The notes beneath the pieces were generated by a model. It was not told the DNA's origin and did not search any database. It saw only the letters and a list, made by a program, of their open reading frames with translations. Positions 1-64,000 of a stretch of DNA of 64,000 bases are shown one piece after another. Within the stretch, counting starts at the first letter, position 1. Every line of letters begins with the position of its first letter. The position numbers and the translations under genes were made by a program. This DNA comes from Candidatus Nanopelagicales bacterium. Its GTDB lineage: Bacteria; Actinomycetota; Actinomycetes; S36-B12; GCA-2699445. Location: contig JAUYJT010000056.1 of the NCBI GenBank assembly GCA_030700225.1, forward strand, positions 663-64,662. The letters are read 5' to 3'.

Positions 1-241
1 GGGATCAATCGGCGAGTGTAAGTAGGTCCTAGGTCTCCCGAGCCGCTGCGGGCACTCGTTTTCGGCAACGCCAATAGCTTGTAGTTCTAAGCGCGCCGGA
101 ATCGCCCGCCAACCCCGCCACGAGCGCGGAGCCACCCCCCGGCCGTTCCGTCAAACCGCGGCAGATGCATCTGCCGTCATGAGCTTCGTCGAGCGAACTG
201 AGGATTCCCGAGGGAGCCGCCCTCCCCTACGCGGCGTCCTG

Positions 242-889
242 TCAGCAGGCAAATGACCGGGAGAGTGCCCGGTACCTGCGCGTGCGAATCGGTCGAACAA
301 ACCAGCGCGCGAAGAACGGCACGGCTCGCCAGACAGTCGCCTGATCCGCGGGGCTCGCACCATCGCTCATCCAAGGCAGCAGGAGTCGGCCACACTCATG
401 CGCACTCGAGAACTTCCGGTACTCGCGCAGGTCCTTCTCCGTCAGGTACTTCCGCAGGATCTTCGTGGCGTCGCGCTCCTCATGCGCGGCGTGCCCGGAG
501 AAGGCAACAACCAAATCGTCGAGCCTGGCCAGGATCGCGTCTACGTCAGCGATGCGGCCGACTGCCAGCGCGGCGAACTCGTCATCCAAGCTCGCGATCG
601 GTTCAGCGAGGACGTTGTGCTCGGCAACCATGGCGTTGATGACAACTAGCTCCTCAGGCTTGCGCGACCTCTCCCTGACGACAGGCCACATGTACTTGTC
701 CTCGGCGGCTTGATGCGTCCTCAATTGACATGACACGAACTGCCACCTGGCCGCCGCTGAACACGCGCGCTCCCTATCGCCCTCCTTGATCTCCTTCAGG
801 CAGCTTCGAACGCGGACGAAGTCCCGCTTGCAGGCGGCGTGCATGAGCCGGTTCGTGGTCAGGTCCGCTGGCTTGTCGCTCATCACCAA
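242..889 (-). CDS. Hemerythrin/HHE-like cation-binding domain protein (tentative)
   Basis: 215-aa ORF with repeated His/Glu-containing helical segments (HQAAEDKY, AEHNVL, HAAHEERD). Family assignment is by pattern only. Confidence 0.45.
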   Translation of the reverse strand: MVMSDKPADLTTNRLMHAACKRDFVRVRSCLKEIKEGDRERACSAAARWQFVSCQLRTHQAAEDKYMWPVVRERSRKPEELVVINAMVAEHNVLAEPIASLDDEFAALAVGRIADVDAILARLDDLVVAFSGHAAHEERDATKILRKYLTEKDLREYRKFSSAHECGRLLLPWMSDGASPADQATVWRAVPFFARWFVRPIRTRRYRALSRSFAC

Positions 890-910
890 GCTCCTAAGCC
901 AGCGGGCATC

Positions 911-2197
911 TCAGCGGCTGGCCATCGGCACGTAGTCGCGAGCGCGCTCCCCCACATACACCTGACGCGGACGCCCGATCTTGGTTTCAGGATCGTTGAT
1001 CATCTCGCGCCACTGAGCGATCCATCCTGGTAGCCGACCCAAGGCGAACATCACCGGGAACATGCGGCACGGGAACCCCATCGCCTTGTAGATCAGGCCC
1101 GTGTAGAAGTCCACGTTCGGATAGAGCTTGCGGGACACGAAGTAGTCATCGGCCAAGGCCACCTCTTCCAGATGGAGCGCGATGTCCAGAAGCGGATCCT
1201 GCACCTTGAGGGCTTCAAGAACGTCGTGTGCCTTGTCCTTGATGATGGCCGCGCGCGGATCGTAGTTCCTGTACACGCGGTGCCCGAACCCCATCAGGCG
1301 GATCCCTTCCTCACGGCTCTTCACCTGCTCAATGAACTTGCTGGCTCCGACCCCGGACTGGTGAATCTGCTCCAGCATCTCCACGACCGCTTGGTTCGCA
1401 CCGCCGTGCAGGGGTCCAAACAGCGCGTTGATGCCCGCGGACACAGAGGCGAACAAGTTGGCGCGCGCGGACCCCACGAGCCTGACCGTCGAAGTCGAGC
1501 AGTTCTGCTCATGATCCGCGTGCAAGAGCAGCAGCAGATCCAGAGCCTCTACGACTACGGGATTCGCCTGGTAGTCCTCAGCGGGCACGCCGAATGTCAT
1601 TCGCAGCAAGTTGTGCACGTAGCCATACCGGTTGTCCGGATACAGGTACGGCTGGCCTACAGACTTCTTGTACGCGTACGCGGCGATCGTAGGCAGCTTC
1701 GCCAGTAGTCGGACCGTGGAGATCTCAACTTGCTCATCGTCGTCAGGATCAAGGGAATCTTCGTAGAAGGTCGACAGCGCGCTCACCGCGCTGGAGAGCA
1801 CAGGCATTGGATGCGCCTCCCGCGGGAATCCGTCGAACAGGCGCCGCAGATCCTCATGCAAGAGAGTGTGCCTATTGATCCGCTGCTGATACTCGGCCAT
1901 CTGACCGGCCGTCGGCAGCTCTCCGTAGATGAGTAGATACGCGACCTCGAGGTAGTTGGACTGCAGGGCCAACTGCTCGATGGGATAGCCGCGGTAGCGC
2001 AGGATTCCCTCGTCACCGTCGATGTAGGTGATCTTCGAACGGCACGATGCCGTGTTACCGAAGCCGATATCGAACGTCACGCCGCCGGTGGACTTCAGCA
2101 GCGACGAGATGTCGATCCCCGACGGCCCCTCCGACGGTGACACGACCGGCAGGTCCAAGTCCAGACCCGCATGGCGCAGACTCGCGATGTCGTTCAC
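911..2197 (-). CDS. gltA: Citrate synthase
   Basis: Contains the citrate synthase signature GFGHRVYRNYDPRA. ORF runs to 2275, but GTG at 2197 has GGAGAG upstream and avoids overlap with the upstream gene. Confidence 0.9.
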   Translation of the reverse strand: MNDIASLRHAGLDLDLPVVSPSEGPSGIDISSLLKSTGGVTFDIGFGNTASCRSKITYIDGDEGILRYRGYPIEQLALQSNYLEVAYLLIYGELPTAGQMAEYQQRINRHTLLHEDLRRLFDGFPREAHPMPVLSSAVSALSTFYEDSLDPDDDEQVEISTVRLLAKLPTIAAYAYKKSVGQPYLYPDNRYGYVHNLLRMTFGVPAEDYQANPVVVEALDLLLLLHADHEQNCSTSTVRLVGSARANLFASVSAGINALFGPLHGGANQAVVEMLEQIHQSGVGASKFIEQVKSREEGIRLMGFGHRVYRNYDPRAAIIKDKAHDVLEALKVQDPLLDIALHLEEVALADDYFVSRKLYPNVDFYTGLIYKAMGFPCRMFPVMFALGRLPGWIAQWREMINDPETKIGRPRQVYVGERARDYVPMASR

Positions 2198-2219
2198 GCA
2201 CGCTCTCCAACCATCGCCT

Positions 2220-2663
2220 TCACGCCGCTCCGGGTGGCAGATGGTCACTCGGTCCGCCCACGCCAAAGTACTCACGCGCTGCTCTTGTGTTGTTCAGCAC
2301 TAGGGCTACCGCGTTGAGCGCCAACACGGCACAACCGGTGCCATAGGCGAGCGAGAATAGAGCGAAGAACAGGTTGATGACCATCAGAATATTGGCCAGC
2401 ATCCACGACTGCGGATCTCCAGCGAGCTGCTGCCGGGCAACCCACAAGTAGATGAATCCAAGCAGCCCCGAAAGCATCGCTGCCAGAATCCAGTACCAGT
2501 CGCTGATCGGTGCCCCGTAGAACTCCTGGATTTCACCCGGCCGAATCGCCAGGACGGCATAGAGTCCTGCCGTGATGAACTGCAGGACAGCCCCCACTAC
2601 GAACAGGACGGCGACTCCCGTCACGGAGCCGGGTCGGCTGGGCACACGTAGCTGACTACTCAT
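2220..2663 (-). CDS. Small integral membrane protein, unknown function
   Basis: Four hydrophobic segments. ATG at 2663 forms an ATGA overlap with the stop of the upstream aminotransferase. Confidence 0.6.
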   Translation of the reverse strand: MSSQLRVPSRPGSVTGVAVLFVVGAVLQFITAGLYAVLAIRPGEIQEFYGAPISDWYWILAAMLSGLLGFIYLWVARQQLAGDPQSWMLANILMVINLFFALFSLAYGTGCAVLALNAVALVLNNTRAAREYFGVGGPSDHLPPGAA

Positions 2664-3793
2664 GGTTCGCATACTAGACGCTCGGGTGACCCTAATGCCC
2701 AACCCCAGGTGAGTTCCGCGATCCTCGCCGCGGCCTCGTCGACCTGAGAGTCACTGGCAGTCAGCGACAACCTGATGTGCCGCCCGCCCAGCGCGCCATA
2801 GAAGTCTCCAGGGGCGACGACGATCCCGGCGTCGGCAAGCCTGCCCACAGTCACGTCACAGGGTTCATCCAGGGACGCCCACACGAACAGCCCGGCTTGG
2901 TCATCATCAACGACGAACCCGCGCTGCCGCAGGGCAGCGGCTAGGACTTCGCGCCGACTCTGGAAGCGCTTCCTTGCCAGCGCGGCCAGGCTGTCGTCGG
3001 ACAGGGCGGCGGCCCCGGCGGCCTGCACAGGAGTCGGGACAAGCAACCCAAGATCGCGTCTGCGCTGAAGCAAGCGGCGAACCACGCCCTGGTCACCGCT
3101 GACGAATCCGCATCTGTACCCCGCCATCGAGTAGGTCTTGGACAACGAGTGGAGCGCTAGGACGTTGTCGAAGGAACCGCCGCTGACATCTGGATGCAGT
3201 ACCGAGTGCGGGCGATGCCCAGTCGGCGCCAGTTCTATGTAGCACTCATCGCTGACTAGCAGGCTGCCCCGGTCCCGCGCCCACTGGACCATCTTGTGCA
3301 GATGCTCAGGCGGGAGCACCTGTCCTGTCGGATTGGACGGGGTGTTCACCCACACGATCGACACCCTCGCGGGCCCCAGCGCCAGCAGGGAATCGGAGAC
3401 CACTACCCGACAGCTGGCAAGATCGGCGCCGACCCGGTACGTCGGATACGCCAGATGGGGAATCACAACAGTGTCGGCGGCTCCCAAGCCCAGCAGCGTG
3501 GGCAGCAGTGCGATCAGTTCCTTGCTCCCGATAGTCGGCACGACATCGCGTGGGTCTATCGCCGCGCCAATCCGTCGTGATGCCCAGCTCGCGAACGCCG
3601 ACCGCAGGTCATCGGTTCCGTGGGCGGTTGGATAGCCGGGAGCATCGCCAGCGTTGGAAAGGGCATCCCGGATCGGCGCTGGTGTTTCATCGACCGGCGT
3701 CCCTTGCCCGAGATCGATCACGGCTAGGCCCGATGCGATTGCCCTCGGGCGCACTTCCGCGATCCGTTCAACCACGTTCCTCGGGGGAACCAT
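2660..3793 (-). CDS. Class I/II pyridoxal-phosphate aminotransferase (succinyldiaminopimelate aminotransferase-like)
   Basis: PLP-lysine region SLSKTYSMAGYRCGF. ORF extends to 3820; ATG at 3793 lies just after the tyrA stop. Confidence 0.8.
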   Translation of the reverse strand: MVPPRNVVERIAEVRPRAIASGLAVIDLGQGTPVDETPAPIRDALSNAGDAPGYPTAHGTDDLRSAFASWASRRIGAAIDPRDVVPTIGSKELIALLPTLLGLGAADTVVIPHLAYPTYRVGADLASCRVVVSDSLLALGPARVSIVWVNTPSNPTGQVLPPEHLHKMVQWARDRGSLLVSDECYIELAPTGHRPHSVLHPDVSGGSFDNVLALHSLSKTYSMAGYRCGFVSGDQGVVRRLLQRRRDLGLLVPTPVQAAGAAALSDDSLAALARKRFQSRREVLAAALRQRGFVVDDDQAGLFVWASLDEPCDVTVGRLADAGIVVAPGDFYGALGGRHIRLSLTASDSQVDEAAARIAELTWGWALGSPERLVCEP

Positions 3794-3795
3794 GC

Positions 3796-4785
3796 TCACT
3801 GACCAGCCCGAGCCGACCACGTCGACGCCCAGGAGCCGGGCCCGTCACCGCGTAGATCCAGCATCACCGACCCCGTGTCAACCAGCCCGGCCATGTGAGC
3901 CCTGAGGTCAGCCGGGGAAGCGTGGCTGGCTGATTCCCCTGGGCTGCGCTCGAGCCGTTCGAGATCGAGCCGAGCCTCGTGAGCCGACTTCAGCCACTCC
4001 TGAAGCCCAGCGATGTCTCCATCATCTAGATACCGCGCCGCCCGCAGAAGTTCGGCACTTGCCAGGCGAGCCCGCTCGGCCGCGCACCGAGCGTTGGCGG
4101 CGACGAACTCCGCTGTGCGCGCTGGGGGTGAAGCGCACACCCGACTGATGTCGCGGAATGAGCCAGCCGCCAGCCGCAGCGCCAGTGTCCGGTGTGGTTC
4201 GGTGGCCGCCGCTCGCCCCAGCGCCCCGGCTAGAAGGTGAGGCAGATGCGACACCTCAGCGACGACAGCGTCATGTGTGGCCGCCGTGACCGGCACGGGA
4301 AACGCCCCGAAAGCCAGGACCGCCCTCAACACGACGATCAGCGCCTTCGGGTCAGTCAACTCGTCGATCACTACTGGCCACGCGGCTCCGACGAACAGGT
4401 CCGCGCTGCCCGCACCAACGCCGGAAAGCTGCGACCCGGCCATCGGGTGCGTCGCGACGAACGGGAACCGGCCACTGTCAGCGCGCCACACTTCGACAAT
4501 GGGCGACTTCGCCGAACCCAAATCCATCGTCGGAACCCGCGGCCCCGACTCCTGCAACCGGGCCAGGATCTGCGCGTTCACCCCCGTCGGCGCCGCCAGC
4601 ATCATCAGATCCACGCCGGACATCTCGTCGGTCGAAGCCACGGGCCTCACGCCGAACTTCAGCGCCTCATCCATGATCCGCGAGTCCAGATCCAGTCCCA
4701 GGACTTCAACCCCTTGGCCGGTCAGCGCCCGGGCGGCGGAGGAACCAATCAAGCCCAGGCCGCAGATGCCCACGACCCGCAACAT
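3796..4785 (-). CDS. tyrA: Prephenate dehydrogenase
   Basis: N-terminal Rossmann motif VVGICGLGLIGSS. ATG at 4785 is preceded by GGGGGGTCGGAG. Adjacent to pheA. Confidence 0.8.
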   Translation of the reverse strand: MLRVVGICGLGLIGSSAARALTGQGVEVLGLDLDSRIMDEALKFGVRPVASTDEMSGVDLMMLAAPTGVNAQILARLQESGPRVPTMDLGSAKSPIVEVWRADSGRFPFVATHPMAGSQLSGVGAGSADLFVGAAWPVVIDELTDPKALIVVLRAVLAFGAFPVPVTAATHDAVVAEVSHLPHLLAGALGRAAATEPHRTLALRLAAGSFRDISRVCASPPARTAEFVAANARCAAERARLASAELLRAARYLDDGDIAGLQEWLKSAHEARLDLERLERSPGESASHASPADLRAHMAGLVDTGSVMLDLRGDGPGSWASTWSARAGQ

Positions 4786-4799
4786 CTCCGACCCCCCGC

Positions 4800-5744
4800 T
4801 CACGGTGCCTTGTGCTCCAGCAGTGAATCGATCCACGAGTCCAGCGTGGCGGCCCCGACAGACCCTGGGGGCGGAAACTCTCCGATCCGGCCTTCGCTGA
4901 CAGCCGGATTGAGCGGGTAGCAGCCAAGGATCTTGACCTCGGCCGGAACTCGCGCGGCGCAGGCCAGAGCTTCGCGAATCCGCGAATCCGCGAGGTGCCC
5001 GCGTGCGGTTAGCAAGAAGCAGTACTCCCCCAGGCGAGTTCTCAACCGTCGGGAGCTGATCGAGGTCAGTGCGATGTCTCTGCTTGAGAAGCAGGCGAGG
5101 ATGTCCGCCAGGACGCCTGTGCGGTCCCCCACGGGCGTCACCACGACGGCCGTTGTGTCATGCCCAGTCGCAGGAGCTGGCTTACGCCTCAGAACGGCCA
5201 TGCGCGTGGCCACGCCGGAGTGGTCTTCCGCGACGCCGCGCAGAACAGCGAGCGCGTGCAAACGGCCAGCCTTCGCGGAAGCTATCGCCGCGACAGCCGG
5301 GTCGTCCTGACCGGCGACGCGAGCGCAGGCCTCCGAGACCGACTCGACTAGGGTCAGTTCCGCGCCAGAGGATTCGATGAACCGCCGGCACTGAGCCGCT
5401 GCGGCCTGGGTCGTGATCAGGCGCCGAACTCCCGCCGCACGGGCGCCGGCCAAGCCGACGACCACGTAGCTGATGGGCACGACGAGTTCTTCGTTTATGA
5501 AGCAAATGGATGACCGGAAGATCAACTCGTCGATAGTGCTCGACACGTCCCCCTCGACCGAACTCTCCAGCGGCACAATGCCAGCCGCGGCCTCTCCCGC
5601 TTCGACGCTGAAGATCACATCAGGCACGCTGGCACGCGGCGAGACCTCGCCAACCCACGGAACCGCCAACATGTCGACCGCGGAGTGCGTGAACGATCCC
5701 GGCGGGCCAAGGTAGGTCAGCAACTCCCCCGCACCATCAGTCAC
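4800..5744 (-). CDS. pheA: Prephenate dehydratase
   Basis: LTYLGPPGSFTHSA N-terminal motif and an ACT-like C-terminus. GTG at 5744 overlaps the ferredoxin stop; the longer Arg-rich extension was rejected. Confidence 0.85.
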   Translation of the reverse strand: MTDGAGELLTYLGPPGSFTHSAVDMLAVPWVGEVSPRASVPDVIFSVEAGEAAAGIVPLESSVEGDVSSTIDELIFRSSICFINEELVVPISYVVVGLAGARAAGVRRLITTQAAAAQCRRFIESSGAELTLVESVSEACARVAGQDDPAVAAIASAKAGRLHALAVLRGVAEDHSGVATRMAVLRRKPAPATGHDTTAVVVTPVGDRTGVLADILACFSSRDIALTSISSRRLRTRLGEYCFLLTARGHLADSRIREALACAARVPAEVKILGCYPLNPAVSEGRIGEFPPPGSVGAATLDSWIDSLLEHKAP

Positions 5745-6073
5745 TCGTCGTGTTCCTGCGGCGGCAGGGCAGTCACGAGAGGAACGTCCTTCTCCCATGG
5801 CCCATGCTTGGCCGCGCCGCCGAGGTCGGAATCGGGGATTCCTGTGAAGAACTCCGCGTTGGCGTCGGTGTATGGCGTGTACTCGTCCGGAACGTCGTCT
5901 TCGTAGAAGATCGCCTCCACGGGACATACCGGTTCGCAGGCGCCGCAGTCGACGCACTCATCAGGGTGGATGTAGAGCATGCGGTCGCCCTCATAGATGC
6001 AATCCACCGGACATTCATCCACGCAAGCCCTGTCCTTGAGGTCAACACAGGGCTGGGTGATGACGTAGGTCAT
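5741..6073 (-). CDS. fdxA: 7Fe ferredoxin
   Basis: MTYVITQPCVDLKDRACVDECPVDCIYEG and CVDCGACEPVCP cluster motifs. 110 aa from the internal ATG. Confidence 0.9.
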   Translation of the reverse strand: MTYVITQPCVDLKDRACVDECPVDCIYEGDRMLYIHPDECVDCGACEPVCPVEAIFYEDDVPDEYTPYTDANAEFFTGIPDSDLGGAAKHGPWEKDVPLVTALPPQEHDE

Positions 6074-6114
6074 CTGTCCTCCTCGCCAATTCTCGAACGC
6101 GGATTGGGCACCGC

Positions 6115-7161
6115 TTGGACCTAGTATCGTCAATTCCACCACGCCTTGTACAAGGGGGCACCGTGCCGTCATTCCCTGCCGCCAGGGGTTCTATCAACGC
6201 GTCGCCGTCAGACATCGGCCGTCGGCTCACCGTTCGCTATCGGGATGGCTTCGCGAAGCCGGAGCGTGAAGCCGCTGGAGTCCTTGACCGCTGGACCGGT
6301 GGACTCGCTGACGGGATCCTGCAGATCCGGAGCCGCGATGGCAGCGAACTGAGGATCCGGGCAGAGGACCTAGTCGCGGCCAAAGTCATCGAGCCTGAGA
6401 TCTCGGCATACGAACTCCAGTGGCTCGCCGAGCAGGCGTGGCCGCCGATGGAATCGCAGTCCCTCAACGGCTGGGAGCTCCGCGCATCTCAGGGAGCCAC
6501 CTGGCGAGCGAACAGCGTCCGCGTCGCGGGCAGGCCGCCGAAGTCGCTGGCTGACACGTTGCGCAAGGTCGAGCGGTGGTACGCCAAGTTCGACGTCACG
6601 CCCAAGCTGCAAGTCCCGGCGCCATCAGGACTCGACTCGGAACTGGACGAACTCGGCTGGACTGTCGCGCGGACGAGTCGAATGATGATCGCTTCGGTGT
6701 CGCACTTGGCTGCCACGGCTGGAGCCGCGCGCAGCCGGTCCGATCTGGACATCGAGGTCCGCGACGGCCAGAACCCGGAATGGATACGTCTGATCGCCAG
6801 CTATAGGCCAGAGGCCGCCCAGGAATTCGACCACATCATGGACGCGCCAGGTCCTGCCGCGTTCGTGTTCTGCCGAAACGCCGACGGAGTGCTGCTGGGA
6901 GCCGGGCGGGGCCTGGCCCTTGGCGACTGGGCGAGCATCACGAACATCGACACGCTCTCCCAGTCGAGGCGTGAGGGGATAGCGACAGCGATCTTGGCAC
7001 GCCTTGCCCAGTGGGCCGTGGAACAGAACGCCAAGAACTGGTTCCTGCAGGTGTCAGCCGACAACACCGCCGCCCGCGCCTTCTACGAGAAGCACGGGTT
7101 CGTCAAGCATCATCGATACCAATACCGCAGTCCGACCCAGTCTCAGCCCCCGGGGGAGTGA
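6115..7161 (+). CDS. GNAT family N-acetyltransferase
   Basis: C-terminal acetyl-CoA-binding-like region RREGIATAILARLAQWA followed by ARAFYEKHGF. Start codon uncertain. Confidence 0.7.
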   Translation: MDLVSSIPPRLVQGGTVPSFPAARGSINASPSDIGRRLTVRYRDGFAKPEREAAGVLDRWTGGLADGILQIRSRDGSELRIRAEDLVAAKVIEPEISAYELQWLAEQAWPPMESQSLNGWELRASQGATWRANSVRVAGRPPKSLADTLRKVERWYAKFDVTPKLQVPAPSGLDSELDELGWTVARTSRMMIASVSHLAATAGAARSRSDLDIEVRDGQNPEWIRLIASYRPEAAQEFDHIMDAPGPAAFVFCRNADGVLLGAGRGLALGDWASITNIDTLSQSRREGIATAILARLAQWAVEQNAKNWFLQVSADNTAARAFYEKHGFVKHHRYQYRSPTQSQPPGE

Positions 7162-7540
7162 CGGGCTCCGGACTCCGGTCCGCGGGTCTGATCCGGGCGG
7201 GAAGCGAAGCTGCCGCGGCCCCAAGCACTGCGCCGCCAAACAGGTAGACGACGGGCACGACGCCTTCGGCGATCACGACGTTCCCGCCCGGCAGCGGCAC
7301 CGCCAGCACCAGAGTCATCACTAGCCATCCAACGAACCAAGCCGCGGCCGGCGTGCGGGATTCCCAGCTGTGGACTAGCGCTCGCTGAGTCGCGCCCAAC
7401 GCGGCCAGAACCAGCACAAGTCCGACGGGGATCTGAACGCTCGCGACGTTGGCGCCGATCGCCTGGACGAACCCACCCAAGAGTCCGAGTGCCGCGCCTC
7501 CGAGGACCACCGGCAGCAACCACCAGCGGGACTCACTCAT
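7103..7540 (-). CDS. Conserved actinobacterial membrane protein downstream of mshB
   Basis: Four hydrophobic helices. ATGA overlap with the mshB stop. The 3-prime end overlaps the convergent GNAT gene by ~59 nt. Confidence 0.6.
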   Translation of the reverse strand: MSESRWWLLPVVLGGAALGLLGGFVQAIGANVASVQIPVGLVLVLAALGATQRALVHSWESRTPAAAWFVGWLVMTLVLAVPLPGGNVVIAEGVVPVVYLFGGAVLGAAAASLPARIRPADRSPEPVTPPGAETGSDCGIGIDDA

Positions 7541-8433
7541 AGGACTACGCCGCTGAACAAGTCATCTTCCGGCTGTCCGCTGGGGCCGTCCCCGCGCTGG
7601 CCCTTGGCTAGACGGAAGTGCTCAAAGGCGAACACTGGGGTGCCGACATTGTCCGCAAGCGCGAAGAAGCCGCTTCCCATGTTGATCTGGCTGGCGTGCG
7701 CGTGCAGGGCCGCGACCTTTCGGTCCATCACGCTCGAGACGTCGATGGACGCCCCGATCCAATCCGTGGGGCAGGCGAAGGGCAGATCGTCGGCATCCAA
7801 CGACGCGAAATCAGACTGGTCCCCCATGGCCCTGAGGGCCTCGATACCGGCGCGGACCATGTCGATTGGGAATGCCGTCCAGTAGATCTTGGGTACGTCC
7901 CAAGCCGGTCCGATGTCAGGCCGGTACGACGCGACCTGAGCCAGGGCCGCGGCATAGGTCGTGACGCGGTGGGCCTGGATGTGGTCCGGATGACCGTAGC
8001 CGCCGAAGTCGTCATATGTGACGAGCACGTGCGGCCGCGCGTCCCTGATCACCTCAACCAAGTCGGTCGCGGCCTCGCGCAGATCGGCCCGCCAGAAACT
8101 GTCCGGGTCCTCGTTCGACGGCTCGCCCATCATCCCCGAGTCGCGGTACTTGCCCGCACCGCCGAGGAACCGGAAATCCGTCACTCCCAGGGCTGACATC
8201 GAGGCCGCCAGCTCCGACATCCGGTGTTCCCCCAGCCCACCCTCGGCGCTTGAGCGCAGGTGTTGGATTCCGGGGAGCAGAATCTCGCCCTCTTCGCCGA
8301 GAGTGCAGGTCACCAGAGTGACGCTGCCCGTCCCAGCGGCATGCTTGGCCATCAGGCCACCTGTGGTGATGACCTCGTCGTCCGGATGCGCGTGCACAAC
8401 CATGAGTCGGCGTCCGTGTTCAGCCATTGACAC
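7537..8433 (-). CDS. mshB: GlcNAc-Ins deacetylase (LmbE family, MshB-like)
   Basis: VVHAHPDDEVITTGG zinc-binding motif and HPDH, typical of the LmbE/MshB family. Confidence 0.8.
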   Translation of the reverse strand: MSMAEHGRRLMVVHAHPDDEVITTGGLMAKHAAGTGSVTLVTCTLGEEGEILLPGIQHLRSSAEGGLGEHRMSELAASMSALGVTDFRFLGGAGKYRDSGMMGEPSNEDPDSFWRADLREAATDLVEVIRDARPHVLVTYDDFGGYGHPDHIQAHRVTTYAAALAQVASYRPDIGPAWDVPKIYWTAFPIDMVRAGIEALRAMGDQSDFASLDADDLPFACPTDWIGASIDVSSVMDRKVAALHAHASQINMGSGFFALADNVGTPVFAFEHFRLAKGQRGDGPSGQPEDDLFSGVVL

Positions 8434-8497
8434 ACACTAGAGCCTGCCCCTGACCCGCCCGTGGCCTGCCGGCGGCCTGCGGGCGGCCATGGCCTGC

Positions 8498-8604
8498 CCC
8501 CGCCTGACGAAGCGGCCGTTTCCGACAAACGCGACCGTTACGCAAAGAAACGCTCGTTGTAACGGGCGCGTCTGTACCCAAACGGGCGCGTTTGCGCGAA
8601 GCGG
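8498..8604 (+). repeat. Structured dispersed intergenic repeat, copy A
   Basis: Aligns by eye along its length with 56651-56757 (same orientation) and 34161-34264 (inverted). Contains CAAACGCGACCGTTA and near-complementary AACGGGCGCGTTTG arms. Confidence 0.8.
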
Positions 8605-8715
8605 CCGGTTCCGCGGGGGCGGGCGGGGCGGGCGGGGCGGGCGGGTAGGGCGCGCGGGTCGGGCGGGTCGGGCGGGCGGGGCGCGCGGGTAGGGCGCGCG
8701 GGTCGGGCGGGTCGG
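8605..8715 (+). repeat. G-run tandem tract (about 20 GGG/GGGG runs, ~44-bp higher-order period)
   Basis: GCGGGTAGGGCGCGCGGGTCGGGCGGGTCGGGC occurs twice (8631-8663 and 8674-8706), preceded by a GGGGCGGGC series. Confidence 0.85.
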
Positions 8716-8745
8716 GCACGGGGACGCGAGCAACGCCCCCCAGGT

Positions 8746-10842
8746 TTGCGGCAGGATCCTGGCATGGCAAGCGACTTCCCACGAAGGCACGCGCTGACTA
8801 GAGGGTTCCGGCTTGGAGCGCCCCGCAACCTGGCTATCCCCCCAGGCGGCTCTGGCGTGATGTTCCTCAGATCCAGTAGCGGAGTAGATCCGGTCAATGA
8901 CCTGTGGATCGCGGAGCTCGCCACATCCGGGGACATCCGCGAGGAGCGACTGGTGGACGCGCGGTCACTGCGCGATGGCGTCGACCACGAGTTGCCAGCG
9001 GCGGAGCGCGCGAAGCGGGAACGCGTCCGAGAGATCGGTGAGGGCATAACGTCGTTCTCGGCTGACGAATCCGGAGCCCGCGTCTGCTTTCCGCTGACGG
9101 GCAGGCTGTTCGTGACGGAGGTGTCGGCACGCGAGACTCGGCGAATCGGCAGTGACACAGATGTGGCTGAATGCCGGATCGCGCCAACCGGCGAAGCCGT
9201 CGCGTACACCACTGGGGGTTCGGTCAAGATCGCCGACCTACGCACAGGCCAGACCCAGGTTCTGTGCGCCCCGGAGACTCCAGAGCAATTCTGGGGGACA
9301 GCGGAGTTCATCGCCGCCGAGGAGATGAACAGGTTTGACGGCATGTGGTGGTCGCCAGCGGGGGACCGCCTGCTGGTGACTCTGACCGACGAGTCGGAGG
9401 TGCCGGTTTGGTGGATATCGGACCCCGCGAACCCAGCCACGCCGCCAGTCCAGCATCGCTACCCCGCAGCCGGCACAACCAACGCCGACGTCTCACTCTG
9501 GCTGGTGAATCTGGCCGGTGACAGGGTCCGCGTGGACTGCGGCGACTTCGAGTACCTGACCCGCGTGAGTTGGTCGATGCATGGCGACCCGATAGCGCAA
9601 GTACAAAGCCGCGACCAACGCACCTGCCGCATCCTGTCAGTCAACCCCGCCGACGGCTCCACGACATGCGTTCGGGAACGCACGGGCGACTCCGTGATCG
9701 AGCTAGTCCCGGGAGCCCCAAGACTCACCGAACATGGCGTGATCGAAGTTGTCGACGACCTCGAGACGGATACGCGCAGACTGGTCCTCAATGGCACGCC
9801 TATCTCCGAGCTCGGCCTGCAGATCGGGGCGGTCCTGTCCGATGACAGCCGTGGTTGCGTCGTCTTGGCGAGCACCGATCCAACGACAACTGACATGTAC
9901 TTCATAGATTGGGATGGCGAAGCTCGGCGCCTAACCCAGCCGGGAGGCCGAGTCCTCGGCCGGGCGAGCGGTAACGTGTGCGTGACGCAACGATCAGACC
10001 TGACCGAGCCGATCACGATGACCACCGTGACCGTCGCCGACCTGGTCACCCAGATCAGGTCCTACGCCGAGCGGCCGTCGGTCACGCCGAGGCCGCGGTT
10101 CCTGCTGGCAGGTCCGGATCGGATCCGAACGGCCGTGCTGATGCCAACCGAGCCACGCCCCGGCGCCCTCCCGATCCTCATGTCGCCATACGGCGGACCG
10201 CACGCCCAGAGGGCCATCGCCTCTGCCGCCTCCTACGTCACTGACCAATGGCTCGCGGATCAGGGATTCTGCGTCGTCGTGGCTGACGGTCCCGGGTCCC
10301 CCTACCGGGGCCCTGCCTGGGAGGCGCGCATCCAGGGGGACCTCGCCGCCGGCCCGCTGGCCGGACAGATCGCCGCGCTCGAAGCGGTCATCGAGGATCT
10401 CGGAGATCGAGTGGACCCTGGCAGAGTCGGGATCCACGGCTGGTCCTTCGGCGGCTACCTTTCCGCCCTGGCGGTCCTGGAGCGACCTGACCTGTTCCAC
10501 GCGGCCGTGGCGGGAGCGCCCGTCACCGAGTGGGCGCTCTATGACACCCACTACACCGAGCGGTATCTGGGGATGCCGTCGCAGGAACCGGGCGCCTACG
10601 AACGATCCAGCCTGCTGGTGCGGGCGGCTCAACTCCGGCGCCCGCTACTGATCGTGCACGGACTCAGCGACGACAACGTAGTCGTCGCGCACACGCTGCG
10701 CCTGTCAGCCGCACTGCTGGCGGCCGGTCGCGAACATTCGGTTCTGCCGTTGTCGGGAGTGACGCACATGACCCCACAGGAAGTCGTCGCGGAGAATCTG
10801 CTCCTGCGCGCTGTCTCGTTCTTGCGCGACGCTCTGGCCTGA
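8746..10842 (+). CDS. S9 family peptidase (dipeptidyl aminopeptidase / prolyl oligopeptidase type)
   Basis: Beta-propeller-like N-terminal half and a C-terminal hydrolase domain with nucleophile elbow GWSFGGY and HGLSDDNV. Alternative start at 8764. Confidence 0.85.
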   Translation: MRQDPGMASDFPRRHALTRGFRLGAPRNLAIPPGGSGVMFLRSSSGVDPVNDLWIAELATSGDIREERLVDARSLRDGVDHELPAAERAKRERVREIGEGITSFSADESGARVCFPLTGRLFVTEVSARETRRIGSDTDVAECRIAPTGEAVAYTTGGSVKIADLRTGQTQVLCAPETPEQFWGTAEFIAAEEMNRFDGMWWSPAGDRLLVTLTDESEVPVWWISDPANPATPPVQHRYPAAGTTNADVSLWLVNLAGDRVRVDCGDFEYLTRVSWSMHGDPIAQVQSRDQRTCRILSVNPADGSTTCVRERTGDSVIELVPGAPRLTEHGVIEVVDDLETDTRRLVLNGTPISELGLQIGAVLSDDSRGCVVLASTDPTTTDMYFIDWDGEARRLTQPGGRVLGRASGNVCVTQRSDLTEPITMTTVTVADLVTQIRSYAERPSVTPRPRFLLAGPDRIRTAVLMPTEPRPGALPILMSPYGGPHAQRAIASAASYVTDQWLADQGFCVVVADGPGSPYRGPAWEARIQGDLAAGPLAGQIAALEAVIEDLGDRVDPGRVGIHGWSFGGYLSALAVLERPDLFHAAVAGAPVTEWALYDTHYTERYLGMPSQEPGAYERSSLLVRAAQLRRPLLIVHGLSDDNVVVAHTLRLSAALLAAGREHSVLPLSGVTHMTPQEVVAENLLLRAVSFLRDALA

Positions 10843-10851
10843 GGCGATCCG

Positions 10852-11865
10852 TCATTCTCCGCTGTCGCCGGCGTCCGGGCAGTAGCAGGCCACCAAGTGG
10901 TCCGGCGAGCTTCCCGGAACCGGCTCCAGTTTCGGAGGGGATCCAGAGCACGCATCGTAGGCCTTCCAGCACCGCCACCGGAACCGGCACCCAGCGCCGA
11001 GAGTCGCGTCGGACCCAGACGCTCGCCCAGCGGTGTCCGTTAGGCTGCTCGGGACGGCCCCGGCCCTTCGTCGGGCCGCGGCCAGCAGCGACCTCGTATA
11101 CGGGTGGGCCGGGCGGCTGTAGATGTCATCGCGCCCCCCCGTCTCGACTATGGAGCCCGAGTACATCACCGCCACCTTGTCGGCGATCTGGCGCACGACG
11201 GCCAGGTCGTGACTGATGAACACGTACGACAAGCCCAACTCGTCCCGCAGATCGAGCAACAGATTCATGATCTGCGCCCGGACCGACACGTCCAGGGCCG
11301 AAACCGGTTCGTCAGCAACGACGATCTTCGGCCGCAAGGCGATCGCCCTGGCGACTCCGATGCGCTGACGCTGGCCGCCGGAGAACTGATGCGGGTACCT
11401 GTTGGCGAACTCCGGGCCCAGTCCGACCTGCTCGAGCAGCCCAGCGACGGCCTGCCTGGACGATCGGTTCGGTGCCAGCGCGTCCGGATGGATGGCGAAG
11501 GGCTCTCGAAGGATCGCCGAGATGGTCATCCTCGGATTCAGCGACAGGTACGGATCCTGAAGCACGATCTGGATGTCCCGCCGCTTCCGGCGAAGCTGAC
11601 GGGCCGAGAGTCCAGCCAGGTCATCCCCGGTTACTTCGACGGACCCAGAAGTCGGGGCCTCCAGCCCGAGCAGCAACCTGGCCGTGGTCGACTTCCCAGA
11701 CCCGCTCTCACCGACTATTCCGACGGACTCCCCCGCGCGCAGTGTCAGCGTCACTCCGTCTACCGCCCTGACTTCGCCGATAGTGCGTTTCCAAATGACT
11801 CCGCGCCGGATCGGGTAGACCTTTGTCAGGTTCGTCGCAGCCAGGACGATCGGGCGCTCAGCCAT
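10852..11865 (-). CDS. Peptide ABC transporter ATP-binding protein (DppF/OppF type)
   Basis: Walker A GESGSGKST and signature FSGGQRQR, with a C-terminal oligopeptide-type extension. Start overlaps the upstream stop. Confidence 0.85.
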   Translation of the reverse strand: MAERPIVLAATNLTKVYPIRRGVIWKRTIGEVRAVDGVTLTLRAGESVGIVGESGSGKSTTARLLLGLEAPTSGSVEVTGDDLAGLSARQLRRKRRDIQIVLQDPYLSLNPRMTISAILREPFAIHPDALAPNRSSRQAVAGLLEQVGLGPEFANRYPHQFSGGQRQRIGVARAIALRPKIVVADEPVSALDVSVRAQIMNLLLDLRDELGLSYVFISHDLAVVRQIADKVAVMYSGSIVETGGRDDIYSRPAHPYTRSLLAAARRRAGAVPSSLTDTAGRASGSDATLGAGCRFRWRCWKAYDACSGSPPKLEPVPGSSPDHLVACYCPDAGDSGE

Positions 11866-12841
11866 GCGACATGACCTCATCAGCCCGCCAGCAGCGGCTC
11901 CAGTGATCTGGCGCCGCCAGGGACCACTCGGGCTCCCGCGCGCACAGATCGATCGCGAGCGCGCACCTGGGCCGGAACAGGCAACCGGACGGCAACTTCA
12001 TCAGGCTTGGGGGAAGGCCAGGGATCGCGGGCAACCTGCCTAACCCGTCGTCCAGCGACGCCACGGACCGCATGAGCCCCTGGGTGTATGGATGAGCTGT
12101 GTTAGCGAGTACAACGGCCGTCTCGCCCTGTTCCATGGCGCGGCCCGCGTACATGACGGTGACCCTGTCGGCCGCGCTGGCGGCAACACCGAGGTCGTGG
12201 GTGATCAACACCAGTCCCATTCCGGTCTCAGCCCGGAGCTCTGATAGGAGGTCCATGATCGCGGCCTCGACCGTCACGTCCAAGGCCGTAGTCGGCTCGT
12301 CGGCGATCAGGACTTCGGGTCGCAGCGCGATCATCATCGCGATCAGGATCCGTTGCCGCATGCCCCCAGAGAACTGATGAGGGTAGTCCCCGTACCGCTT
12401 GTCCGCGGAGGGGATTCTCACGCGTGTCATCGCGTCGATCGCGGCCGCGCGCGCGTCCGCGTGCCCGAGATGCTCATGGACCGTGAACATCTCCGCCACC
12501 TGCCGACCCACGCTGACTACGGGGTTCAGAGCCGACAAGGCGTCCTGGAAGACGATGGCGATTCGCCGGCCTCGGATCTGCCTGTACTCCTTCTCTGTCG
12601 CGCCCACTAGCTCCGTACTCGACAAGCGGATGCTCCCGGAAACTATGCGTGCCCGTTCGGGCAGCATCCCCATCACAGCCAGCGCCGTCATCGACTTACC
12701 CGAGCCGGACTCCCCCAGCAGCGCGACGGCCTCGCCAGCGTTCACCGAGAAGCTGATCCCGTTCACCGCGCGGGCCTCACCATCCCTACTCGAGATGCGA
12801 ACCGAGAGATCCGAAACTTCAAGCACTGGATCAGCCATCAC
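11858..12841 (-). CDS. Peptide ABC transporter ATP-binding protein (DppD/OppD type)
   Basis: Walker A GESGSGKSM and signature FSGGMRQR. Confidence 0.85.
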   Translation of the reverse strand: MMADPVLEVSDLSVRISSRDGEARAVNGISFSVNAGEAVALLGESGSGKSMTALAVMGMLPERARIVSGSIRLSSTELVGATEKEYRQIRGRRIAIVFQDALSALNPVVSVGRQVAEMFTVHEHLGHADARAAAIDAMTRVRIPSADKRYGDYPHQFSGGMRQRILIAMMIALRPEVLIADEPTTALDVTVEAAIMDLLSELRAETGMGLVLITHDLGVAASAADRVTVMYAGRAMEQGETAVVLANTAHPYTQGLMRSVASLDDGLGRLPAIPGLPPSLMKLPSGCLFRPRCALAIDLCAREPEWSLAAPDHWSRCWRADEVMSHG

Positions 12842-12844
12842 TGC

Positions 12845-13762
12845 TCACGCCCTGAACTTCGGGTCCATGGCGTCACGTATCGCGTCGCCGAGCAGGATGA
12901 AGGCCAGCACTGTCGCGCTCAGGAACGCGGCGGGGAACAAGAGGGTCCACGGCGCCTGGAAGAACACCGATTGAGCGTCACTGATCATGGTTCCCCAGGA
13001 GAAGTCCGGTGGTCGGATCCCAAGCCCCAGGAACGAGAACGTGGCCTCCGCCGCGATGAAACCGCCCAACGACAGCACCGCGATCACGATGCCGGGACCC
13101 GCGGCATTGGGCAGGATGTGCCGCACCATGATCCGCGCGTTTCCGGCCCCCAGTGCCCGCGCGGCGAGCACGTAGTCCTGCCCTTTGGCCTCGATGGTGG
13201 TGGATCTGACGATCCGGGCCGCTGCCACCCACCCCAGGACCGATAGCACGAACACGACTCCCCAGATGCCGGGCAACGAGATCGCGCTCAGCGCCACGAT
13301 CCCGCCAAGGATCAACGGCAGCCCGAAGAACACATCAACGACGCGAGACAGCACCGAGTCCAGCCACCCGCCGGAGTATCCCGCGATCAGTCCGACTGTG
13401 GCACCCAGGACCGTCGTGGCGATCGTGGCGATGACACCGACGGCCACGCTCGGCCTGGCCCCGTACACGCTCAACGCGTACACGTCGCACCCCTGCTGAT
13501 CGGTCCCGAACCAATGCTCACCGCTCGGCGGTAGCAGGGAATCCGCCAGGGCGCAGCCGCCCGTCAGTGATGACGTGTGCTCGACGTCTGAGAAGAAACC
13601 TGGGAACAACACCATCCCGGAGACCAACACGATCAGCACGGCACTGATCCAGAACACGAAGCTGTGCCGCAGGTCAAACCACGCGTCACGTGCCAGAGTG
13701 CGCGTCGGCCCGGTGTCGGCTCCAGCCAGGGCGACCTCTGCGGTGGGGGTGAGGTCAGTCAT
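12845..13762 (-). CDS. Peptide ABC transporter permease (DppC type)
   Basis: Multi-pass membrane protein with a BPD-transport EAA-like loop (AARALGAGNARIMVRHILPN). Internal ATG chosen to limit overlap with the upstream gene. Confidence 0.8.
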   Translation of the reverse strand: MTDLTPTAEVALAGADTGPTRTLARDAWFDLRHSFVFWISAVLIVLVSGMVLFPGFFSDVEHTSSLTGGCALADSLLPPSGEHWFGTDQQGCDVYALSVYGARPSVAVGVIATIATTVLGATVGLIAGYSGGWLDSVLSRVVDVFFGLPLILGGIVALSAISLPGIWGVVFVLSVLGWVAAARIVRSTTIEAKGQDYVLAARALGAGNARIMVRHILPNAAGPGIVIAVLSLGGFIAAEATFSFLGLGIRPPDFSWGTMISDAQSVFFQAPWTLLFPAAFLSATVLAFILLGDAIRDAMDPKFRA

Positions 13763-14681
13763 ACCGGATCCTCGGATCCAGAACGGCGTACAGCACATCA
13801 ACCAACAGGTTCATCAACAGGTAGGCGATCACCAACGCCGTGACCGTACCGACGACCACGACAGCCTCACCCAGCCGGATGGACGAATACAGCTGCTGAC
13901 CGATTCCGGGCACGTTGAAGATCCCCTCGACTACGACCGCTCCCCCCATCAGGGCCGCAAGGTCAGCGCCCAGGAAGGTGACCACGGGGATCAAGGAGTT
14001 GCGCAAGCCATACTCCCTGATGATCCGGCGCGCTGGCAGACCCTTGGCCCGGGCTGTGGAGAAGAAGTCCTGATTCACCGTTTCCAGCAGACTCTGCCTA
14101 GTCAGCCTGAGCACGTAGGCCAACGACAGCAGCGCCAGGACCGTGGCCGGCAGCAAGTAGCTGACCGGCCATCCGTCCGCGATCCCGGACGCGGGGAGCC
14201 AGCCCAGCTTCACGCCTATGACCCACTGGGCGACGTAGGCCAGCACGAACACAGGGATCGAGATCACGACCAGGGTTCCGCCCAACGCCAGTGAGTCGAT
14301 GACTCCTCCCCGGCGCAGCGCTGCCCATACCCCGAGGGAGACGCCGATGAGTATCTCGATGACTAGGGCAGTGAGGGCCAGCTGCACGGTTACTGGCCAG
14401 CGTTCGGCGAAGATCTCGGTGACGGCTTGACCAGAGAAAGTGGTTCCCAGATCCCCGGTGAATATCCCCATTAGGTACTTCGCGTACTGAACGAAGAAGG
14501 GGTCATCAAGATTGAACTGCGAAGTCAGATACTCCAGGTAGGCCGGGTTCTCCTGCCGACCCCCGGCCAGGTTGTCCAGCGGGTCACCGGGCACCGCGAA
14601 CATCAGGAAATAGATGAGGAACGTCGTGCCCAGAAACACCGGAACTACCTGCAGCAACCGCCGCAGAACGTAGCGACCCAA
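13755..14681 (-). CDS. Peptide ABC transporter permease (DppB type)
   Basis: MGRYVLRRLLQVVPVFLGTTFLIYF N-terminus and an STARAKGL EAA loop. Confidence 0.85.
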   Translation of the reverse strand: MGRYVLRRLLQVVPVFLGTTFLIYFLMFAVPGDPLDNLAGGRQENPAYLEYLTSQFNLDDPFFVQYAKYLMGIFTGDLGTTFSGQAVTEIFAERWPVTVQLALTALVIEILIGVSLGVWAALRRGGVIDSLALGGTLVVISIPVFVLAYVAQWVIGVKLGWLPASGIADGWPVSYLLPATVLALLSLAYVLRLTRQSLLETVNQDFFSTARAKGLPARRIIREYGLRNSLIPVVTFLGADLAALMGGAVVVEGIFNVPGIGQQLYSSIRLGEAVVVVGTVTALVIAYLLMNLLVDVLYAVLDPRIRYD

Positions 14682-14704
14682 GGTCCCTCACTTCGAGGTT
14701 GGGG

Positions 14705-16342
14705 TTACTTCACGACCCTGATCTCGGCCAAGTTCACGAACTGCTGCGAATTCACCTTGACGTTGGACACGTTCTGAGAGTACCCGGCCACAATGTTCGG
14801 GAACTGAGTCGGAGCCAGCCAGAAGTCGTCCATGGCCACCTGCTCCGCGCGTTGCCAAATGGCCACCTGCTCGCCGGGGGATTGGGTGGCGTTGCCTTCC
14901 TGCATCAACTTGTCGAACCGGGGATTGTCGTATCCGAAGTCATTGCCACCGCCATCCCGGCTGAAGAGCGGCCCGATGGTGCTCGCCAGAGTCGGGTTGT
15001 CGGCCGCCCAACCGGCTTGGAAGAGGTCCCCGGGTTCAGCGTTGTCGAGGGCGTCGAAGTACGCCTGATAGTTGGGCAGCACCTTGATGGTGCATTCGAT
15101 CCCCAAGTTGCGCTGGAGCTGGTTACAAATCGCCTTCTCCACTTGCTGCGTCGCACTCGCGAGCGACATGAGCCGGACCTTACCGCCGGGCAACCCGCCG
15201 GCCTGCTGAAGGCTCTTCTTCGCGGCGGCGGCATCAAATACGCACTTGTCGCCGCACAGGTCCGTTCCGCCGCCTGGAGCGGCATCCGACACGAAACTGA
15301 GCGCCCGCTGACGAGTGCCATAGAACAACTTGGAGTTGATCTCCGCCCAGTCGATGGCCTTGGAAATGGCCACCCGAGTGGCCTTGTCCTTGAACGCCTC
15401 GCCTTTGGGGAACCCGAAGAAGCTGACTAGCAGGGAGGCGCTGTCGTTGATGAATCGATCGCCGAGCACTTGCTCGGCATTGGCCAGCGCGTTTTGCGGA
15501 AGGATAGGCGCGACATCGAGCGTCCCGGCCTGCAAATCGGACCAGAGCGTGTTGTTATCCGCGTAAACCCGGAACTCAATGTTGTCGGCATTACCCGGGG
15601 TTCCGGCGTATCCGGAGTTCTTGGCCAGAGAAACTTCGGTGGCGCTCCACGGCCTCTTCAACTGATATGGACCGTTGCCGATCGGCTGCTTGCCATATGC
15701 CTTGATGTCCTTGAACGCGACCGATGGCATCGGTAGGACAGGCGGCCCCGCCAGGAAGTTCTTGAACAGCGCGTCGCCCAGCGGTGAGACAAGCGACACC
15801 TGAATCGCGTTCTTGCCCACAGCCTTCAATCCTGACATTGTCTTGGACTTCGGCTCGGCCTTCGGGTTGGAAGGCGCCACGTCCGCGTAGCCCTTGACGT
15901 TCAACTGGCTCGGTCCGAAGACGAACCCGAGTTGCTGGCCGTTGGGTGCGTACGCCGTGAAATTCCATGTGTCGATGAACGTCTTCGCCGTGATCGGCTC
16001 CCCGTTGGTGAACTTCCATCCGGAGTTGAGCTCGATCTTCCACGTCTTCCCGTTGTCCGCCGTGGACACCTGGCTCGTCAGGCCCGTCTGCTCCGGAACC
16101 AAAGTCCCGTCATCTTGAGTCTGGAACGCGAACAGACCCGTGAACAGAACACTGAGCACATTCGCGCAGTAGATGTCGTAGCAGTTGCTCGGCACGAAGC
16201 TGCGCGAGGACTCGATGGCAACCGAGTAGGTCCCGCCAGTCGGCCCCGGCGTCGGCTGGTCATTCTTTCCGCATGCGGCCAAGACCAGAGCCCCCGCTAC
16301 GACACCACACGCTAGCAACTTGACGCGGTTCCTCATTGTCAC
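14705..16342 (-). CDS. Peptide ABC transporter substrate-binding lipoprotein (family 5)
   Basis: Signal peptide with lipobox LVLAAC. 545 aa, first gene of the permease/ATPase operon. Confidence 0.85.
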   Translation of the reverse strand: MTMRNRVKLLACGVVAGALVLAACGKNDQPTPGPTGGTYSVAIESSRSFVPSNCYDIYCANVLSVLFTGLFAFQTQDDGTLVPEQTGLTSQVSTADNGKTWKIELNSGWKFTNGEPITAKTFIDTWNFTAYAPNGQQLGFVFGPSQLNVKGYADVAPSNPKAEPKSKTMSGLKAVGKNAIQVSLVSPLGDALFKNFLAGPPVLPMPSVAFKDIKAYGKQPIGNGPYQLKRPWSATEVSLAKNSGYAGTPGNADNIEFRVYADNNTLWSDLQAGTLDVAPILPQNALANAEQVLGDRFINDSASLLVSFFGFPKGEAFKDKATRVAISKAIDWAEINSKLFYGTRQRALSFVSDAAPGGGTDLCGDKCVFDAAAAKKSLQQAGGLPGGKVRLMSLASATQQVEKAICNQLQRNLGIECTIKVLPNYQAYFDALDNAEPGDLFQAGWAADNPTLASTIGPLFSRDGGGNDFGYDNPRFDKLMQEGNATQSPGEQVAIWQRAEQVAMDDFWLAPTQFPNIVAGYSQNVSNVKVNSQQFVNLAEIRVVK

Positions 16343-16446
16343 TCCTCACGACTCGACCAAGCCTAGCGCCGCGACTCCCTGATTGGCGTTCCGTCGGATG
16401 CCTGGGCCGTGCGCGGTGCTGCGCGCGGCGACCTCACCGAGGCTGC

Positions 16447-17700
16447 TCAGCAACTGACTTGATAGTGCTGACTGCGATACGCCGGAGGCGCGGCTGCCGC
16501 GCGCGAGGTCCCAGCGTAAGCCGCGATGTGATCCGGGTAGCTGATCCAAAGCTCGCCAGTCGGATCGAAGTCGCGTTCGAGAGCCCGCTCCGCGCCGCGC
16601 TGGTCTCGCGTCGCCAGCTTCGCGACCAACCCCAGGTCGGGCGCGGGTTTGACCTCCAAAGCGGAGGCCGCGAACTCCATAGCCGCGCGCCCGGCGTCTG
16701 TCCTGGCGAGCACCGTGGTCCAGCCCGGGTCGCTGCCGATGCTGCCCACGGCGATGTCAGCCGACCGACCGGCGAAGTCAGCGCATTCCGCGCACCCCCG
16801 CAGGGCAGCGCTCCGGATGTCGCGGACCGGCAAGCGCAGGAGCTCTTCGCCGCCCTGTGCCCAGCCGATCATCTCGCCTGCACGCACGTCGATCCGGGCC
16901 AGTCGCGTCACGTCAACACCTGTGGCTGCCAGGGCCTCCGCGAGCTTGTCCCCGTCGAATGACCGCGTGCAGAACAAGGCGACCGTGAGCACCACAGCGT
17001 CCGCGGCGGTCTGGCGGTATCGCCACGGGAAGCGCTGGAGCGCCCGCAACACGCTCACCTGGCATGGCGTTCCAACGAAAGCGAGCCGGTGGACGTCTTC
17101 CGGCAAAGGTGAGTTGAGCTCAACGAGCGCCTGTGATTGCGTATATACACTTCCGGCGCACGCCCGCAGCTCGTCCTCGGTCCGCGCGAGAACGGGATTG
17201 CCGGCGAACACTCCATCCGGCCGGTTGACGATCGCGCCGTCGATGACCTCGTCCTTCAGGAGCTTCGACAGCAGCGCGGTCACGACACCGCCGTCCTGCG
17301 CACTCTCGACTCGAGCCGCGGCCCTGGCCGAGGACGCGTCGAGGACTTCGATCATGCCCGATTCTTGGGCGCTGTCAGCCTGGCCGTCCAAGACGGACGC
17401 GAGTCTCTCGGTGCGAAGCCCTCCCATCGGGCAGTAGTCCCAGCACGCCGAGCATCCCGTGCACATTTGGACCAGCGTCGGGCGACCGTCCTCGCCGACA
17501 TTTATCGAACGCGACGGGCACGCCGCTATGCAGCCGCCACATCTGATGCACCGATCGGCGTCGATCACAGCCGCCGCGGTCCTGTGGAACCAAATCTTCT
17601 CCGGCAGCTCCGGCACGCCACTGGCCGCCGCGATCTCGTCGCGCACATCCGCGGCAGGATCGATGAACGCCGCCGGCGCCGACGTGGCCACCGGGTTCAC
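16447..17700 (-). CDS. FrhB/FdhB-family protein with an N-terminal 2x[4Fe-4S] ferredoxin domain
   Basis: CIRCGGCIAACP and CTGCSACWDYCP cluster motifs followed by FVGTPCQVSVLRAL, a GTPCQ motif typical of F420 hydrogenase/dehydrogenase beta subunits. 4-nt overlap with the upstream reductase. Confidence 0.7.
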   Translation of the reverse strand: MNPVATSAPAAFIDPAADVRDEIAAASGVPELPEKIWFHRTAAAVIDADRCIRCGGCIAACPSRSINVGEDGRPTLVQMCTGCSACWDYCPMGGLRTERLASVLDGQADSAQESGMIEVLDASSARAAARVESAQDGGVVTALLSKLLKDEVIDGAIVNRPDGVFAGNPVLARTEDELRACAGSVYTQSQALVELNSPLPEDVHRLAFVGTPCQVSVLRALQRFPWRYRQTAADAVVLTVALFCTRSFDGDKLAEALAATGVDVTRLARIDVRAGEMIGWAQGGEELLRLPVRDIRSAALRGCAECADFAGRSADIAVGSIGSDPGWTTVLARTDAGRAAMEFAASALEVKPAPDLGLVAKLATRDQRGAERALERDFDPTGELWISYPDHIAAYAGTSRAAAAPPAYRSQHYQVSC

Positions 17701-19292
17701 CTCTGGCTCCCCGATGTCGCGTCAACCCTGTCCAAGACATCACCGAAATCTCGAGCATCCAGTGAGCCCAGGCTGGCTTCGCCGCTGGCGACCTCAACTA
17801 GCGCCGACGTGATCGCGTCGAAGGTCGTGCTCGCTGGCGCTCCCAGACAGGCCCAGCTCCCCAGTCTTCCCGCCCCCGAGTCTCCCCCGACGGCGACGTC
17901 AAAGGCGTCGAATATCTGAGTATCCGTCTTGCCCATCGTCGCCCTCAAGCCGATGTGAGCCAGCGGTATTTGGGCGCACGAGGCCTTGCAGCCAGACATA
18001 TGAATTCGCAGACCCTCCAGACGATCCCATCCCCCGACTGGCACGTTGCGGCGAAGGTGCTCGGTCAGCTGCGTGCCGTAGGTCTTCATCGGCAGGATCG
18101 CGAACTTGCAGAATGGAGCGCTCGTGCATGCCACGACCGCGCGTTCGAACGGATCTGGTTCAGGTCGGAAGCGCTCCAGCAGTGGCTCAGCTAGCAGCCG
18201 AGCCGTGTCGCTAACGCCGGTCAGCACCAGGCTTTGGCGTTGCGTCAGGCGCACGTTGCCATCCCCATGAAGCCGGGCCAGCCGCGAGATCTCGCGCAGG
18301 TCATCAACTCCCACTCGCCCCACTGGCACCGACAGCCCAACGTAGGAAGTCCCGAACTTGTCAGTGTTCACGCCGAGGTGATCGGCGGTTTCCCATGTCG
18401 ACAGATCCTCGCCACGGGGCTCAAGCGACCCGTCGGGCACGCGAGCGCGCAACTCTGAGGCGATGCGCACCGGACCCAGCCGATGGACAAGTGCCCTGAA
18501 ACGATTGACGCTTGAATGCTCGTAGTCGCCTTCGGCTCGGAACAGATCCAGAAGGGCCGCGACAACTTTCGGTGCCACCGCCGGCTCGATGAACATGTCC
18601 AAAGCGGTCGCCAGCCGCGGGTAGTCGGACAGTCCGCCCCCAACGTGGACGCCGAACCCGACGCGGCCCGCGCGCCGAGCCGGGGTGAAGGCGACGCAAT
18701 TCACTCTGGCCACGACGCAATCGGTCGGGCAGCCAGTCACCGCGACCTTGAACTTGCGCGGCAGGAAGGCCGTCAGACGCTCGTCGCTGCCCATCAGAGC
18801 CTCGATGGCTTCAACTACCGGGCCGACTTCGAGCAAACCTCGGCCATCGACCCCATCCACGGCACACGCCGTCACATTGCGCAGGGTGTTGCCACAGGAC
18901 TCGACCGAACCAACGCCTACCGCGCCGAATCGAGCCCATATCTCGGGCAGGTTCTCGAACCGTATCCAATGGATCTGCAGGTCCTGCCGAGTTGTGATCT
19001 CGGCGAAGCGGTCGGGGTCTGAATGTCCCGGCGAGCGCACGCAGAAGTCATTGACGACTCCCACGATCGCATCCAGCTGGTCAGCGTTGAGTCGGCCGCC
19101 GGGGATCCGGACCCTCATCATGAACGTGTCTTTGAAGCGGTCGTCGTAGACGCCGACCATGCGGAGTTTGCCGATGCCAAGGGGGCCACGGTCCGACGGA
19201 TGCAGATCCGCCAATTCTGTCGGGCCTGACCTCAGGATCGCCGCCATCACGTCCGACGGAGCCTGATCTTCAGCGAAGAGTTGTGTTTTCAT
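17697..19292 (-). CDS. Siroheme-type sulfite/nitrite reductase hemoprotein (SirA/NirA-like)
   Basis: Two nitrite/sulfite reductase ferredoxin-like halves with Cys clusters CTSAPFCKFA and MSGCKASCAQ. ATG at 19292 (MKTQLF) chosen. Confidence 0.85.
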   Translation of the reverse strand: MKTQLFAEDQAPSDVMAAILRSGPTELADLHPSDRGPLGIGKLRMVGVYDDRFKDTFMMRVRIPGGRLNADQLDAIVGVVNDFCVRSPGHSDPDRFAEITTRQDLQIHWIRFENLPEIWARFGAVGVGSVESCGNTLRNVTACAVDGVDGRGLLEVGPVVEAIEALMGSDERLTAFLPRKFKVAVTGCPTDCVVARVNCVAFTPARRAGRVGFGVHVGGGLSDYPRLATALDMFIEPAVAPKVVAALLDLFRAEGDYEHSSVNRFRALVHRLGPVRIASELRARVPDGSLEPRGEDLSTWETADHLGVNTDKFGTSYVGLSVPVGRVGVDDLREISRLARLHGDGNVRLTQRQSLVLTGVSDTARLLAEPLLERFRPEPDPFERAVVACTSAPFCKFAILPMKTYGTQLTEHLRRNVPVGGWDRLEGLRIHMSGCKASCAQIPLAHIGLRATMGKTDTQIFDAFDVAVGGDSGAGRLGSWACLGAPASTTFDAITSALVEVASGEASLGSLDARDFGDVLDRVDATSGSQR

Positions 19293-19346
19293 GCCTTGAG
19301 TCCGAGCGAATGGAAGACCCGAGCATAGCAACGCTTGTACGCGGCC

Positions 19347-20252
19347 TCACTCGGCCTCGAGTGCTGCGCGCGCTGCCTTCAAGGCGATGCGCTCATCCGC
19401 GCTCACCTCGGGGTAGCGCAGACCCATCCCGGTGACGGTTGTGCTGACGATGTCGGCCACCAGTGCGCGCATAGCCCATTTGCGGTCCGCCGGGATAACC
19501 CACCAGGGGGCCCGATCGGTCGATGTCTCCTGGATCATCTCTTCGAACGCCACCTGGTACGCGTCCCAGAAGCCCCGCTCTTTGACATCCGCGGATGAGA
19601 ACTTCCAGTTCTTGTCCGCGTGATCGAGTCGTTCGAGGAACCGCTTCCGCTGCTCTTCCTTTGACAGGTGCAGGAAGAACTTCAGTACAACTGTTCCGTT
19701 GCGGTCCAGATGCCGTTCGAAAGCGTTGATGTCCTCGTAGCGCGCCCGCCAGAAGCCCTGGTCCCGCGGTCCAGGCGGCAGTTTCTGCGACTGGAGGATC
19801 TCTGGATGGACCCGCGTGATCAGGACTTCCTCGTAGTGGGACCGGTTGAAGATCCCGATCCGGCCGCGTTCGGGTAGGGCCTTGGCCGCGCGCCAGAGGT
19901 AGTCATGGTCCAGTTCCTCAGCGCTCGGCTGCTTGAAGGACGTGACGCTGCATCCTTGAGGGTTGACGCCGCTCATTACGTGCTTGATGGTCCCGTCCTT
20001 GCCCGCGGCGTCCATCGCCTGGAACACCAGCAGCAGCGCGAACCTGTCATCGGCGTACAGGATGTCCTGAGCCGCTTCTAGCTCCGCTTTGCTCGCGGCC
20101 AGAATCTGTTCGCCCGAAGCCCGCCGCTCGTCTTTAGGCATAGCCTCCAACTGATCCGGCAGCCACTTAGTGTCGAAGGCACTCAGCCGGAACCCGCGGC
20201 TTTCCTTGTGGTCGATGCGCAATCTCTCCAGGGTGTCCCGGCTCAGCGCCAT
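19347..20252 (-). CDS. Polyphosphate kinase 2 family protein
   Basis: PPK2 P-loop region [16 protein letters not shown]. Single-domain length of 301 aa. Confidence 0.85.
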
Positions 20253-20531
20253 CTTGTCCCTCTCCTCCGACAGTCGATCGGTTCAAGGCATGCTCGCACG
20301 TCTGGGGGCGGGCCGCGCGTTAGCCTGAGCCCCCGCCGGGCCGCCGTCATTCGCCCCTGCGGAGGCCCAGATGGTGCGAAGCCTCTGATGATCAAGCTCG
20401 TCAGCGAGCTTCCCTTCCTGGGTGATCGTCGACCCCCATGATCAGCAGAGGATTTGCATCATCTAGCTGCCTTGAGCCTGAGCTCGCCGACCGATCACAC
20501 CCGTCTGTGGATTCAGGATTAGCCTGGCTGG

Positions 20532-21131
20532 GTGTACCAGGAAGTCTGGCAACAGCGATACTCCGAGCCCGGGCGCGTCTGGTCCCGGACGCCGAACCGG
20601 TGGCTCATCGACCTCGCCAACACGATGCGTCCAGGATCCGCGCTCGACCTGGCCTGCGGCGAAGGCGCGGATGCGATCTGGCTGGCACTCAACGGCTGGC
20701 AGGTGACCGCTGTGGACTTCGCCCCGGCCGCTATCGAAAGGGCAGCCGCTACGGCAGCGGAGGCGGGCGTCGGTGATCGGATGACCTGGGTTTCGGCAGA
20801 CGTTGACTCCTGGGAGCCCGGCCGCACGTTCGATCTAGTCAGCGTTCAGTTCCTGCACAGCCCCGCTGAGTGCAGGCGCCGCATCCACCGCAAGGCGTGG
20901 CAGGCGACAGCTCGGGCGCTCATCGTCGTCGGTCACGATCCCCGGAACGAGGCCGAGGGTCATTGCGGGCCATCCGATCCTGCGTTGCTCTACGACGCGG
21001 CGGACGTGCTCGCGAGCTTGGGCCTGTCGGAGTCCAGCCCGGAAGTCAAGGTAGCGGAATGCCGCGTCCGGAGCCCCGGGGATCCAGAGCAGATCGCGTT
21101 CGACAGCGTCGTTGTCGTGCGCCGGCTTTGA
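20532..21131 (+). CDS. Class I SAM-dependent methyltransferase
   Basis: SAM-binding motif ALDLACGEGADAIWLA. GTG start uncertain. Confidence 0.7.
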   Translation: MYQEVWQQRYSEPGRVWSRTPNRWLIDLANTMRPGSALDLACGEGADAIWLALNGWQVTAVDFAPAAIERAAATAAEAGVGDRMTWVSADVDSWEPGRTFDLVSVQFLHSPAECRRRIHRKAWQATARALIVVGHDPRNEAEGHCGPSDPALLYDAADVLASLGLSESSPEVKVAECRVRSPGDPEQIAFDSVVVVRRL

Positions 21132-21148
21132 GGATCGACGCCCGCTCA

Positions 21149-21312
21149 AACGTTGAAGCGGAACGATCGCGTGGGGTTTCGGCTGTCGTTGGTCACCGCT
21201 GGGTGATGCCGGAGAACATGGCTTGACCTGCGGAAACGCGTTCACGGGAGCTCGGGCGTCGTCGACGATCGTCGGTCTCGGCTGGACTTCTTGCGGACTA
21301 TTTGCGGACCGC
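21149..21312 (+). repeat. Direct repeat R1: ychF-tail mimic plus ~150-bp arm
   Basis: On the minus strand 21146-21163 reads TTC CGC TTC AAC GTT TGA (FRFNV-stop), the same as the ychF end. The rest aligns by eye along its length with 22995-23156 and ends in TCGGCTGGACTTCTTGCGGACTATTTGCGGACCGC. Confidence 0.8.
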
Positions 21313-21432
21313 AGGATGTCCGGAGCCCCTTCCGCATCTGGTCGAACTCGGCCGCCATGCGTCGACCTCAGAGCCCGAATCTGCGGGCAAACACTCGTAG
21401 CCGGGGCGACAGGGGATCCGCATCGCGACGAT

Positions 21433-21930
21433 TCACAGCTGCGCGCCGTCGAACCTCTCGAAGAACCACCCCGCCTGGTCCGGGACGATCTCCGCCAACT
21501 CGTCGGAGACGTCAAGGTCGTACGCGGCAGCGATCTCACCCACCTGGACGCCAACGAGGGCCCGGAGGCGACCAAGAGCCATTGAGAGCGGATCTGTTCC
21601 CATCGGCCGATAGTGGCGGTCCCAGTCGTCGCCTGCGGAACCCACCTGGTCCATGAACTCGCGGAAGAGACGCTGCAGCAGCTGAACCCGTTGAATCATG
21701 TCCGGGCCAATCTCTGGGTTGTCGAGGTGCACGCCCAGCTGCTTGCGTACGTGATCCGCCGACTGCACGCAATGCTCCTCGATCTCCATCGAGAAGTCCT
21801 TCCAAAGCATGCGTCGGTCGGCCAGCAGGTTGAGCGCCCGTCGCGCAATCTCACGGTCGTCGTCCTTCCGCTCCCATTGCGCTCCGCCGAAGGGTCCAAC
21901 CGATCCGCCGGTGACTCGATATCTGGTCAC
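21433..21930 (-). CDS. Hypothetical protein, second gene of the Ymh-like operon
   Basis: 165 aa from GTG 21930, which overlaps the upstream TGA as GTGA. Predicted helical and acidic; no family recognised. Confidence 0.6.
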   Translation of the reverse strand: MTRYRVTGGSVGPFGGAQWERKDDDREIARRALNLLADRRMLWKDFSMEIEEHCVQSADHVRKQLGVHLDNPEIGPDMIQRVQLLQRLFREFMDQVGSAGDDWDRHYRPMGTDPLSMALGRLRALVGVQVGEIAAAYDLDVSDELAEIVPDQAGWFFERFDGAQL

Positions 21931-22718
21931 AAGCTGACTTCCTCGACGTCGGCCTGGTCTACCCATCGAGCCAACAGGCTGAACGCGGCCAGCTGCTCAA
22001 GAGCCAGTTGCTCCTCGCCACCCGCGCTCTCCTGTGGCTTGTGCATACCGGGGTTCCGAATCGCGGTGTAGAGCCCGTCCGCGAAAGCGCGGGCTCCCCG
22101 ATGGAGATTCTGGTAGGTCTTGCCGCCGTCATCCTCCGCCAGGCGAAGACGAGGTGCTCCTTCCTTAGGCTCGTCAAGCGAGAACGCCTCGTTGAACAAC
22201 GCCGTCTCCGACACGTCCATCCGCCCCAACTTGGCCTGCGTCTCCGCATTGATCCGGATCGCCGCCTGCATGACTGCCTGGTGGCAGTGGCCGGTGTTCC
22301 AGTACGACCTTCCGTTCTCCCACGACCACGGGTGGAGATTGGCAGCGTCCATGTCAGGTGCGTTGTCGCCCAACTTCTCAGCCAACTCCCCCTGACGCTG
22401 GAGCGCAGCCTTGGCACGGGAGGCCTGGTCTCGGAGCCAGTCGAAATCCTCGTCCTTCTTCGGACGCTCGCGCGACCAACCGGGAAGCACGCGGTCGAGA
22501 ATCTGCTCCACAACATGCGCGCGTTGCGACGCCTCGGTTGCCGGGCCACGCATGACGGTTCCGAAGTAGGCGATGCCCGGTCCCATGTCAGGGACGACCT
22601 GTGCCGTCACGCCCAGGAACGCGTCGATCTCACTGATTGCCCACTCGGGATCCAACTTCGCCACGGAGACATCTTGCCGCGATGCGCCGACCGAACGAGT
22701 GTCGGAGGCGCGTGTCAC
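21927..22718 (-). CDS. Protein with a C-terminal TIGR02391/Hypoth_Ymh-like domain
   Basis: C-terminal ~130 aa (LHPWSWENGRSYWNTGHCHQAVMQAAIRINAE ... LHRGARAFADGLYTAIRNPGMH ... EQLAAFSLLARWVD) fit the Ymh pattern as I remember it. N-terminal ~115 aa unassigned. Start uncertain (GTG 22718 or 22664). Confidence 0.65.
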   Translation of the reverse strand: MTRASDTRSVGASRQDVSVAKLDPEWAISEIDAFLGVTAQVVPDMGPGIAYFGTVMRGPATEASQRAHVVEQILDRVLPGWSRERPKKDEDFDWLRDQASRAKAALQRQGELAEKLGDNAPDMDAANLHPWSWENGRSYWNTGHCHQAVMQAAIRINAETQAKLGRMDVSETALFNEAFSLDEPKEGAPRLRLAEDDGGKTYQNLHRGARAFADGLYTAIRNPGMHKPQESAGGEEQLALEQLAAFSLLARWVDQADVEEVSL

Positions 22719-22727
22719 GCTCTCTGC

Positions 22728-22973
22728 ATGAGTAACCGTCGCAAGCCGAAGCGCCGCAACCCCGACCCGGCCTCACGCCGCGCCGAGGCGGAAGCTCTTG
22801 TCGACAAGATCCTTCATGACACGCCGGAAGGTCGAGTAGACCCGGCAATCTCAGAGAACCTGCGGCAACATCTTGCGCGGAACCCCGGCCAGCCCGACCG
22901 CGCTCTGCTCAATCACTTCAAGGACCAGATTCCCGACTTCGACGCGGCGTTCCCGGAGGACCTGGAGAAGTAG
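22728..22973 (+). CDS. Small hypothetical protein with a basic N-terminus (81 aa)
   Basis: ATG-initiated ORF MSNRRKPKRRNPDPASRR..., divergent from the Ymh-like gene. A weak hairpin follows at 22977-22994. No homology recognised. Confidence 0.3.
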   Translation: MSNRRKPKRRNPDPASRRAEAEALVDKILHDTPEGRVDPAISENLRQHLARNPGQPDRALLNHFKDQIPDFDAAFPEDLEK

Positions 22974-22994
22974 CAGGGCGGGGCTCTCACGCCC

Positions 22995-23156
22995 CATTGA
23001 AACGGAACGACCACGCGGGATTTGGCCGTTGGTGGTCATCCTGGGTCGATGCCGAAGAGTGCCGCTTGTCCCGCAGCAACGCACTCTCCGGTCCGTTGAG
23101 CGTCGTTGGCGCCCTTCAGGCTCGGCTGGACTTCTCGCGGACTGCTTGCGGACCGC
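22995..23156 (+). repeat. Direct repeat R2: degenerate ychF-tail mimic plus ~150-bp arm
   Basis: Minus-strand 22987-23007 reads FRFNGA-stop. The arm aligns with R1 and ends in TCGGCTGGACTTCTCGCGGACTGCTTGCGGACCGC. Confidence 0.8.
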
Positions 23157-23162
23157 TGGCAA

Positions 23163-23942
23163 TCAGTCATCGGCTTCCAACTCAAGGATGGCGTTGGCGA
23201 CCTCGGACGGGAAGAGCGTCGACCAGATGATCTCGCCCGAGCCAGGGTTCATCTCAGCGAGTGGCGACGGTTCGGGCTGCCAGTCCTCGGGTGTCACACC
23301 CGGGACACAGTCGAGGAGCAGCGCGAAAATCTGCGGATCGGGAACTCCCTCGGCGATGATCGCGAGGTAGGCCTCATGGCCGTTCTCTGCTCGCACAAGA
23401 GCCTTGATCCGATGGCTGCGGAACTCGGCGACGGCGAGGTGGCCGTTCTTCAAGGACATCGAGACAAGGCGGATGACCATCCGCTTCATCTCACGCCGCC
23501 AAGCAACGGCCTGTTCCGCTGCGAGGCGCTTCCAGTCCCAATCGGCCGGAAGAAGGTGATCTGAGGAGACGGTCTTCCCCGTCGTGCACTCTCGCTGCAG
23601 GGTGGCGTAGAAATCGCGCTGAGGGCTGTCCGCTTGGCGTCGACCAGCCGCTCCGATCCACCACGCCCCTCGGCTCGGGCGCACCCAGTCCGGGAGTTCC
23701 TCGCCGCGAAGCTCTGTGACGGCGGCGCGATGGTCACTGGTCTTGACCTTGAACCAGACGCGGTCGGCGAGCGCAACGACGCGCTCTGCGCCACCGGCAT
23801 CCCGCTGCTCTGGAACGCTCTGAGCGTTAGCCACGACCGGGTGATCGATCTCTTCCAACCGGATCCCGAGGTCCGGCAGACCAGCCGCAAGGTCACCGAG
23901 GCAGCGCTTCGTCGGACGCACGCCGATCGGTTCCGAGACCAT
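23163..23942 (-). CDS. Hypothetical 259-aa protein downstream of an RHH gene (candidate toxin/effector)
   Basis: Clean ORF 47 nt downstream of the RHH gene. The segment RVWFKVKTSDHRAAV...AWWIGAAGRRQADSPQRDFY loosely resembles the RelE/ParE beta-sheet pattern. C-terminal ~140 aa unassigned. Confidence 0.6.
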   Translation of the reverse strand: MVSEPIGVRPTKRCLGDLAAGLPDLGIRLEEIDHPVVANAQSVPEQRDAGGAERVVALADRVWFKVKTSDHRAAVTELRGEELPDWVRPSRGAWWIGAAGRRQADSPQRDFYATLQRECTTGKTVSSDHLLPADWDWKRLAAEQAVAWRREMKRMVIRLVSMSLKNGHLAVAEFRSHRIKALVRAENGHEAYLAIIAEGVPDPQIFALLLDCVPGVTPEDWQPEPSPLAEMNPGSGEIIWSTLFPSEVANAILELEADD

Positions 23943-23989
23943 GGCGCGAATCTAGCGGCCAGGTCCGACGGTCAGCGGGCCGTCATGGG

Positions 23990-24250
23990 CTACTTCGGCA
24001 GCCCGCCGAGGTCATCGAGCTCTTCGGCGCTGAGGCCGGTCATAAGCGACACAGCAGCAGCTTCGGTGCCTTTGAGCTGACCGAGCGCAGCCTTGACGCC
24101 AGCGTTGATCTCATCGCGGTGTGCGTCGATGTACTCGCGCACGGCGGCATCGACGATGTCCTTCTTCGAGCGGGACATGAAGTGAGCTGCGTGCGACACA
24201 AGCTCGTCAGTCGCGGCGTCGACCTTGATCGGCGCAGTAGCGGTAGCCAT
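23990..24250 (-). CDS. Ribbon-helix-helix (CopG/ParD-like) DNA-binding protein, antitoxin-like
   Basis: 86 aa from ATG 24250, preceded by AAGGAGGG. The N-terminus PIKVDAATDELVSHAAHFMSRSKKDIVDAAVREYI fits the beta-alpha-alpha RHH pattern. Confidence 0.65.
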   Translation of the reverse strand: MATATAPIKVDAATDELVSHAAHFMSRSKKDIVDAAVREYIDAHRDEINAGVKAALGQLKGTEAAAVSLMTGLSAEELDDLGGLPK

Positions 24251-24269
24251 AGCGCTGCCCTCCTTCTCG

Positions 24270-24283
24270 GGTACCAAAGTACC
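24270..24283. promoter_or_regulatory. Palindrome GGTACCAAAGTACC upstream of the RHH gene (candidate operator)
   Basis: Perfect 5+5 inverted repeat with a 4-nt spacer, 20-33 nt upstream of the RHH start on the minus strand. Confidence 0.35.
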
Positions 24284-24313
24284 AGTATCTACCGTCATGG
24301 CAAATCCGCGTGG

Positions 24314-25381
24314 ATGGTTATGCGTCCGGCCGCACGTCGCCGATCCGCCTGTGGGCGCCAGTGCACGCCGATAACCTCAGAGGCACCATGGGTTACCGGG
24401 GACGACGACGCCAACCGCCTTGCCGCCCAAGCGCGCGCCCGCGTGCTCATCGACCGGCAGCTCGCCGAGGCGGGCTGGTCGGCGCAGGACCTTAAGTACG
24501 TCGTCCTGTTCCGCCCGATCGGCTCGATGGTCGAGTTCAAGCAGATCGTCGGGCGAGGGTCACGTCTCTACCCCGAGAACGACAAGTACTCCTTCGAGAT
24601 CGTGGACTACGTCGGCGCTTCGGTCCTTTTCTCCGATCCAGGCTTCGACGGTGAGCCGGTGCGCATACGGACCGAGCGCATCGACGAGTCCGGCGAGATC
24701 GTCGAAGACGAACTCGGGGACGTTGCCCCCGAGATGCCGTCGCTTGGCGAACCCGAGCCCCCCTTCGACCGAACCCAGTCCGAAGGAGAGCTCGAACAGC
24801 CGTCGGCGAGGAAGCATTACGTCGACGGCACAGAGGTCACTGTGACTGCCGAGGCGTACTACGTCGCTGACACGAGTACCGGCGCTCTCCGCCTCGTGGA
24901 ATACACGGACTACCTGGCCGGCCAGGTGCGCGTGCTGTGTCCGACCATCGATGACCTTCGCGCACGCTGGGCCGATCCTCAGCTACGTGCGGTCTTGGAG
25001 GAGGGCCTCGCCTCGCGCGGCGTGTCCATCGAAGAGATGTCGAGGCGCCTCGAACTTGCGCCCGACACGGACCCCTTCGACGTCCTCGCACACGCCGCCT
25101 GGAACGTTCCTCAACGGACGAGGGCGGAACGCGCTCGGCTGGTGCGCGAAGACCACGCGAGCGACCTCAAGGCGCTGGTGCCGACCGCGCGCGAGATCAT
25201 CTCCGCCCTCCTCGACCGCTACGAGGAGTACGGCGTCGAGGAGATGACCCACATCTACGCCTTCCAGGTGCCGCCGCTGAGCAACTTCGGCTCACCCGTC
25301 GAAGCGGCACAACACTTCGGCGGCGCTGAAGGCTGGCGCCAAGCCGTCAGCGAGCTCCAAGGTTGGCTGTACTCAGCGTGA
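24314..25381 (+). pseudogene. hsdR: Type I restriction enzyme R subunit remnant (in-frame internal deletion)
   Basis: HsdR-like N-terminal motif ARARVLIDRQLAEAGW is joined directly to helicase motif VI (FKQIVGRGSRL) and an EcoEI_R_C-like C-terminus (DPFDVLAHAAWNVPQRTRAERA). Nuclease and DEAD-box motifs I-V are absent. Confidence 0.7.
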
Positions 25382-25435
25382 GTTTTATTTTAGCGACGGC
25401 CGACTGCATAGAACTAAAGTCTAGATTGAGTTCGA

Positions 25436-26047
25436 ATGCGCTATGCTTGGCCCATGGCCGGCACTCGACAGGATCTGCGGCTGGCGCTCCAACGCCTTGC
25501 CTTCAGCCAGGCTGGCTACTTCACCGCCGCCGAGGCTCTCGACCTCGGGTACAGCTATCAGGCACAGAAGTACCACGCCGATAGTGGCAACTGGCTGCGA
25601 GTCGACCGTGGTCTGTTCCGACTTCCCGACTGGCCCTCCGCTCCCGAGGACCAGTGGGTGCGCTGGACCCTATGGAGCGAGGGCCGTGGCGTCGTGTCCC
25701 ACGACTCGGCCGCGCTCGTCCACGACCTCGGCGAGCTCGATCCCCGCCACGTGCACCTGTCCGTTCCCCCCGGATTCCGGGCCGTGGATCCGGCGGTGGT
25801 CACGCATGTGTACGATCTGCCTGCCGCGGACGTTCTCGACCGCGGCGCCTGGCGGGTGACTACGCCGCTGCGCACACTGCTCGATCTCGCGGGTGGCGAC
25901 ACCACGCAGGAGCAACTCGAGGCTGCGGTCGCCGCCACGCTGGAGCGGGGCCTGACGACCGCGCGCCGGATCCGCACTCGCTCGGACGAGGCCGGAGACC
26001 GGGCGGCGCTCCGCATCGAGCGGGCGCTCAAGGCAACGACGACATGA
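25436..26047 (+). CDS. Type IV toxin-antitoxin system AbiEi family antitoxin
   Basis: 203 aa with an AbiEi-like wHTH N-terminus (LAFSQAGYFTAAEALDLGYS) and an ATGA overlap with the downstream nucleotidyltransferase. Preceded by the only low-GC patch in this region (25381-25435). Confidence 0.75.
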   Translation: MRYAWPMAGTRQDLRLALQRLAFSQAGYFTAAEALDLGYSYQAQKYHADSGNWLRVDRGLFRLPDWPSAPEDQWVRWTLWSEGRGVVSHDSAALVHDLGELDPRHVHLSVPPGFRAVDPAVVTHVYDLPAADVLDRGAWRVTTPLRTLLDLAGGDTTQEQLEAAVAATLERGLTTARRIRTRSDEAGDRAALRIERALKATTT

Positions 26048-26898
26048 CCGACAACCAGGCGCTCAGAACCAGCATCGAGCAACGGCTCGCCAATCTGGCG
26101 GCCGAGCGACAAGTCTCGCTCGATCGGTTGCGCCGCCACTTCGTTTTCCAGCGGATCCTGGTTCGACTGTCCGCGGACGACAACTGGGTACTCAAAGGCG
26201 GCTTCGCCCTCGAGGTCAGGCTCGGCCTCGACGCCCGGGCGACCAAGGATCTGGATCTGGCCATGCTGGAGGACCTCGACGGCGTCGAGGCGCAGGATCG
26301 TCTGCTCGATGCTCTCGACGTCGACGCCGGTGACGGATTGACCTTCCAGGTGTCCGCACCGCGAGCGATCGCCTCGGACGATGCCGGAAACCCCGGCTGG
26401 AGGTTCACCGTCACATCGGTCCTAGGCGGCAAGGTCTTCGCATCGCTGCGCCTCGACGTCGTCGCGCGGAGCGCGGAGATCGTCGGCGCCATCGGCACCA
26501 TCGAGGTACGCCCGCCGATCCTCGCGGAACTCCTGAGCAGCACCGCGATGCCGACGGTGGACATCGCCCAGCACGCCGCGGAGAAGTTCCACGCGATGGC
26601 CCGGACGTACGCCGGAGATCGACCCAGCAGCCGCGTCAAGGACTTGGTCGACGTCGTACTCCTCGTGGAAGCGGGGCTGCTGCCGAATCCGGACCTGCCC
26701 GGTCGGCTTCAAACGGTCTGGCAGGTGCGGGACGGCGTGCCGCCACCGGCACAGCTCCCCGATTTCCCGGCGTCGTGGCCCAGCGACTTCGCCGCAATGG
26801 CCGCTGAACTCGATCTGGCCGTCGACTACCCCACCGCCCGCTCCACCGCCGAACGACTCTTCGCCGAGGCGGTCACCACCGAGGAGAACCAATCGTGA
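26044..26898 (+). CDS. AbiEii/AbiGii nucleotidyltransferase toxin (DUF1814)
   Basis: VLKGGFALEVRLGLDARATKDLDL nucleotidyltransferase motif. 284 aa. Its stop overlaps the hsdM GTG as GTGA. Confidence 0.8.
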   Translation: MTDNQALRTSIEQRLANLAAERQVSLDRLRRHFVFQRILVRLSADDNWVLKGGFALEVRLGLDARATKDLDLAMLEDLDGVEAQDRLLDALDVDAGDGLTFQVSAPRAIASDDAGNPGWRFTVTSVLGGKVFASLRLDVVARSAEIVGAIGTIEVRPPILAELLSSTAMPTVDIAQHAAEKFHAMARTYAGDRPSSRVKDLVDVVLLVEAGLLPNPDLPGRLQTVWQVRDGVPPPAQLPDFPASWPSDFAAMAAELDLAVDYPTARSTAERLFAEAVTTEENQS

Positions 26899-28391
26899 GC
26901 CGTGCCGCCAAGAGCGTTGCCCAGACCCCGCAGGCGCGTCTCGCGTCGGTCATCAAGACCAGTCGGGACATCATGCGCAAGGACGCCGGCCTCAACGGCG
27001 ACCTGGACCGGCTTCCTCAACTGTCCTGGCTCCTCTTCCTCAAGGCCTTCGACGACCTCGAGCGGAACAGGATGATCGTCGACCCCAGCTACCGGCCAGC
27101 ACTGCCGGAGGAGCTCCGATGGAGCGTGTGGGCGGCAGATCCGACCAAGCGCAAGCAGGGTGACGCCCTCATCAACTGGGTCAACGGAACCCTGCTCCCG
27201 GGGCTTGGCCGACTGAAGGGATCCGGCCGGGCGGGCGACCCTCGCACCACGCTCGCCACGGTCTTCAAAGAGACCAACAACCGAATGCTGTCCGGCTACC
27301 TGCTCGGTGACCTGATCGACCAGATCGACAAGGTGCACTTCACGTCGGCCGACGACATCCACACCATGGCCCATCTGTACGAGTCGATGCTGCGCGAAAT
27401 GCGGGACGCAGCCGGAGACTCGGGCGAGTTCTACACACCCCGGCCGGTGATCCGGCTCATGGTCGAGCAGGTCAATCCGCGCTTGGGCGAGACGGTGCTG
27501 GACCCGGCTGTCGGCACAGGCGGATTCCTGGTCGAGGCATACGAGCACCTCCGCGCCCAGGCGCGGTCCGCGACCGAGATCGCGACGGCGAAACGCTCGA
27601 TCAGCGGCTTCGAGAAGAAGCCACTCCCCTACCTGCTCTGCCAGATGAACCTGCTCCTGCACGAAGTGGAACAGCCCAACGTCACCCGCATGAACTCGCT
27701 GACCTTCTCGTTGGCTGACCAGCGCAAGGCCGGCGTCGACGTCGTTCTGACCAACCCGCCGTTCGGGGGTGAGGAGGAGAGCAGCAGCCTGGGGAACTTC
27801 CCTGCCGACTCGCGGACGGCAGAGACCGCCTGGCTGTTTCTCCAGGTGGTGATGGCGCGCCTGGAGAAGAGGAAGGGCCGCTGCGGGATCGTCGTCCCCA
27901 ACGGGGTCCTCTTCGCCAACGAGGGCGCGCCGGCACGGATCAAGAAGAAGCTGCTCACCGACTTCAACCTGCACTCTGTGGTGCGGCTGCCCAACGGCGT
28001 CTTCGCTCCGTACACCCTCATCCCCTCCAACCTGCTCTTCTTCGAATACGGCGGGCCAACGAAGGACATCTGGTTCTACGAGCAGCCCCTGCCGGAGGGG
28101 CGGAAGAACTACACGAAGACAAGACCGCTGCGTTTCGAGGAATTCGCCGATGTCCAGGCATGGTGGGGTGGCACGGATCGAGTCGGCCGAGTCGAGAACG
28201 AGCACGCGTGGAAGGTCGACGCCGCCACACTCGCGGAGGACGGCTACAACCTGGATCTCCGCAACCCGCATCGTGCCGACGATCTGACGCATCGCTCGCC
28301 CGAGGAACTCGTCAAGGAACTGATTGCCGTGGAGGAGCAGATCCTCGCAGCCCTTCAGGACCTCCAGTCCAACCTCGGGAACGACGCCTGA
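26895..28391 (+). CDS. hsdM: Type I restriction-modification system methyltransferase subunit
   Basis: N6-adenine MTase motif IV NPPFGG, SAM motif VLDPAVGTGGFL, and an HsdM N-terminal domain. Confidence 0.9.
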   Translation: MSRAAKSVAQTPQARLASVIKTSRDIMRKDAGLNGDLDRLPQLSWLLFLKAFDDLERNRMIVDPSYRPALPEELRWSVWAADPTKRKQGDALINWVNGTLLPGLGRLKGSGRAGDPRTTLATVFKETNNRMLSGYLLGDLIDQIDKVHFTSADDIHTMAHLYESMLREMRDAAGDSGEFYTPRPVIRLMVEQVNPRLGETVLDPAVGTGGFLVEAYEHLRAQARSATEIATAKRSISGFEKKPLPYLLCQMNLLLHEVEQPNVTRMNSLTFSLADQRKAGVDVVLTNPPFGGEEESSSLGNFPADSRTAETAWLFLQVVMARLEKRKGRCGIVVPNGVLFANEGAPARIKKKLLTDFNLHSVVRLPNGVFAPYTLIPSNLLFFEYGGPTKDIWFYEQPLPEGRKNYTKTRPLRFEEFADVQAWWGGTDRVGRVENEHAWKVDAATLAEDGYNLDLRNPHRADDLTHRSPEELVKELIAVEEQILAALQDLQSNLGNDA

Positions 28392-29512
28392 TGGCGGTGC
28401 GGCAGGTGCGAGTAGGGGACATCCTCTCGCTTCACCGCGTTCCCGTTCAGATTGACGAGGCAGATAGCTACAGGCAAATCGGCCTCTACTCCTGGGGCAA
28501 AGGGTTCATCCATCGACCTTCGTGTCTCGGCTTCGAACTCAGCAAGCTTCGTTACTTTCAGATCCCAGCCGGCGCTCTCGTTCTCAGCAGCATCCAGGCA
28601 TGGGAGGCGGCCATCGCCGTATCGACCAACGCTGAAGCTGAATTCATCGGGTCGAACCGGTTCCTTAGCTATGTACCGCGCACCGACGACGTGGACGTGC
28701 GCTACTTACTGCACTACTTCCTCTCCGAACCTGGTCTCCACCAGATCAAGCAGGCTTCGCCGGGAACGCAGGTACGAAACCGAACGCTGGGGCAGCAACT
28801 CTTCGAGCGCCTAGCAATTCCCCTGCCCGACGTCACCGAGCAGCAGTGCATTGCCGCACGCCTCGACCGAATCGTGGCAATCTCGACGTCGTTCGGCGAA
28901 CCTCCGACCGCGGCCCTTCGAGACAACTTCCTCGATAGGGTCTCGCAGAGATCACGGATCGGGCACATCATCACGCTTGCTCGACACCCTGTGAGCGTCA
29001 AAGCGAGCGAGGCCTACCCGAACCTCGGCATCCTCAACCGGGCCCGTGGTGTGTTCGCCAAGCCGCCGATGCTGGGTTTAGGGACGAAGTACTCGACCTT
29101 GTATCGGGTGCGCGCCGGACAGTTGATCTATTCGAAACTGTTCGGCCGGGAGGGATCGCTCGCCATCGTGCCCGAGTGGGCGGACGGGTGGTTCGTCTCC
29201 AGCGAGTTCCCCACGTTCGACGTGAACACCGACGCAGTAGATCTCGACTACTTCGGCCAGGTGTTGCGCTGGCGCGGTCTCGCGGAACAGCTGGCCGCCG
29301 CGACGTCAGGGATGGGTCAGCGGCGACAGCGCGTGCAGATCGACCAGTTCGAGGCGCTCGAGGTCCCGTTGCCAGACCTCCCGACCCAACGCCACATCGG
29401 CGCCGATCTCCTCCGACTCGCCGCAGTCGAGGGCCTGGTGGCCCACAGGGCAACGCTGTCGGCCGGCCTACTTCCTGCCGCTCGGAATCAAGCGTTCGCC
29501 AGCCTCACCTGA
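28391..29512 (+). CDS. hsdS: Type I restriction-modification system specificity subunit
   Basis: ATG overlaps the hsdM TGA (TGATG). 373 aa with two target-recognition-like halves separated by a helical spacer (LPLPDVTEQQCIAARLDRI and LPLPDLPTQRHIGADLLRL). Confidence 0.8.
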   Translation: MAVRQVRVGDILSLHRVPVQIDEADSYRQIGLYSWGKGFIHRPSCLGFELSKLRYFQIPAGALVLSSIQAWEAAIAVSTNAEAEFIGSNRFLSYVPRTDDVDVRYLLHYFLSEPGLHQIKQASPGTQVRNRTLGQQLFERLAIPLPDVTEQQCIAARLDRIVAISTSFGEPPTAALRDNFLDRVSQRSRIGHIITLARHPVSVKASEAYPNLGILNRARGVFAKPPMLGLGTKYSTLYRVRAGQLIYSKLFGREGSLAIVPEWADGWFVSSEFPTFDVNTDAVDLDYFGQVLRWRGLAEQLAAATSGMGQRRQRVQIDQFEALEVPLPDLPTQRHIGADLLRLAAVEGLVAHRATLSAGLLPAARNQAFASLT

Positions 29513-30161
29513 CGCTGCGCCATGAACTTCCCGCGATTACTACGTGGTCAAGGAACCGGAGTCCGGCCGCATCGGCGGCCCGGCCTACGGCGCCAGTGGC
29601 CTCACGGTCGTAGATGCTTGGGGTCGGATCTCCAGAAGGATGATTGTGCGCGAGGGCGAACGCTCGACCGTCGTACCGCAGCACGGCGTGCAGCACCTCT
29701 CGGACAGGCAACGGACTCGAGTCCAGGCCTCCAGTTGCAACGGGTACAAGGCGAAGCACGCGGTTGGCGGCGTCGGCCACCAGGACCACGACCTTCTCCC
29801 GCCGTTCGCGGGCGAGCACCGGGGCGACCAGCTCAGCGATCGCGGCTGCGGAGTCCACGACACGGTTGGCCGGTGAAGCTGTAGCCCGAGCCGCTAGTTC
29901 GAATGCGGCTGTTAGGCGCACTGCCTCTGCGGGGCCGATGCTTGATGACCGCATCAGCTCCTCAGGAAACGCGGCTGCCAGGCCACTCAGTCCTCCGCAC
30001 TCGTCGATCAGTTTCCGACCCACCGCAACCTCGTCGCATCCCTGTGGTGCTACGGCGGCTACCAGGGCAACAAGCTCGGCGTCGCTGAGCGCGCCAGGTC
30101 CCAGACTCAGGAGACGCTCGCGGGGCTGGTCGCCGGCGAACAGCCGCGACGTGATCGACAT
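29505..30161 (-). CDS. radC: RadC-like JAB/MPN domain protein
   Basis: JAMM motif LAHNHPSGDPTPS and an N-terminal HhH-like region. Converges on hsdS with an 8-nt overlap. Confidence 0.8.
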   Translation of the reverse strand: MSITSRLFAGDQPRERLLSLGPGALSDAELVALVAAVAPQGCDEVAVGRKLIDECGGLSGLAAAFPEELMRSSSIGPAEAVRLTAAFELAARATASPANRVVDSAAAIAELVAPVLARERREKVVVLVADAANRVLRLVPVATGGLDSSPLPVREVLHAVLRYDGRAFALAHNHPSGDPTPSIYDREATGAVGRAADAAGLRFLDHVVIAGSSWRSVR

Positions 30162-30231
30162 CCCGCAACGCTAGGTCGCAGAGCCGACGAGCACTATCGC
30201 GCCCGAGACACCTGTGGAAAGGCTAGCTTCG

Positions 30232-30570
30232 TCAGCCCTTGAAGATGCAGGTCGGATCGTTGTCGTACTCGGCCAGCAGCCGCTCGATCGGCTGATCCGG
30301 CTCGAGAAGGTCGTAGGCATGGGCTCGGGAGTTCCGATCGAACCAGTACAGGGTCCAGCCCTTCGTTTGCTCGTCGTACTTCATCCGAGCCTGCGGAGTG
30401 TCGGTCCACTCCGGGCCTAGCGCCGGATTCCACGGCGGCCGATGCTCGACGATCGTCACGGTGCGACCGCGCACGCGGTGCTCCACACGCACCTGTTCCC
30501 GCATCTCGGGCGGGACCTGCGTCTCGCAGAACCGCCGGATCCGCGCGAGATCGGTCTCTGGGACGGCCAT
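30232..30570 (-). CDS. DUF3024-like protein
   Basis: 112 aa from the internal ATG (MAVPETDLARIRRFCE...VTIVEHRPPW...GWTLYWFDRNSRAH), a pattern I associate with DUF3024. Confidence 0.6.
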   Translation of the reverse strand: MAVPETDLARIRRFCETQVPPEMREQVRVEHRVRGRTVTIVEHRPPWNPALGPEWTDTPQARMKYDEQTKGWTLYWFDRNSRAHAYDLLEPDQPIERLLAEYDNDPTCIFKG

Positions 30571-30784
30571 GGGCTCAGTATCTGATGAGTATCGCCGGGG
30601 CCGCCATCCGCGTCCCACCCTTCCCGCTCTCGTGCCCCTCACTGACTACCGCCGACTCCTCACCGTCGCGAGAATCTCTCCCACGTCGCACCCGCCTTCG
30701 CCCTCAACCCCTTTGAGTGGCACCCATCAGACAGAACCCGCGAACCTTGCCGATTGGTCGGCCCTGGCTGCAAAGATCGATGTC

Positions 30785-31696
30785 ATGAGCGGCAAGCACA
30801 TCGAGCTCTTCCTCGTCGACGGCACCCCCGGCGGCCTGACGACTGCGGAGATCCTGAACTGGACGGGGCAGGTCTTCAGTGCTCCGCGATCGGAGATGAG
30901 CGCCCTCGTCCGCCGCGCCGAGCTCGCGGGCACGTGCGTGTACCTACTGCTCGGTCCCGACGAGCAAGGCGGCAGCCGTTGCTACATCGGCGAGACCGAC
31001 GACTTCAAGGCACGCCTTCGATACCACGATGCGAACAAGGAGTTCTGGCGCAAGGCCGTGGTGATCACCTCGAAGGACGCGAACCTGACGAAGGCACACG
31101 GCCGCTATCTGGAGTCCCGCCTGATCGCACTCGCTCTCCAGGTCGGCCGCGTCGTCCTCGACAATGGGACGACTCCTCCGCCACAGGCACTGCCCGAGGC
31201 GCACGCCTCCGACATGGACTACTTCATCGACCAGCTGCAGATTGTCCTGCCGGCCCTCGGAGTCGATGCCATCCGCGGTCGGGAGACCGTCGCAGTGACG
31301 GCAGCGCGGCAGGAACAGCTGGTGTCGCCGGTCTTTCGTCTCGTGAACATGAAGCTCGGCGTCGCTGCAACGGCTCAGCAGATCGACGGGGAGTTCACGA
31401 TGCTGGCCGGTTCTACCGTCGTGGGTGACTGGCAGGGCGTGGGGAAGGCCGACAGCACGATCAAGGCGTACGACTCGTACCGAACCCAACACCTCAAGCT
31501 CATCGCCGACGGCTCGATCATCGTCGAGAACGGTGTCGGTCGGGTCGCGAAGGACATCGTCTTCGGCTCCCCATCGACCGCTGGCGCGATCGCTCAGGGG
31601 CGCTCCTGCAACGGCCGGACCTCCTGGGCGGCGGAGGACGGCAGCACCTTCGGCTCCTGGGAGAGCCGCGGTGTCGGGACAACGGAGGTCTCCTGA
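30785..31696 (+). CDS. GIY-YIG nuclease domain protein with a DUF4357-like C-terminus
   Basis: GIY-YIG elements CVYLLLG, CYIGETDDFKARLRYH and ESRLI. The C-terminus FGSPSTAGAIAQGRSCNGRTSW is typical of DUF4357. Start ATG 30785; the upstream ORF extension is antisense to DUF3024. Confidence 0.75.
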   Translation: MSGKHIELFLVDGTPGGLTTAEILNWTGQVFSAPRSEMSALVRRAELAGTCVYLLLGPDEQGGSRCYIGETDDFKARLRYHDANKEFWRKAVVITSKDANLTKAHGRYLESRLIALALQVGRVVLDNGTTPPPQALPEAHASDMDYFIDQLQIVLPALGVDAIRGRETVAVTAARQEQLVSPVFRLVNMKLGVAATAQQIDGEFTMLAGSTVVGDWQGVGKADSTIKAYDSYRTQHLKLIADGSIIVENGVGRVAKDIVFGSPSTAGAIAQGRSCNGRTSWAAEDGSTFGSWESRGVGTTEVS

Positions 31697-31698
31697 CC

Positions 31699-31842
31699 AT
31701 GGCTGGCATCCAGCACCTGTCCATGCGCGCGCCATGGCGCGACCGACCGTGGGACCAGTTCCTCTGCGACGACCCGCTCGGCAACTCCTCATGCACTCTC
31801 CTCGCGGCGATCGGCAAACGTCGTGACGACGACACTGGTGAG
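31699..31842 (+). pseudogene. N-terminal stub (~48 codons) of a larger gene coupled to the GIY-YIG gene
   Basis: ATG lies 2 nt after the GIY-YIG stop. MAGIQHLSMRAPWRDRPWDQFLCDDPLGNSSCTLLAAIGKRRDDD looks like a genuine conserved N-terminus, but after ~31842 the frame runs antisense through another gene. Confidence 0.45.
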
Positions 31843-31989
31843 GAGCGGCAATTGATTCAGGCGCTCCTCGGCCTGCCGGAGGAACGACGCCGCACGCGCG
31901 ACGTCTGCGGGCACGACATCGAGACGTCCCGCCTCGACCAGCGCGAGCACGGTCGCCTGCTGGACGCGGGTGAGCGGGGTCAGCGCCAC
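31789..31989 (-). pseudogene. Truncated partner gene of the wHTH-nucleotidyltransferase (possible HEPN-type toxin remnant)
   Basis: GTG 31989 overlaps the upstream stop by 10 nt. About 49 plausible codons (VALTPLTRVQQATVLALVEAGRLDV...RLNQLPLLTS) are followed by junk read-through to the stop at 31789. Confidence 0.4.
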
Positions 31990-32564
31990 GGCAGCTCCCC
32001 GATCACGGCGACCGCCGGGCCGCTGCGCACGTTGTCCAGGAAGCCGGAGGGAGCGGCGAACTCCGCATCTGTGAGGATCGTCGGGTTCACGGGCCGGTGC
32101 ACCGCAGCCTCGATCCGGGCGCACGCCTCGTAGACCGCGTCCACGTCGGGCTCACCGAGCACCATGACGTCGATGTCGTGCGGTGCCGGACCGGCATCCC
32201 CGAGCATCCGCGCGGCGAAGGAACCGTAGAGGAACGCCGACTCGATCCCGTCGATGCGAGCAAGCTCCTCGGCCAGGATCACCACCGGACCAGTAGCGAC
32301 CGTGAGGATCTCGCGCAACGGCTCCACCAGCGGGCTCTCGCCGTTGGCGCGGATCAGCCTCGTGCGGCCCACCTGCCGCTCGCTCAGGATGCCAGCGTCC
32401 ACCAGGCGCGCGACCTCGCGGTGCGCGGTCGGGTATGCCAGGCCCGCCCGTTTGGCCAGATCGGTGACGCTGAGCTCCTCGCCGGTCAGCAACAAGGTGG
32501 AGAGCAGGCGCGCTTGGCCGTCCGACCGGAAGATCGGAGCGAGGAGCGGTGCCTCAGTTCTCAT
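31980..32564 (-). CDS. Winged-helix (ArsR/MarR-like) plus nucleotidyltransferase-domain protein (MNT-type antitoxin-like)
   Basis: HTH region LSVTDLAKRAGLAYPTAHREVARLVDAGIL and NTase motif LYGSFAARMLGDAGPAPHDIDVMVL. ATG 32564 chosen. Confidence 0.7.
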   Translation of the reverse strand: MRTEAPLLAPIFRSDGQARLLSTLLLTGEELSVTDLAKRAGLAYPTAHREVARLVDAGILSERQVGRTRLIRANGESPLVEPLREILTVATGPVVILAEELARIDGIESAFLYGSFAARMLGDAGPAPHDIDVMVLGEPDVDAVYEACARIEAAVHRPVNPTILTDAEFAAPSGFLDNVRSGPAVAVIGELPWR

Positions 32565-32573
32565 ATAACTGAG
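32553..32573. promoter_or_regulatory. 7-bp inverted repeat CTCAGTT-N7-AACTGAG spanning the start codon of the wHTH-NTase gene
   Basis: Perfect inverted repeat in a low-GC patch. Candidate autoregulatory operator or 5-prime hairpin. Confidence 0.35.
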
Positions 32574-32975
32574 ATTATCCTCCACTATATCGATAGTCAA
32601 CGCCGGGGAATAGTCAAGACCTGTGGATTGGCGTGTCTCATGCTGCGGTGATCCCGTCGGGGCGCTCGATGAGTTTGAACGCCATCGCCACGCCATCTGC
32701 CCTCGAGCCTGGACCTTTGGTGACTTTGGTCCGCAGCCGGACGGTCGCGAACACGGACTCCATCGTTCATCGTTATCTGGAGGCGTCCAGCAGGGGGGTC
32801 CTTGGAGGTCTGATGCTCGTTCAGCGGGTGGCGGCACTACGAGCCGTGCTTGAAGCCGAAATCGCGCAGAATGTCGGACCCGTAGTACACAATGAGGAGG
32901 TCAACGCAGCCTAAGCGATCAACGGGCCGCTACCGAAGTTCCACGGAACTCGGGACATCCTCGAAACGCGCCGAT

Positions 32976-34055
32976 TCACACGTTGAAGCGGAACTCCACG
33001 ACGTCCCCTTCGGCCATGACGTAGTCCTTGCCCTCGATATGCAACTGGCCGCGCGCCCTGGCCTCGGCCAGGGACCCGGCCGCGACCAACTCATCGAAGG
33101 ACACGACCTCGGCCTTGATGAACCCGCGCTGGAAATCAGTGTGAATGACGCCGGCGGCCTCCGGTGCCGTGGCGCCCCTGCGAATCGTCCAAGCGCGCGA
33201 TTCCTTCGGGCCAGCTGTCAGGAAAGTCTGCAATCCGAGCGCGTCGAAAGCGACACGCGCCAAAGCCGCGATGCCTGACTCCTCCTGCCCGACCGACCGC
33301 AGAAGCTCAAGGGCTTCCTCTTCGGGCAGCTCGGCCAGCTCCGACTCGACCTTCGCGTCCAGAATCACGGCCTCCGCCGGGGCCACCAACGCACGTGCCT
33401 GGGCCGCGAAGTTCGGGTCCGCCAGCTCCTGCTCATCCGCGTTGATCACGTAGAGGAAGGGCTTGGCCGTCAACAAGAACAGCTCCCGGATCGCGGCGGC
33501 GTCGACGCCGGATCCGAACAGGGTCCGCCCAGAGTCCAGGATCTCCTGCGCCCGCAGGGCTGCGGATAGGGCCGCACCGCGCGACTTGTCGTTTCGAGCC
33601 TCCTTCTCCAACCTGGGGATCGCCTTCTCGAGGGTCTGCAGGTCCGCCAGGATCAGCTCAGTGTTGATCGTGTCCATGTCATCGGCGGGCGATATCCGAC
33701 CCTCCAGATGGATCACATCTGGGTCCTCGAACGCTCGCAGTACCTGGCAGATCGCGTCGGACTCGCGGATGTGAGCCAGGAACCTATTCCCCAACCCCTT
33801 GCCCTCGCTGGCACCGCGCACGATCCCCGCGATGTCGACGAAGGTGACCGCCGCCGGTACGACCCTCCGCGAGGCGAAAACCTCCGCCAGAACGTCCAGC
33901 CTGGGATCCGGCACCCCAACGACGCCAGTGTTCGGCTCGATCGTCGCGAAGGGGTAGTTGGCGGACATGGCGGCCGCTGAGTTGCGAGTCAGGGCGTTCA
34001 GCAGCGTCGACTTTCCAACGTTAGGCAAGCCGACGATTCCGACAGTGAGTCCCAC
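32976..34055 (-). CDS. ychF: Redox-regulated ATPase YchF
   Basis: P-loop GIVGLPNVGKST, and a C-terminal IHTDFQRGFIKAEV TGS-type domain. Ends in EFRFNV-stop. Confidence 0.9.
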   Translation of the reverse strand: MGLTVGIVGLPNVGKSTLLNALTRNSAAAMSANYPFATIEPNTGVVGVPDPRLDVLAEVFASRRVVPAAVTFVDIAGIVRGASEGKGLGNRFLAHIRESDAICQVLRAFEDPDVIHLEGRISPADDMDTINTELILADLQTLEKAIPRLEKEARNDKSRGAALSAALRAQEILDSGRTLFGSGVDAAAIRELFLLTAKPFLYVINADEQELADPNFAAQARALVAPAEAVILDAKVESELAELPEEEALELLRSVGQEESGIAALARVAFDALGLQTFLTAGPKESRAWTIRRGATAPEAAGVIHTDFQRGFIKAEVVSFDELVAAGSLAEARARGQLHIEGKDYVMAEGDVVEFRFNV

Positions 34056-34160
34056 TAGGGCAGTCTAGGTGGGCGAAGCGGTGCGGGATTCGCGCCAGCA
34101 TCGCCCAGACCCCCGCAGCCCGCGTCGGCCGACGGGGTTAGCTATCCGGACGACGGGGTT

Positions 34161-34264
34161 GGCGGCCGTTCCTGACAAACGCGACCGTTAGGGTACAGAC
34201 GCGACCGTTGCAACGGGAGTTTCTTTGCGTAACGGTCGCGTTTGGCGGGAACGGTCGCTTCTTC
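34161..34264 (-). repeat. Structured dispersed intergenic repeat, copy B (inverted)
   Basis: Perfect 15-bp inverted repeat CAAACGCGACCGTTA (34176-34190) / TAACGGTCGCGTTTG (34230-34244) enclosing the 12-bp palindrome CCGTTGCAACGG (34205-34216). The reverse complement aligns with copies A and C. Confidence 0.85.
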
Positions 34265-34329
34265 ACCCCAAATCCGCTTGAAGCGTGTCCCGGTCCACGT
34301 CTGTCGGACCCCTGAGGCATGGTTGCCCC

Positions 34330-35631
34330 ATGAGCAACAGCATCGCCCAGCTTGTGGTTCCCCTAGTGATAGTCGCCATCGGGGCAGCCCTCGGCGTCGC
34401 GGCAGCAACGATCGCGGCTCGCTCCCGGATGCGGATTCAGCTCGCTGAGTTCGAGGCGGAACGTGCGACGTGGGGGCGGCGTGAGGCGGAAGTCGCCGCG
34501 CAACTATCCGTCACCCATGGCGAGCTCAAGGCCGAGACCCGCGCCCACGACGCCACTCGGATGGAACTGGCCGAGGAGCGCCGAGTCAACGGTCAGCTCG
34601 ACAAGACAGTGCAGCCGCTCCGCACAGCGGTCGACGAGCTCGGCAAGAGGGTAGGTGAGGCCGAAGCGGCCAGATTGAGGGCGCGCACGGAGTTGCAGGC
34701 TCAAATCACGCAGATGGGCGTGAAGTTTGGGGAGGCAACCGCGAGTGTTCAGCAGGAGGCAAGGCGACTAAGTCAGGCCCTGACGCGCAGCGAACGGCGG
34801 GGTTCGTGGGGGGAAATGCAGCTGAAGAGGCTCGTGGAAGCGTCGGGCATGATCGAGAACGTTCACTTCGTCACTCAAGACCGGACGACCACAGATGATG
34901 GCACCTGGGTCCCGGACATGATCATCGACCTGGCGGGCGGCCGCAAGGTCGTCGTTGATGCGAAGGTCTCCCTGGATGCCTTTCTCGCGCTCGAGCAGGA
35001 ACCTGGCAGCCAGGAGATGTTCAAGAAGCACGCGGATGCCGTCATTTCACACGTCGACCGGCTGTCACGCAAGGAGTACTGGAAGCGCTACGAATCCCCA
35101 GAGTTCGTAGTCCTGTTCCTGCCGGCCGAGGCATTGCTGCAACCGGCCTTGGAGGTTCGCCCGGACCTTCTGCAGTACTCATTCGAGAAGCGCATAGTGC
35201 TAGCCACACCAACAACGCTGATGGCTCTGCTACGCACGATCAGCTTCGCTTGGCAGCAAGCCGATGTGGCAGCCCAGGCAAAGGAGATACAGAGCTTGGG
35301 CGCGGAGATGTACGAGCGGCTGCTGCGGATGGCGGAGCACTTCGACTCCCTGGGCAAGTCCATCGGTATGTCAGTCAACCGCTACAACGCGACAATCGGG
35401 TCGCTGGAATCCCGTGTTCTACCCGCGGCTCGTAGGTTCCAGCCAATGAGCGCCACGTCCAAGGACCTGCCCAAGCTGCCCGGGATTGACAACACAATCC
35501 GCCCGCTCCTGCCCGAGTTGCAGCTGAATGCCGAGATCGCCCAGCCCGATGACGGCTCCGGGGACGACTCCGGGGATGATGACGCTGCCGAGGGCGATAC
35601 CGGCCCGGAGCCTGGCCTGCGCAGCGCATAG
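34330..35631 (+). CDS. rmuC: DNA recombination protein RmuC
   Basis: N-terminal TM segment, a long coiled coil, and a RmuC nuclease-like C-terminal domain (VEASGMIENVHF...PDMIIDLAGGRKVVVDAK). ORF opens at 34285. Confidence 0.85.
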   Translation: MSNSIAQLVVPLVIVAIGAALGVAAATIAARSRMRIQLAEFEAERATWGRREAEVAAQLSVTHGELKAETRAHDATRMELAEERRVNGQLDKTVQPLRTAVDELGKRVGEAEAARLRARTELQAQITQMGVKFGEATASVQQEARRLSQALTRSERRGSWGEMQLKRLVEASGMIENVHFVTQDRTTTDDGTWVPDMIIDLAGGRKVVVDAKVSLDAFLALEQEPGSQEMFKKHADAVISHVDRLSRKEYWKRYESPEFVVLFLPAEALLQPALEVRPDLLQYSFEKRIVLATPTTLMALLRTISFAWQQADVAAQAKEIQSLGAEMYERLLRMAEHFDSLGKSIGMSVNRYNATIGSLESRVLPAARRFQPMSATSKDLPKLPGIDNTIRPLLPELQLNAEIAQPDDGSGDDSGDDDAAEGDTGPEPGLRSA

Positions 35632-35688
35632 CCAGACACTCGGGAGCCGCTACCGGGAACAGTCAGGCGCGCCGCCTAGAGTAGCCAG

Positions 35689-36477
35689 GTGACGACGCAG
35701 CCGGTCCCGGACGCTCCACCTGAGGACGACGGGTCCTCGCCCTGGTGGGAGCCTCGAACCGCGACCAACGGCGTCACCAACATCCTCCGGCGCCACGTGC
35801 TCGCCACAGCGCCGACCGCCCCCGAAGACCATTTGCCCGACCCCGAGGAGCCCCTGGGCGCTGACCCGGATCAGCCAACTACGAGCGACAAGCCGCGCTC
35901 CACCCGCCTTCAGGTGATTGAGACCCACAGCGAGCCCGAGCCACCGGCGGAAGCCCAAGCACCCGAAGCGGATGCGCCCCCCGACCAGGCCAAATCGCCC
36001 ACTTCATGCGCGAAACAGCCCTCGGTCGTCAGTCTTGGTCGCGGTCTTGTGTCGCCATTCGGCTCCCTGTCACCGCGCGCTGTGCTAGTCGTCGTCCTCG
36101 CGGCGGGAGCACTGGGGTGCGTGCTGGGCTTCGTCATCTCGGGAGCGACCTTGATCCCCGCTTCCGCGAGCTGGGGTTTGGTGGCCGGAGCGTTCGTTGG
36201 CGCCGCTCTCGTGCGTCTCAGCGACACATGGGCAGCCATCTGGGCTCCGCCGTTGGCCATGCTGGGGATAGCGGCGACGCTTGGACAGATCACGCTTCTG
36301 GGTGGACCGGTGACGGTGGCGCGGGAGACCGCGATGATCTTGACCGCCCTCGCGGGAAGCGCGCCGGCACAGGTCATCGCCGTCGTCGGTGCCGCCGTGA
36401 TCTGCGCCGCCCGGCGGAGATCACAACAGCACTCCACCCAGCCCAGCGAGCCGAAGTCGCCTACGGAAGCCAGCTAA
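35689..36477 (+). CDS. Pro-rich N-terminus / polytopic membrane protein, unknown function
   Basis: Disordered Pro/Asp/Glu-rich first ~110 aa followed by four hydrophobic helices. GTG start. Confidence 0.55.
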   Translation: MTTQPVPDAPPEDDGSSPWWEPRTATNGVTNILRRHVLATAPTAPEDHLPDPEEPLGADPDQPTTSDKPRSTRLQVIETHSEPEPPAEAQAPEADAPPDQAKSPTSCAKQPSVVSLGRGLVSPFGSLSPRAVLVVVLAAGALGCVLGFVISGATLIPASASWGLVAGAFVGAALVRLSDTWAAIWAPPLAMLGIAATLGQITLLGGPVTVARETAMILTALAGSAPAQVIAVVGAAVICAARRRSQQHSTQPSEPKSPTEAS

Positions 36478-36501
36478 TCGCAGCCCCCCGGTTCAGCGGA
36501 C

Positions 36502-37482
36502 CTAAGACCTGCTGTCCCGAATGCGCCTGTCGGCGCCACCGCCCCTCAGCTCCTTGGGTAGCGCGAATGTCAGCGTCTCCTGAGTCGCACTGACCGTTTC
36601 AACATCTAAGAACCCGCGTTCGGCCAACCACGCCAACACTTCCGAAACCAAGGATTCCGGTACCGACGCCCCGCTGGTCACGCCCACGGTCCTCGCCGAC
36701 CGCACGTCCGCGTCCGTCATCTCCTCGGCCCCATCCACACGAACCGCCGCCCTCGCACCGGCCTCCAGCCCAACCTCCACTAGCCGGACGCTATTGGAGG
36801 AGTTCGCCGAGCCGACAACCACGAGGAGGTCACAATCAGGCGCCATCCGCTTGACCGCCATCTGCCGATTCTGTGTGGCGTAGCAAATGTCGTCGCTCGG
36901 CGGGTCCATAAGGCCCGGAAACCGCTCCCTCAGGACAGCGACAATCGCCATGGTTTCGTCCACGGACAGGGTGGTTTGTGACAGCCATGCCACCTTGTCC
37001 GAGTCAGCAGCGACGGTTCGGGCGGCCTCGACGCTCTCCACGAGCGTCACCCGACCCGGCGCCTCGCCAGCGGTCCCCACGACTTCCTCATGACCCTGGT
37101 GACCGATGAGGAGGATCTCGAACCCCTCTCTGGCGTAACGGCGCGCCTCGTTGTGGACCTTCGTAACCAAAGGACACGTGGCATCAATGGTCCGCAAGCC
37201 CAGCGCGGCAGCTTCCTGGCGAACAACCGGCGACACGCCATGTGCCGAGAAGACGACCGTGGCACCGCTAGGGACCTCATCGGTCCGTTCCACGAAGACC
37301 GCCCCCCGCTCGCGCAGCGCCCGCACGACGAACTGGTTGTGCACGATCTGCTTGCGCACATAGACCGGTGGGCCGTACTCGATCAGCGCCCGCTCAACCG
37401 TCTCGATCGCCCGCTCCACGCCCGCGCAGTACCCACGCGGTGCCGCCAGGAGTACCCGCAGCGGAGTCGCCGGCTCGCTCAT
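36502..37482 (-). CDS. ispH: 4-hydroxy-3-methylbut-2-enyl diphosphate reductase
   Basis: LytB-family sequence along its length ([31 protein letters not shown]). Confidence 0.9.
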
Positions 37483-37624
37483 TGCTTCATTCTACGACCC
37501 GCCACTACCTGACAGGCCGGGCAAGATCTCCCTGGCCTGCCGACTAGCCAGCGACCCAGAACCTCGACTCGCGCGCGGTCCACAGGGGTTATGCCGACTA
37601 ACGCGCAGGCCATACCCTGCCCCA

Positions 37625-38968
37625 ATGGGGTTGGAAACATCGCCGGACAGCCCGATCCAGGTGGAGAAAGCCTCCAACCTGATGAGGGACTGGATTCGCA
37701 GGCTGGGATCGATCTGGGTCGAGGGCCAGATCGCGCAACTGCGCGTCCGCCGGTCCTACGTCTGGATCACTCTGCGGGACACGGACGCCGACGTCTCCAT
37801 CCCGCTTGGGTGCAGCCGGTCCGAAATCGAGAGCGCCGATGGCGGGATCACCGAAGGCCAGCGGGTCGTGGTCTATCTCAAGCCCGACTACTCCATGCGG
37901 CGGGGAGACATTCAATGGCGCGCGACCGACTTCAGACCGGTTGGCCTTGGGGAGCTGCTAGCCCGGATAGAACGGCTGAAGAAACTCCTGGCAGCTGAGG
38001 GGATCTTCGCCGAAGAGCGCAAGAGGCCGCTTCCGTTCCTGCCTCGACGGATCGGACTGGTTTGCGGCAGGGCCAGCGCGGCCCAGCACGACGTAGAAGT
38101 CAACGCGCGCCTCCGCTGGCCCGGAGCGCTCTTCGAGGTCAGAGAGGTGCCGGTGCAGGGACCGTCCGCGGTCGCCCAAGTCATAGCCGCGATCACGGAT
38201 TTGGATCAGACCCCCGAAGTGGATGTCATCGTCGTCACCAGGGGCGGCGGTTCGGTGGAAGATCTGCTGCCTTTCAGCAACGAGGCCCTGGTCCGGGCTG
38301 TGGCGGCCTGCGCAACGCCCATTGTCAGCGCGATCGGACATGAGGATGACGTGCCGCTGCTGGATCTAGTCGCGGACCTGCGGGCCTCGACCCCCACCGA
38401 CGCTGGCAAACGCATCGTTCCAAGCCTGAAGGAGGAAACTGCCAAGGTCGCTGACCTTCGCGAACGCGCTCACACCGCTTTGGAGACGAGGGTGCGCACA
38501 GAAAGACGACACCTCACCTCCCTGACATCGCGTCCCGCGATGTCACGGCCCGGCGCACTCGTCGATAGAGAGAGAGCGAGCTTGCGGCTAACGGCCGAGC
38601 GAGGCCGCAGAAGCCTGCGGTCGCGCGTCGTTTCCCAGAACGAGAAGATGACCGTGCTCCTGTCCAGACCGGCCTTCGCGCACCCAGAGCTGGCCATCGC
38701 GCGACGCGTCGATCTCCTCGCCGGACTGAGGGACCGGTGCGCCCGGGCCTTCTCGGGCCAGTGGCAAGCCACCGTGGTGGATCTGCAGCACCAAACGGCC
38801 AGGCTCCAGTCGCTGTCACCTCTAGCCACGCTGGACCGGGGGTACTCGGTCGTGGAGTCCAACGGCGTGATCCTGCGCGACAGCTCCGAGGTAGCGTTGG
38901 GCTCCAAACTGCGGATCAGACTCTCTCGCGGACAGCTCGGCGCCGTCACAACGTCGGTTCGCCAGTAA
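37625..38968 (+). CDS. xseA: Exodeoxyribonuclease VII large subunit
   Basis: OB-fold N-terminus (IWVEGQIAQL) and a catalytic region VTRGGGSVEDLLPFSNE. Confidence 0.9.
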   Translation: MGLETSPDSPIQVEKASNLMRDWIRRLGSIWVEGQIAQLRVRRSYVWITLRDTDADVSIPLGCSRSEIESADGGITEGQRVVVYLKPDYSMRRGDIQWRATDFRPVGLGELLARIERLKKLLAAEGIFAEERKRPLPFLPRRIGLVCGRASAAQHDVEVNARLRWPGALFEVREVPVQGPSAVAQVIAAITDLDQTPEVDVIVVTRGGGSVEDLLPFSNEALVRAVAACATPIVSAIGHEDDVPLLDLVADLRASTPTDAGKRIVPSLKEETAKVADLRERAHTALETRVRTERRHLTSLTSRPAMSRPGALVDRERASLRLTAERGRRSLRSRVVSQNEKMTVLLSRPAFAHPELAIARRVDLLAGLRDRCARAFSGQWQATVVDLQHQTARLQSLSPLATLDRGYSVVESNGVILRDSSEVALGSKLRIRLSRGQLGAVTTSVRQ

Positions 38969-38994
38969 TAGCCGCTCAACCTAGGGGAACACAG

Positions 38995-39231
38995 ATGACC
39001 GACGAATCGCTGCGAGAACTCCTCACCGCTGACCTGGCGACACTGTCATATGAACAGGCCAGAGACGGTCTGGAGCGAATCGTGGACAGACTAGAGGAAG
39101 GCTCGGCCTCGCTGGAGGATTCCCTGGCCCTTTGGGAACGCGGCCAGCAACTCGCGAAGCGGTGCGCCGACTGGCTGGACGCGGCGCAGAAGCGCCTAGA
39201 TCAAGCCGCACCCGCCGCCGAGCAGGAGTAA
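38995..39231 (+). CDS. xseB: Exodeoxyribonuclease VII small subunit
   Basis: 78 aa with LSYEQARDGLERIVDRLEEGSASLEDSLALWERG, immediately after xseA. Confidence 0.85.
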   Translation: MTDESLRELLTADLATLSYEQARDGLERIVDRLEEGSASLEDSLALWERGQQLAKRCADWLDAAQKRLDQAAPAAEQE

Positions 39232-39236
39232 ACGGC

Positions 39237-39863
39237 TCAAGAACGCGACCGAACATCGACGGGCCGCAGACTGCCCGCGAACTCGGTCAAGTCACTCCAT
39301 CTCCCGGTACCGGTGACGATGATCGTCTGGTCCGGGGCCACTCGGACCAACGAACGCTGCTCCCCCGATTCGTTCTCATACGCGACCCATGTGTCGTTCC
39401 CGACCGGCGGGCCCTGCCAGGGCCAATCAGCCGACTGGACGCGCTGCCCGCCAAGCGTCTGTTCGGTAATGAAGACTTGGCTAGTGGCACTGGACTGCAC
39501 AACGGCCGCCGAGCGACCACGCGGCGAGACCCAACCGTTGAGCCACACCGCCTTGCCCATCGATTCCTCGCTGGGGTCCCATCGAGCTGACGTTGAGCGC
39601 CATCCTGGTCCAGGGTTGGCCAGGAGGATGGGGAACGACGCTTCCCGGGCAGCGAGCCGGGCCACGGGTTGAACATCCAGCTCGCGGACAGGTCCAAGTT
39701 CCGGCCGCCAGTTGAAGACCATCAACACGACAATGGCGACTGTCACTAGGCCCATGGAGACCGCGATGTCCGAGACCGCTCTGCCCGATCCGCGACCCCG
39801 CCGTGCGACCGTCACCCCTTGGTCTATGGCGACCCGTTCAGCCATGTACCCATGGTGCATCAA
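39237..39863 (-). CDS. Conserved actinobacterial membrane-anchored protein (DUF4245-like)
   Basis: One N-terminal TM helix plus an extracytoplasmic domain. Position next to xseB is typical for this family; the family name is from memory. Confidence 0.55.
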   Translation of the reverse strand: MMHHGYMAERVAIDQGVTVARRGRGSGRAVSDIAVSMGLVTVAIVVLMVFNWRPELGPVRELDVQPVARLAAREASFPILLANPGPGWRSTSARWDPSEESMGKAVWLNGWVSPRGRSAAVVQSSATSQVFITEQTLGGQRVQSADWPWQGPPVGNDTWVAYENESGEQRSLVRVAPDQTIIVTGTGRWSDLTEFAGSLRPVDVRSRS

Positions 39864-39896
39864 CGAAGTGCGCGCGACCGCGAACTGAACCGCTCG

Positions 39897-40730
39897 TCAG
39901 CGCGTGTCGTCGTCCCTGGCTTGTTCCGGGTCTCTCGCGGCGATCGGCTTGCGCACTGGGGGCGGGGGCAGGACGCGCTCCGACCGTGATCCAGGTGGGG
40001 GTTCATCGGCCACAACCGTGACAGTCACACCGCTGAACAGCGCGGTACCGGTGACCCGGATCAGCGGAGCTCTAAGGGGCGGCGGCAGTTCCCTCTGCGC
40101 CGACGAGCGATGGTCCCGCAGCGCGAAGCCCCCGAACAAGCCGCTGCCTGTCACTTCGACCCGCATGTCGCCGGGAACCGTGATCTCGATACGCCCGAAG
40201 ACCGTGACGGCCTTGACCTCGATGACAGGGGATTCCAGCATCGCGTGGGTCAGGTCCAGCTTGACGCTCCCGAACGATGCCACTGAGACGAGAGAACTAG
40301 GCACCGCCCAACGACCGTCGCGGACGACATCGCCGAAGATCGCCACAAGAGGCGACGAATCGACCTTCACCCCGCGCGGCACAACGCGCCAGTGGTCCGC
40401 GGCCGATGATCCCGCCGAACCGCCCGGCCCGGCAGCGACTGGCAAGGACACCGGAGGGCCGGGAATGTCGCCAGGCGGGATCGGCAGGTCCGACAGCAAC
40501 GGCGCCAGATCGGCGTAGGTGGACGCCCGGTACGCCAGGTCCATCCGTTCGTCGTACTCATCGCGGGAGAGCCGACCCTCCAGGAACGCGGACTGCAGCA
40601 GCGCCACGTACTGCTCGCGGTCAGCATCAGCGGCTCGAAGGAGCCAAGGATCGCGTTCCGGCTCGGTAGACACAACTGTGACGGTACCCACTGCCCGCGC
40701 CGCGCCGCGCGCCGCGGCCGCGAGATCCAT
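39897..40730 (-). CDS. DUF1707 domain protein with a LiaF-like C-terminal domain
   Basis: [32 protein letters not shown] is the DUF1707 motif. The C-terminus has a repetitive beta-rich segment. Start set at ATG 40730 to avoid overlapping the divergent fumarase gene. Confidence 0.65.
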
Positions 40731-40742
40731 AGGCTTGGCCCC

Positions 40743-42407
40743 ATGCCTGATTTCGCCTACTCCCCAATGTTGCCCCTCGGACATGACCAGACGCAGTATC
40801 GACATCTGTCCAGCGAAGGTGTCGAAGTCATCCGGCTCGGTGATCAAGACTTCCTGTCGGTGCGTCCAGAAGCCCTCACGTCACTAACATTCCAGGCGAT
40901 CCGGGATATCGAGCACCTCCTCAGGCCGAGCCATCTAGCCCAGCTCCGCGGCATCATCGACGACCCGGAGGCCAGCCCCAACGACCGGTATGTGGCGCTG
41001 GACCTGCTGAAGAACGCCGTCATCGCCGCGGACGGGGTTCTGCCCATGTGCCAGGACACCGGGACGGCGATTGTCATGGGCAAGCGCGGGCAGCGCGTGC
41101 TGACAACGGGTCCGGATGAGGAGCACATCGCGCGAGGAATCTACGACGCGTTCGGCCAGCTCAACCTGCGCTACTCACAGCAGGCGCCGCTGACGATGTG
41201 GGAAGAACGCAACACCGGGACGAACCTGCCAGCCCAGATCGACCTCTACGCCGCGACTCACCCTGACAACGCCCTTGACTACAAGTTCTTGTTCATGGCC
41301 AAGGGCGGCGGGTCAGCGAACAAGTCCTATCTGTTCCAGAAGACACCAGCCGACCTCAACCACCGCGATCTGATGCGCTTCCTGGACGAGCAGTTGCGCC
41401 AGATCGGCACCGCGGCATGTCCTCCCTATCACCTCGCGGTCGTCATCGGAGGCACCAGCGCCGAAGACGCACTGAAGACAGCGAAATACGCCAGCGCCCG
41501 GTATCTCGACAGTCTTCCGACACAGGGAGACGCGTCCGGGCACGCGATCCGCGTTCCGGAGATGGAGTCGGAAATCCTTCGGATGACTCGCGCTTTCGAC
41601 CTGGGCGCCCAGTTCGGGGGCAAGTACTTCTGCCACGACGTGCGTGTCATCCGGCTTCCCAGGCACGGAGCGTCCCTGCCGGTCGCGGTCGCGGTGTCGT
41701 GCTCCGCTGACCGCCAGGCCAAGGCGAAGATCACGCCCGACGGGGTGTTCCTGGAACGACTGGAACAGGACCCTTCGCAGTACTTGCCGGTGTCCGGCAG
41801 CGCCGGAGGAGACGACGATGCTGTGAACCTTGACCTCAACCAGCCAATGGCTTCGCTCCGGGAGCAGCTGTCCGGACTGGCTGTTGGTACGCGCGTCAGC
41901 CTCACCGGCCCGCTGACGGTCGCCAGGGACTTGGCCCACGCCAGGGTCCGTGAGGCGCTCGACCGTGGCGAGGAGATGCCCTGGTACTTCCGTGACCAGT
42001 GCGTCTACTACGCAGGTCCCGCCAAGAAGCCTGAGGGCTACGCGTCAGGATCGTTCGGGCCGACTACCGCTGGCCGAATGGACTCCTACGTCGACCAGTT
42101 CCAGCGAGCGGGCGGATCACTGGTGATGCTGGCGAAGGGGAACCGCTCACCCGCCGTGGCTGAGGCCTGCAAGCGAAACGGCGGGTTCCACCTCGGATCG
42201 ATCGGCGGACCCGCTGCCCGGCTGGCCAAGGACAACATCACTTCCGTTGAGGTTCTGGACTTCCCCGAGCTAGGTATGGAGGCGGTCTGGCGGATCGAAG
42301 TCCGCGACTTCCCCGCGTTCGTGATCATCGACGACAAGGGGAACGACTTCTTCGCCGACCGGTTACGCCCGATCCAGATCATCACGAACCCGTCACGGAA
42401 GGCCTGA
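40743..42407 (+). CDS. Class I (Fe-S) fumarate hydratase
   Basis: 554 aa with the [10 protein letters not shown] motif and fused alpha and beta domains. Confidence 0.9.
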
Positions 42408-42428
42408 TACCCCGCCGCCTCTAGCGAC

Positions 42429-43724
42429 TCAGCGCGGAACGTCCTCGAGTATCTCTGTGACTAGCGCGGCGATGGGAGAGCGCTCAGCGCGCGTCAGCGT
42501 TATGTGCGAGAACAAAGGGTGGCCCTTCAGGCGCTCGATGACGGCCGCGACGCCGTCGTAGCGCCCAACGCGCAGGTTGTCCCGCTGGCCCACATCGTGG
42601 GTGAGAATGACCCTGGAGTCCTGGCCGATTCGGGACAGGACCGTCAGAAGGACGTTGCGTTCCAGCGATTGGCACTCGTCCACGATCACAAACGCGTCAT
42701 GAAGCGAACGACCGCGCACATGGGTCAGCGGGAGGACTTCGAGCATCCCCTGATGGACGACTTCCTCAACGACATCTGGCGAAGTCACTGCCGACAGCGT
42801 GTCGAACACGGCTTGACCCCAGGGCGACATCTTCTCATTCTCCGACCCAGGCAGATACCCCAGTTCCTGACCACCGACGGCGTAGAGCGGCCGGAAGACC
42901 ATGACCTTGCGGTGGCGGCGCCTCTCCAATACCCATTCCAAGCCGGCCGCCAGCGCGAGAGCGCTCTTGCCGGTGCCAGCCCGTCCCCCGAGTGACACGA
43001 TGCCGATTTGTGGATCCATCAGGGAGTCCAGGGCTAGCCGCTGCTCTGCGCTGCGGCCATGCAGGCCGAACACTTCCAGGTCGCCGCGGACGTGACGGAC
43101 GCGCTTGTCAGCCGTGGCCCGGCCCAAGGCGCTGCCCCGATCGCTGAGCAGCACCAGTCCGGTGTTGACTGGAACGTCGACTCCGACCGGCAGATCGATC
43201 TCGCCGGTGCGGTAAAGCTCGTCGATGGCGCCGGAGCCCACGTCGATCTCGGCTATGCCGCTGTATCCGGAGGTCACGACCAGCTCGGCGAGGTACTCCT
43301 CCGCGCTCAGTCCCACAACCGAGGCTTTGACCCGCATTGGCAGGTCCTTGGAGACCAGAACGACCGACCGCCCGTCCTTGCTCAAACTCAGCGCCACGGC
43401 GAGAATGCGCGAGTCGTTGTCCCCGACACGGAATCCGGGCGGCAGCACACCCGGATCCGAGCGGTTCACCTCAACGCGGATCGTTCCCCCCTCATCGCCG
43501 ATCGGCAGTGCCTCGTCCAACCGTCCGTGGGTCTGTCGCAGGTCATCCAGGAATCGGAGCGCCTCTCGGGCGAAGTAACCCAGCTCGGGGTGGGTCCGCT
43601 TGGCTTCCAGCTCGGCGATCACGACGAGTGGCAGCACGACGTCATGCTCAGCGAACCTGCTCATCGCCAGTGGGTCACTCAGCAGAACCGAAGTGTCGAG
43701 TACATAGGTCCTGCTGGACTGCAT
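42429..43724 (-). CDS. PIN-domain / PhoH-like ATPase fusion (PhoH2)
   Basis: N-terminal PIN ([12 protein letters not shown]) and a PhoH P-loop [11 protein letters not shown]. Confidence 0.85.
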
Positions 43725-43777
43725 GATCCGACGCTACGGGGAACACCTCTAGTAGTCGCAGAGCCACGCCGCGTGGG

Positions 43778-44548
43778 CTACGCGCCGAAACGCCGCTGCC
43801 TTTGCTGATAGGACCGCAGCGCGCGCAGGAAGTCCACCTCGCGGAAGTCAGGCCAGAACGCTTCACAGAAGTAGACCTCCGAGTGAGCGCTCTGCCACAA
43901 CAGGAAGCCGGATAGTCGCTGCTCACCCGATGTCCGAATGACGAGGTCAGGATCGGGCTGTCCCTTGGTGTACAAGTGATCCGCGATGTGCTCGACATCA
44001 ATGATCCGGGCCAGGTCGTCCAAAGACGTGCCCATCGCAGCGTGCTCCTGGAGAAGCGCCCGGACCGCATCGACGACTTCGCGCCGCCCACCGTAACCAA
44101 CCGCTACGTTCACTGTCAGGCCCGGGGCGTTCTCGGTGGCTTCCTCAGCTTCCTTCAGTGACGCCGAGACATCCTCGGGCAGGAGATCGAGCGCTCCGAC
44201 AGGCCGGATCCGCCAGCGACCAGCCTGAACAAGATCCAGGACTGTGGTGTCGATGATTCCCAGAAGCGCCCGCAACTCCGCTGGGTCCCGGGCGAGGTTG
44301 TCCGTCGAAAGAAGCCACAGCGTTACCAGTTCCACACCGGCGTCTTCGCACCAGCCGAGGAACTCCGCGATCTTGGCCGCGCCCGCGCGATGCCCGACGT
44401 CGCTGGGAGACCCCTGCGAGCTGGCCCACCGACGGTTGCCGTCGAGGATCACTCCCACATGGCGTGGCGCCTGGCTCGCGTCGAGCCTGCTTCGCAGCCG
44501 ACGCGCGTACGCGGAATAGACCGCATCGCGCATGCCCACGTGTGTCAC
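43778..44548 (-). CDS. uppS: Isoprenyl (cis-prenyl) diphosphate synthase
   Basis: HVGVILDGNRRWA and IRTSGEQRLSGFLLWQ motifs. Confidence 0.9.
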   Translation of the reverse strand: MTHVGMRDAVYSAYARRLRSRLDASQAPRHVGVILDGNRRWASSQGSPSDVGHRAGAAKIAEFLGWCEDAGVELVTLWLLSTDNLARDPAELRALLGIIDTTVLDLVQAGRWRIRPVGALDLLPEDVSASLKEAEEATENAPGLTVNVAVGYGGRREVVDAVRALLQEHAAMGTSLDDLARIIDVEHIADHLYTKGQPDPDLVIRTSGEQRLSGFLLWQSAHSEVYFCEAFWPDFREVDFLRALRSYQQRQRRFGA

Positions 44549-44612
44549 CCTTCCGACTGCCTGAGGCTAACCGACGGGTGATCGACGCCACACCGCCAGG
44601 TAGATTGCGGGG

Positions 44613-45251
44613 GTGACGGCCACCCATACAGAGCTACGCCCGGCTCTGCGGGGCTGGCTGCACGCCACGGCCGCACCGATCGCCGCCACGACCGGCACCG
44701 CCCTAGTGGCGTTCGCGCCAGTGCATCGGTTCGCGTCATCCATCTACGCTGTCGCCGCCACCGCCCTGTTCTCCGTCAGCGCTGTGTACAACCGAGGGCG
44801 TTGGAGCGGCATGGCGATGGCGGTCCTCAGCCGCCTGGACCACTCGATGATCTTCTTCATCATCGCCGCGTCCTACACCCCAGTAGCGATGGTCGTCCTG
44901 CCCACCGACTCGGCCCGGCTGCTGCTCATCCTGGTGTGGACCAGCGCCGGCATCGGAACGCTGTTCAGAGTCGCGTGGTTCGCCGCCCCACGGTGGTTGT
45001 ACACGCCGCTGTACGTCGTGACGGGTTGGGCGCTCGTGCCGTTCCTTGGACAGCTCAACGCCAACCCGGCTGGGATGGCGTTCATCGCGATCTCCGGCCT
45101 TTGCTACACCAGCGGAGCCGTCGTGTACGGCTTGCGGCGGCCAGACCCGGTGCCGCACATCTTCGGCTTCCACGAGCTGTTCCACGCCCTGACCATCGGT
45201 GGCTGGGCACTTCACTATGTGGGACTCTGGCTCGTCGTCGTACCCATGTAG
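44613..45251 (+). CDS. Hemolysin III / PAQR family membrane protein
   Basis: Seven predicted TM segments and a conserved C-terminal FHELFHAL motif. Confidence 0.8.
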   Translation: MTATHTELRPALRGWLHATAAPIAATTGTALVAFAPVHRFASSIYAVAATALFSVSAVYNRGRWSGMAMAVLSRLDHSMIFFIIAASYTPVAMVVLPTDSARLLLILVWTSAGIGTLFRVAWFAAPRWLYTPLYVVTGWALVPFLGQLNANPAGMAFIAISGLCYTSGAVVYGLRRPDPVPHIFGFHELFHALTIGGWALHYVGLWLVVVPM

Positions 45252-45338
45252 TCGGCGCGAACCTACTAACCGGAACCTGCGGCGCGTTTGGGCGAACGTG
45301 TGCCGGACTTGTTACGCTCCGCGTGCCGGAGGTGAGTA

Positions 45339-45818
45339 ATGGCAGACGTGAAATGGCTGACGCAGGAAGCGTACAACGCGTTATGCGCCGAGATAGCCCA
45401 GCGTGAAGGACCGTTGCGCCAAGAGATAGTCCGGCGGATCGCGGCGGCGCGTGAAGAGGGCGACCTGAAGGAAAACGCCGGCTACCACGCCGCGAAGGAC
45501 GAGCAGGGCCACAACGAGGCCCGCGTGCGGCAGTTGCGATCGATCCTTGAGTCAGCCCAGGTCGGCCAACCGCATGCCGCCGACGACCAGGTGGCTCACG
45601 GCCGGGTCGTCACAATTCGGATTCCCGACCTTGACCACGAGGAGACGTTCCTGCTCGCTTCCCGGGAAGAAGCCGCCCACGCGGAAATCGAGGTCTACTC
45701 GCCAACTTCGCCTCTTGGCTCCGCCGTCGACGGACGCCGGGTCGGCGAAACGGTCACCTACGAGCTGCCTAGCGGCAAGGTGATAGAGGCCCAGATCCTC
45801 GCCGTCGCGGAGTCCTAA
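45339..45818 (+). CDS. greA: Transcription elongation factor GreA
   Basis: EGDLKENAGYHAAKDEQ coiled-coil tip motif. GGAGGTGAGTA precedes the ATG. Confidence 0.9.
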   Translation: MADVKWLTQEAYNALCAEIAQREGPLRQEIVRRIAAAREEGDLKENAGYHAAKDEQGHNEARVRQLRSILESAQVGQPHAADDQVAHGRVVTIRIPDLDHEETFLLASREEAAHAEIEVYSPTSPLGSAVDGRRVGETVTYELPSGKVIEAQILAVAES

Positions 45819-45852
45819 GCGTTCTCCCCCGCAGGGTGCGCGGGCAGACCCG

Positions 45853-46947
45853 TTACATGAACACAGACCGCCGCTGGACCAGCAGCCGGTACAACTGCTG
45901 CTGGATCGTCTCGCGCACCTGATCGGTCAGGTTGAACACCAGCATCGGATCGTCATCTGCTCCCGCCGCGAAGGCCTCGGTGTGAATCGGCTCGCCGAAC
46001 ATGATGATCCACTTGCTGGGTAGCGGCACAAGCCCGAGCGGCCCGAGCCACGGGAAGGTCGGGGTGATCGGGAAGTACGGCAACCCGAGGAGACGGGCAA
46101 GAAGCCTGAAGTCCCCAATCATCGGGTAGATCTCCTCCGCGCCGACTATGGCCGTGGGGATGATCGGGACGCCCGCCTGGAGCGCAGCGGCCACGAATCC
46201 GCCCCTTCCGAACCGCTGCAGCTTGTAGCGCTCCGCGAACGGCTTGCCTACGCCCTTGAAGCCCTCTGGCCACACCCCCACCAGCTCGCCCTTGTTCAGC
46301 AGCCTTTCGGCATCGGGATTGCAGGCCAGGGTTGAGCCACTCTTGCGGGCCAGTTCACCCAGGACCGGCGTGCTGAAAATCAGGTCCGCGCCGAGCATCC
46401 GCAGCCTCCGGCGCGCCGGATGGTGATCCAACAAGGCGACCTGCGTCATTACCGAGTCCACGGCGATCGTGCCGGAATGGTTCGCGACCACGAGCGCGCC
46501 ACCTGTGTCCGGGATGTTCTCCAGGCCCCGCGTCTCGACTCGGAACCACTTTTCGTAAAGCGGGCGGAACGGCGCCATGAGCACGTGTTCCTGCAACTCC
46601 GGGTCGAATCCGAACTCGTCGATCTCGTAGTCGCCGGTGACTCGGCGGCGCAGGAAGGCCAGGGCAGACGCCACGCGTTCATCCCACTGGGGCGGCTCAT
46701 AGACATTGCCCGGCAGGGGCTGGAAATTCGATCCGTCGGCGATCGGGCCGCGACGCCTGCCACTGCTGTCGTTTCTGACTGTGCGGCGCCTGTTCTCGGT
46801 GCCCCGGCGCCGCTCAGCACCTGCTGGGGAGGATGACCCAGCCTGTCTGGACCCTGAGCCCGGCTCAGGCGCGACCGCGGCCGCCACGGGGCGCACTGGC
46901 TCCGGCGAGTCGTCGCCTCCGATCGCGATTATTCGAGCCTCAGGCAT
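45853..46947 (-). CDS. Lysophospholipid (1-acyl-sn-glycerol-3-phosphate-type) acyltransferase family protein
   Basis: Acyltransferase block VVANHSGTIAVD and VWPEGFKG, with a disordered Arg/Pro-rich N-terminus. Confidence 0.75.
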   Translation of the reverse strand: MPEARIIAIGGDDSPEPVRPVAAAVAPEPGSGSRQAGSSSPAGAERRRGTENRRRTVRNDSSGRRRGPIADGSNFQPLPGNVYEPPQWDERVASALAFLRRRVTGDYEIDEFGFDPELQEHVLMAPFRPLYEKWFRVETRGLENIPDTGGALVVANHSGTIAVDSVMTQVALLDHHPARRRLRMLGADLIFSTPVLGELARKSGSTLACNPDAERLLNKGELVGVWPEGFKGVGKPFAERYKLQRFGRGGFVAAALQAGVPIIPTAIVGAEEIYPMIGDFRLLARLLGLPYFPITPTFPWLGPLGLVPLPSKWIIMFGEPIHTEAFAAGADDDPMLVFNLTDQVRETIQQQLYRLLVQRRSVFM

Positions 46948-47974
46948 TCACGGCCCCCTTCCGCGTCAGCAGGTTTGTCAGTGACTGTTCAACCGACGCG
47001 ACTCGTTCCGGCTTCAGCACCCTGTTCAACCCGCGCCCTTCAACGAAGGACATGAACGCTTCCCTCGTCGTGTACTCAGGGACGAACTCCAGAACTTCAC
47101 GCATCCGCGTGGTGTCCACGCCCCTGCCGAACGTCAGGAACCGAACCTGTTCCGGCGAGAAGTCAGCCAGGCCGAGGCGGATCACCGCACGTCCCACTCC
47201 CCCAACGAGCAGCGGAGGCACCGGGAACGGGAGTCTGCCCGCCAGCCGGATCGCTTGGGACAGCGCGATGACGCCATCGCCCGCGATATTGAACAGCCCG
47301 GGATAGTCGTCGACCGCAGCATGGTGGATCGCCGCGAGCCCGTCGTCCTCGTGGATGAACTGCAGCCTGGCGTCGAATCCGGTCACTACCGGAACCAACG
47401 GCAGGGTGAAGTAGGCCGTCATGGGGGTTTGGACGATCGGTCCGATGAAATTCGCGAATCTGAGCGTCGTGGTCACGACGTCGGGCCGTCTGCGAGCGAA
47501 ACCGCGCACATATCCTTCGACCTCGACGGAGTCCTTCGCCCAGCCGGATTCTGGAGCGTGGCGCGGCTCAGTCCCCTCAGTGAACATGGCCGGGTCTTGG
47601 GAGCCGGCCCCGTAGACCGAGGAGGTCGACTTCACGACTAGGCGGCGGATCGAGGGCGACTTCTGGCACGCGGCCAGAAGCTGCATCGTCCCGATGACGT
47701 TGATCTCCTTCATCGCCATGCGACCACCGGCCTGGACCGGCGTGGCGATCACTCCCATGTGGACGACGGTGTCTACGTCCGCAGCGGCTATGACTTTCGA
47801 GATGATCGGGTTCCGGATGTCGGCGCGAGCGAACTCGGCCCTGCCTATGTCAGTTCTCGGAGGGACGACATCGACTCCAATGACCCGGTCAATCCGAGGA
47901 TCGTCGGTCAGCATTCGTGCCATCCGCCCGCCAAGATAGCGGGATACCCCCGTCACAAGAACTACCTGACCCAC
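46940..47974 (-). CDS. NAD-dependent epimerase/dehydratase (extended SDR) family protein
   Basis: N-terminal VLVTGVSRYLGG Rossmann motif. 344 aa. Confidence 0.8.
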   Translation of the reverse strand: MGQVVLVTGVSRYLGGRMARMLTDDPRIDRVIGVDVVPPRTDIGRAEFARADIRNPIISKVIAAADVDTVVHMGVIATPVQAGGRMAMKEINVIGTMQLLAACQKSPSIRRLVVKSTSSVYGAGSQDPAMFTEGTEPRHAPESGWAKDSVEVEGYVRGFARRRPDVVTTTLRFANFIGPIVQTPMTAYFTLPLVPVVTGFDARLQFIHEDDGLAAIHHAAVDDYPGLFNIAGDGVIALSQAIRLAGRLPFPVPPLLVGGVGRAVIRLGLADFSPEQVRFLTFGRGVDTTRMREVLEFVPEYTTREAFMSFVEGRGLNRVLKPERVASVEQSLTNLLTRKGAVNA

Positions 47975-48020
47975 GCCTATCCCTTTCCCCGAAACCGGAA
48001 ACTGATCCCTGACCCGGCTA

Positions 48021-48116
48021 CTACTTGTTCCGACGCTGGACCCTAGTCCGCTTCAAGAGCTTGCGGTGCTTCTTCTTCGCCATCCGCTTGCGACGCTTCT
48101 TGACAACGGACCCCAT
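48021..48116 (-). CDS. 30S ribosomal protein bS22 (actinobacterial 31-aa basic peptide)
   Basis: Not in the ORF track because it is under 60 aa. The minus strand translates to [31 protein letters not shown]-stop, matching the conserved bS22 sequence known from mycobacteria. Confidence 0.85.
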
Positions 48117-48245
48117 GCATACCTCACTTGTTGCGCCGCATGACCTCAATGGGCGCCGCGGCAAGTCGAGCTGACGACCTAGCCTACTGCCACTGGGGCG
48201 TGTGTCCCACTCGGCGAGCCCGTGATCCCCGCCGTAGCAAAACCG

Positions 48246-50786
48246 TTACTCAGCGGAGATCGACTCCAACATCGGCAACAGCGCGGCCCTGCGCGCTGGC
48301 AAAGCCGCGGCAGCCACACCTATCAGCACGGTCAAGACCAAGATCACTACCAGCACGGAGACGGGCGCATCCAGGACGCTGATCCCTGACTCGGCCAGGG
48401 CGCGTTGCAGGATCACACCCGTGCCAACCCCCACCGCGATACCCAGGATGCCGCCTGTCACGGCCACCAGAATGGCCTCCCAGCGGATCATTCGGCGGAC
48501 CTGCCGCCGCGTGGATCCGACCGCTCGCAGCAGACCGATCTCCGCTGTGCGTTCCAGAACCGACAGCGCCAGCGTGTTCACGACTCCCAGTGCCGCGATG
48601 ATGACCGACAGTGCGAGCATCGCGTAGACCAGTAGCAGCAACTGATCCAGGGCAGCGGAGTTCTGTTCCTTGATCGCTGTTTGATCGAGAACCTGAACGA
48701 GCGGATTCGACTCCGCGACGCTTTCCAGGCCCGCTGTCACATCAGCCAGATTGGCCCCGGGCTGAATCGTGACAAGTAGGGTGCGGTCCTGCGCGGCGCC
48801 GCCGCCCGCACGGTACTCGTCCATGGGAATCACCAAGCCGGTCAGCAACGCGCTGGGCTCGTACACGCCTCCAAGCAGAAACTGCCGCTTTCCACCGCTG
48901 GGGAGCGTGACCTCGACTGTCTGGTTCAGGCTCCAGCCCATTTCGCCAGCAAGGTCCTTGCTAACGACCGCCACTCCTGGGGAGAGCTCGAACTTGCCTT
49001 CCACTCCGGATACGGCGTGCGCGGCCTCGAGCGGACCGCCGCCGACCGCGGTGACAGTCAGCTCTGACCCGTCCGCCAAGGCTGGCCCGGTCGATTCGCT
49101 CATCACATACTTGACCCCAGGCACGTCCCGGGCCCGCTCCGCGATGGACAAGTCGAAGGGCTGCATCGTCTGCGTTCCGATCATCAGATCCCCACTGAAC
49201 GACTCGTCCACGAGCTTCGAGATGGAAGCCTTGGCCGAAGCGGTCACGATCGTGACGCACACGACCAGTGCCAGACCGATGGTCAGAGCGCTGACGGTGG
49301 CCGCGAGCCGCCGGGGTGAGCGAGCCGCATTCCGCCCGGCCAGACGGCCAGTGACCCTTCCGAAAGCATCCATGACAGGCATCAGGGCCCGGATCAACAT
49401 CACGCCGATCCACGGTGACATAAGCACTGCGGCTATGAGCAACGCGCAGGCCCCAAGTGAAGCCGCCAGAGCCCTGCTGCCGGGATCATCACTTCGCAGG
49501 CCAACAACGACAAGCGCCACCGCCGCAGCCAGCGCGAACGCCCCAGCCGCGATCCTGCCCCCACCGACACGGTCACGGGCGCCAGCTGCCTCCCTGAGGG
49601 CGGCGACTGGAGGCACCCGCGCCGCCCGGATCGCCGGAAGCAGCGCGGCTGACACCGTCACCAGCACGCCGACCACGGTCGCCCACCAAACCGCCTGGCC
49701 CGTAATGGCCACACCGGATGTCAGGCTCAGACCCATGCTGGCGAACAATCCCGTGAGTCCCAGCGCCAGCAAGTACCCAACGCCGATGCCGATCAGGACT
49801 GACCACACGGCCACGAACAGCGCCTCGATCAGCACCGACGCCAGCACTTGCCTGCGGGTCATCCCTATCGAACGCAGCAGGGCCAATTCCCGCTCGCGCT
49901 GGGCCACGAGCATCGAGAAAGTGTTGTGAATCAGGAACGCCGCCACCAGCAGCGACACCGCGGCGAAGCCGATCATGAAGTAGCTGAAGAACGCCAGACC
50001 TTCTCGCAATGCGCTGCTCTGCTCGTCGACCTGCTGAGCCCGAGACTTGACCACCACGTCGCCGCCAAGCGTCCCCCCGATCGCTTCAGCGACCTCATCG
50101 TCGCTGTAGCCGTCGGCCACAGCTACATCTATCGCGGTCCACTTGCCTGGCTCGGCCAGCAGCTTCTGCGCCTGCTCGGGAGTGAAGGCCGTGAGCGTGG
50201 CTCCGGCCAAACCGCCGCTCTCGCCGAACTTGAAGCTCCCAACCAGGGTCGCGTTCACGCGGCCAGCCGGTGTGACTACTGGGACCCGATCGCCGAGCTT
50301 GACTCCCAGCTTCGGGAAGGTTGTCTCGTCGACGACGATCTCGTTGTCGGCAGCTGGTGCCCTGCCGTCCACGATCCTGACCAGGCTGAGCTGACTGTCG
50401 TCCTCCCAGCTGACACCCAAGGCCGGCGGGCCCATGGCGCCCACGACCTTGCGATCTCTGTCGATCAGGTACACCCCGAATCTGCTGACGGTCCCTGCTG
50501 CTGCCTCCACGCCTTCGACCTGGCGGACCCGAACCACCGACTCGTCGGGTATTAGCAGGGGAGCGGAGTCGCCAACATGTGTCAGCACGTCTTGTGAGAC
50601 CGCTGGGGAGCGTGTCACCTGCACGTCCTGAGCGCTGCCCTCAACCATCTCGACGAACGTCCTGTCCAGCGCCGATGTCAGCATCAGCGTTCCGGTGACG
50701 AAAGCCACGCCGAGAACGATCGCCAACGCGCTCAGCAGCAAGCGCCCCTTGTGCGCCAACGCCGTACGCCAAGTAGCCCGGAACAT
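48246..50786 (-). CDS. FtsX/MacB-type ABC transporter permease (fused double module, 846 aa)
   Basis: Two FtsX-like 4-TM modules, each preceded by a large extracytoplasmic domain. No cognate ATPase gene is adjacent. Confidence 0.8.
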   Translation of the reverse strand: MFRATWRTALAHKGRLLLSALAIVLGVAFVTGTLMLTSALDRTFVEMVEGSAQDVQVTRSPAVSQDVLTHVGDSAPLLIPDESVVRVRQVEGVEAAAGTVSRFGVYLIDRDRKVVGAMGPPALGVSWEDDSQLSLVRIVDGRAPAADNEIVVDETTFPKLGVKLGDRVPVVTPAGRVNATLVGSFKFGESGGLAGATLTAFTPEQAQKLLAEPGKWTAIDVAVADGYSDDEVAEAIGGTLGGDVVVKSRAQQVDEQSSALREGLAFFSYFMIGFAAVSLLVAAFLIHNTFSMLVAQRERELALLRSIGMTRRQVLASVLIEALFVAVWSVLIGIGVGYLLALGLTGLFASMGLSLTSGVAITGQAVWWATVVGVLVTVSAALLPAIRAARVPPVAALREAAGARDRVGGGRIAAGAFALAAAVALVVVGLRSDDPGSRALAASLGACALLIAAVLMSPWIGVMLIRALMPVMDAFGRVTGRLAGRNAARSPRRLAATVSALTIGLALVVCVTIVTASAKASISKLVDESFSGDLMIGTQTMQPFDLSIAERARDVPGVKYVMSESTGPALADGSELTVTAVGGGPLEAAHAVSGVEGKFELSPGVAVVSKDLAGEMGWSLNQTVEVTLPSGGKRQFLLGGVYEPSALLTGLVIPMDEYRAGGGAAQDRTLLVTIQPGANLADVTAGLESVAESNPLVQVLDQTAIKEQNSAALDQLLLLVYAMLALSVIIAALGVVNTLALSVLERTAEIGLLRAVGSTRRQVRRMIRWEAILVAVTGGILGIAVGVGTGVILQRALAESGISVLDAPVSVLVVILVLTVLIGVAAAALPARRAALLPMLESISAE

Positions 50787-50788
50787 GA

Positions 50789-51985
50789 TCAGAACCCTTG
50801 CCAGCCGTCGACGGGAAGCCCGTGATACGGAAAGACGGCCCGCCGGGTCGCCGCGATCGCCGCGTCGACCGGGTCATCCGGGTCATATCCCAAATCCCAC
50901 AGCTTCGGCCACGGTTCGAAACCATCGGTCATGAGCGCGGGCGGTTCCCGCCCAAGTAACTCATCGCAGTAGGAGCGGAATCCATCTGGGACTGGCGTTT
51001 GCGGGTCGATCGGCCTGCCGATCGCCTCGGCCATCAGGTGCGTCCACGCACGAGGGACCACGTCAACCCACTCGTAGCCTCCACCTCCGAGGGCGAGCCA
51101 ATTCCCGCCAGCGAACCGGTGAGCCCAGTTGTGCGCTGCCACCGCGCCCAGGCGCTCGCCGTCGATCGAAACGGTGAGGTTTCCCAGCGGGTCCTCGAAG
51201 TGCGTATCGCACCCGTGCTGGGATACCAGGAACTGCGGCTTGAACTCGCGAAGCAGCGAAGGAGCCACAGCGTGCAATCCCCGCAACCATCCCTGGTCCC
51301 CTGTCCCAGCGGGCAGGGCGATATTCACCGCCGAGCCGAGCGCGCGCGGACCGCCGATCTCAGTTGGCCACCCTGTGCCGGGGAACTGGGTAGACGGGCT
51401 CTCGTGGATCGAAATCGTCAACACGCGGGGGTCATCCCAGAAAGCGACCTGAACCCCGTCTCCGTGATGAACGTCGACATCCAGGTACGCGATTCGCTGC
51501 AGGCCTTGGTCCAAGAGCCAGCGGATCGCGACCGCGGCGTCGTTGTACACGCAGAACCCCGACACGCGATCCGGCATCGCGTGGTGCAGCCCACCTGAGA
51601 TGTTGACCGCGTGCCCGGCCCGTCCGGACAGGACCGCCTCGGCGCCGACGACGCTGGCTCCGCAAATCCTGGCGGCCGCGCTGTGCATGTCCGGGAACAC
51701 CGGGTTGTCCGGCGTCCCGAGGCCGAAGCTCGGGGCCTCGAAGTCCGGGTCAGAGGAAGCGGCCTTCACCGCCTCCAGCAAGGCCGGGCGATGCACTGTG
51801 AGCAGGGTCGCGTCGCCTGACACGGGGATCTCGGACACCACTGAGACGTTGGAATGGTCCAGCAGTCCGAACTCCTCGACCAAGCGCATCGTCAACTGCT
51901 GGCGGATCGGGCTGAACGGGTGGCCGGGGCCGAAGTCGTACTTCTGCAGCGACTCGTGCCACACCACGGCCACCGAGTCGCTCAC
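50789..51985 (-). CDS. acuC: Histone deacetylase family protein (acetoin utilisation AcuC-like)
   Basis: DVDVHHGDGVQ active-site motif. GTG 51985 is preceded by GGGAGG; the long upstream ORF extension was rejected. Confidence 0.85.
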   Translation of the reverse strand: MSDSVAVVWHESLQKYDFGPGHPFSPIRQQLTMRLVEEFGLLDHSNVSVVSEIPVSGDATLLTVHRPALLEAVKAASSDPDFEAPSFGLGTPDNPVFPDMHSAAARICGASVVGAEAVLSGRAGHAVNISGGLHHAMPDRVSGFCVYNDAAVAIRWLLDQGLQRIAYLDVDVHHGDGVQVAFWDDPRVLTISIHESPSTQFPGTGWPTEIGGPRALGSAVNIALPAGTGDQGWLRGLHAVAPSLLREFKPQFLVSQHGCDTHFEDPLGNLTVSIDGERLGAVAAHNWAHRFAGGNWLALGGGGYEWVDVVPRAWTHLMAEAIGRPIDPQTPVPDGFRSYCDELLGREPPALMTDGFEPWPKLWDLGYDPDDPVDAAIAATRRAVFPYHGLPVDGWQGF

Positions 51986-52070
51986 CGAACCTCCCTGATC
52001 AACGACACCATCTGTAGCGCCCCGATGATCTCGCGCCGGTTCGACACGACTACCGGGGAGGGCGCGAGCT

Positions 52071-52868
52071 TCAGGAGCCCAGTTCCTTCGACCGATCCCG
52101 CGCCGCCTCCATCGCGGCCAGGAACGCCGCTCTGACGCTGTGCTTCTCCAGCTCGCGCAGGGCCGCGGCCGTGGTCCCGGCGGGCGATGTGACTTGCTCG
52201 CGCAGGACAGTGGGGTGCTCGCCAGTGTCACGCAGCATCTTCGCGGCACCGAAAGTCGTTTGGACGGCCAGCTCCGTCGCGGTTGAGCGCGGCAGACCCA
52301 GGTGGACGCCAGCTTCGATCATTGACTCCACAACGAAGAACACGTAGGCCGGACCGCTGCCAGAAACGGCCGTGACCGCATCCTGCTGATGCTCGGGCAC
52401 CCGGATGACTCGGCCAACCGCCGAAAGCAGCGCCTCGGCTTCGGCCAGGTGCTCCTCATCGCAGGAGCAGCCAGGCGATATAGCGGCCATGCCTTCGTCG
52501 ACTAACGCTGGCGTGTTGGGCATGACACGCACGACGGCTGTGCCCGCCGGTATGTGGCTTTCGATGAACGGCGTGGTGATCCCGGCCGCCAGGGAGATGA
52601 TCAGGGTGTCGGGCTTGATGTGTCCGGCGATTTCGGCAAGCAGGCTGGACATGTCCTGAGGCTTTACGATCAAGACCAATGTCTGAGCCGAGCTGGCAGC
52701 CGTGACGCTGTCCACGACCTCGACTCCGTAGCGTTCGCTCAATTGAACCGCGCGCTCGGGACGGCGTTCGCTGATCAGCACGTCTTGCGCGTGGCGCCCC
52801 GCCCGCAACAGCCCAGACAACAGCGTCTCGCCCATCACGCCGCCGCCAAGCAGCGCAACCTTCGCCAT
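52071..52868 (-). CDS. proC: Pyrroline-5-carboxylate reductase
   Basis: VALLGGGVMGETL Rossmann motif and a P5CR C-terminal dimerisation region (VTSPAGTTAAAL). Confidence 0.9.
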   Translation of the reverse strand: MAKVALLGGGVMGETLLSGLLRAGRHAQDVLISERRPERAVQLSERYGVEVVDSVTAASSAQTLVLIVKPQDMSSLLAEIAGHIKPDTLIISLAAGITTPFIESHIPAGTAVVRVMPNTPALVDEGMAAISPGCSCDEEHLAEAEALLSAVGRVIRVPEHQQDAVTAVSGSGPAYVFFVVESMIEAGVHLGLPRSTATELAVQTTFGAAKMLRDTGEHPTVLREQVTSPAGTTAAALRELEKHSVRAAFLAAMEAARDRSKELGS

Positions 52869-52897
52869 CGGAACCTCCCCTCAGTCAACGCGCGGAA

Positions 52898-53824
52898 CTA
52901 CTTCTTCGATGACAGCGACTTGACCAGCAGCGCCAGGTTCGCCGGCTTCTCAGCCATTCGCCGAACCATGTACTCGTACCAGTCAGGGCCGAACGGCACG
53001 TACACGCTAACGCGTTCGCCTTGATCCGCGAGCCGCTGCTGCTCCTCCGGGCGCACGCCGAGGAGCATCTGGAATTCGTAGGAGCCTCGCGGCCTGTCAT
53101 TGTGGATGGCAAGAGCCTGGGCAATGTCAACCAGTCTGGGGTCATGCGTGGCCACCATCGGGTACCCGGTGCCCTCCATCAGTATCCTCAAGCACCGAAC
53201 GTAGGCCAGATCTATTTCGTGCGGAGCCTGGTACGCGACCGACTCCGGCTCCCGGTAGGCACCCTTGCACAGTCGTACGCGAGATCCCTCGCCGGAAAGC
53301 TCACGGCAGTCGGCCTCGGTCCTGTACAGGCAGGCCTGCAACACGACGCCGATACCGGGGTAGTCCTTCCTCAGCTCCCGGACAGTGGCTAGGACCGTGT
53401 CGGTCGTCGTGTGGTCCTCCATGTCCAGGGTCAACGTGGTTCCGGCCTCGTCCGCCGCTTCGGCGATCTGGCGCGCGTGCCCCAGAGCGATCTTCTCCCC
53501 GTCCGGCAGGGCCAATCCGATCGAGGACAACTTCAGTGAGACTTCAGCCTCGTCGGCCAGGCCATTCGCGGCCAGCGACTCCAGTAGCTCCAGATACTCG
53601 TCGCGAGTCTCCTGGGCCTGGGACAGCTCGACGATGTCCTCGCCCAGCCGGTCGATCGCCGAGTACCGTCCGCTGGCAGCCAGGTCGGCGGCTACGCCGA
53701 TCGCGTCTGGGATCTGCTCTCCGGCCACGAAGCGGTTGACGATCTGTCGCGTTCCAGGCATCGCGACAGACAAACCCCGGATCCTGTCGCTGCGCGACAC
53801 TGCCAGCAACGTTCGGCTCAGCAC
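52898..53824 (-). CDS. Proline dehydrogenase
   Basis: PRODH TIM-barrel sequence (RVRLCKGAY, VATHDPRL). GTG 53824 is preceded by GAGGAGG. Confidence 0.85.
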   Translation of the reverse strand: MLSRTLLAVSRSDRIRGLSVAMPGTRQIVNRFVAGEQIPDAIGVAADLAASGRYSAIDRLGEDIVELSQAQETRDEYLELLESLAANGLADEAEVSLKLSSIGLALPDGEKIALGHARQIAEAADEAGTTLTLDMEDHTTTDTVLATVRELRKDYPGIGVVLQACLYRTEADCRELSGEGSRVRLCKGAYREPESVAYQAPHEIDLAYVRCLRILMEGTGYPMVATHDPRLVDIAQALAIHNDRPRGSYEFQMLLGVRPEEQQRLADQGERVSVYVPFGPDWYEYMVRRMAEKPANLALLVKSLSSKK

Positions 53825-54105
53825 TGGCCCTCCTCGGTGTGCCCGACCCGCATCGGCAACCCGCACCGCGGCCCGGCGTTCGTCCCTTCGCAGGCTAGTC
53901 CGTGACACTGCCCCTGTCGCGGAATGTGGCGACACCGCAGCGCGCCCGCGCCCGCACCAGAATCCCACAGGTTCATCGGATCTTCACAGATTCGCCACTC
54001 GGCGTGCGGCGCGGGGCCACAACGATGGACGTGCCGGTCGGCGTCGGCGCCGAAGGTACTGGCACCGCAGCGGCGGGGTTGCCCGCACGACTTGAGGAGA
54101 ACAGC

Positions 54106-54375
54106 ATGGGAAGACGCAACATCGGCCTGGCGGCTGTGGCAGCCGGAATCGCGTTTCTAGTCGCACTCGCGCTTGGCGTGCCCGCAGCCAGCATCGCTTC
54201 GTTCGGCGTGTTCCTCATCTGCCCTCTTATGATGATCTTCATGATGCGCGGTATGCATGGCTCGCACGGCTCAGGACATGGCGGCGGAGGTCACAGCTGC
54301 TGCGCGGGAGACTCATCCTCGACGCCGCAAGGCAGCCAGACGTCAAGGCCGCACGATCAGGCAACACCCCACTAG
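54106..54375 (+). CDS. Small His/Met/Cys-rich membrane protein (DUF2933-like)
   Basis: 89 aa with one or two TM helices, then CPLMMIFMMRGMHGSHGSGHGGGGHSCC. GAGGAGA lies upstream of the ATG. Confidence 0.6.
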   Translation: MGRRNIGLAAVAAGIAFLVALALGVPAASIASFGVFLICPLMMIFMMRGMHGSHGSGHGGGGHSCCAGDSSSTPQGSQTSRPHDQATPH

Positions 54376-54401
54376 CCCATCGCGAGCCAAGGAGGCCGAA
54401 A

Positions 54402-55091
54402 GTGGCAATTCTGAGGCAAACTGGCGACATCGCAAGTCCAAGCCCGGCCTCCGACCCAGACGTCGTCCTCGAAGCCGTCGGCATCGCGAAGTCGTACAGG
54501 AGCGGTATCTGGCCGTTCCGGGCAACCAAGAGCGTGCTCCGGGGCGTGGATCTGACTCTCTACGGCGGAGAGGTAGTCGGACTCGTCGGTGAGAATGGCG
54601 CGGGCAAGTCCACGTTGATGAACATCCTCGTGGGCGCGCAGAACGCCGATGACGGCACTGTGGAGCACGCGGGAGCGCTGGGCTTCTGCCCGCAGCAGCC
54701 CCTTGTGTACGCACGACTCACGTGCGATGAGCACTTCGAGCTGTTCGGCCGCGCGTACCGCATGACCCCGGCCGCTGAGCGTGTAGCTCGGCGGAACCTG
54801 TACGCATCCCTCGGCTTCGCCCAGTACGCCACAACGCGCGCGGATCAGCTCTCCGGCGGAACGCTGGCCAAGCTCAACCTCAGCCTGGCGCTACTCGCCG
54901 ACCCAGGTCTGCTTCTTCTGGACGAGCCATACGCGGGGTTCGACTGGGACACGTATCAGAAGTTCTGGACCCTGGTTGCCGAGCGGCGCACGTTGGGTCG
55001 CACTGTGCTGATCATTAGCCACTTCGTGACCGATGAGCAGCGTTTCGACAGGATCTTCGACATTCGCGACGGGCAGGCAGTCCAGCGATGA
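54402..55091 (+). CDS. ABC transporter ATP-binding protein
   Basis: Walker A GENGAGKST, signature LSGGTLAKL, Walker B LLLLDEP. Confidence 0.85.
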   Translation: MAILRQTGDIASPSPASDPDVVLEAVGIAKSYRSGIWPFRATKSVLRGVDLTLYGGEVVGLVGENGAGKSTLMNILVGAQNADDGTVEHAGALGFCPQQPLVYARLTCDEHFELFGRAYRMTPAAERVARRNLYASLGFAQYATTRADQLSGGTLAKLNLSLALLADPGLLLLDEPYAGFDWDTYQKFWTLVAERRTLGRTVLIISHFVTDEQRFDRIFDIRDGQAVQR

Positions 55092-56617
55092 CGATGGCGC
55101 TGTGCGTGCGGCGGTTCCTGCTCGACTACGCCCGCAACCCGGTGAATGTGCTGATGCTCGTCATCGTTCCAGTCATCTTCGTCGCCGTCGCGGCGCAGTC
55201 GATCGCCGACACCGCCGAGCTGCTGGGCGGCGCGGGGGGCGCTCCCGCCACCGAGACCTCGACGGCGGGTTGGGCGGCGGGCTTCCTGTCGGGAATCGCG
55301 ATGTACTTCCAGGTTTCATCCGCCCGAGGGACCGACCGTCGGCTGGCCATCGCGGGCATCAGTCCACGCCAACTCGTCGCCGCGAGGCTCTTGACAGGGC
55401 TCATCCTCGCCGCCTTGGTCACTGCGGTGGCTCTGGGCGTGCTGGCTGCGCGAACCGGCCTCGACGACCCGGTGCGCGTGGGTATCGGGACGATGATGTT
55501 CGCCGCTGTCTATGTGGGACTGGGTGCGATCGTCGGCGCGTGGGTACCCAATCCAGTCAACGGAACCGTGCTTGTTCTATTCGTGCTCATCATCGACGTC
55601 TTCTTCGGCCCGACGATGATCACTCAAGACAAGCCGATCACTCGGATCTTGCCAACTCACTTCGTCTCGCTGTGGATGGTCGACGTTCCGTCCGGGCACG
55701 AGAGCGCGCTGAGCGATCTTGGCTGGGCCTTGGTGTGGGCGATCGGATGCCTCGTGGCGGCCTTCTTGGTGCTGCGGGCCACGGTCAACGTCGACGCCGC
55801 GCAGCGCGGCAGGGCGAAGCTAGGTTCGGTTACTGACCAGATGGTCGCCGCGACAGCTCTCGGGATCCGGAACTGGCGGCGCAACCCGATCCTGTGGATC
55901 CTTCTGATCGTAGTTCCGACCGTGTTCATCGTCCTTTCGGAGTTCATCACCCCCAGCGAACTAGTACCCATGACCGTGACCGAGGGCGGAATCGACAAGA
56001 CAGAGATGGTCGATATCGCCAATATCCACGCCGCGACCATGGCGCCGATCGCGGTGTCATCGCTAGCGATGCTGGCTGGGGTATTCGTCGTTCTGGATGC
56101 GCGCTCTGCCGATCAGCGCCTCAACCTGGCAGGCCTGCGCACGGGAGCCTTGCTGTCAGCCAGGCTCGCCGTCGTCGGGCTCGCCGTGCTGCTGTCAACG
56201 TTCGTCGCGCTCGCGGTCACGGCCGCCCTGTTCCGTCCTCCCCAGTGGTTGTCGTACGCTCTGGCCAACCTTCTCCTCGCGATGACGTTCGGCCTGCTCG
56301 GGGTCCTCGCCGGACCAGTGTTCGGACGGATCAGCGGCGCTTTCATCGCGTTTCTTGTCCCGTTCATCGACCTGGGCATGTCCCAAAGCCCCATGCTGCG
56401 CGGAACTCCCCCTGACTGGGCGCAGTACCTGCCCGGATACGCGGGGATGCGAATACTCATCGACGCCGCGGTCACCGACAGCTTCGATGAGGCCCGGAAC
56501 TTGCTGCTTGCTCTCGGCTGGATCGCGGCGCTCCTGGTCGCGTCAGTGCTCGTGTTCCGCCACATGATCAAGTCTCCAAGCCGCCCCGAAATCGGGTCCG
56601 CACTCGTCCGAACTTGA
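55088..56617 (+). CDS. ABC-2 type transporter permease (duplicated, 509 aa)
   Basis: About 12 hydrophobic segments. ATGA overlap with the ATPase gene. Confidence 0.75.
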   Translation: MTMALCVRRFLLDYARNPVNVLMLVIVPVIFVAVAAQSIADTAELLGGAGGAPATETSTAGWAAGFLSGIAMYFQVSSARGTDRRLAIAGISPRQLVAARLLTGLILAALVTAVALGVLAARTGLDDPVRVGIGTMMFAAVYVGLGAIVGAWVPNPVNGTVLVLFVLIIDVFFGPTMITQDKPITRILPTHFVSLWMVDVPSGHESALSDLGWALVWAIGCLVAAFLVLRATVNVDAAQRGRAKLGSVTDQMVAATALGIRNWRRNPILWILLIVVPTVFIVLSEFITPSELVPMTVTEGGIDKTEMVDIANIHAATMAPIAVSSLAMLAGVFVVLDARSADQRLNLAGLRTGALLSARLAVVGLAVLLSTFVALAVTAALFRPPQWLSYALANLLLAMTFGLLGVLAGPVFGRISGAFIAFLVPFIDLGMSQSPMLRGTPPDWAQYLPGYAGMRILIDAAVTDSFDEARNLLLALGWIAALLVASVLVFRHMIKSPSRPEIGSALVRT

Positions 56618-56650
56618 CCCTGCCCCGCGCCGCACCTCGCCCCTCCGCGC

Positions 56651-56757
56651 AGAAACGGCCGCTCCCGACAAACGCACCTGTTACGCAAGGAAACGACCGT
56701 TCTAACGGGCGCGTCTGTACCCAAAAGGGCGCTTCTGTTCGGAGCGGCCGTTTCTGC
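56651..56757 (+). repeat. Structured dispersed intergenic repeat, copy C
   Basis: GAAACGGCCGCTCCCGACAAACGCACCTGTTACGCAAGGAAACGACCGTTCTAACGGGCGCGTCTGTACCCAAAAGGGCGC... is collinear with copy A. Confidence 0.8.
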
Positions 56758-56760
56758 CAG

Positions 56761-56792
56761 GACGGCGGGACGGCGGGACGGCGGGACGGCGG
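56761..56792 (+). repeat. Perfect tandem octamer (GACGGCGG)x4
   Basis: Four exact 8-nt units immediately after repeat copy C, abutting the stop codon of the convergent DUF2752-like gene. Confidence 0.9.
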
Positions 56793-56793
56793 G

Positions 56794-57240
56794 CTACATG
56801 AGCAGTTCGGCGTGGGACTGCTGGTTGACCTCCAGCGCCACAATGAGCGCGATGACCACGGCAACCGCGATCCACTTGCCCCGTCGGGTCCACCTGATGT
56901 GCATCGAGGGCCAGCGCCCCGAGATGAGCCCGAATGCGCCCCTGACGACCAGAACCGCACCAGTTAGAACCACCGGTATGCCGATGGGGTTGTACCTCCA
57001 GGACTCCGCGAAGTCACCCATGGCCGCCAGCCGCACGGCGCGCGTACCACCGCACAGCGGGTCCATGTACCCAGCGGCGTGCAACGGGCCGTGCATGTCC
57101 AGCGGCGGCAATCCGAAGATCGCCATAGCGACCGCCAGGAGGAGTCCCCCGAGCGCGAACCACGTAAACCCCGTCCAAGCGTCGTGGTCTTCCAAACTCA
57201 GCCAGACCCGTCTGGTACGCGTGTCGGAAGGAACAGTCAC
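56794..57240 (-). CDS. DUF2752-like membrane protein
   Basis: The DPLCGGTRAV motif, flanked by hydrophobic helices, is typical of DUF2752. Confidence 0.65.
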   Translation of the reverse strand: MTVPSDTRTRRVWLSLEDHDAWTGFTWFALGGLLLAVAMAIFGLPPLDMHGPLHAAGYMDPLCGGTRAVRLAAMGDFAESWRYNPIGIPVVLTGAVLVVRGAFGLISGRWPSMHIRWTRRGKWIAVAVVIALIVALEVNQQSHAELLM

Positions 57241-57272
57241 ACCCGATGTCTACCAAAGTCGGCAGCGAACTG

Positions 57273-58010
57273 TCACGGTGTCCTGCGTCGCAAGGTCGCC
57301 GCGCCCAGGCCCACGGCTCCGACGATGAAGGCCGCGACGACGGCCATCGACGTCAGCGTCCCAGAGTCGAGCTGCGCGTGGGTCGCTATGTCAGTCGTGG
57401 CGTCGACCGCATAGGACAGCGGCAGTACGTCGGATATAGCGGACAGGACGGTAACCATCTGATCCCTTGGCGCGAGCAGCCCGCACAGCAGGAACTGAGG
57501 CAGCACGAACGCCGGCATGAACTGCACGGCCTGGAACTCAGTCTGGGCGAACGCGCTCAGCGCCAGGCCGCAGGCGGTTCCCAGCAACGCGACCAGGACG
57601 GCCACAAGCGTCAGCGACCAGGTCGACCCAGCCACCTGAAGGCCGAGCAGCCACAACGACACGCCGACCGCGAGCACGGACTGGATCAGGGCCATCAGCC
57701 CGAACGCCAGCAGATACCCGACTAGGAGGTCTCCTTTGCCGATGGGCATCGCCAGCAGCCGCTCCAGAGTCCCCGTCTGGCGCTCTCGCAGGGTCGCGAC
57801 GCTGGTAACGACGAACATCACAAGGAAGGGGAAGATGCCCAGCAGGGACGTGCCAGCGGAGTTGAACAGCTCGGGGGAATCGATCCAGACGTACTTCAGA
57901 AGTGTCATCAACAGAATCGGAACAGCGAGCATCAACGCGACAGTCCGGTGGTCATGCCGGATCTGATGCAGCACGCGCGCTGCCGTCGCCAGCGTTCGCG
58001 AGGCCGTCAT
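57273..58010 (-). CDS. ABC-2 type transporter permease
   Basis: Six TM segments. 4-nt overlap with the upstream ATPase. Confidence 0.8.
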   Translation of the reverse strand: MTASRTLATAARVLHQIRHDHRTVALMLAVPILLMTLLKYVWIDSPELFNSAGTSLLGIFPFLVMFVVTSVATLRERQTGTLERLLAMPIGKGDLLVGYLLAFGLMALIQSVLAVGVSLWLLGLQVAGSTWSLTLVAVLVALLGTACGLALSAFAQTEFQAVQFMPAFVLPQFLLCGLLAPRDQMVTVLSAISDVLPLSYAVDATTDIATHAQLDSGTLTSMAVVAAFIVGAVGLGAATLRRRTP

Positions 58011-58747
58011 GCGCCGCCCCGCTCGCCGCCGGAGGCTCCCTCGCGCTCAACCAGGGCCAGGAATGCGCTCTCGACGTTCCCGGTTCCCGTCTCGGCGAGA
58101 ACAGAGTCCAGCGTGTCGTCGGCCAGTATCCGGCCCTGCCGCAGAAGCAGCATCCTGTCGCAGCGCGATGCCTCATCCATGACGTGGCTCGACACGACAA
58201 GGGTGACTCCGTTGTCCGCCAACGAGCGGAAGATGTTCCATAGGTCACGCCGGAGCACTGGGTCTAGCCCAACTGTCGGCTCGTCCAGGATTAGGACCTC
58301 GGGCGAACCGAGCAGCGCCACAGCCAGCGATGCCCGGCCGCGCTGGCCGCCCGACAGCCGCGACACTCGACGGTCCGCCATGTCCGTCAGCCCGACTTCG
58401 GTGAGAACCCGGTCAACATCGGATACTGGCGTGCCAAGGATCTTCCCGAAGTACCGGATGTTCTCCCGCACGGACAGATCCGCGTACACGCTCGGATCCT
58501 GCGTCACGTATCCGATCCGATGCCGCAAGTCAGGGTCACCCGCCGGCCTGCCGAGCACAGTCACTGTTCCGCCATGCGTGTACTGAACGCCAACGATGGC
58601 GCGCATCATGGTGGTCTTGCCGCCGCCGCTGGGCCCCAGCAGGCCGGTGATCTGACCAGCGGCGATCTGGCACGAAACCTCGTGAAGGACGGCTTGGCCG
58701 CCCCGGTCGACACGAAGCTGATCGACGACGATCGCGGGGTCGACCAT
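58007..58747 (-). CDS. ABC transporter ATP-binding protein (DrrA-like exporter ATPase)
   Basis: Walker A GPSGGGKTT, signature LSGGQRGR, Walker B ILILDEP. Confidence 0.85.
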   Translation of the reverse strand: MVDPAIVVDQLRVDRGGQAVLHEVSCQIAAGQITGLLGPSGGGKTTMMRAIVGVQYTHGGTVTVLGRPAGDPDLRHRIGYVTQDPSVYADLSVRENIRYFGKILGTPVSDVDRVLTEVGLTDMADRRVSRLSGGQRGRASLAVALLGSPEVLILDEPTVGLDPVLRRDLWNIFRSLADNGVTLVVSSHVMDEASRCDRMLLLRQGRILADDTLDSVLAETGTGNVESAFLALVEREGASGGERGGA

Positions 58748-58757
58748 CTCGGGCCCG

Positions 58758-59336
58758 CTACGTTCCGGGGATCGACTTCGTCGGATCCAGCAGATCCTGA
58801 ATTATCGGCGCGAACATCCTCACGACATCGTCCTCCGGCGCCGAAGCCAGCGGCTCAAGCCTGATGATGAAGCGAACGGTAGCCAGCCCGATCAGATGGC
58901 TGGAGATCAGCGCAGCTCGCATCCGGGCATCCGGGATACCGACGACGCCGGCCACTCGGTCGATTACTGATTCCTCCAGGAATTCCCTCAGGTCAGCACT
59001 GGCCTTGCCCGCGGCGATCCCGGACTGGAACAGGTCGATGAGTTCCTGGCGTGATTGCTCGTCACTGACCATCTCAAAAGTGCCCCGCACAAGACGTTCG
59101 CCCATGCCTTCAAGCCCGGGCGCCAGGAGTTGGGGGACAGCGCTCGAAGGATCGAAGGGGAATCGTACGGCGGCCGCGAACATCTGTTCCTTGCTCGCGT
59201 AGTACTTGCGCAGCACGCCAGGAGCCACTCCGGCAGCCGAGGCCACGCCCTTCATTGTGGTGTGTGCGTAGCCGTAGTTGTGGAACGCCGAACGGGCGGC
59301 TTCCAGGACAGCGTCCGCTACTTCGTCTCGGGTCAT
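58758..59336 (-). CDS. TetR/AcrR family transcriptional regulator
   Basis: N-terminal HTH FHNYGYAHTTMKGVASAAGVAPGVLRKYY. First gene of the exporter operon. Confidence 0.85.
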   Translation of the reverse strand: MTRDEVADAVLEAARSAFHNYGYAHTTMKGVASAAGVAPGVLRKYYASKEQMFAAAVRFPFDPSSAVPQLLAPGLEGMGERLVRGTFEMVSDEQSRQELIDLFQSGIAAGKASADLREFLEESVIDRVAGVVGIPDARMRAALISSHLIGLATVRFIIRLEPLASAPEDDVVRMFAPIIQDLLDPTKSIPGT

Positions 59337-59341
59337 GATGA

Positions 59342-60238
59342 CTACTTTAGGGATGACTCGGGGCGAACGCGGCCAGATCGCCGCTCAACCGTGGAAACCG
59401 CCATGTGGAGCCGTGCGAAGACCAGAGCCTCGGCGAGGTCCGCTTCACGATCAGCGCGAGAAGCCGCCTTGCGCGTGGACACTTCCACCACGACCGTGCC
59501 ACCAAACCCGCGTCGCGCCAGGAACTCCAGCAGCTGGCCCGCGGGTTGAGAGCCGCGGCCTGGGATCAAGTGCTCGTCACGGGCTGATCCGGTGCCGTCC
59601 GCCAGGTGTATGTGAGCCAACCTGTCGCCGAGATCCTCAGCGACCTTGACAGCGTCCGAACCACTCACCGCCGTGTGGGACAGATCCAATGTCGTGTGCG
59701 GGTAGTCATCATGCCGGACGTCCCAGCCCGGAGCGTAGGCCAGGATTTCGCGCGAGCGCGCTCGCCATGGGTACATATTCTCGACGGCGAACTTGATGTC
59801 GGTCTCCTCGCCCATCCGCCGAAGCCCGGTGACGAAATCGCGCGAGTACTCCCTCTGCCAGCGGAAGGGCGGGTGAACGACCACGGTGCTCGCGCCGAAG
59901 AGCTCCCCGGCGGCCTTGGCCTTGAGCAGCTTGCCCCATGGGTCAGTGCCCCAGACCCTCTGCGTGATTAGTAGACAAGGAGCGTGAATGGCCAGGATCG
60001 GCATCGAGTAGTGATCCGACAAGCGTTTCAAGGCGTCGGGATCCTGGCTAATCTGGTCGGTCATAACCATGACCTCTATACCGTCATACCCGAGCCTCGC
60101 GGCTATCTCGAACGCCGCGGCCGCTGACTCCGGATAGACCGACGCCGTCGACAGCGCCACCTTCGCGTCTGGGATTCGCACGGCGGGCGTCTTCTTCGTT
60201 CTGCCGCCGCGTTTCGCCGCGGCCTGGGCTCGTGTCAT
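59342..60238 (-). CDS. Sugar phosphate isomerase/epimerase (xylose isomerase-like TIM barrel)
   Basis: 298 aa from ATG 60238, which forms an ATGA overlap with the P-type ATPase stop. Contains [16 protein letters not shown] and HIHLADG motifs. The upstream ORF extension was rejected. Confidence 0.75.
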
Positions 60239-62595
60239 GAGCGCCGCCGACGGTCGATGAAAGGAGTGATCAGCAAGATTACCGCAGCACCGAGTAGACC
60301 GATTCCCACCGCGACTCCAGCGTTGGAGTCCGGATACACCCTCATAGCGAAGAATTCTGACAGAGCCGGGACAACAATGACGGTGACGAACGATAGAGCC
60401 ATGATGGCGACCACTGCCAATCTCAGCAGATTCAGCGGTCTTGCGGACTGCAGCAGGACAGCCAACGCCACCACAAACAGCGAAATCGTGGCGTCGACGC
60501 GCGCGCTGGCCTCGCTCGTTTGCCCGATCGCGAGCAGGTACGACGTGAACGTAGCGGCGGCCGCGACAATGCCCGCCGGGACAGCGAACAGCAACACCCG
60601 CCGGAAGAAACCTGGCCTGAAGCGATCGGTGTTCGGCATCAGCGCCAGGAAGAATCCCGGGATGCCGATTGTCAGGGAGCCAATCAGCGTCAAGTGCCTC
60701 GGCAGGAACGGGAACGCTACGCCGAACAACCCCGTGGAAAGTGAAATAACCATCGCGTAGATGGACTTGGTCAGGAACACATCGGCAACCCGCTCGATGT
60801 TGCCAAGGACCCGCCTGCCTTCGTACACGATCTGCGGCAAGGTGGCCCACTTGTTGTCCAGCAGGACGACTTGGGCGACGGCGCGGGTTGCCGGTGCGCC
60901 TGAGCCCATGGCGATCCCGAGGTCGGCTCGTTTCAGCGCGAGCACGTCGTTGACACCGTCCCCGGTCATGGTCACGGTGTGTCCCCGGCTCTGCAGAGCG
61001 TCAACCATCAGCTGCTTCTGCGCTGGAGTCACGCGGCCGAACACCGAGCCGTCGTCCATGGCTATGCCAAGTTCTGGAACTGTCACCGGAAGAGTCGACG
61101 CGTCCACGGGGTTATCCGCACCGGCGACTCCAGCGCGCCGCGCGATCGCTCCTACGCTGGCGGCGTTGTCTCCGGAGATGACTTTCACCGACACGCCCTG
61201 GCTGTCGAAGAAGTCGATTGTCTGCTTCGCGTCGGATCGCAAGTGCTGGTCGATGACGACCAGCGCCACAGGTACAACAGTCGGCAGCGGCAGTTCCGCA
61301 CACGCGTCGCCCACGGCCGACGCCAAGAGCAAGACGCGTGCCCCGTCCGCTGTCTCTTCCTCCACCCGGCCAGCCCAGGCCGTCTGACCCCAGCCCGGGT
61401 CGACGATCTCCGGGGCGCCGATTACCCAGCACCCGTGGTCGGCGAAGCTGGCGCTGGACCACTTCCTCGAGGACGAGAACGGAACGGTCACCGTCACCGG
61501 CCAGAAGGGGTCAGGGCACTCGTCGCGTACAGCGTCCATGGTTGGGTTGGGTCGCGGATCTGAGGCCGCCAACGCGCCGAGGATCTGGTGCAGATAGGCC
61601 GGGTCATGAGACGCCAGCGGAACGATGGCTCGCACCCCCATGCCTGGGTCGGTCAAGGTGCCTGTCTTGTCGACGCACACCACGTCGGTCCGCGCGAGCG
61701 CCTCGACCGCCGGGAGCTCCTGTACAAGTGCCTTGCGCTGGGCGAGCCGGATGACCGCGACTGCCATGGCGATGCTCGTCAGCAGCACCAGTCCTTCCGG
61801 GATCATCGTGACCATCCCGGCGATGGATCCACGGATCGCGTCCTTGACCGGCTGATCGGCTCTCATCTGGCTGATCACGAGCAAGATCCCGACTGGGATG
61901 ATGAGTACGCCCACGACCTTGATGAACCTCATGACCGAGTCGCGCAGTTCCGAGTCAGCCATCGCGTAGTGCTTGGCCTCAGCGGTTATCCCGGCCGCGA
62001 ATGAATCCGGGCCGACTCGCTGGGCGACCATCAATCCCGAGCCGGCGGCCACAAACGAGCCGCTCATCAGCTCATCTCCGGGTGCCTTCGGCACTGAGTC
62101 GGCCTCTCCGGTCAGCAGACTCTCGTCCAGCTCCATTCCGGCGCTGGCGACGACCTCCCCATCAACGACGAGCTGGTCCCCGGCGTTGAGCACGAGGAGG
62201 TCGTCACGAACGACGTCGTGGATCCGGACCTCGACGTCGTTGCCGTCACGTCGCACGGTCGGGCGTGCCTCTCCGATGACCGACAGCTCTGCCAGCGCCC
62301 TGGACGCACGGTATTCCTGTATGACGCCTATGGCGGTGTTGGCGATGATGACGAGACCGAACAGCGTGTCTTGTGGCGGCGCCACCAAGATCATCATCAC
62401 CCAGAGGGTCCCCAGGAGCGCGTTGAACGGGGTCAGCGTGTTTGCCCTGACGATGTCACCGAGGCTGCGGGACTTCGCTTCCGGTGAATCGTTCGTCAGT
62501 CCGGCAGCTACGCGCCGCTCAACGTCCGCGGTGCTCAGGCCCTGCGCGGGATCGGGTGTGGTCGGCGCTGGAATTTCGACCAGAGGAGCGCTCAA
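60235..62595 (-). CDS. Cation-transporting P-type ATPase
   Basis: Phosphorylation motif CVDKTGTLT, hinge motif [22 protein letters not shown], and about 8-10 TM helices. Confidence 0.9.
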
Positions 62596-63521
62596 TGTTC
62601 AAGCCCGTCGAGCCGCCGCAGAATGATCCCCTCACGCAAAGCCCAAGGGCAGACATCCAACATTTCGATTCCGAGCAGGTCCATGGCTGCCTCCGCCACG
62701 ACCGCTCCCGCCACAAGCTGACCCGCCCTGCCCACAGACACGCCCGGCAACGATGCCCGCTCCTGGGCGGTCATCGCCGCCAGCTTCGGCAGCCATTCCG
62801 ACAGGTCGACCCCGGCCAGGGTCCGGCGGACGAACTGCCCTTCCGCCGACGGCGCCGACCCGGCGATCCGCGCTAGCTGCTTGAAGGTCTTGGATGTTGC
62901 GACGGCGTGGCGGGTCGCCTCCATCCGCTGGATCCGTCCGGCCACGTCGGCGATCTGGGCGCGCGCCGCTTTGCGAAGCTCTCGGACAAGTTCTTGCCGA
63001 GGGGGATCCCCCGCCAGATGGGTGCGGGTCAGCAGGCCGGCACCCAGCGGCAGCGAAACCGTCCACTCCGGCTCCTCGTCCCCCCCGACCGCGATTTCCA
63101 GACTCCCGCCCCCAATGTCGAGGACCAGCAGCCGACCGGAGGACCACCCGTACCAGCGCCGAACTGCCAAGAAGGTCAACCGCGCCTCGTCCTCGCCGGA
63201 CAGCACGTCGATGTCCACGCCCGTGGCGTCCTTGACGGCCCACAGCAGCTCGCCACCGTTCGCCGCGTCACGCACCGCCGAAGTCGCGAAGGCCTTGAAC
63301 TCGCTCACGCCCAGGTCCTCCTTGGCGACCAAAGCCTCGCGCACGAAACCAATCAAGGACTCGATCGCCTCTGAATCGATCAGACCCTCAGGCGTCAGGT
63401 GCTCAGATAGCCGCAGCTCGATCTTTCGCGAGAACGCCGGAATCGGCGCTGCGCCATAGTGGGCGTCAACCACTAGCAGATGGACGGTGTTTGACCCGAT
63501 GTCGAGCACTCCGAGACGCAC
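62592..63521 (-). CDS. ppx: Ppx/GppA family phosphatase
   Basis: ASKHA-fold motifs [14 protein letters not shown] and [11 protein letters not shown]. 4-nt overlap with the downstream ATPase. Confidence 0.85.
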
Positions 63522-63552
63522 GGTCCGACGGTAGCGCGTCTACTCTTGGGGC

Positions 63553-64000
63553 GTGGCGGAGGTGACCCCGGGATTCCCGAGGGCGTGGATCGAATTCAGA
63601 GATCCCGCCAACGACAACCAGTTGATTCGAGCGGACCTAACTTGGCTCACATCCAAATGGAATTGCACTTTCGGTCAGGGCTGCCTCGGCATCTACCGCT
63701 CGGCGCCTGACGCCGGCTGTTGCGCACTGGGAGCCCACCTCGCCGACAACGCCGACCTCAGGCGCGTGGCGAAGTGGGTCGGGCGCCTGACGGCGCGGGA
63801 TTGGCAGCAGCGACCGGGCGGGAGACTGACTCGCGCTGCCTGGACCGAGCAGGACGAGGAGGGCGCTCGCAAGACGAGGGTGACCGAGGGCGCGTGCATC
63901 CTGATGAACGGCCCGGGCTTCCCAGGTGGTTCCGGCTGCGCGCTCCACATCCTGGCCATGAGGCTCGGCGAATCCTTCGTAGAAACCAAACCCGATGTGT
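63553..64000 (+). CDS. Conserved Cys-rich hypothetical protein, 3-prime end outside the window
   Basis: GTG-initiated frame open to the window edge: VAEVTPGFPRAWIEFRDPANDNQLIRADLTWLTSKWNCTFGQGCLGIY...GCCALGAH...GCALH. Good GC3 bias. Divergent from ppx. Confidence 0.5.
   Translation, partial: MAEVTPGFPRAWIEFRDPANDNQLIRADLTWLTSKWNCTFGQGCLGIYRSAPDAGCCALGAHLADNADLRRVAKWVGRLTARDWQQRPGGRLTRAAWTEQDEEGARKTRVTEGACILMNGPGFPGGSGCALHILAMRLGESFVETKPDV

Follow-up and report, generated by a model that had tools for sequence, protein, structure and literature searches.

Among the systems described so far, one of the closest to the gene pair studied here is ParE(SO)‒CopA(SO), a type II toxin‒antitoxin (TA) module of prophage CP4So in Shewanella oneidensis, which maintains CP4So after its excision (PDB 6IYA, 7ETR; PMC8706911). 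CopA(SO) is a ribbon-helix-helix (RHH) antitoxin with a C-terminal extension; it is encoded first in the operon, which it autoregulates (PMC8706911). The pair described here lies in a stretch of 64,000 nucleotides from a Candidatus Nanopelagicales bacterium, hereafter called the window. It resembles ParE(SO)‒CopA(SO) in that an RHH antitoxin with a C-terminal extension, in our case predicted from sequence, is the product of the first gene, and in that the module resides in an integrative element. However, the partner in Shewanella is ParE, whereas here it is a two-domain protein of 259 residues without detectable ParE/RelE relationship; the hosts are Gammaproteobacteria there and Actinomycetota here, and the similarity between CopA(SO) and the window RHH protein falls under any curated threshold. 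ParE toxins are small, with about 100 residues.

Two further kinds of system invite comparison. mosAT of SXT and sgiAT of SGI1 are TA pairs whose presumed role is to keep their integrative elements from being lost, and their toxins are larger than classical ones. Their hosts and element types differ from those of the module described here, and no sequence relationship came to light. Elements that tyrosine integrases insert into the 3′ end of a tRNA or protein gene, and that bring along a copy replacing that end, share with the present ones the direct repeats of the target end, the arm-type repeats adjoining the core, the accumulation of cassettes in tandem (R1 and R2 in the window) and, in 12 loci, an integrase gene. 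In contrast to them, the elements described here are very small (1.2‒3 kb) and mostly devoid of an integrase, which the window island lacks altogether, and their only constant cargo is the RHH/259-residue pair.

The features of the locus are collected in Table 1. The description in the earlier note of a gene for an 86-residue RHH-like protein with an AAGGAGG ribosome-binding site and an upstream palindrome proved accurate in all its parts, on the minus strand, as did the placing of the 259-residue gene 47 nt downstream; the peptide strings quoted there were all found in the translations.

Table 1. Positions of the gene pair, its control elements and the repeats around it in the window.
Feature	Position	Strand	Remarks
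RHH gene, 86 aa, starts MATATAPIKVD	23990..24250	−	ORF 24250->23990
259-aa gene, candidate effector or toxin	23163..23942	−	ORF 23942->23163
Shine-Dalgarno AAGGAGG of RHH gene	24259..24265	−	Read in sequence; 8 nt before ATG at 24250
Intergenic spacer, 47 nt	23943..23989	−	No obvious Shine-Dalgarno before second gene
Palindrome GGTACTTTGGTACC, presumed operator of RHH protein	24270..24283	−	Read in sequence; plus strand GGTACCAAAGTACC
−10-like TACTTT, within palindrome	24276-24281	−	Read in sequence
−35-like TTGCCA	24298..24303	−	Read in sequence; 16 nt upstream of −10-like hexamer
RHH domain (N-terminal) and conserved C-terminal tail of 86-aa protein			Residues ~6-45 and ~48-83 (AVSLMTGLSAEELDDLGG)
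Arm R2, noncoding att-type element directly 3′ of 259-aa gene, ~175 nt	22987..23162	−	
GTCCGCAA direct repeats of R2, 11-nt spacing	23128-23154		Followed by diverged copy of central CGCGTTTCCGCAGGTCAG motif
R2 end, degenerate copy of ychF 3′ end, TCGTTCCGTTTCAATGGGGCGTGA	23010-22987	−	
Arm R1, second, better-preserved copy of R2 arm	21147..21316	−	Ends in ATCGTTCCGCTTCAACGTTTGA, ychF 3′ core
Last codons of intact ychF, TTCCGCTTCAACGTGTGA	32976..32993	−	F R F N V stop; core repeated in R1, degenerate in R2

This arrangement raises two questions. First, do the two genes form a genuine unit? Second, what does such a unit do? Concerning the first, the two genes occur in the same order and with the same spacing in 71 of 77 loci of reference genomes, the other six being cut by a contig end or retaining only a fragment of the 259-residue gene. 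Wherever upstream DNA is present and unrearranged (71/71 loci), the RHH gene lies directly upstream; every informative locus shows the linkage. The gap between the genes is about 50 nt, or is replaced by a 4-nt overlap, as seen in the distant branches. Both genes are intact in 57 of the 71 loci and are under purifying selection, with dN/dS values of 0.07‒0.16; no third gene is conserved across the loci compared. Homologues number 348 for the 259-residue protein and 377 for the RHH gene; the family of the 259-residue protein comprises 298 clusters at 50% identity and is almost confined to Actinomycetota. The pair is a real and strongly conserved operon of Actinobacteria, and its recurrence, its palindrome and its dN/dS values are not due to chance.

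The two members differ in the way they are conserved. At each locus, conservation is higher for the RHH protein than for the 259-residue protein (93% versus 89%, for instance, or 66% versus 38%); in TA pairs, it is more usually the partner that is better conserved than the antitoxin. An intact RHH gene accompanies a disrupted 259-residue gene in 10 loci and the reverse holds for at most one, an asymmetry that by our own calculation loses its significance when corrected for the threefold difference in gene length (binomial P ~0.2). Nine length variants of the 259-residue protein turned out to be frameshifted pseudogenes rather than fusions. In the spacer, the last 24‒34 nt are 88‒100% identical among eight close loci. 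An intergenic hairpin acting as an attenuator was considered and rejected, the predicted stability of the spacer RNA fold being no better than that of shuffled sequences (z = −0.58).

In 48 of the 71 loci, spread over the whole family, a perfect GGTAC-N2-6-GTACC precedes the RHH start by 29‒60 nt, and it is found also in a branch whose members are only 38‒49% identical to the window protein. The palindrome is conserved and operator-like, and is presumed to be the binding site of the RHH protein. A strict sigma-70 consensus scan returned no promoter at the −35-like and −10-like hexamers upstream of the RHH gene, so that the −35-like TTGCCA can only be inferred.

The 86-residue protein resembles antitoxins, with an RHH-like N-terminus. 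Its best Pfam matches are the VapB/Rv0623-like antitoxin families PSK_trans_fac (PF07704) and VapB_antitoxin (PF09957), which were matched by all of 20 diverse RHH members, below the curated cut-offs, with best E-values of 6.4e-6 and 2.6e-5, respectively; the window protein itself scores 17.5 bits against a curated cut-off of 28.3 bits. RHH_1 was matched by only one of the 20 (E 0.057). The likeness to VapB-type antitoxins extends to size and to the place upstream of a partner gene; the partner here, however, is not a PIN-domain VapC. Among solved structures, the best relatives of the RHH profile are those of the CopG family, namely antitoxin CopA(SO) (6iya/7etr, E 0.0085‒0.014).

The C-terminal tail of the protein behaves as a module of its own. 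The two most divergent homologues of the 259-residue protein have partners that retain this tail alone (hhalign 94%, E 9e-8, and 87%, E 4e-6), their N-terminal domain having been replaced. Since the tail stays beside the 259-residue gene despite the swapped DNA-binding domain, its function appears to be tied to the partner protein. Such modularity, with a kept tail and an exchanged N-terminal domain, is typical of antitoxins.

These observations bear on a simpler interpretation, in which the RHH protein is a transcriptional repressor and nothing else, and the 259-residue protein a non-toxic enzyme or a phage-defence effector that benefits the host, with no neutralisation of one protein by the other. 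Conservation of both the palindrome and the RHH domain would be expected from it, and strong purifying selection on both genes, the higher conservation of the RHH protein and an acidic partner unlike any toxin family also agree with it. So does the location of the module in defence islands: its neighbours in the window are type I R-M, AbiE and Hypoth_Ymh/HEPN genes, those around P0089 are PemK, VapBC, ThsB_TIR and SLATT, and those in locus L004 are HEPN and MrfA-like genes. What makes this interpretation rather unlikely is that the tail is kept beside the 259-residue gene where the DNA-binding domain is not, and that a coupling so tight (down to the 4-nt overlap), with one-to-one linkage over about 300 clusters, is more typical of interacting pairs.

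Concerning the partner itself, the earlier view that it belongs to no recognisable family held throughout. Searches of Pfam, NCBIfam, PADLOC and PHROGs assigned no family to the 259-residue protein, to 64 relatives or to the nine length variants, and neither single-sequence nor profile searches of PDB sequences gave anything below E 0.3. In PADLOC-DB v2, where the 259-residue protein has no family, the RHH protein obtained only a chance-level match (E 0.038). An AlphaFold2 model was predicted with confidence (pLDDT 93.5, pTM 0.86); an earlier model from a shallow alignment (pLDDT 62.6) was discarded. The model consists of an N-terminal α/β domain (residues ~1‒125), a helix of 33 residues and a C-terminal domain (residues 134‒259) with the order α-β-β-β-α-β-α. 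Confident as the prediction is, a Foldseek search with it against PDB and BFVD gave no match at E ≤ 0.001, so that neither solved nor viral structures offer a significant counterpart of the fold. With a pI of 5.3, the protein is acidic. Invariant in the family are R9, T11, D60, K65, K67, R72, W95, R102, D110, Y112, D136, R139 and E143, and nearly all conserved polar residues fall in the N-terminal domain; the invariant set, including K65, K67, R72, R102 and Y112, offers direct targets for mutagenesis.

It had been suggested from the sequence that residues 60‒115 faintly resemble the RelE/ParE sheet pattern. This resemblance failed in every test applied, namely hhalign, shuffle controls and Foldseek. 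In hhalign, the profile of the 259-residue family reached a probability of 0.7% (P = 0.08) against a 112-sequence RelE alignment; six typed RelE, ParE, YoeB, YafQ and HigB sequences scored against the protein no better than their own shuffles; none of 64 members matched a RelE/ParE-clan Pfam model at E ≤ 0.1; and the 50 listed Foldseek matches, extending as far as E 1.6, included no RelE, ParE, HigB or YoeB structure. Homology to RelE/ParE is unsupported on these grounds. What is left is a positional coincidence: K65-x-K67, R72, R102 and Y112, conserved at 84‒100%, occupy positions like those of K52, K54, R61, R81 and Y87, the catalytic residues of E. coli RelE.

A more specific TA interpretation could be built on this coincidence, with the N-terminal domain as a very divergent mRNA interferase of RelE/ParE fold fused to a novel C-terminal domain. 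The near-invariant residues lie on model elements that seem comparable to the catalytic positions of RelE, the order of elements in the N-terminal model (β-α-α-β-β-β-α) is that of the RelE fold, hhalign selects exactly that β-hairpin (residues 54‒78 against RelE 42‒66), and CopA(SO), to which the RHH protein comes closest among solved structures, acts against a ParE toxin. Set against the negative comparisons given above, these points leave the interpretation distinctly unlikely.

The setting of the module is informative about the second question. The module ends small integrative elements at the 3′ ends of ychF (in the window), menB or tRNA genes. Direct repeats of the target-gene 3′ end were found in loci L002, L005 (19 nt), L011 (15 nt), L018, L032 (60 nt), L039, L040, L052 (177 nt at 83%), L059, L065 and L068 (159 nt at 95%). 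In L002, L005, L011, L018, L032 and L039, the duplicated target-gene ends enclose two-gene units of only 1.2‒1.9 kb. In the window, the last codons of ychF form the proximal end of the island and R1 marks its distal end, closing a separate Hypoth_Ymh/HEPN + DUF6650 cassette; the copy of the ychF core in R1 lies at 21147‒21168. Positions 23100‒23159 of R2 match 21256‒21315 of R1 at 82% over 60 nt, and the window has exactly two occurrences of a 33-nt core pattern where zero are expected. The repeat R2 of the earlier note is real, but the module is better taken for the terminal gene pair of the island at the ychF 3′ end than for the first cargo after R2. R2 itself is better read as an att-type arm that ends in degenerate last codons of ychF. 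A metagenome search for the unoccupied site of the window island found none, and the literature yielded nothing relevant on locus tags of the family or on integration at ychF.

Of the 77 loci, 12 contain a tyrosine integrase, whole or in fragments; it looks full-length in about two and is mostly decayed, the Phage_integrase domain being confirmed in L004. L015, of Nocardioides psychrotolerans CGMCC 1.11156, and L004, of a MAG, are the examples with an intact integrase. Both deep branches include loci with the order RHH → 259-residue gene → ← integrase (L009, L013, L015, L035, L048 and L052), and in L052 a unit of 2.4 kb flanked by tRNA-Ser contains these three genes alone. In L011, part of the integrase C-terminus persists in the right arm, which indicates that the minimal unit of this locus is a deletion derivative.

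It is not hard to imagine from this layout that the pair serves the element together with the tyrosine integrase, by controlling excision or the directionality of recombination, by initiating replication of the excised circle or by aiding mobilisation, with the RHH protein as an accessory factor and the 259-residue protein as a novel DNA-processing enzyme. The module adjoins att-type repeats at its target genes, the GTCCGCAA direct repeats with their 11-nt spacing adjoin the 3′ end of the 259-residue gene, the three-gene order recurs in both deep branches and makes up the whole of the L052 unit, and the family has, besides conserved Arg and Lys residues, an invariant Y112. RHH proteins, moreover, often precede relaxase or Rep genes, as in copG‒repB and nikA‒nikB. 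We nevertheless regard such a role as quite improbable. A function that depends on mobility should decay with the integrase; the pair, however, remains whole under purifying selection in about 57 loci, nearly all of which lack the integrase or have it in decayed form. The 259-residue protein is acidic, and no histidine is conserved in its family, hence there is no HUH motif. Foldseek gave no similarity to recombinases, relaxases or Rep proteins, and only weak, partial matches to the topoisomerase II cleavage core (probability ~0.2). Cassettes devoid of the pair, for example R1 and L004b, are closed by this att arm as well, and searches of 72,556 plasmids, 50,697 phage records and IMG/VR viral contigs turned up no homologue.

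An even bolder version takes the 259-residue protein for a new DNA-processing enzyme such as a recombinase, the units of 1.2‒1.9 kb for autonomous mobile elements that need no integrase, and the RHH protein for a regulator or directionality factor. It was suggested by the xis-int-attP-like layout and has been largely rejected, since the protein is acidic, L011 retains an integrase remnant, both deep branches have the integrase and the arm occurs without the pair; we hold it to be very improbable.

The persistence of the pair after decay of the integrase points most readily to a TA-type addiction or defence module with a new effector. We lean, if by a modest measure, towards the view that the pair is a type II TA-like addiction or defence module that forms the persistent core of a small integrative element. 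The comparative data support the TA-like operon of the earlier note through the strict linkage, the antitoxin-like RHH protein, the operator-like palindrome and the mobile and defence setting. We propose that an RHH dimer would bind the GGTACTTTGGTACC palindrome over the −10 region and thereby repress the operon, and that the conserved tail (residues ~48‒83) would bind and neutralise the 259-residue protein. Once the RHH protein is degraded or its synthesis stops, as upon element loss, stress or infection, the freed 259-residue protein may arrest growth by means of the N-terminal cluster of invariant basic, acidic and aromatic residues (R9 to E143), with a nucleic acid or nucleotide as its likely substrate. 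The C-terminal domain resembles type III secretion chaperones in topology and probably functions in oligomerisation or in binding a partner.

On the side of this TA-like reading we count the linkage, the small gene in first place, the palindrome, the affinities of the RHH protein, its modular tail, the independence from an integrase, the TA and defence neighbours and the pattern of decay. On the other side, no known toxin is resembled in sequence or fold, and PADLOC has no model for either protein; a pI of 5.3 is unlike that of most toxins directed at RNA or the ribosome; conservation of the RHH protein exceeds that of its partner, and the asymmetry of decay is not significant. If the 259-residue protein is a toxin or a defence effector, it founds a new effector family of about 300 clusters at 50% identity. 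An integrase together with an addiction pair would then constitute one of the smallest self-stabilising integrative elements known, and this would help to explain how defence cassettes of actinobacterial genomes come to accumulate at the 3′ ends of ychF, menB and tRNA genes.

The noncoding arm deserves a remark of its own. An RNA gene and a decayed coding remnant were both considered for this element of about 170 nt and were rejected, given that its conservation has no 3-nt periodicity and that neither conserved RNA structure or covariation nor an Rfam match was found. Homologous elements of about 170 nt follow the 259-residue gene in L001‒L005, L007, L008, L016, L033, L038 and L062.

The RHH (ribbon-helix-helix) gene and the gene for the 259-aa protein, each present once in the window, are arranged as an earlier note had described them from the sequence, with an AAGGAGG and a palindrome upstream of the RHH ORF and a 47-nt gap before the 259-aa ORF. 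The palindrome contains a -10-like TACTTT with TTGCCA 16 nt upstream, which we ourselves read as predicted promoter elements; a strict consensus promoter scan of the window returned no promoter at this site.

Positions in the window of the gene pair, the repeats and the neighbouring genes
Feature	Position	Strand	Remarks
RHH ORF	24250->23990	-	86 aa; read from sequence
AAGGAGG	24259-24265	-	before RHH ATG; read from sequence
Palindrome	24270-24283		GGTACCAAAGTACC (plus strand), GGTACTTTGGTACC on coding strand; read from sequence
259-aa ORF	23942->23163	-	follows RHH ORF
R2 repeat	23100-23159		82% identity to 21256-21315
Island at ychF 3' end	21147-32993		11.8 kb
ychF core	32976-32993		island bound
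ychF core copy in R1	21147-21168		island bound
ychF	34055->32976		intact
Inverted repeat	34162-34258		29 nt, 90% complementary, 39-nt loop; between ychF start and rmuC
R2-R1 cassette	21433-22973		separate cassette between the arms
DUF6650 protein	21433-21966	-	40-nt overlap with Hypoth_Ymh/HEPN-like gene
Hypoth_Ymh/HEPN-like protein	21927-22718	-	PADLOC matches Aga_HEPN, PD-Lambda-3_B
81-aa ORF	22728-22973	+	R2-R1 cassette
hsdR-type R subunit (type I restriction)	24119-25381	+	internal deletion
AbiEi/AbiEii pair	25436-26898	+	between broken hsdR and hsdM; type IV TA / abortive infection
hsdM	26895-28391		apparently intact
hsdS	28388-29512		apparently intact
RadC-like JAB protein	29505-30161	-	island cargo
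432-aa protein	30398-31696	+	island cargo; C-terminal DUF4357 domain
HTH (MarR/IclR-like) protein	31980-32837	-	island cargo; nucleotidyltransferase domain

A large protein collection holds 348 homologues of the 259-aa protein, all unnamed or "hypothetical", almost always about 258-261 aa long and forming 298 clusters at 50% identity. Scanning one genome per species gave 77 loci (labelled L001, L002 and so on), nearly all from Actinomycetota (including Nocardioides, Amycolatopsis, Microbacterium, Leifsonia, Micromonospora and Actinoplanes); one locus is from a Microthrixaceae MAG and another from a Tepidiformaceae MAG. The neighbourhood survey proposed in the earlier note shows the linkage to be kept: the RHH gene lies immediately upstream in 71 of the 77, and in the remaining loci a contig end or a rearrangement intervenes, or the 259-aa gene is itself only a fragment. 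No conserved third gene was found beside the pair in these neighbourhoods. In 48 of the 71 loci the start of the RHH gene is preceded, at a distance of 29-60 nt, by a perfect GGTAC-N2-6-GTACC palindrome, also in a branch whose 259-aa protein is only 38-49% identical.

The RHH protein of the window has only sub-threshold matches, to PSK_trans_fac (Rv0623-like), VapB_antitoxin and a RelB-like NCBIfam model. All 20 diverse members of its family match PSK_trans_fac (best E 6.4e-6) and VapB_antitoxin (best E 2.6e-5), and the best solved relatives of the family profile are the CopG-family chains 6iya (E 0.0085) and 7etr (E 0.014). Both are chains of CopA(SO), which acts as the antitoxin in the ParE(SO)-CopA(SO) system, and this system maintains the prophage CP4So once it has been excised (PMC8706911). 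The N-terminus is RHH-like (PIKVD...SHAAHF...SKKDIVDAAVREY), and the C-terminal tail is conserved (AVSLMTGLSxEELDxLGG). Divergent branches, with about 33% identity in the 259-aa protein, still have a partner of the RHH family, and there the two genes share a 4-nt overlap. For the two cases that diverge most, only the tail of the partner is retained (hhalign probabilities 94% and 87%), and the partner's N-terminal half gives no alignment to the RHH family. Modular antitoxins look like this, keeping a tail while the DNA-binding domain can be exchanged; the comparison suggests that the tail is the part working with the 259-aa protein. As a separate observation, the RHH gene shows lower synonymous divergence than its partner throughout when the same genome pairs are compared (for example 0.39 vs 0.58, and 0.29 vs 0.77), a hint that its coding sequence is under some additional constraint.

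That the 259-aa protein belongs to no recognisable family is borne out by Pfam, NCBIfam, PADLOC and PHROGs, none of which matched the window protein, 64 relatives or nine length variants, and a PDB sequence search gave nothing below E 0.3. The AlphaFold2 model (64-sequence alignment) is confident (pLDDT 93.5, pTM 0.86) and has an alpha/beta domain at the N-terminus (about residues 1-125); residues 134-166 form a 33-residue helix, and the C-terminal domain has the order alpha-beta-beta-beta-alpha-beta-alpha. Conserved residues cluster in the N-terminal half (R9, P10, T11, D60, K65, K67, R72, W95, G100, R102, D110, F111, Y112, P132, D136, R139 and E143), a set which would fit a candidate active site or a nucleic-acid/nucleotide-binding site. 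In the order of its secondary-structure elements, and in where K65-x-K67, R72, R102 and Y112 fall, the protein resembles E. coli RelE, and hhalign chooses that same hairpin alignment for RelE. However, against a 112-sequence RelE alignment the hhalign probability is 0.7% (P = 0.08), single toxin sequences score no higher than shuffles, the family matches no Pfam model of the RelE/ParE clan, and a RelE-like structure is absent among the 50 Foldseek matches listed. These statistics do not support the RelE/ParE resemblance suspected in the earlier note, and a RelE/ParE-like N-terminal domain is a lead of low probability.

The 259-aa gene is directly followed by a noncoding, conserved element some 170 nt long, found likewise in L001-L005, L007, L008, L016, L033, L038 and L062. 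In the window this is R2, which had been described as a repeat with the module as the first cargo after it; the repeat is real (its 33-nt core pattern occurs twice, with 0 expected) and the adjacency holds, while R2 itself is better read as an att-type arm. The element comprises GTCCGCAA direct repeats at 11-nt spacing, a central CGCGTTTCCGCAGGTCAG motif and, at the far end, TCGTTCCGCTTCAACGTCTGA, identical to the last ychF codons (F R F N V stop). Because a search for an Rfam match, covarying structure and codon periodicity found none of them, we read it as a putative DNA site, an att-type arm. Intact ychF is followed by 9.7 kb of cargo, the module, R2 with a degenerate core, the Hypoth_Ymh/HEPN + DUF6650 cassette, R1 with a perfect core, and then host genes. 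In the island so bounded, cassettes look to have accumulated one after another at a single att site; neither it nor the rest of the window has an integrase.

In L005 the pair stands alone (1.9 kb) between two ychF-core copies. A second group of 11 loci has the module 120-320 nt after menB, with the same left-end motif, CG(C/G)GTTTGCGCAGGTC, starting 5 nt past the stop codon; a menB-end copy lies just past the 259-aa gene in L011 (15 nt) and L032 (60 nt). The module abuts tRNA-Ser(gga) in 5 loci and tRNA-Leu(tag) in 7 Amycolatopsis loci, and in further groups it faces a tRNA gene (tRNA-Ala, -Ser, -Arg or -Met) at that gene's 3' end. L040, L052, L059, L065 and L068 have units of 2.4-7.7 kb that are flanked by repeats; the one in L052, flanked by tRNA-Ser, consists of nothing but the pair and an integrase remnant. 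In 12 loci there is a tyrosine integrase or part of one, apparently full-length in about 2; it is convergent and directly after the 259-aa gene in L009, L013, L015, L035, L048 and L052, while in L001 and L004 it lies upstream of the RHH gene in divergent orientation. The minimal unit of L011, at least, is a deletion derivative, because its right arm retains an integrase C-terminal remnant encoded on the other strand. Judged from this distribution and these remnants, the ancestral element was probably about 3 kb long and carried integrase and pair. No homologue was found on plasmids, in phage records or on IMG/VR viral contigs.

What decides the comparison is that the pair persists where the integrase does not. 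In 57 loci neither gene is disrupted, and both are under strong purifying selection (dN/dS 0.07-0.16 for each against the window copy), while the integrase looks full-length in about 2. A role in excision, replication or transfer should decay along with the integrase, whereas an addictive or host-beneficial function would survive its loss. The neighbourhoods are rich in TA and defence genes: type I R-M, AbiEi/AbiEii and Hypoth_Ymh/HEPN in the window, PemK, VapBC, ThsB_TIR and SLATT around P0089, and HEPN and MrfA-like in L004. Given this persistence, an RHH protein resembling antitoxins, a conserved palindrome that looks like an operator, the tail that is kept, the close coupling of the two genes and these neighbours, we lean slightly towards a TA-like addiction/defence module as the best explanation, in which a novel effector would be toxic and would form a complex with a DNA-binding RHH protein. 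Some findings sit less easily with this reading: the RHH protein is better conserved than its 259-aa partner, the 259-aa protein is acidic (pI 5.3; family median 5.2), and the excess of loci with RHH intact and partner broken (10, vs 1 for the reverse) is not significant after allowing for gene length. Operons of this type are already known; the libraries and literature searched contain no description of the effector family, of its fold or of a minimal integrative element as its context.

In the R subunit of the window, an N-terminal motif (RVLIDRQLAEAGW) runs straight into the last part of the helicase domain and the EcoEI_R_C domain. The Hypoth_Ymh/HEPN-like and DUF6650 genes may be a defence pair. 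Arrays of cassettes, every cassette ending in a copy of the ~170-nt arm, are also seen in L004 (6785-8743), L003 (2881-6283) and L002 (6785-8545), the L004 cassette between arms a and b encoding DUF3024, a MarR-like HTH protein and a HEPN protein. L010 has a further TA gene in this hotspot, a RelE-family toxin gene (996-1268, minus strand) placed between the RHH gene and the integrase fragment. In L002 (5554-7020) the module and its ychF-type arm have on either side a perfect 26-nt direct repeat (GCGGCGACCCGATCTTCTGGGGGTAG), which is the 3' end of a gene other than ychF; it looks as if this unit moved to a new target and carried its old arm along.
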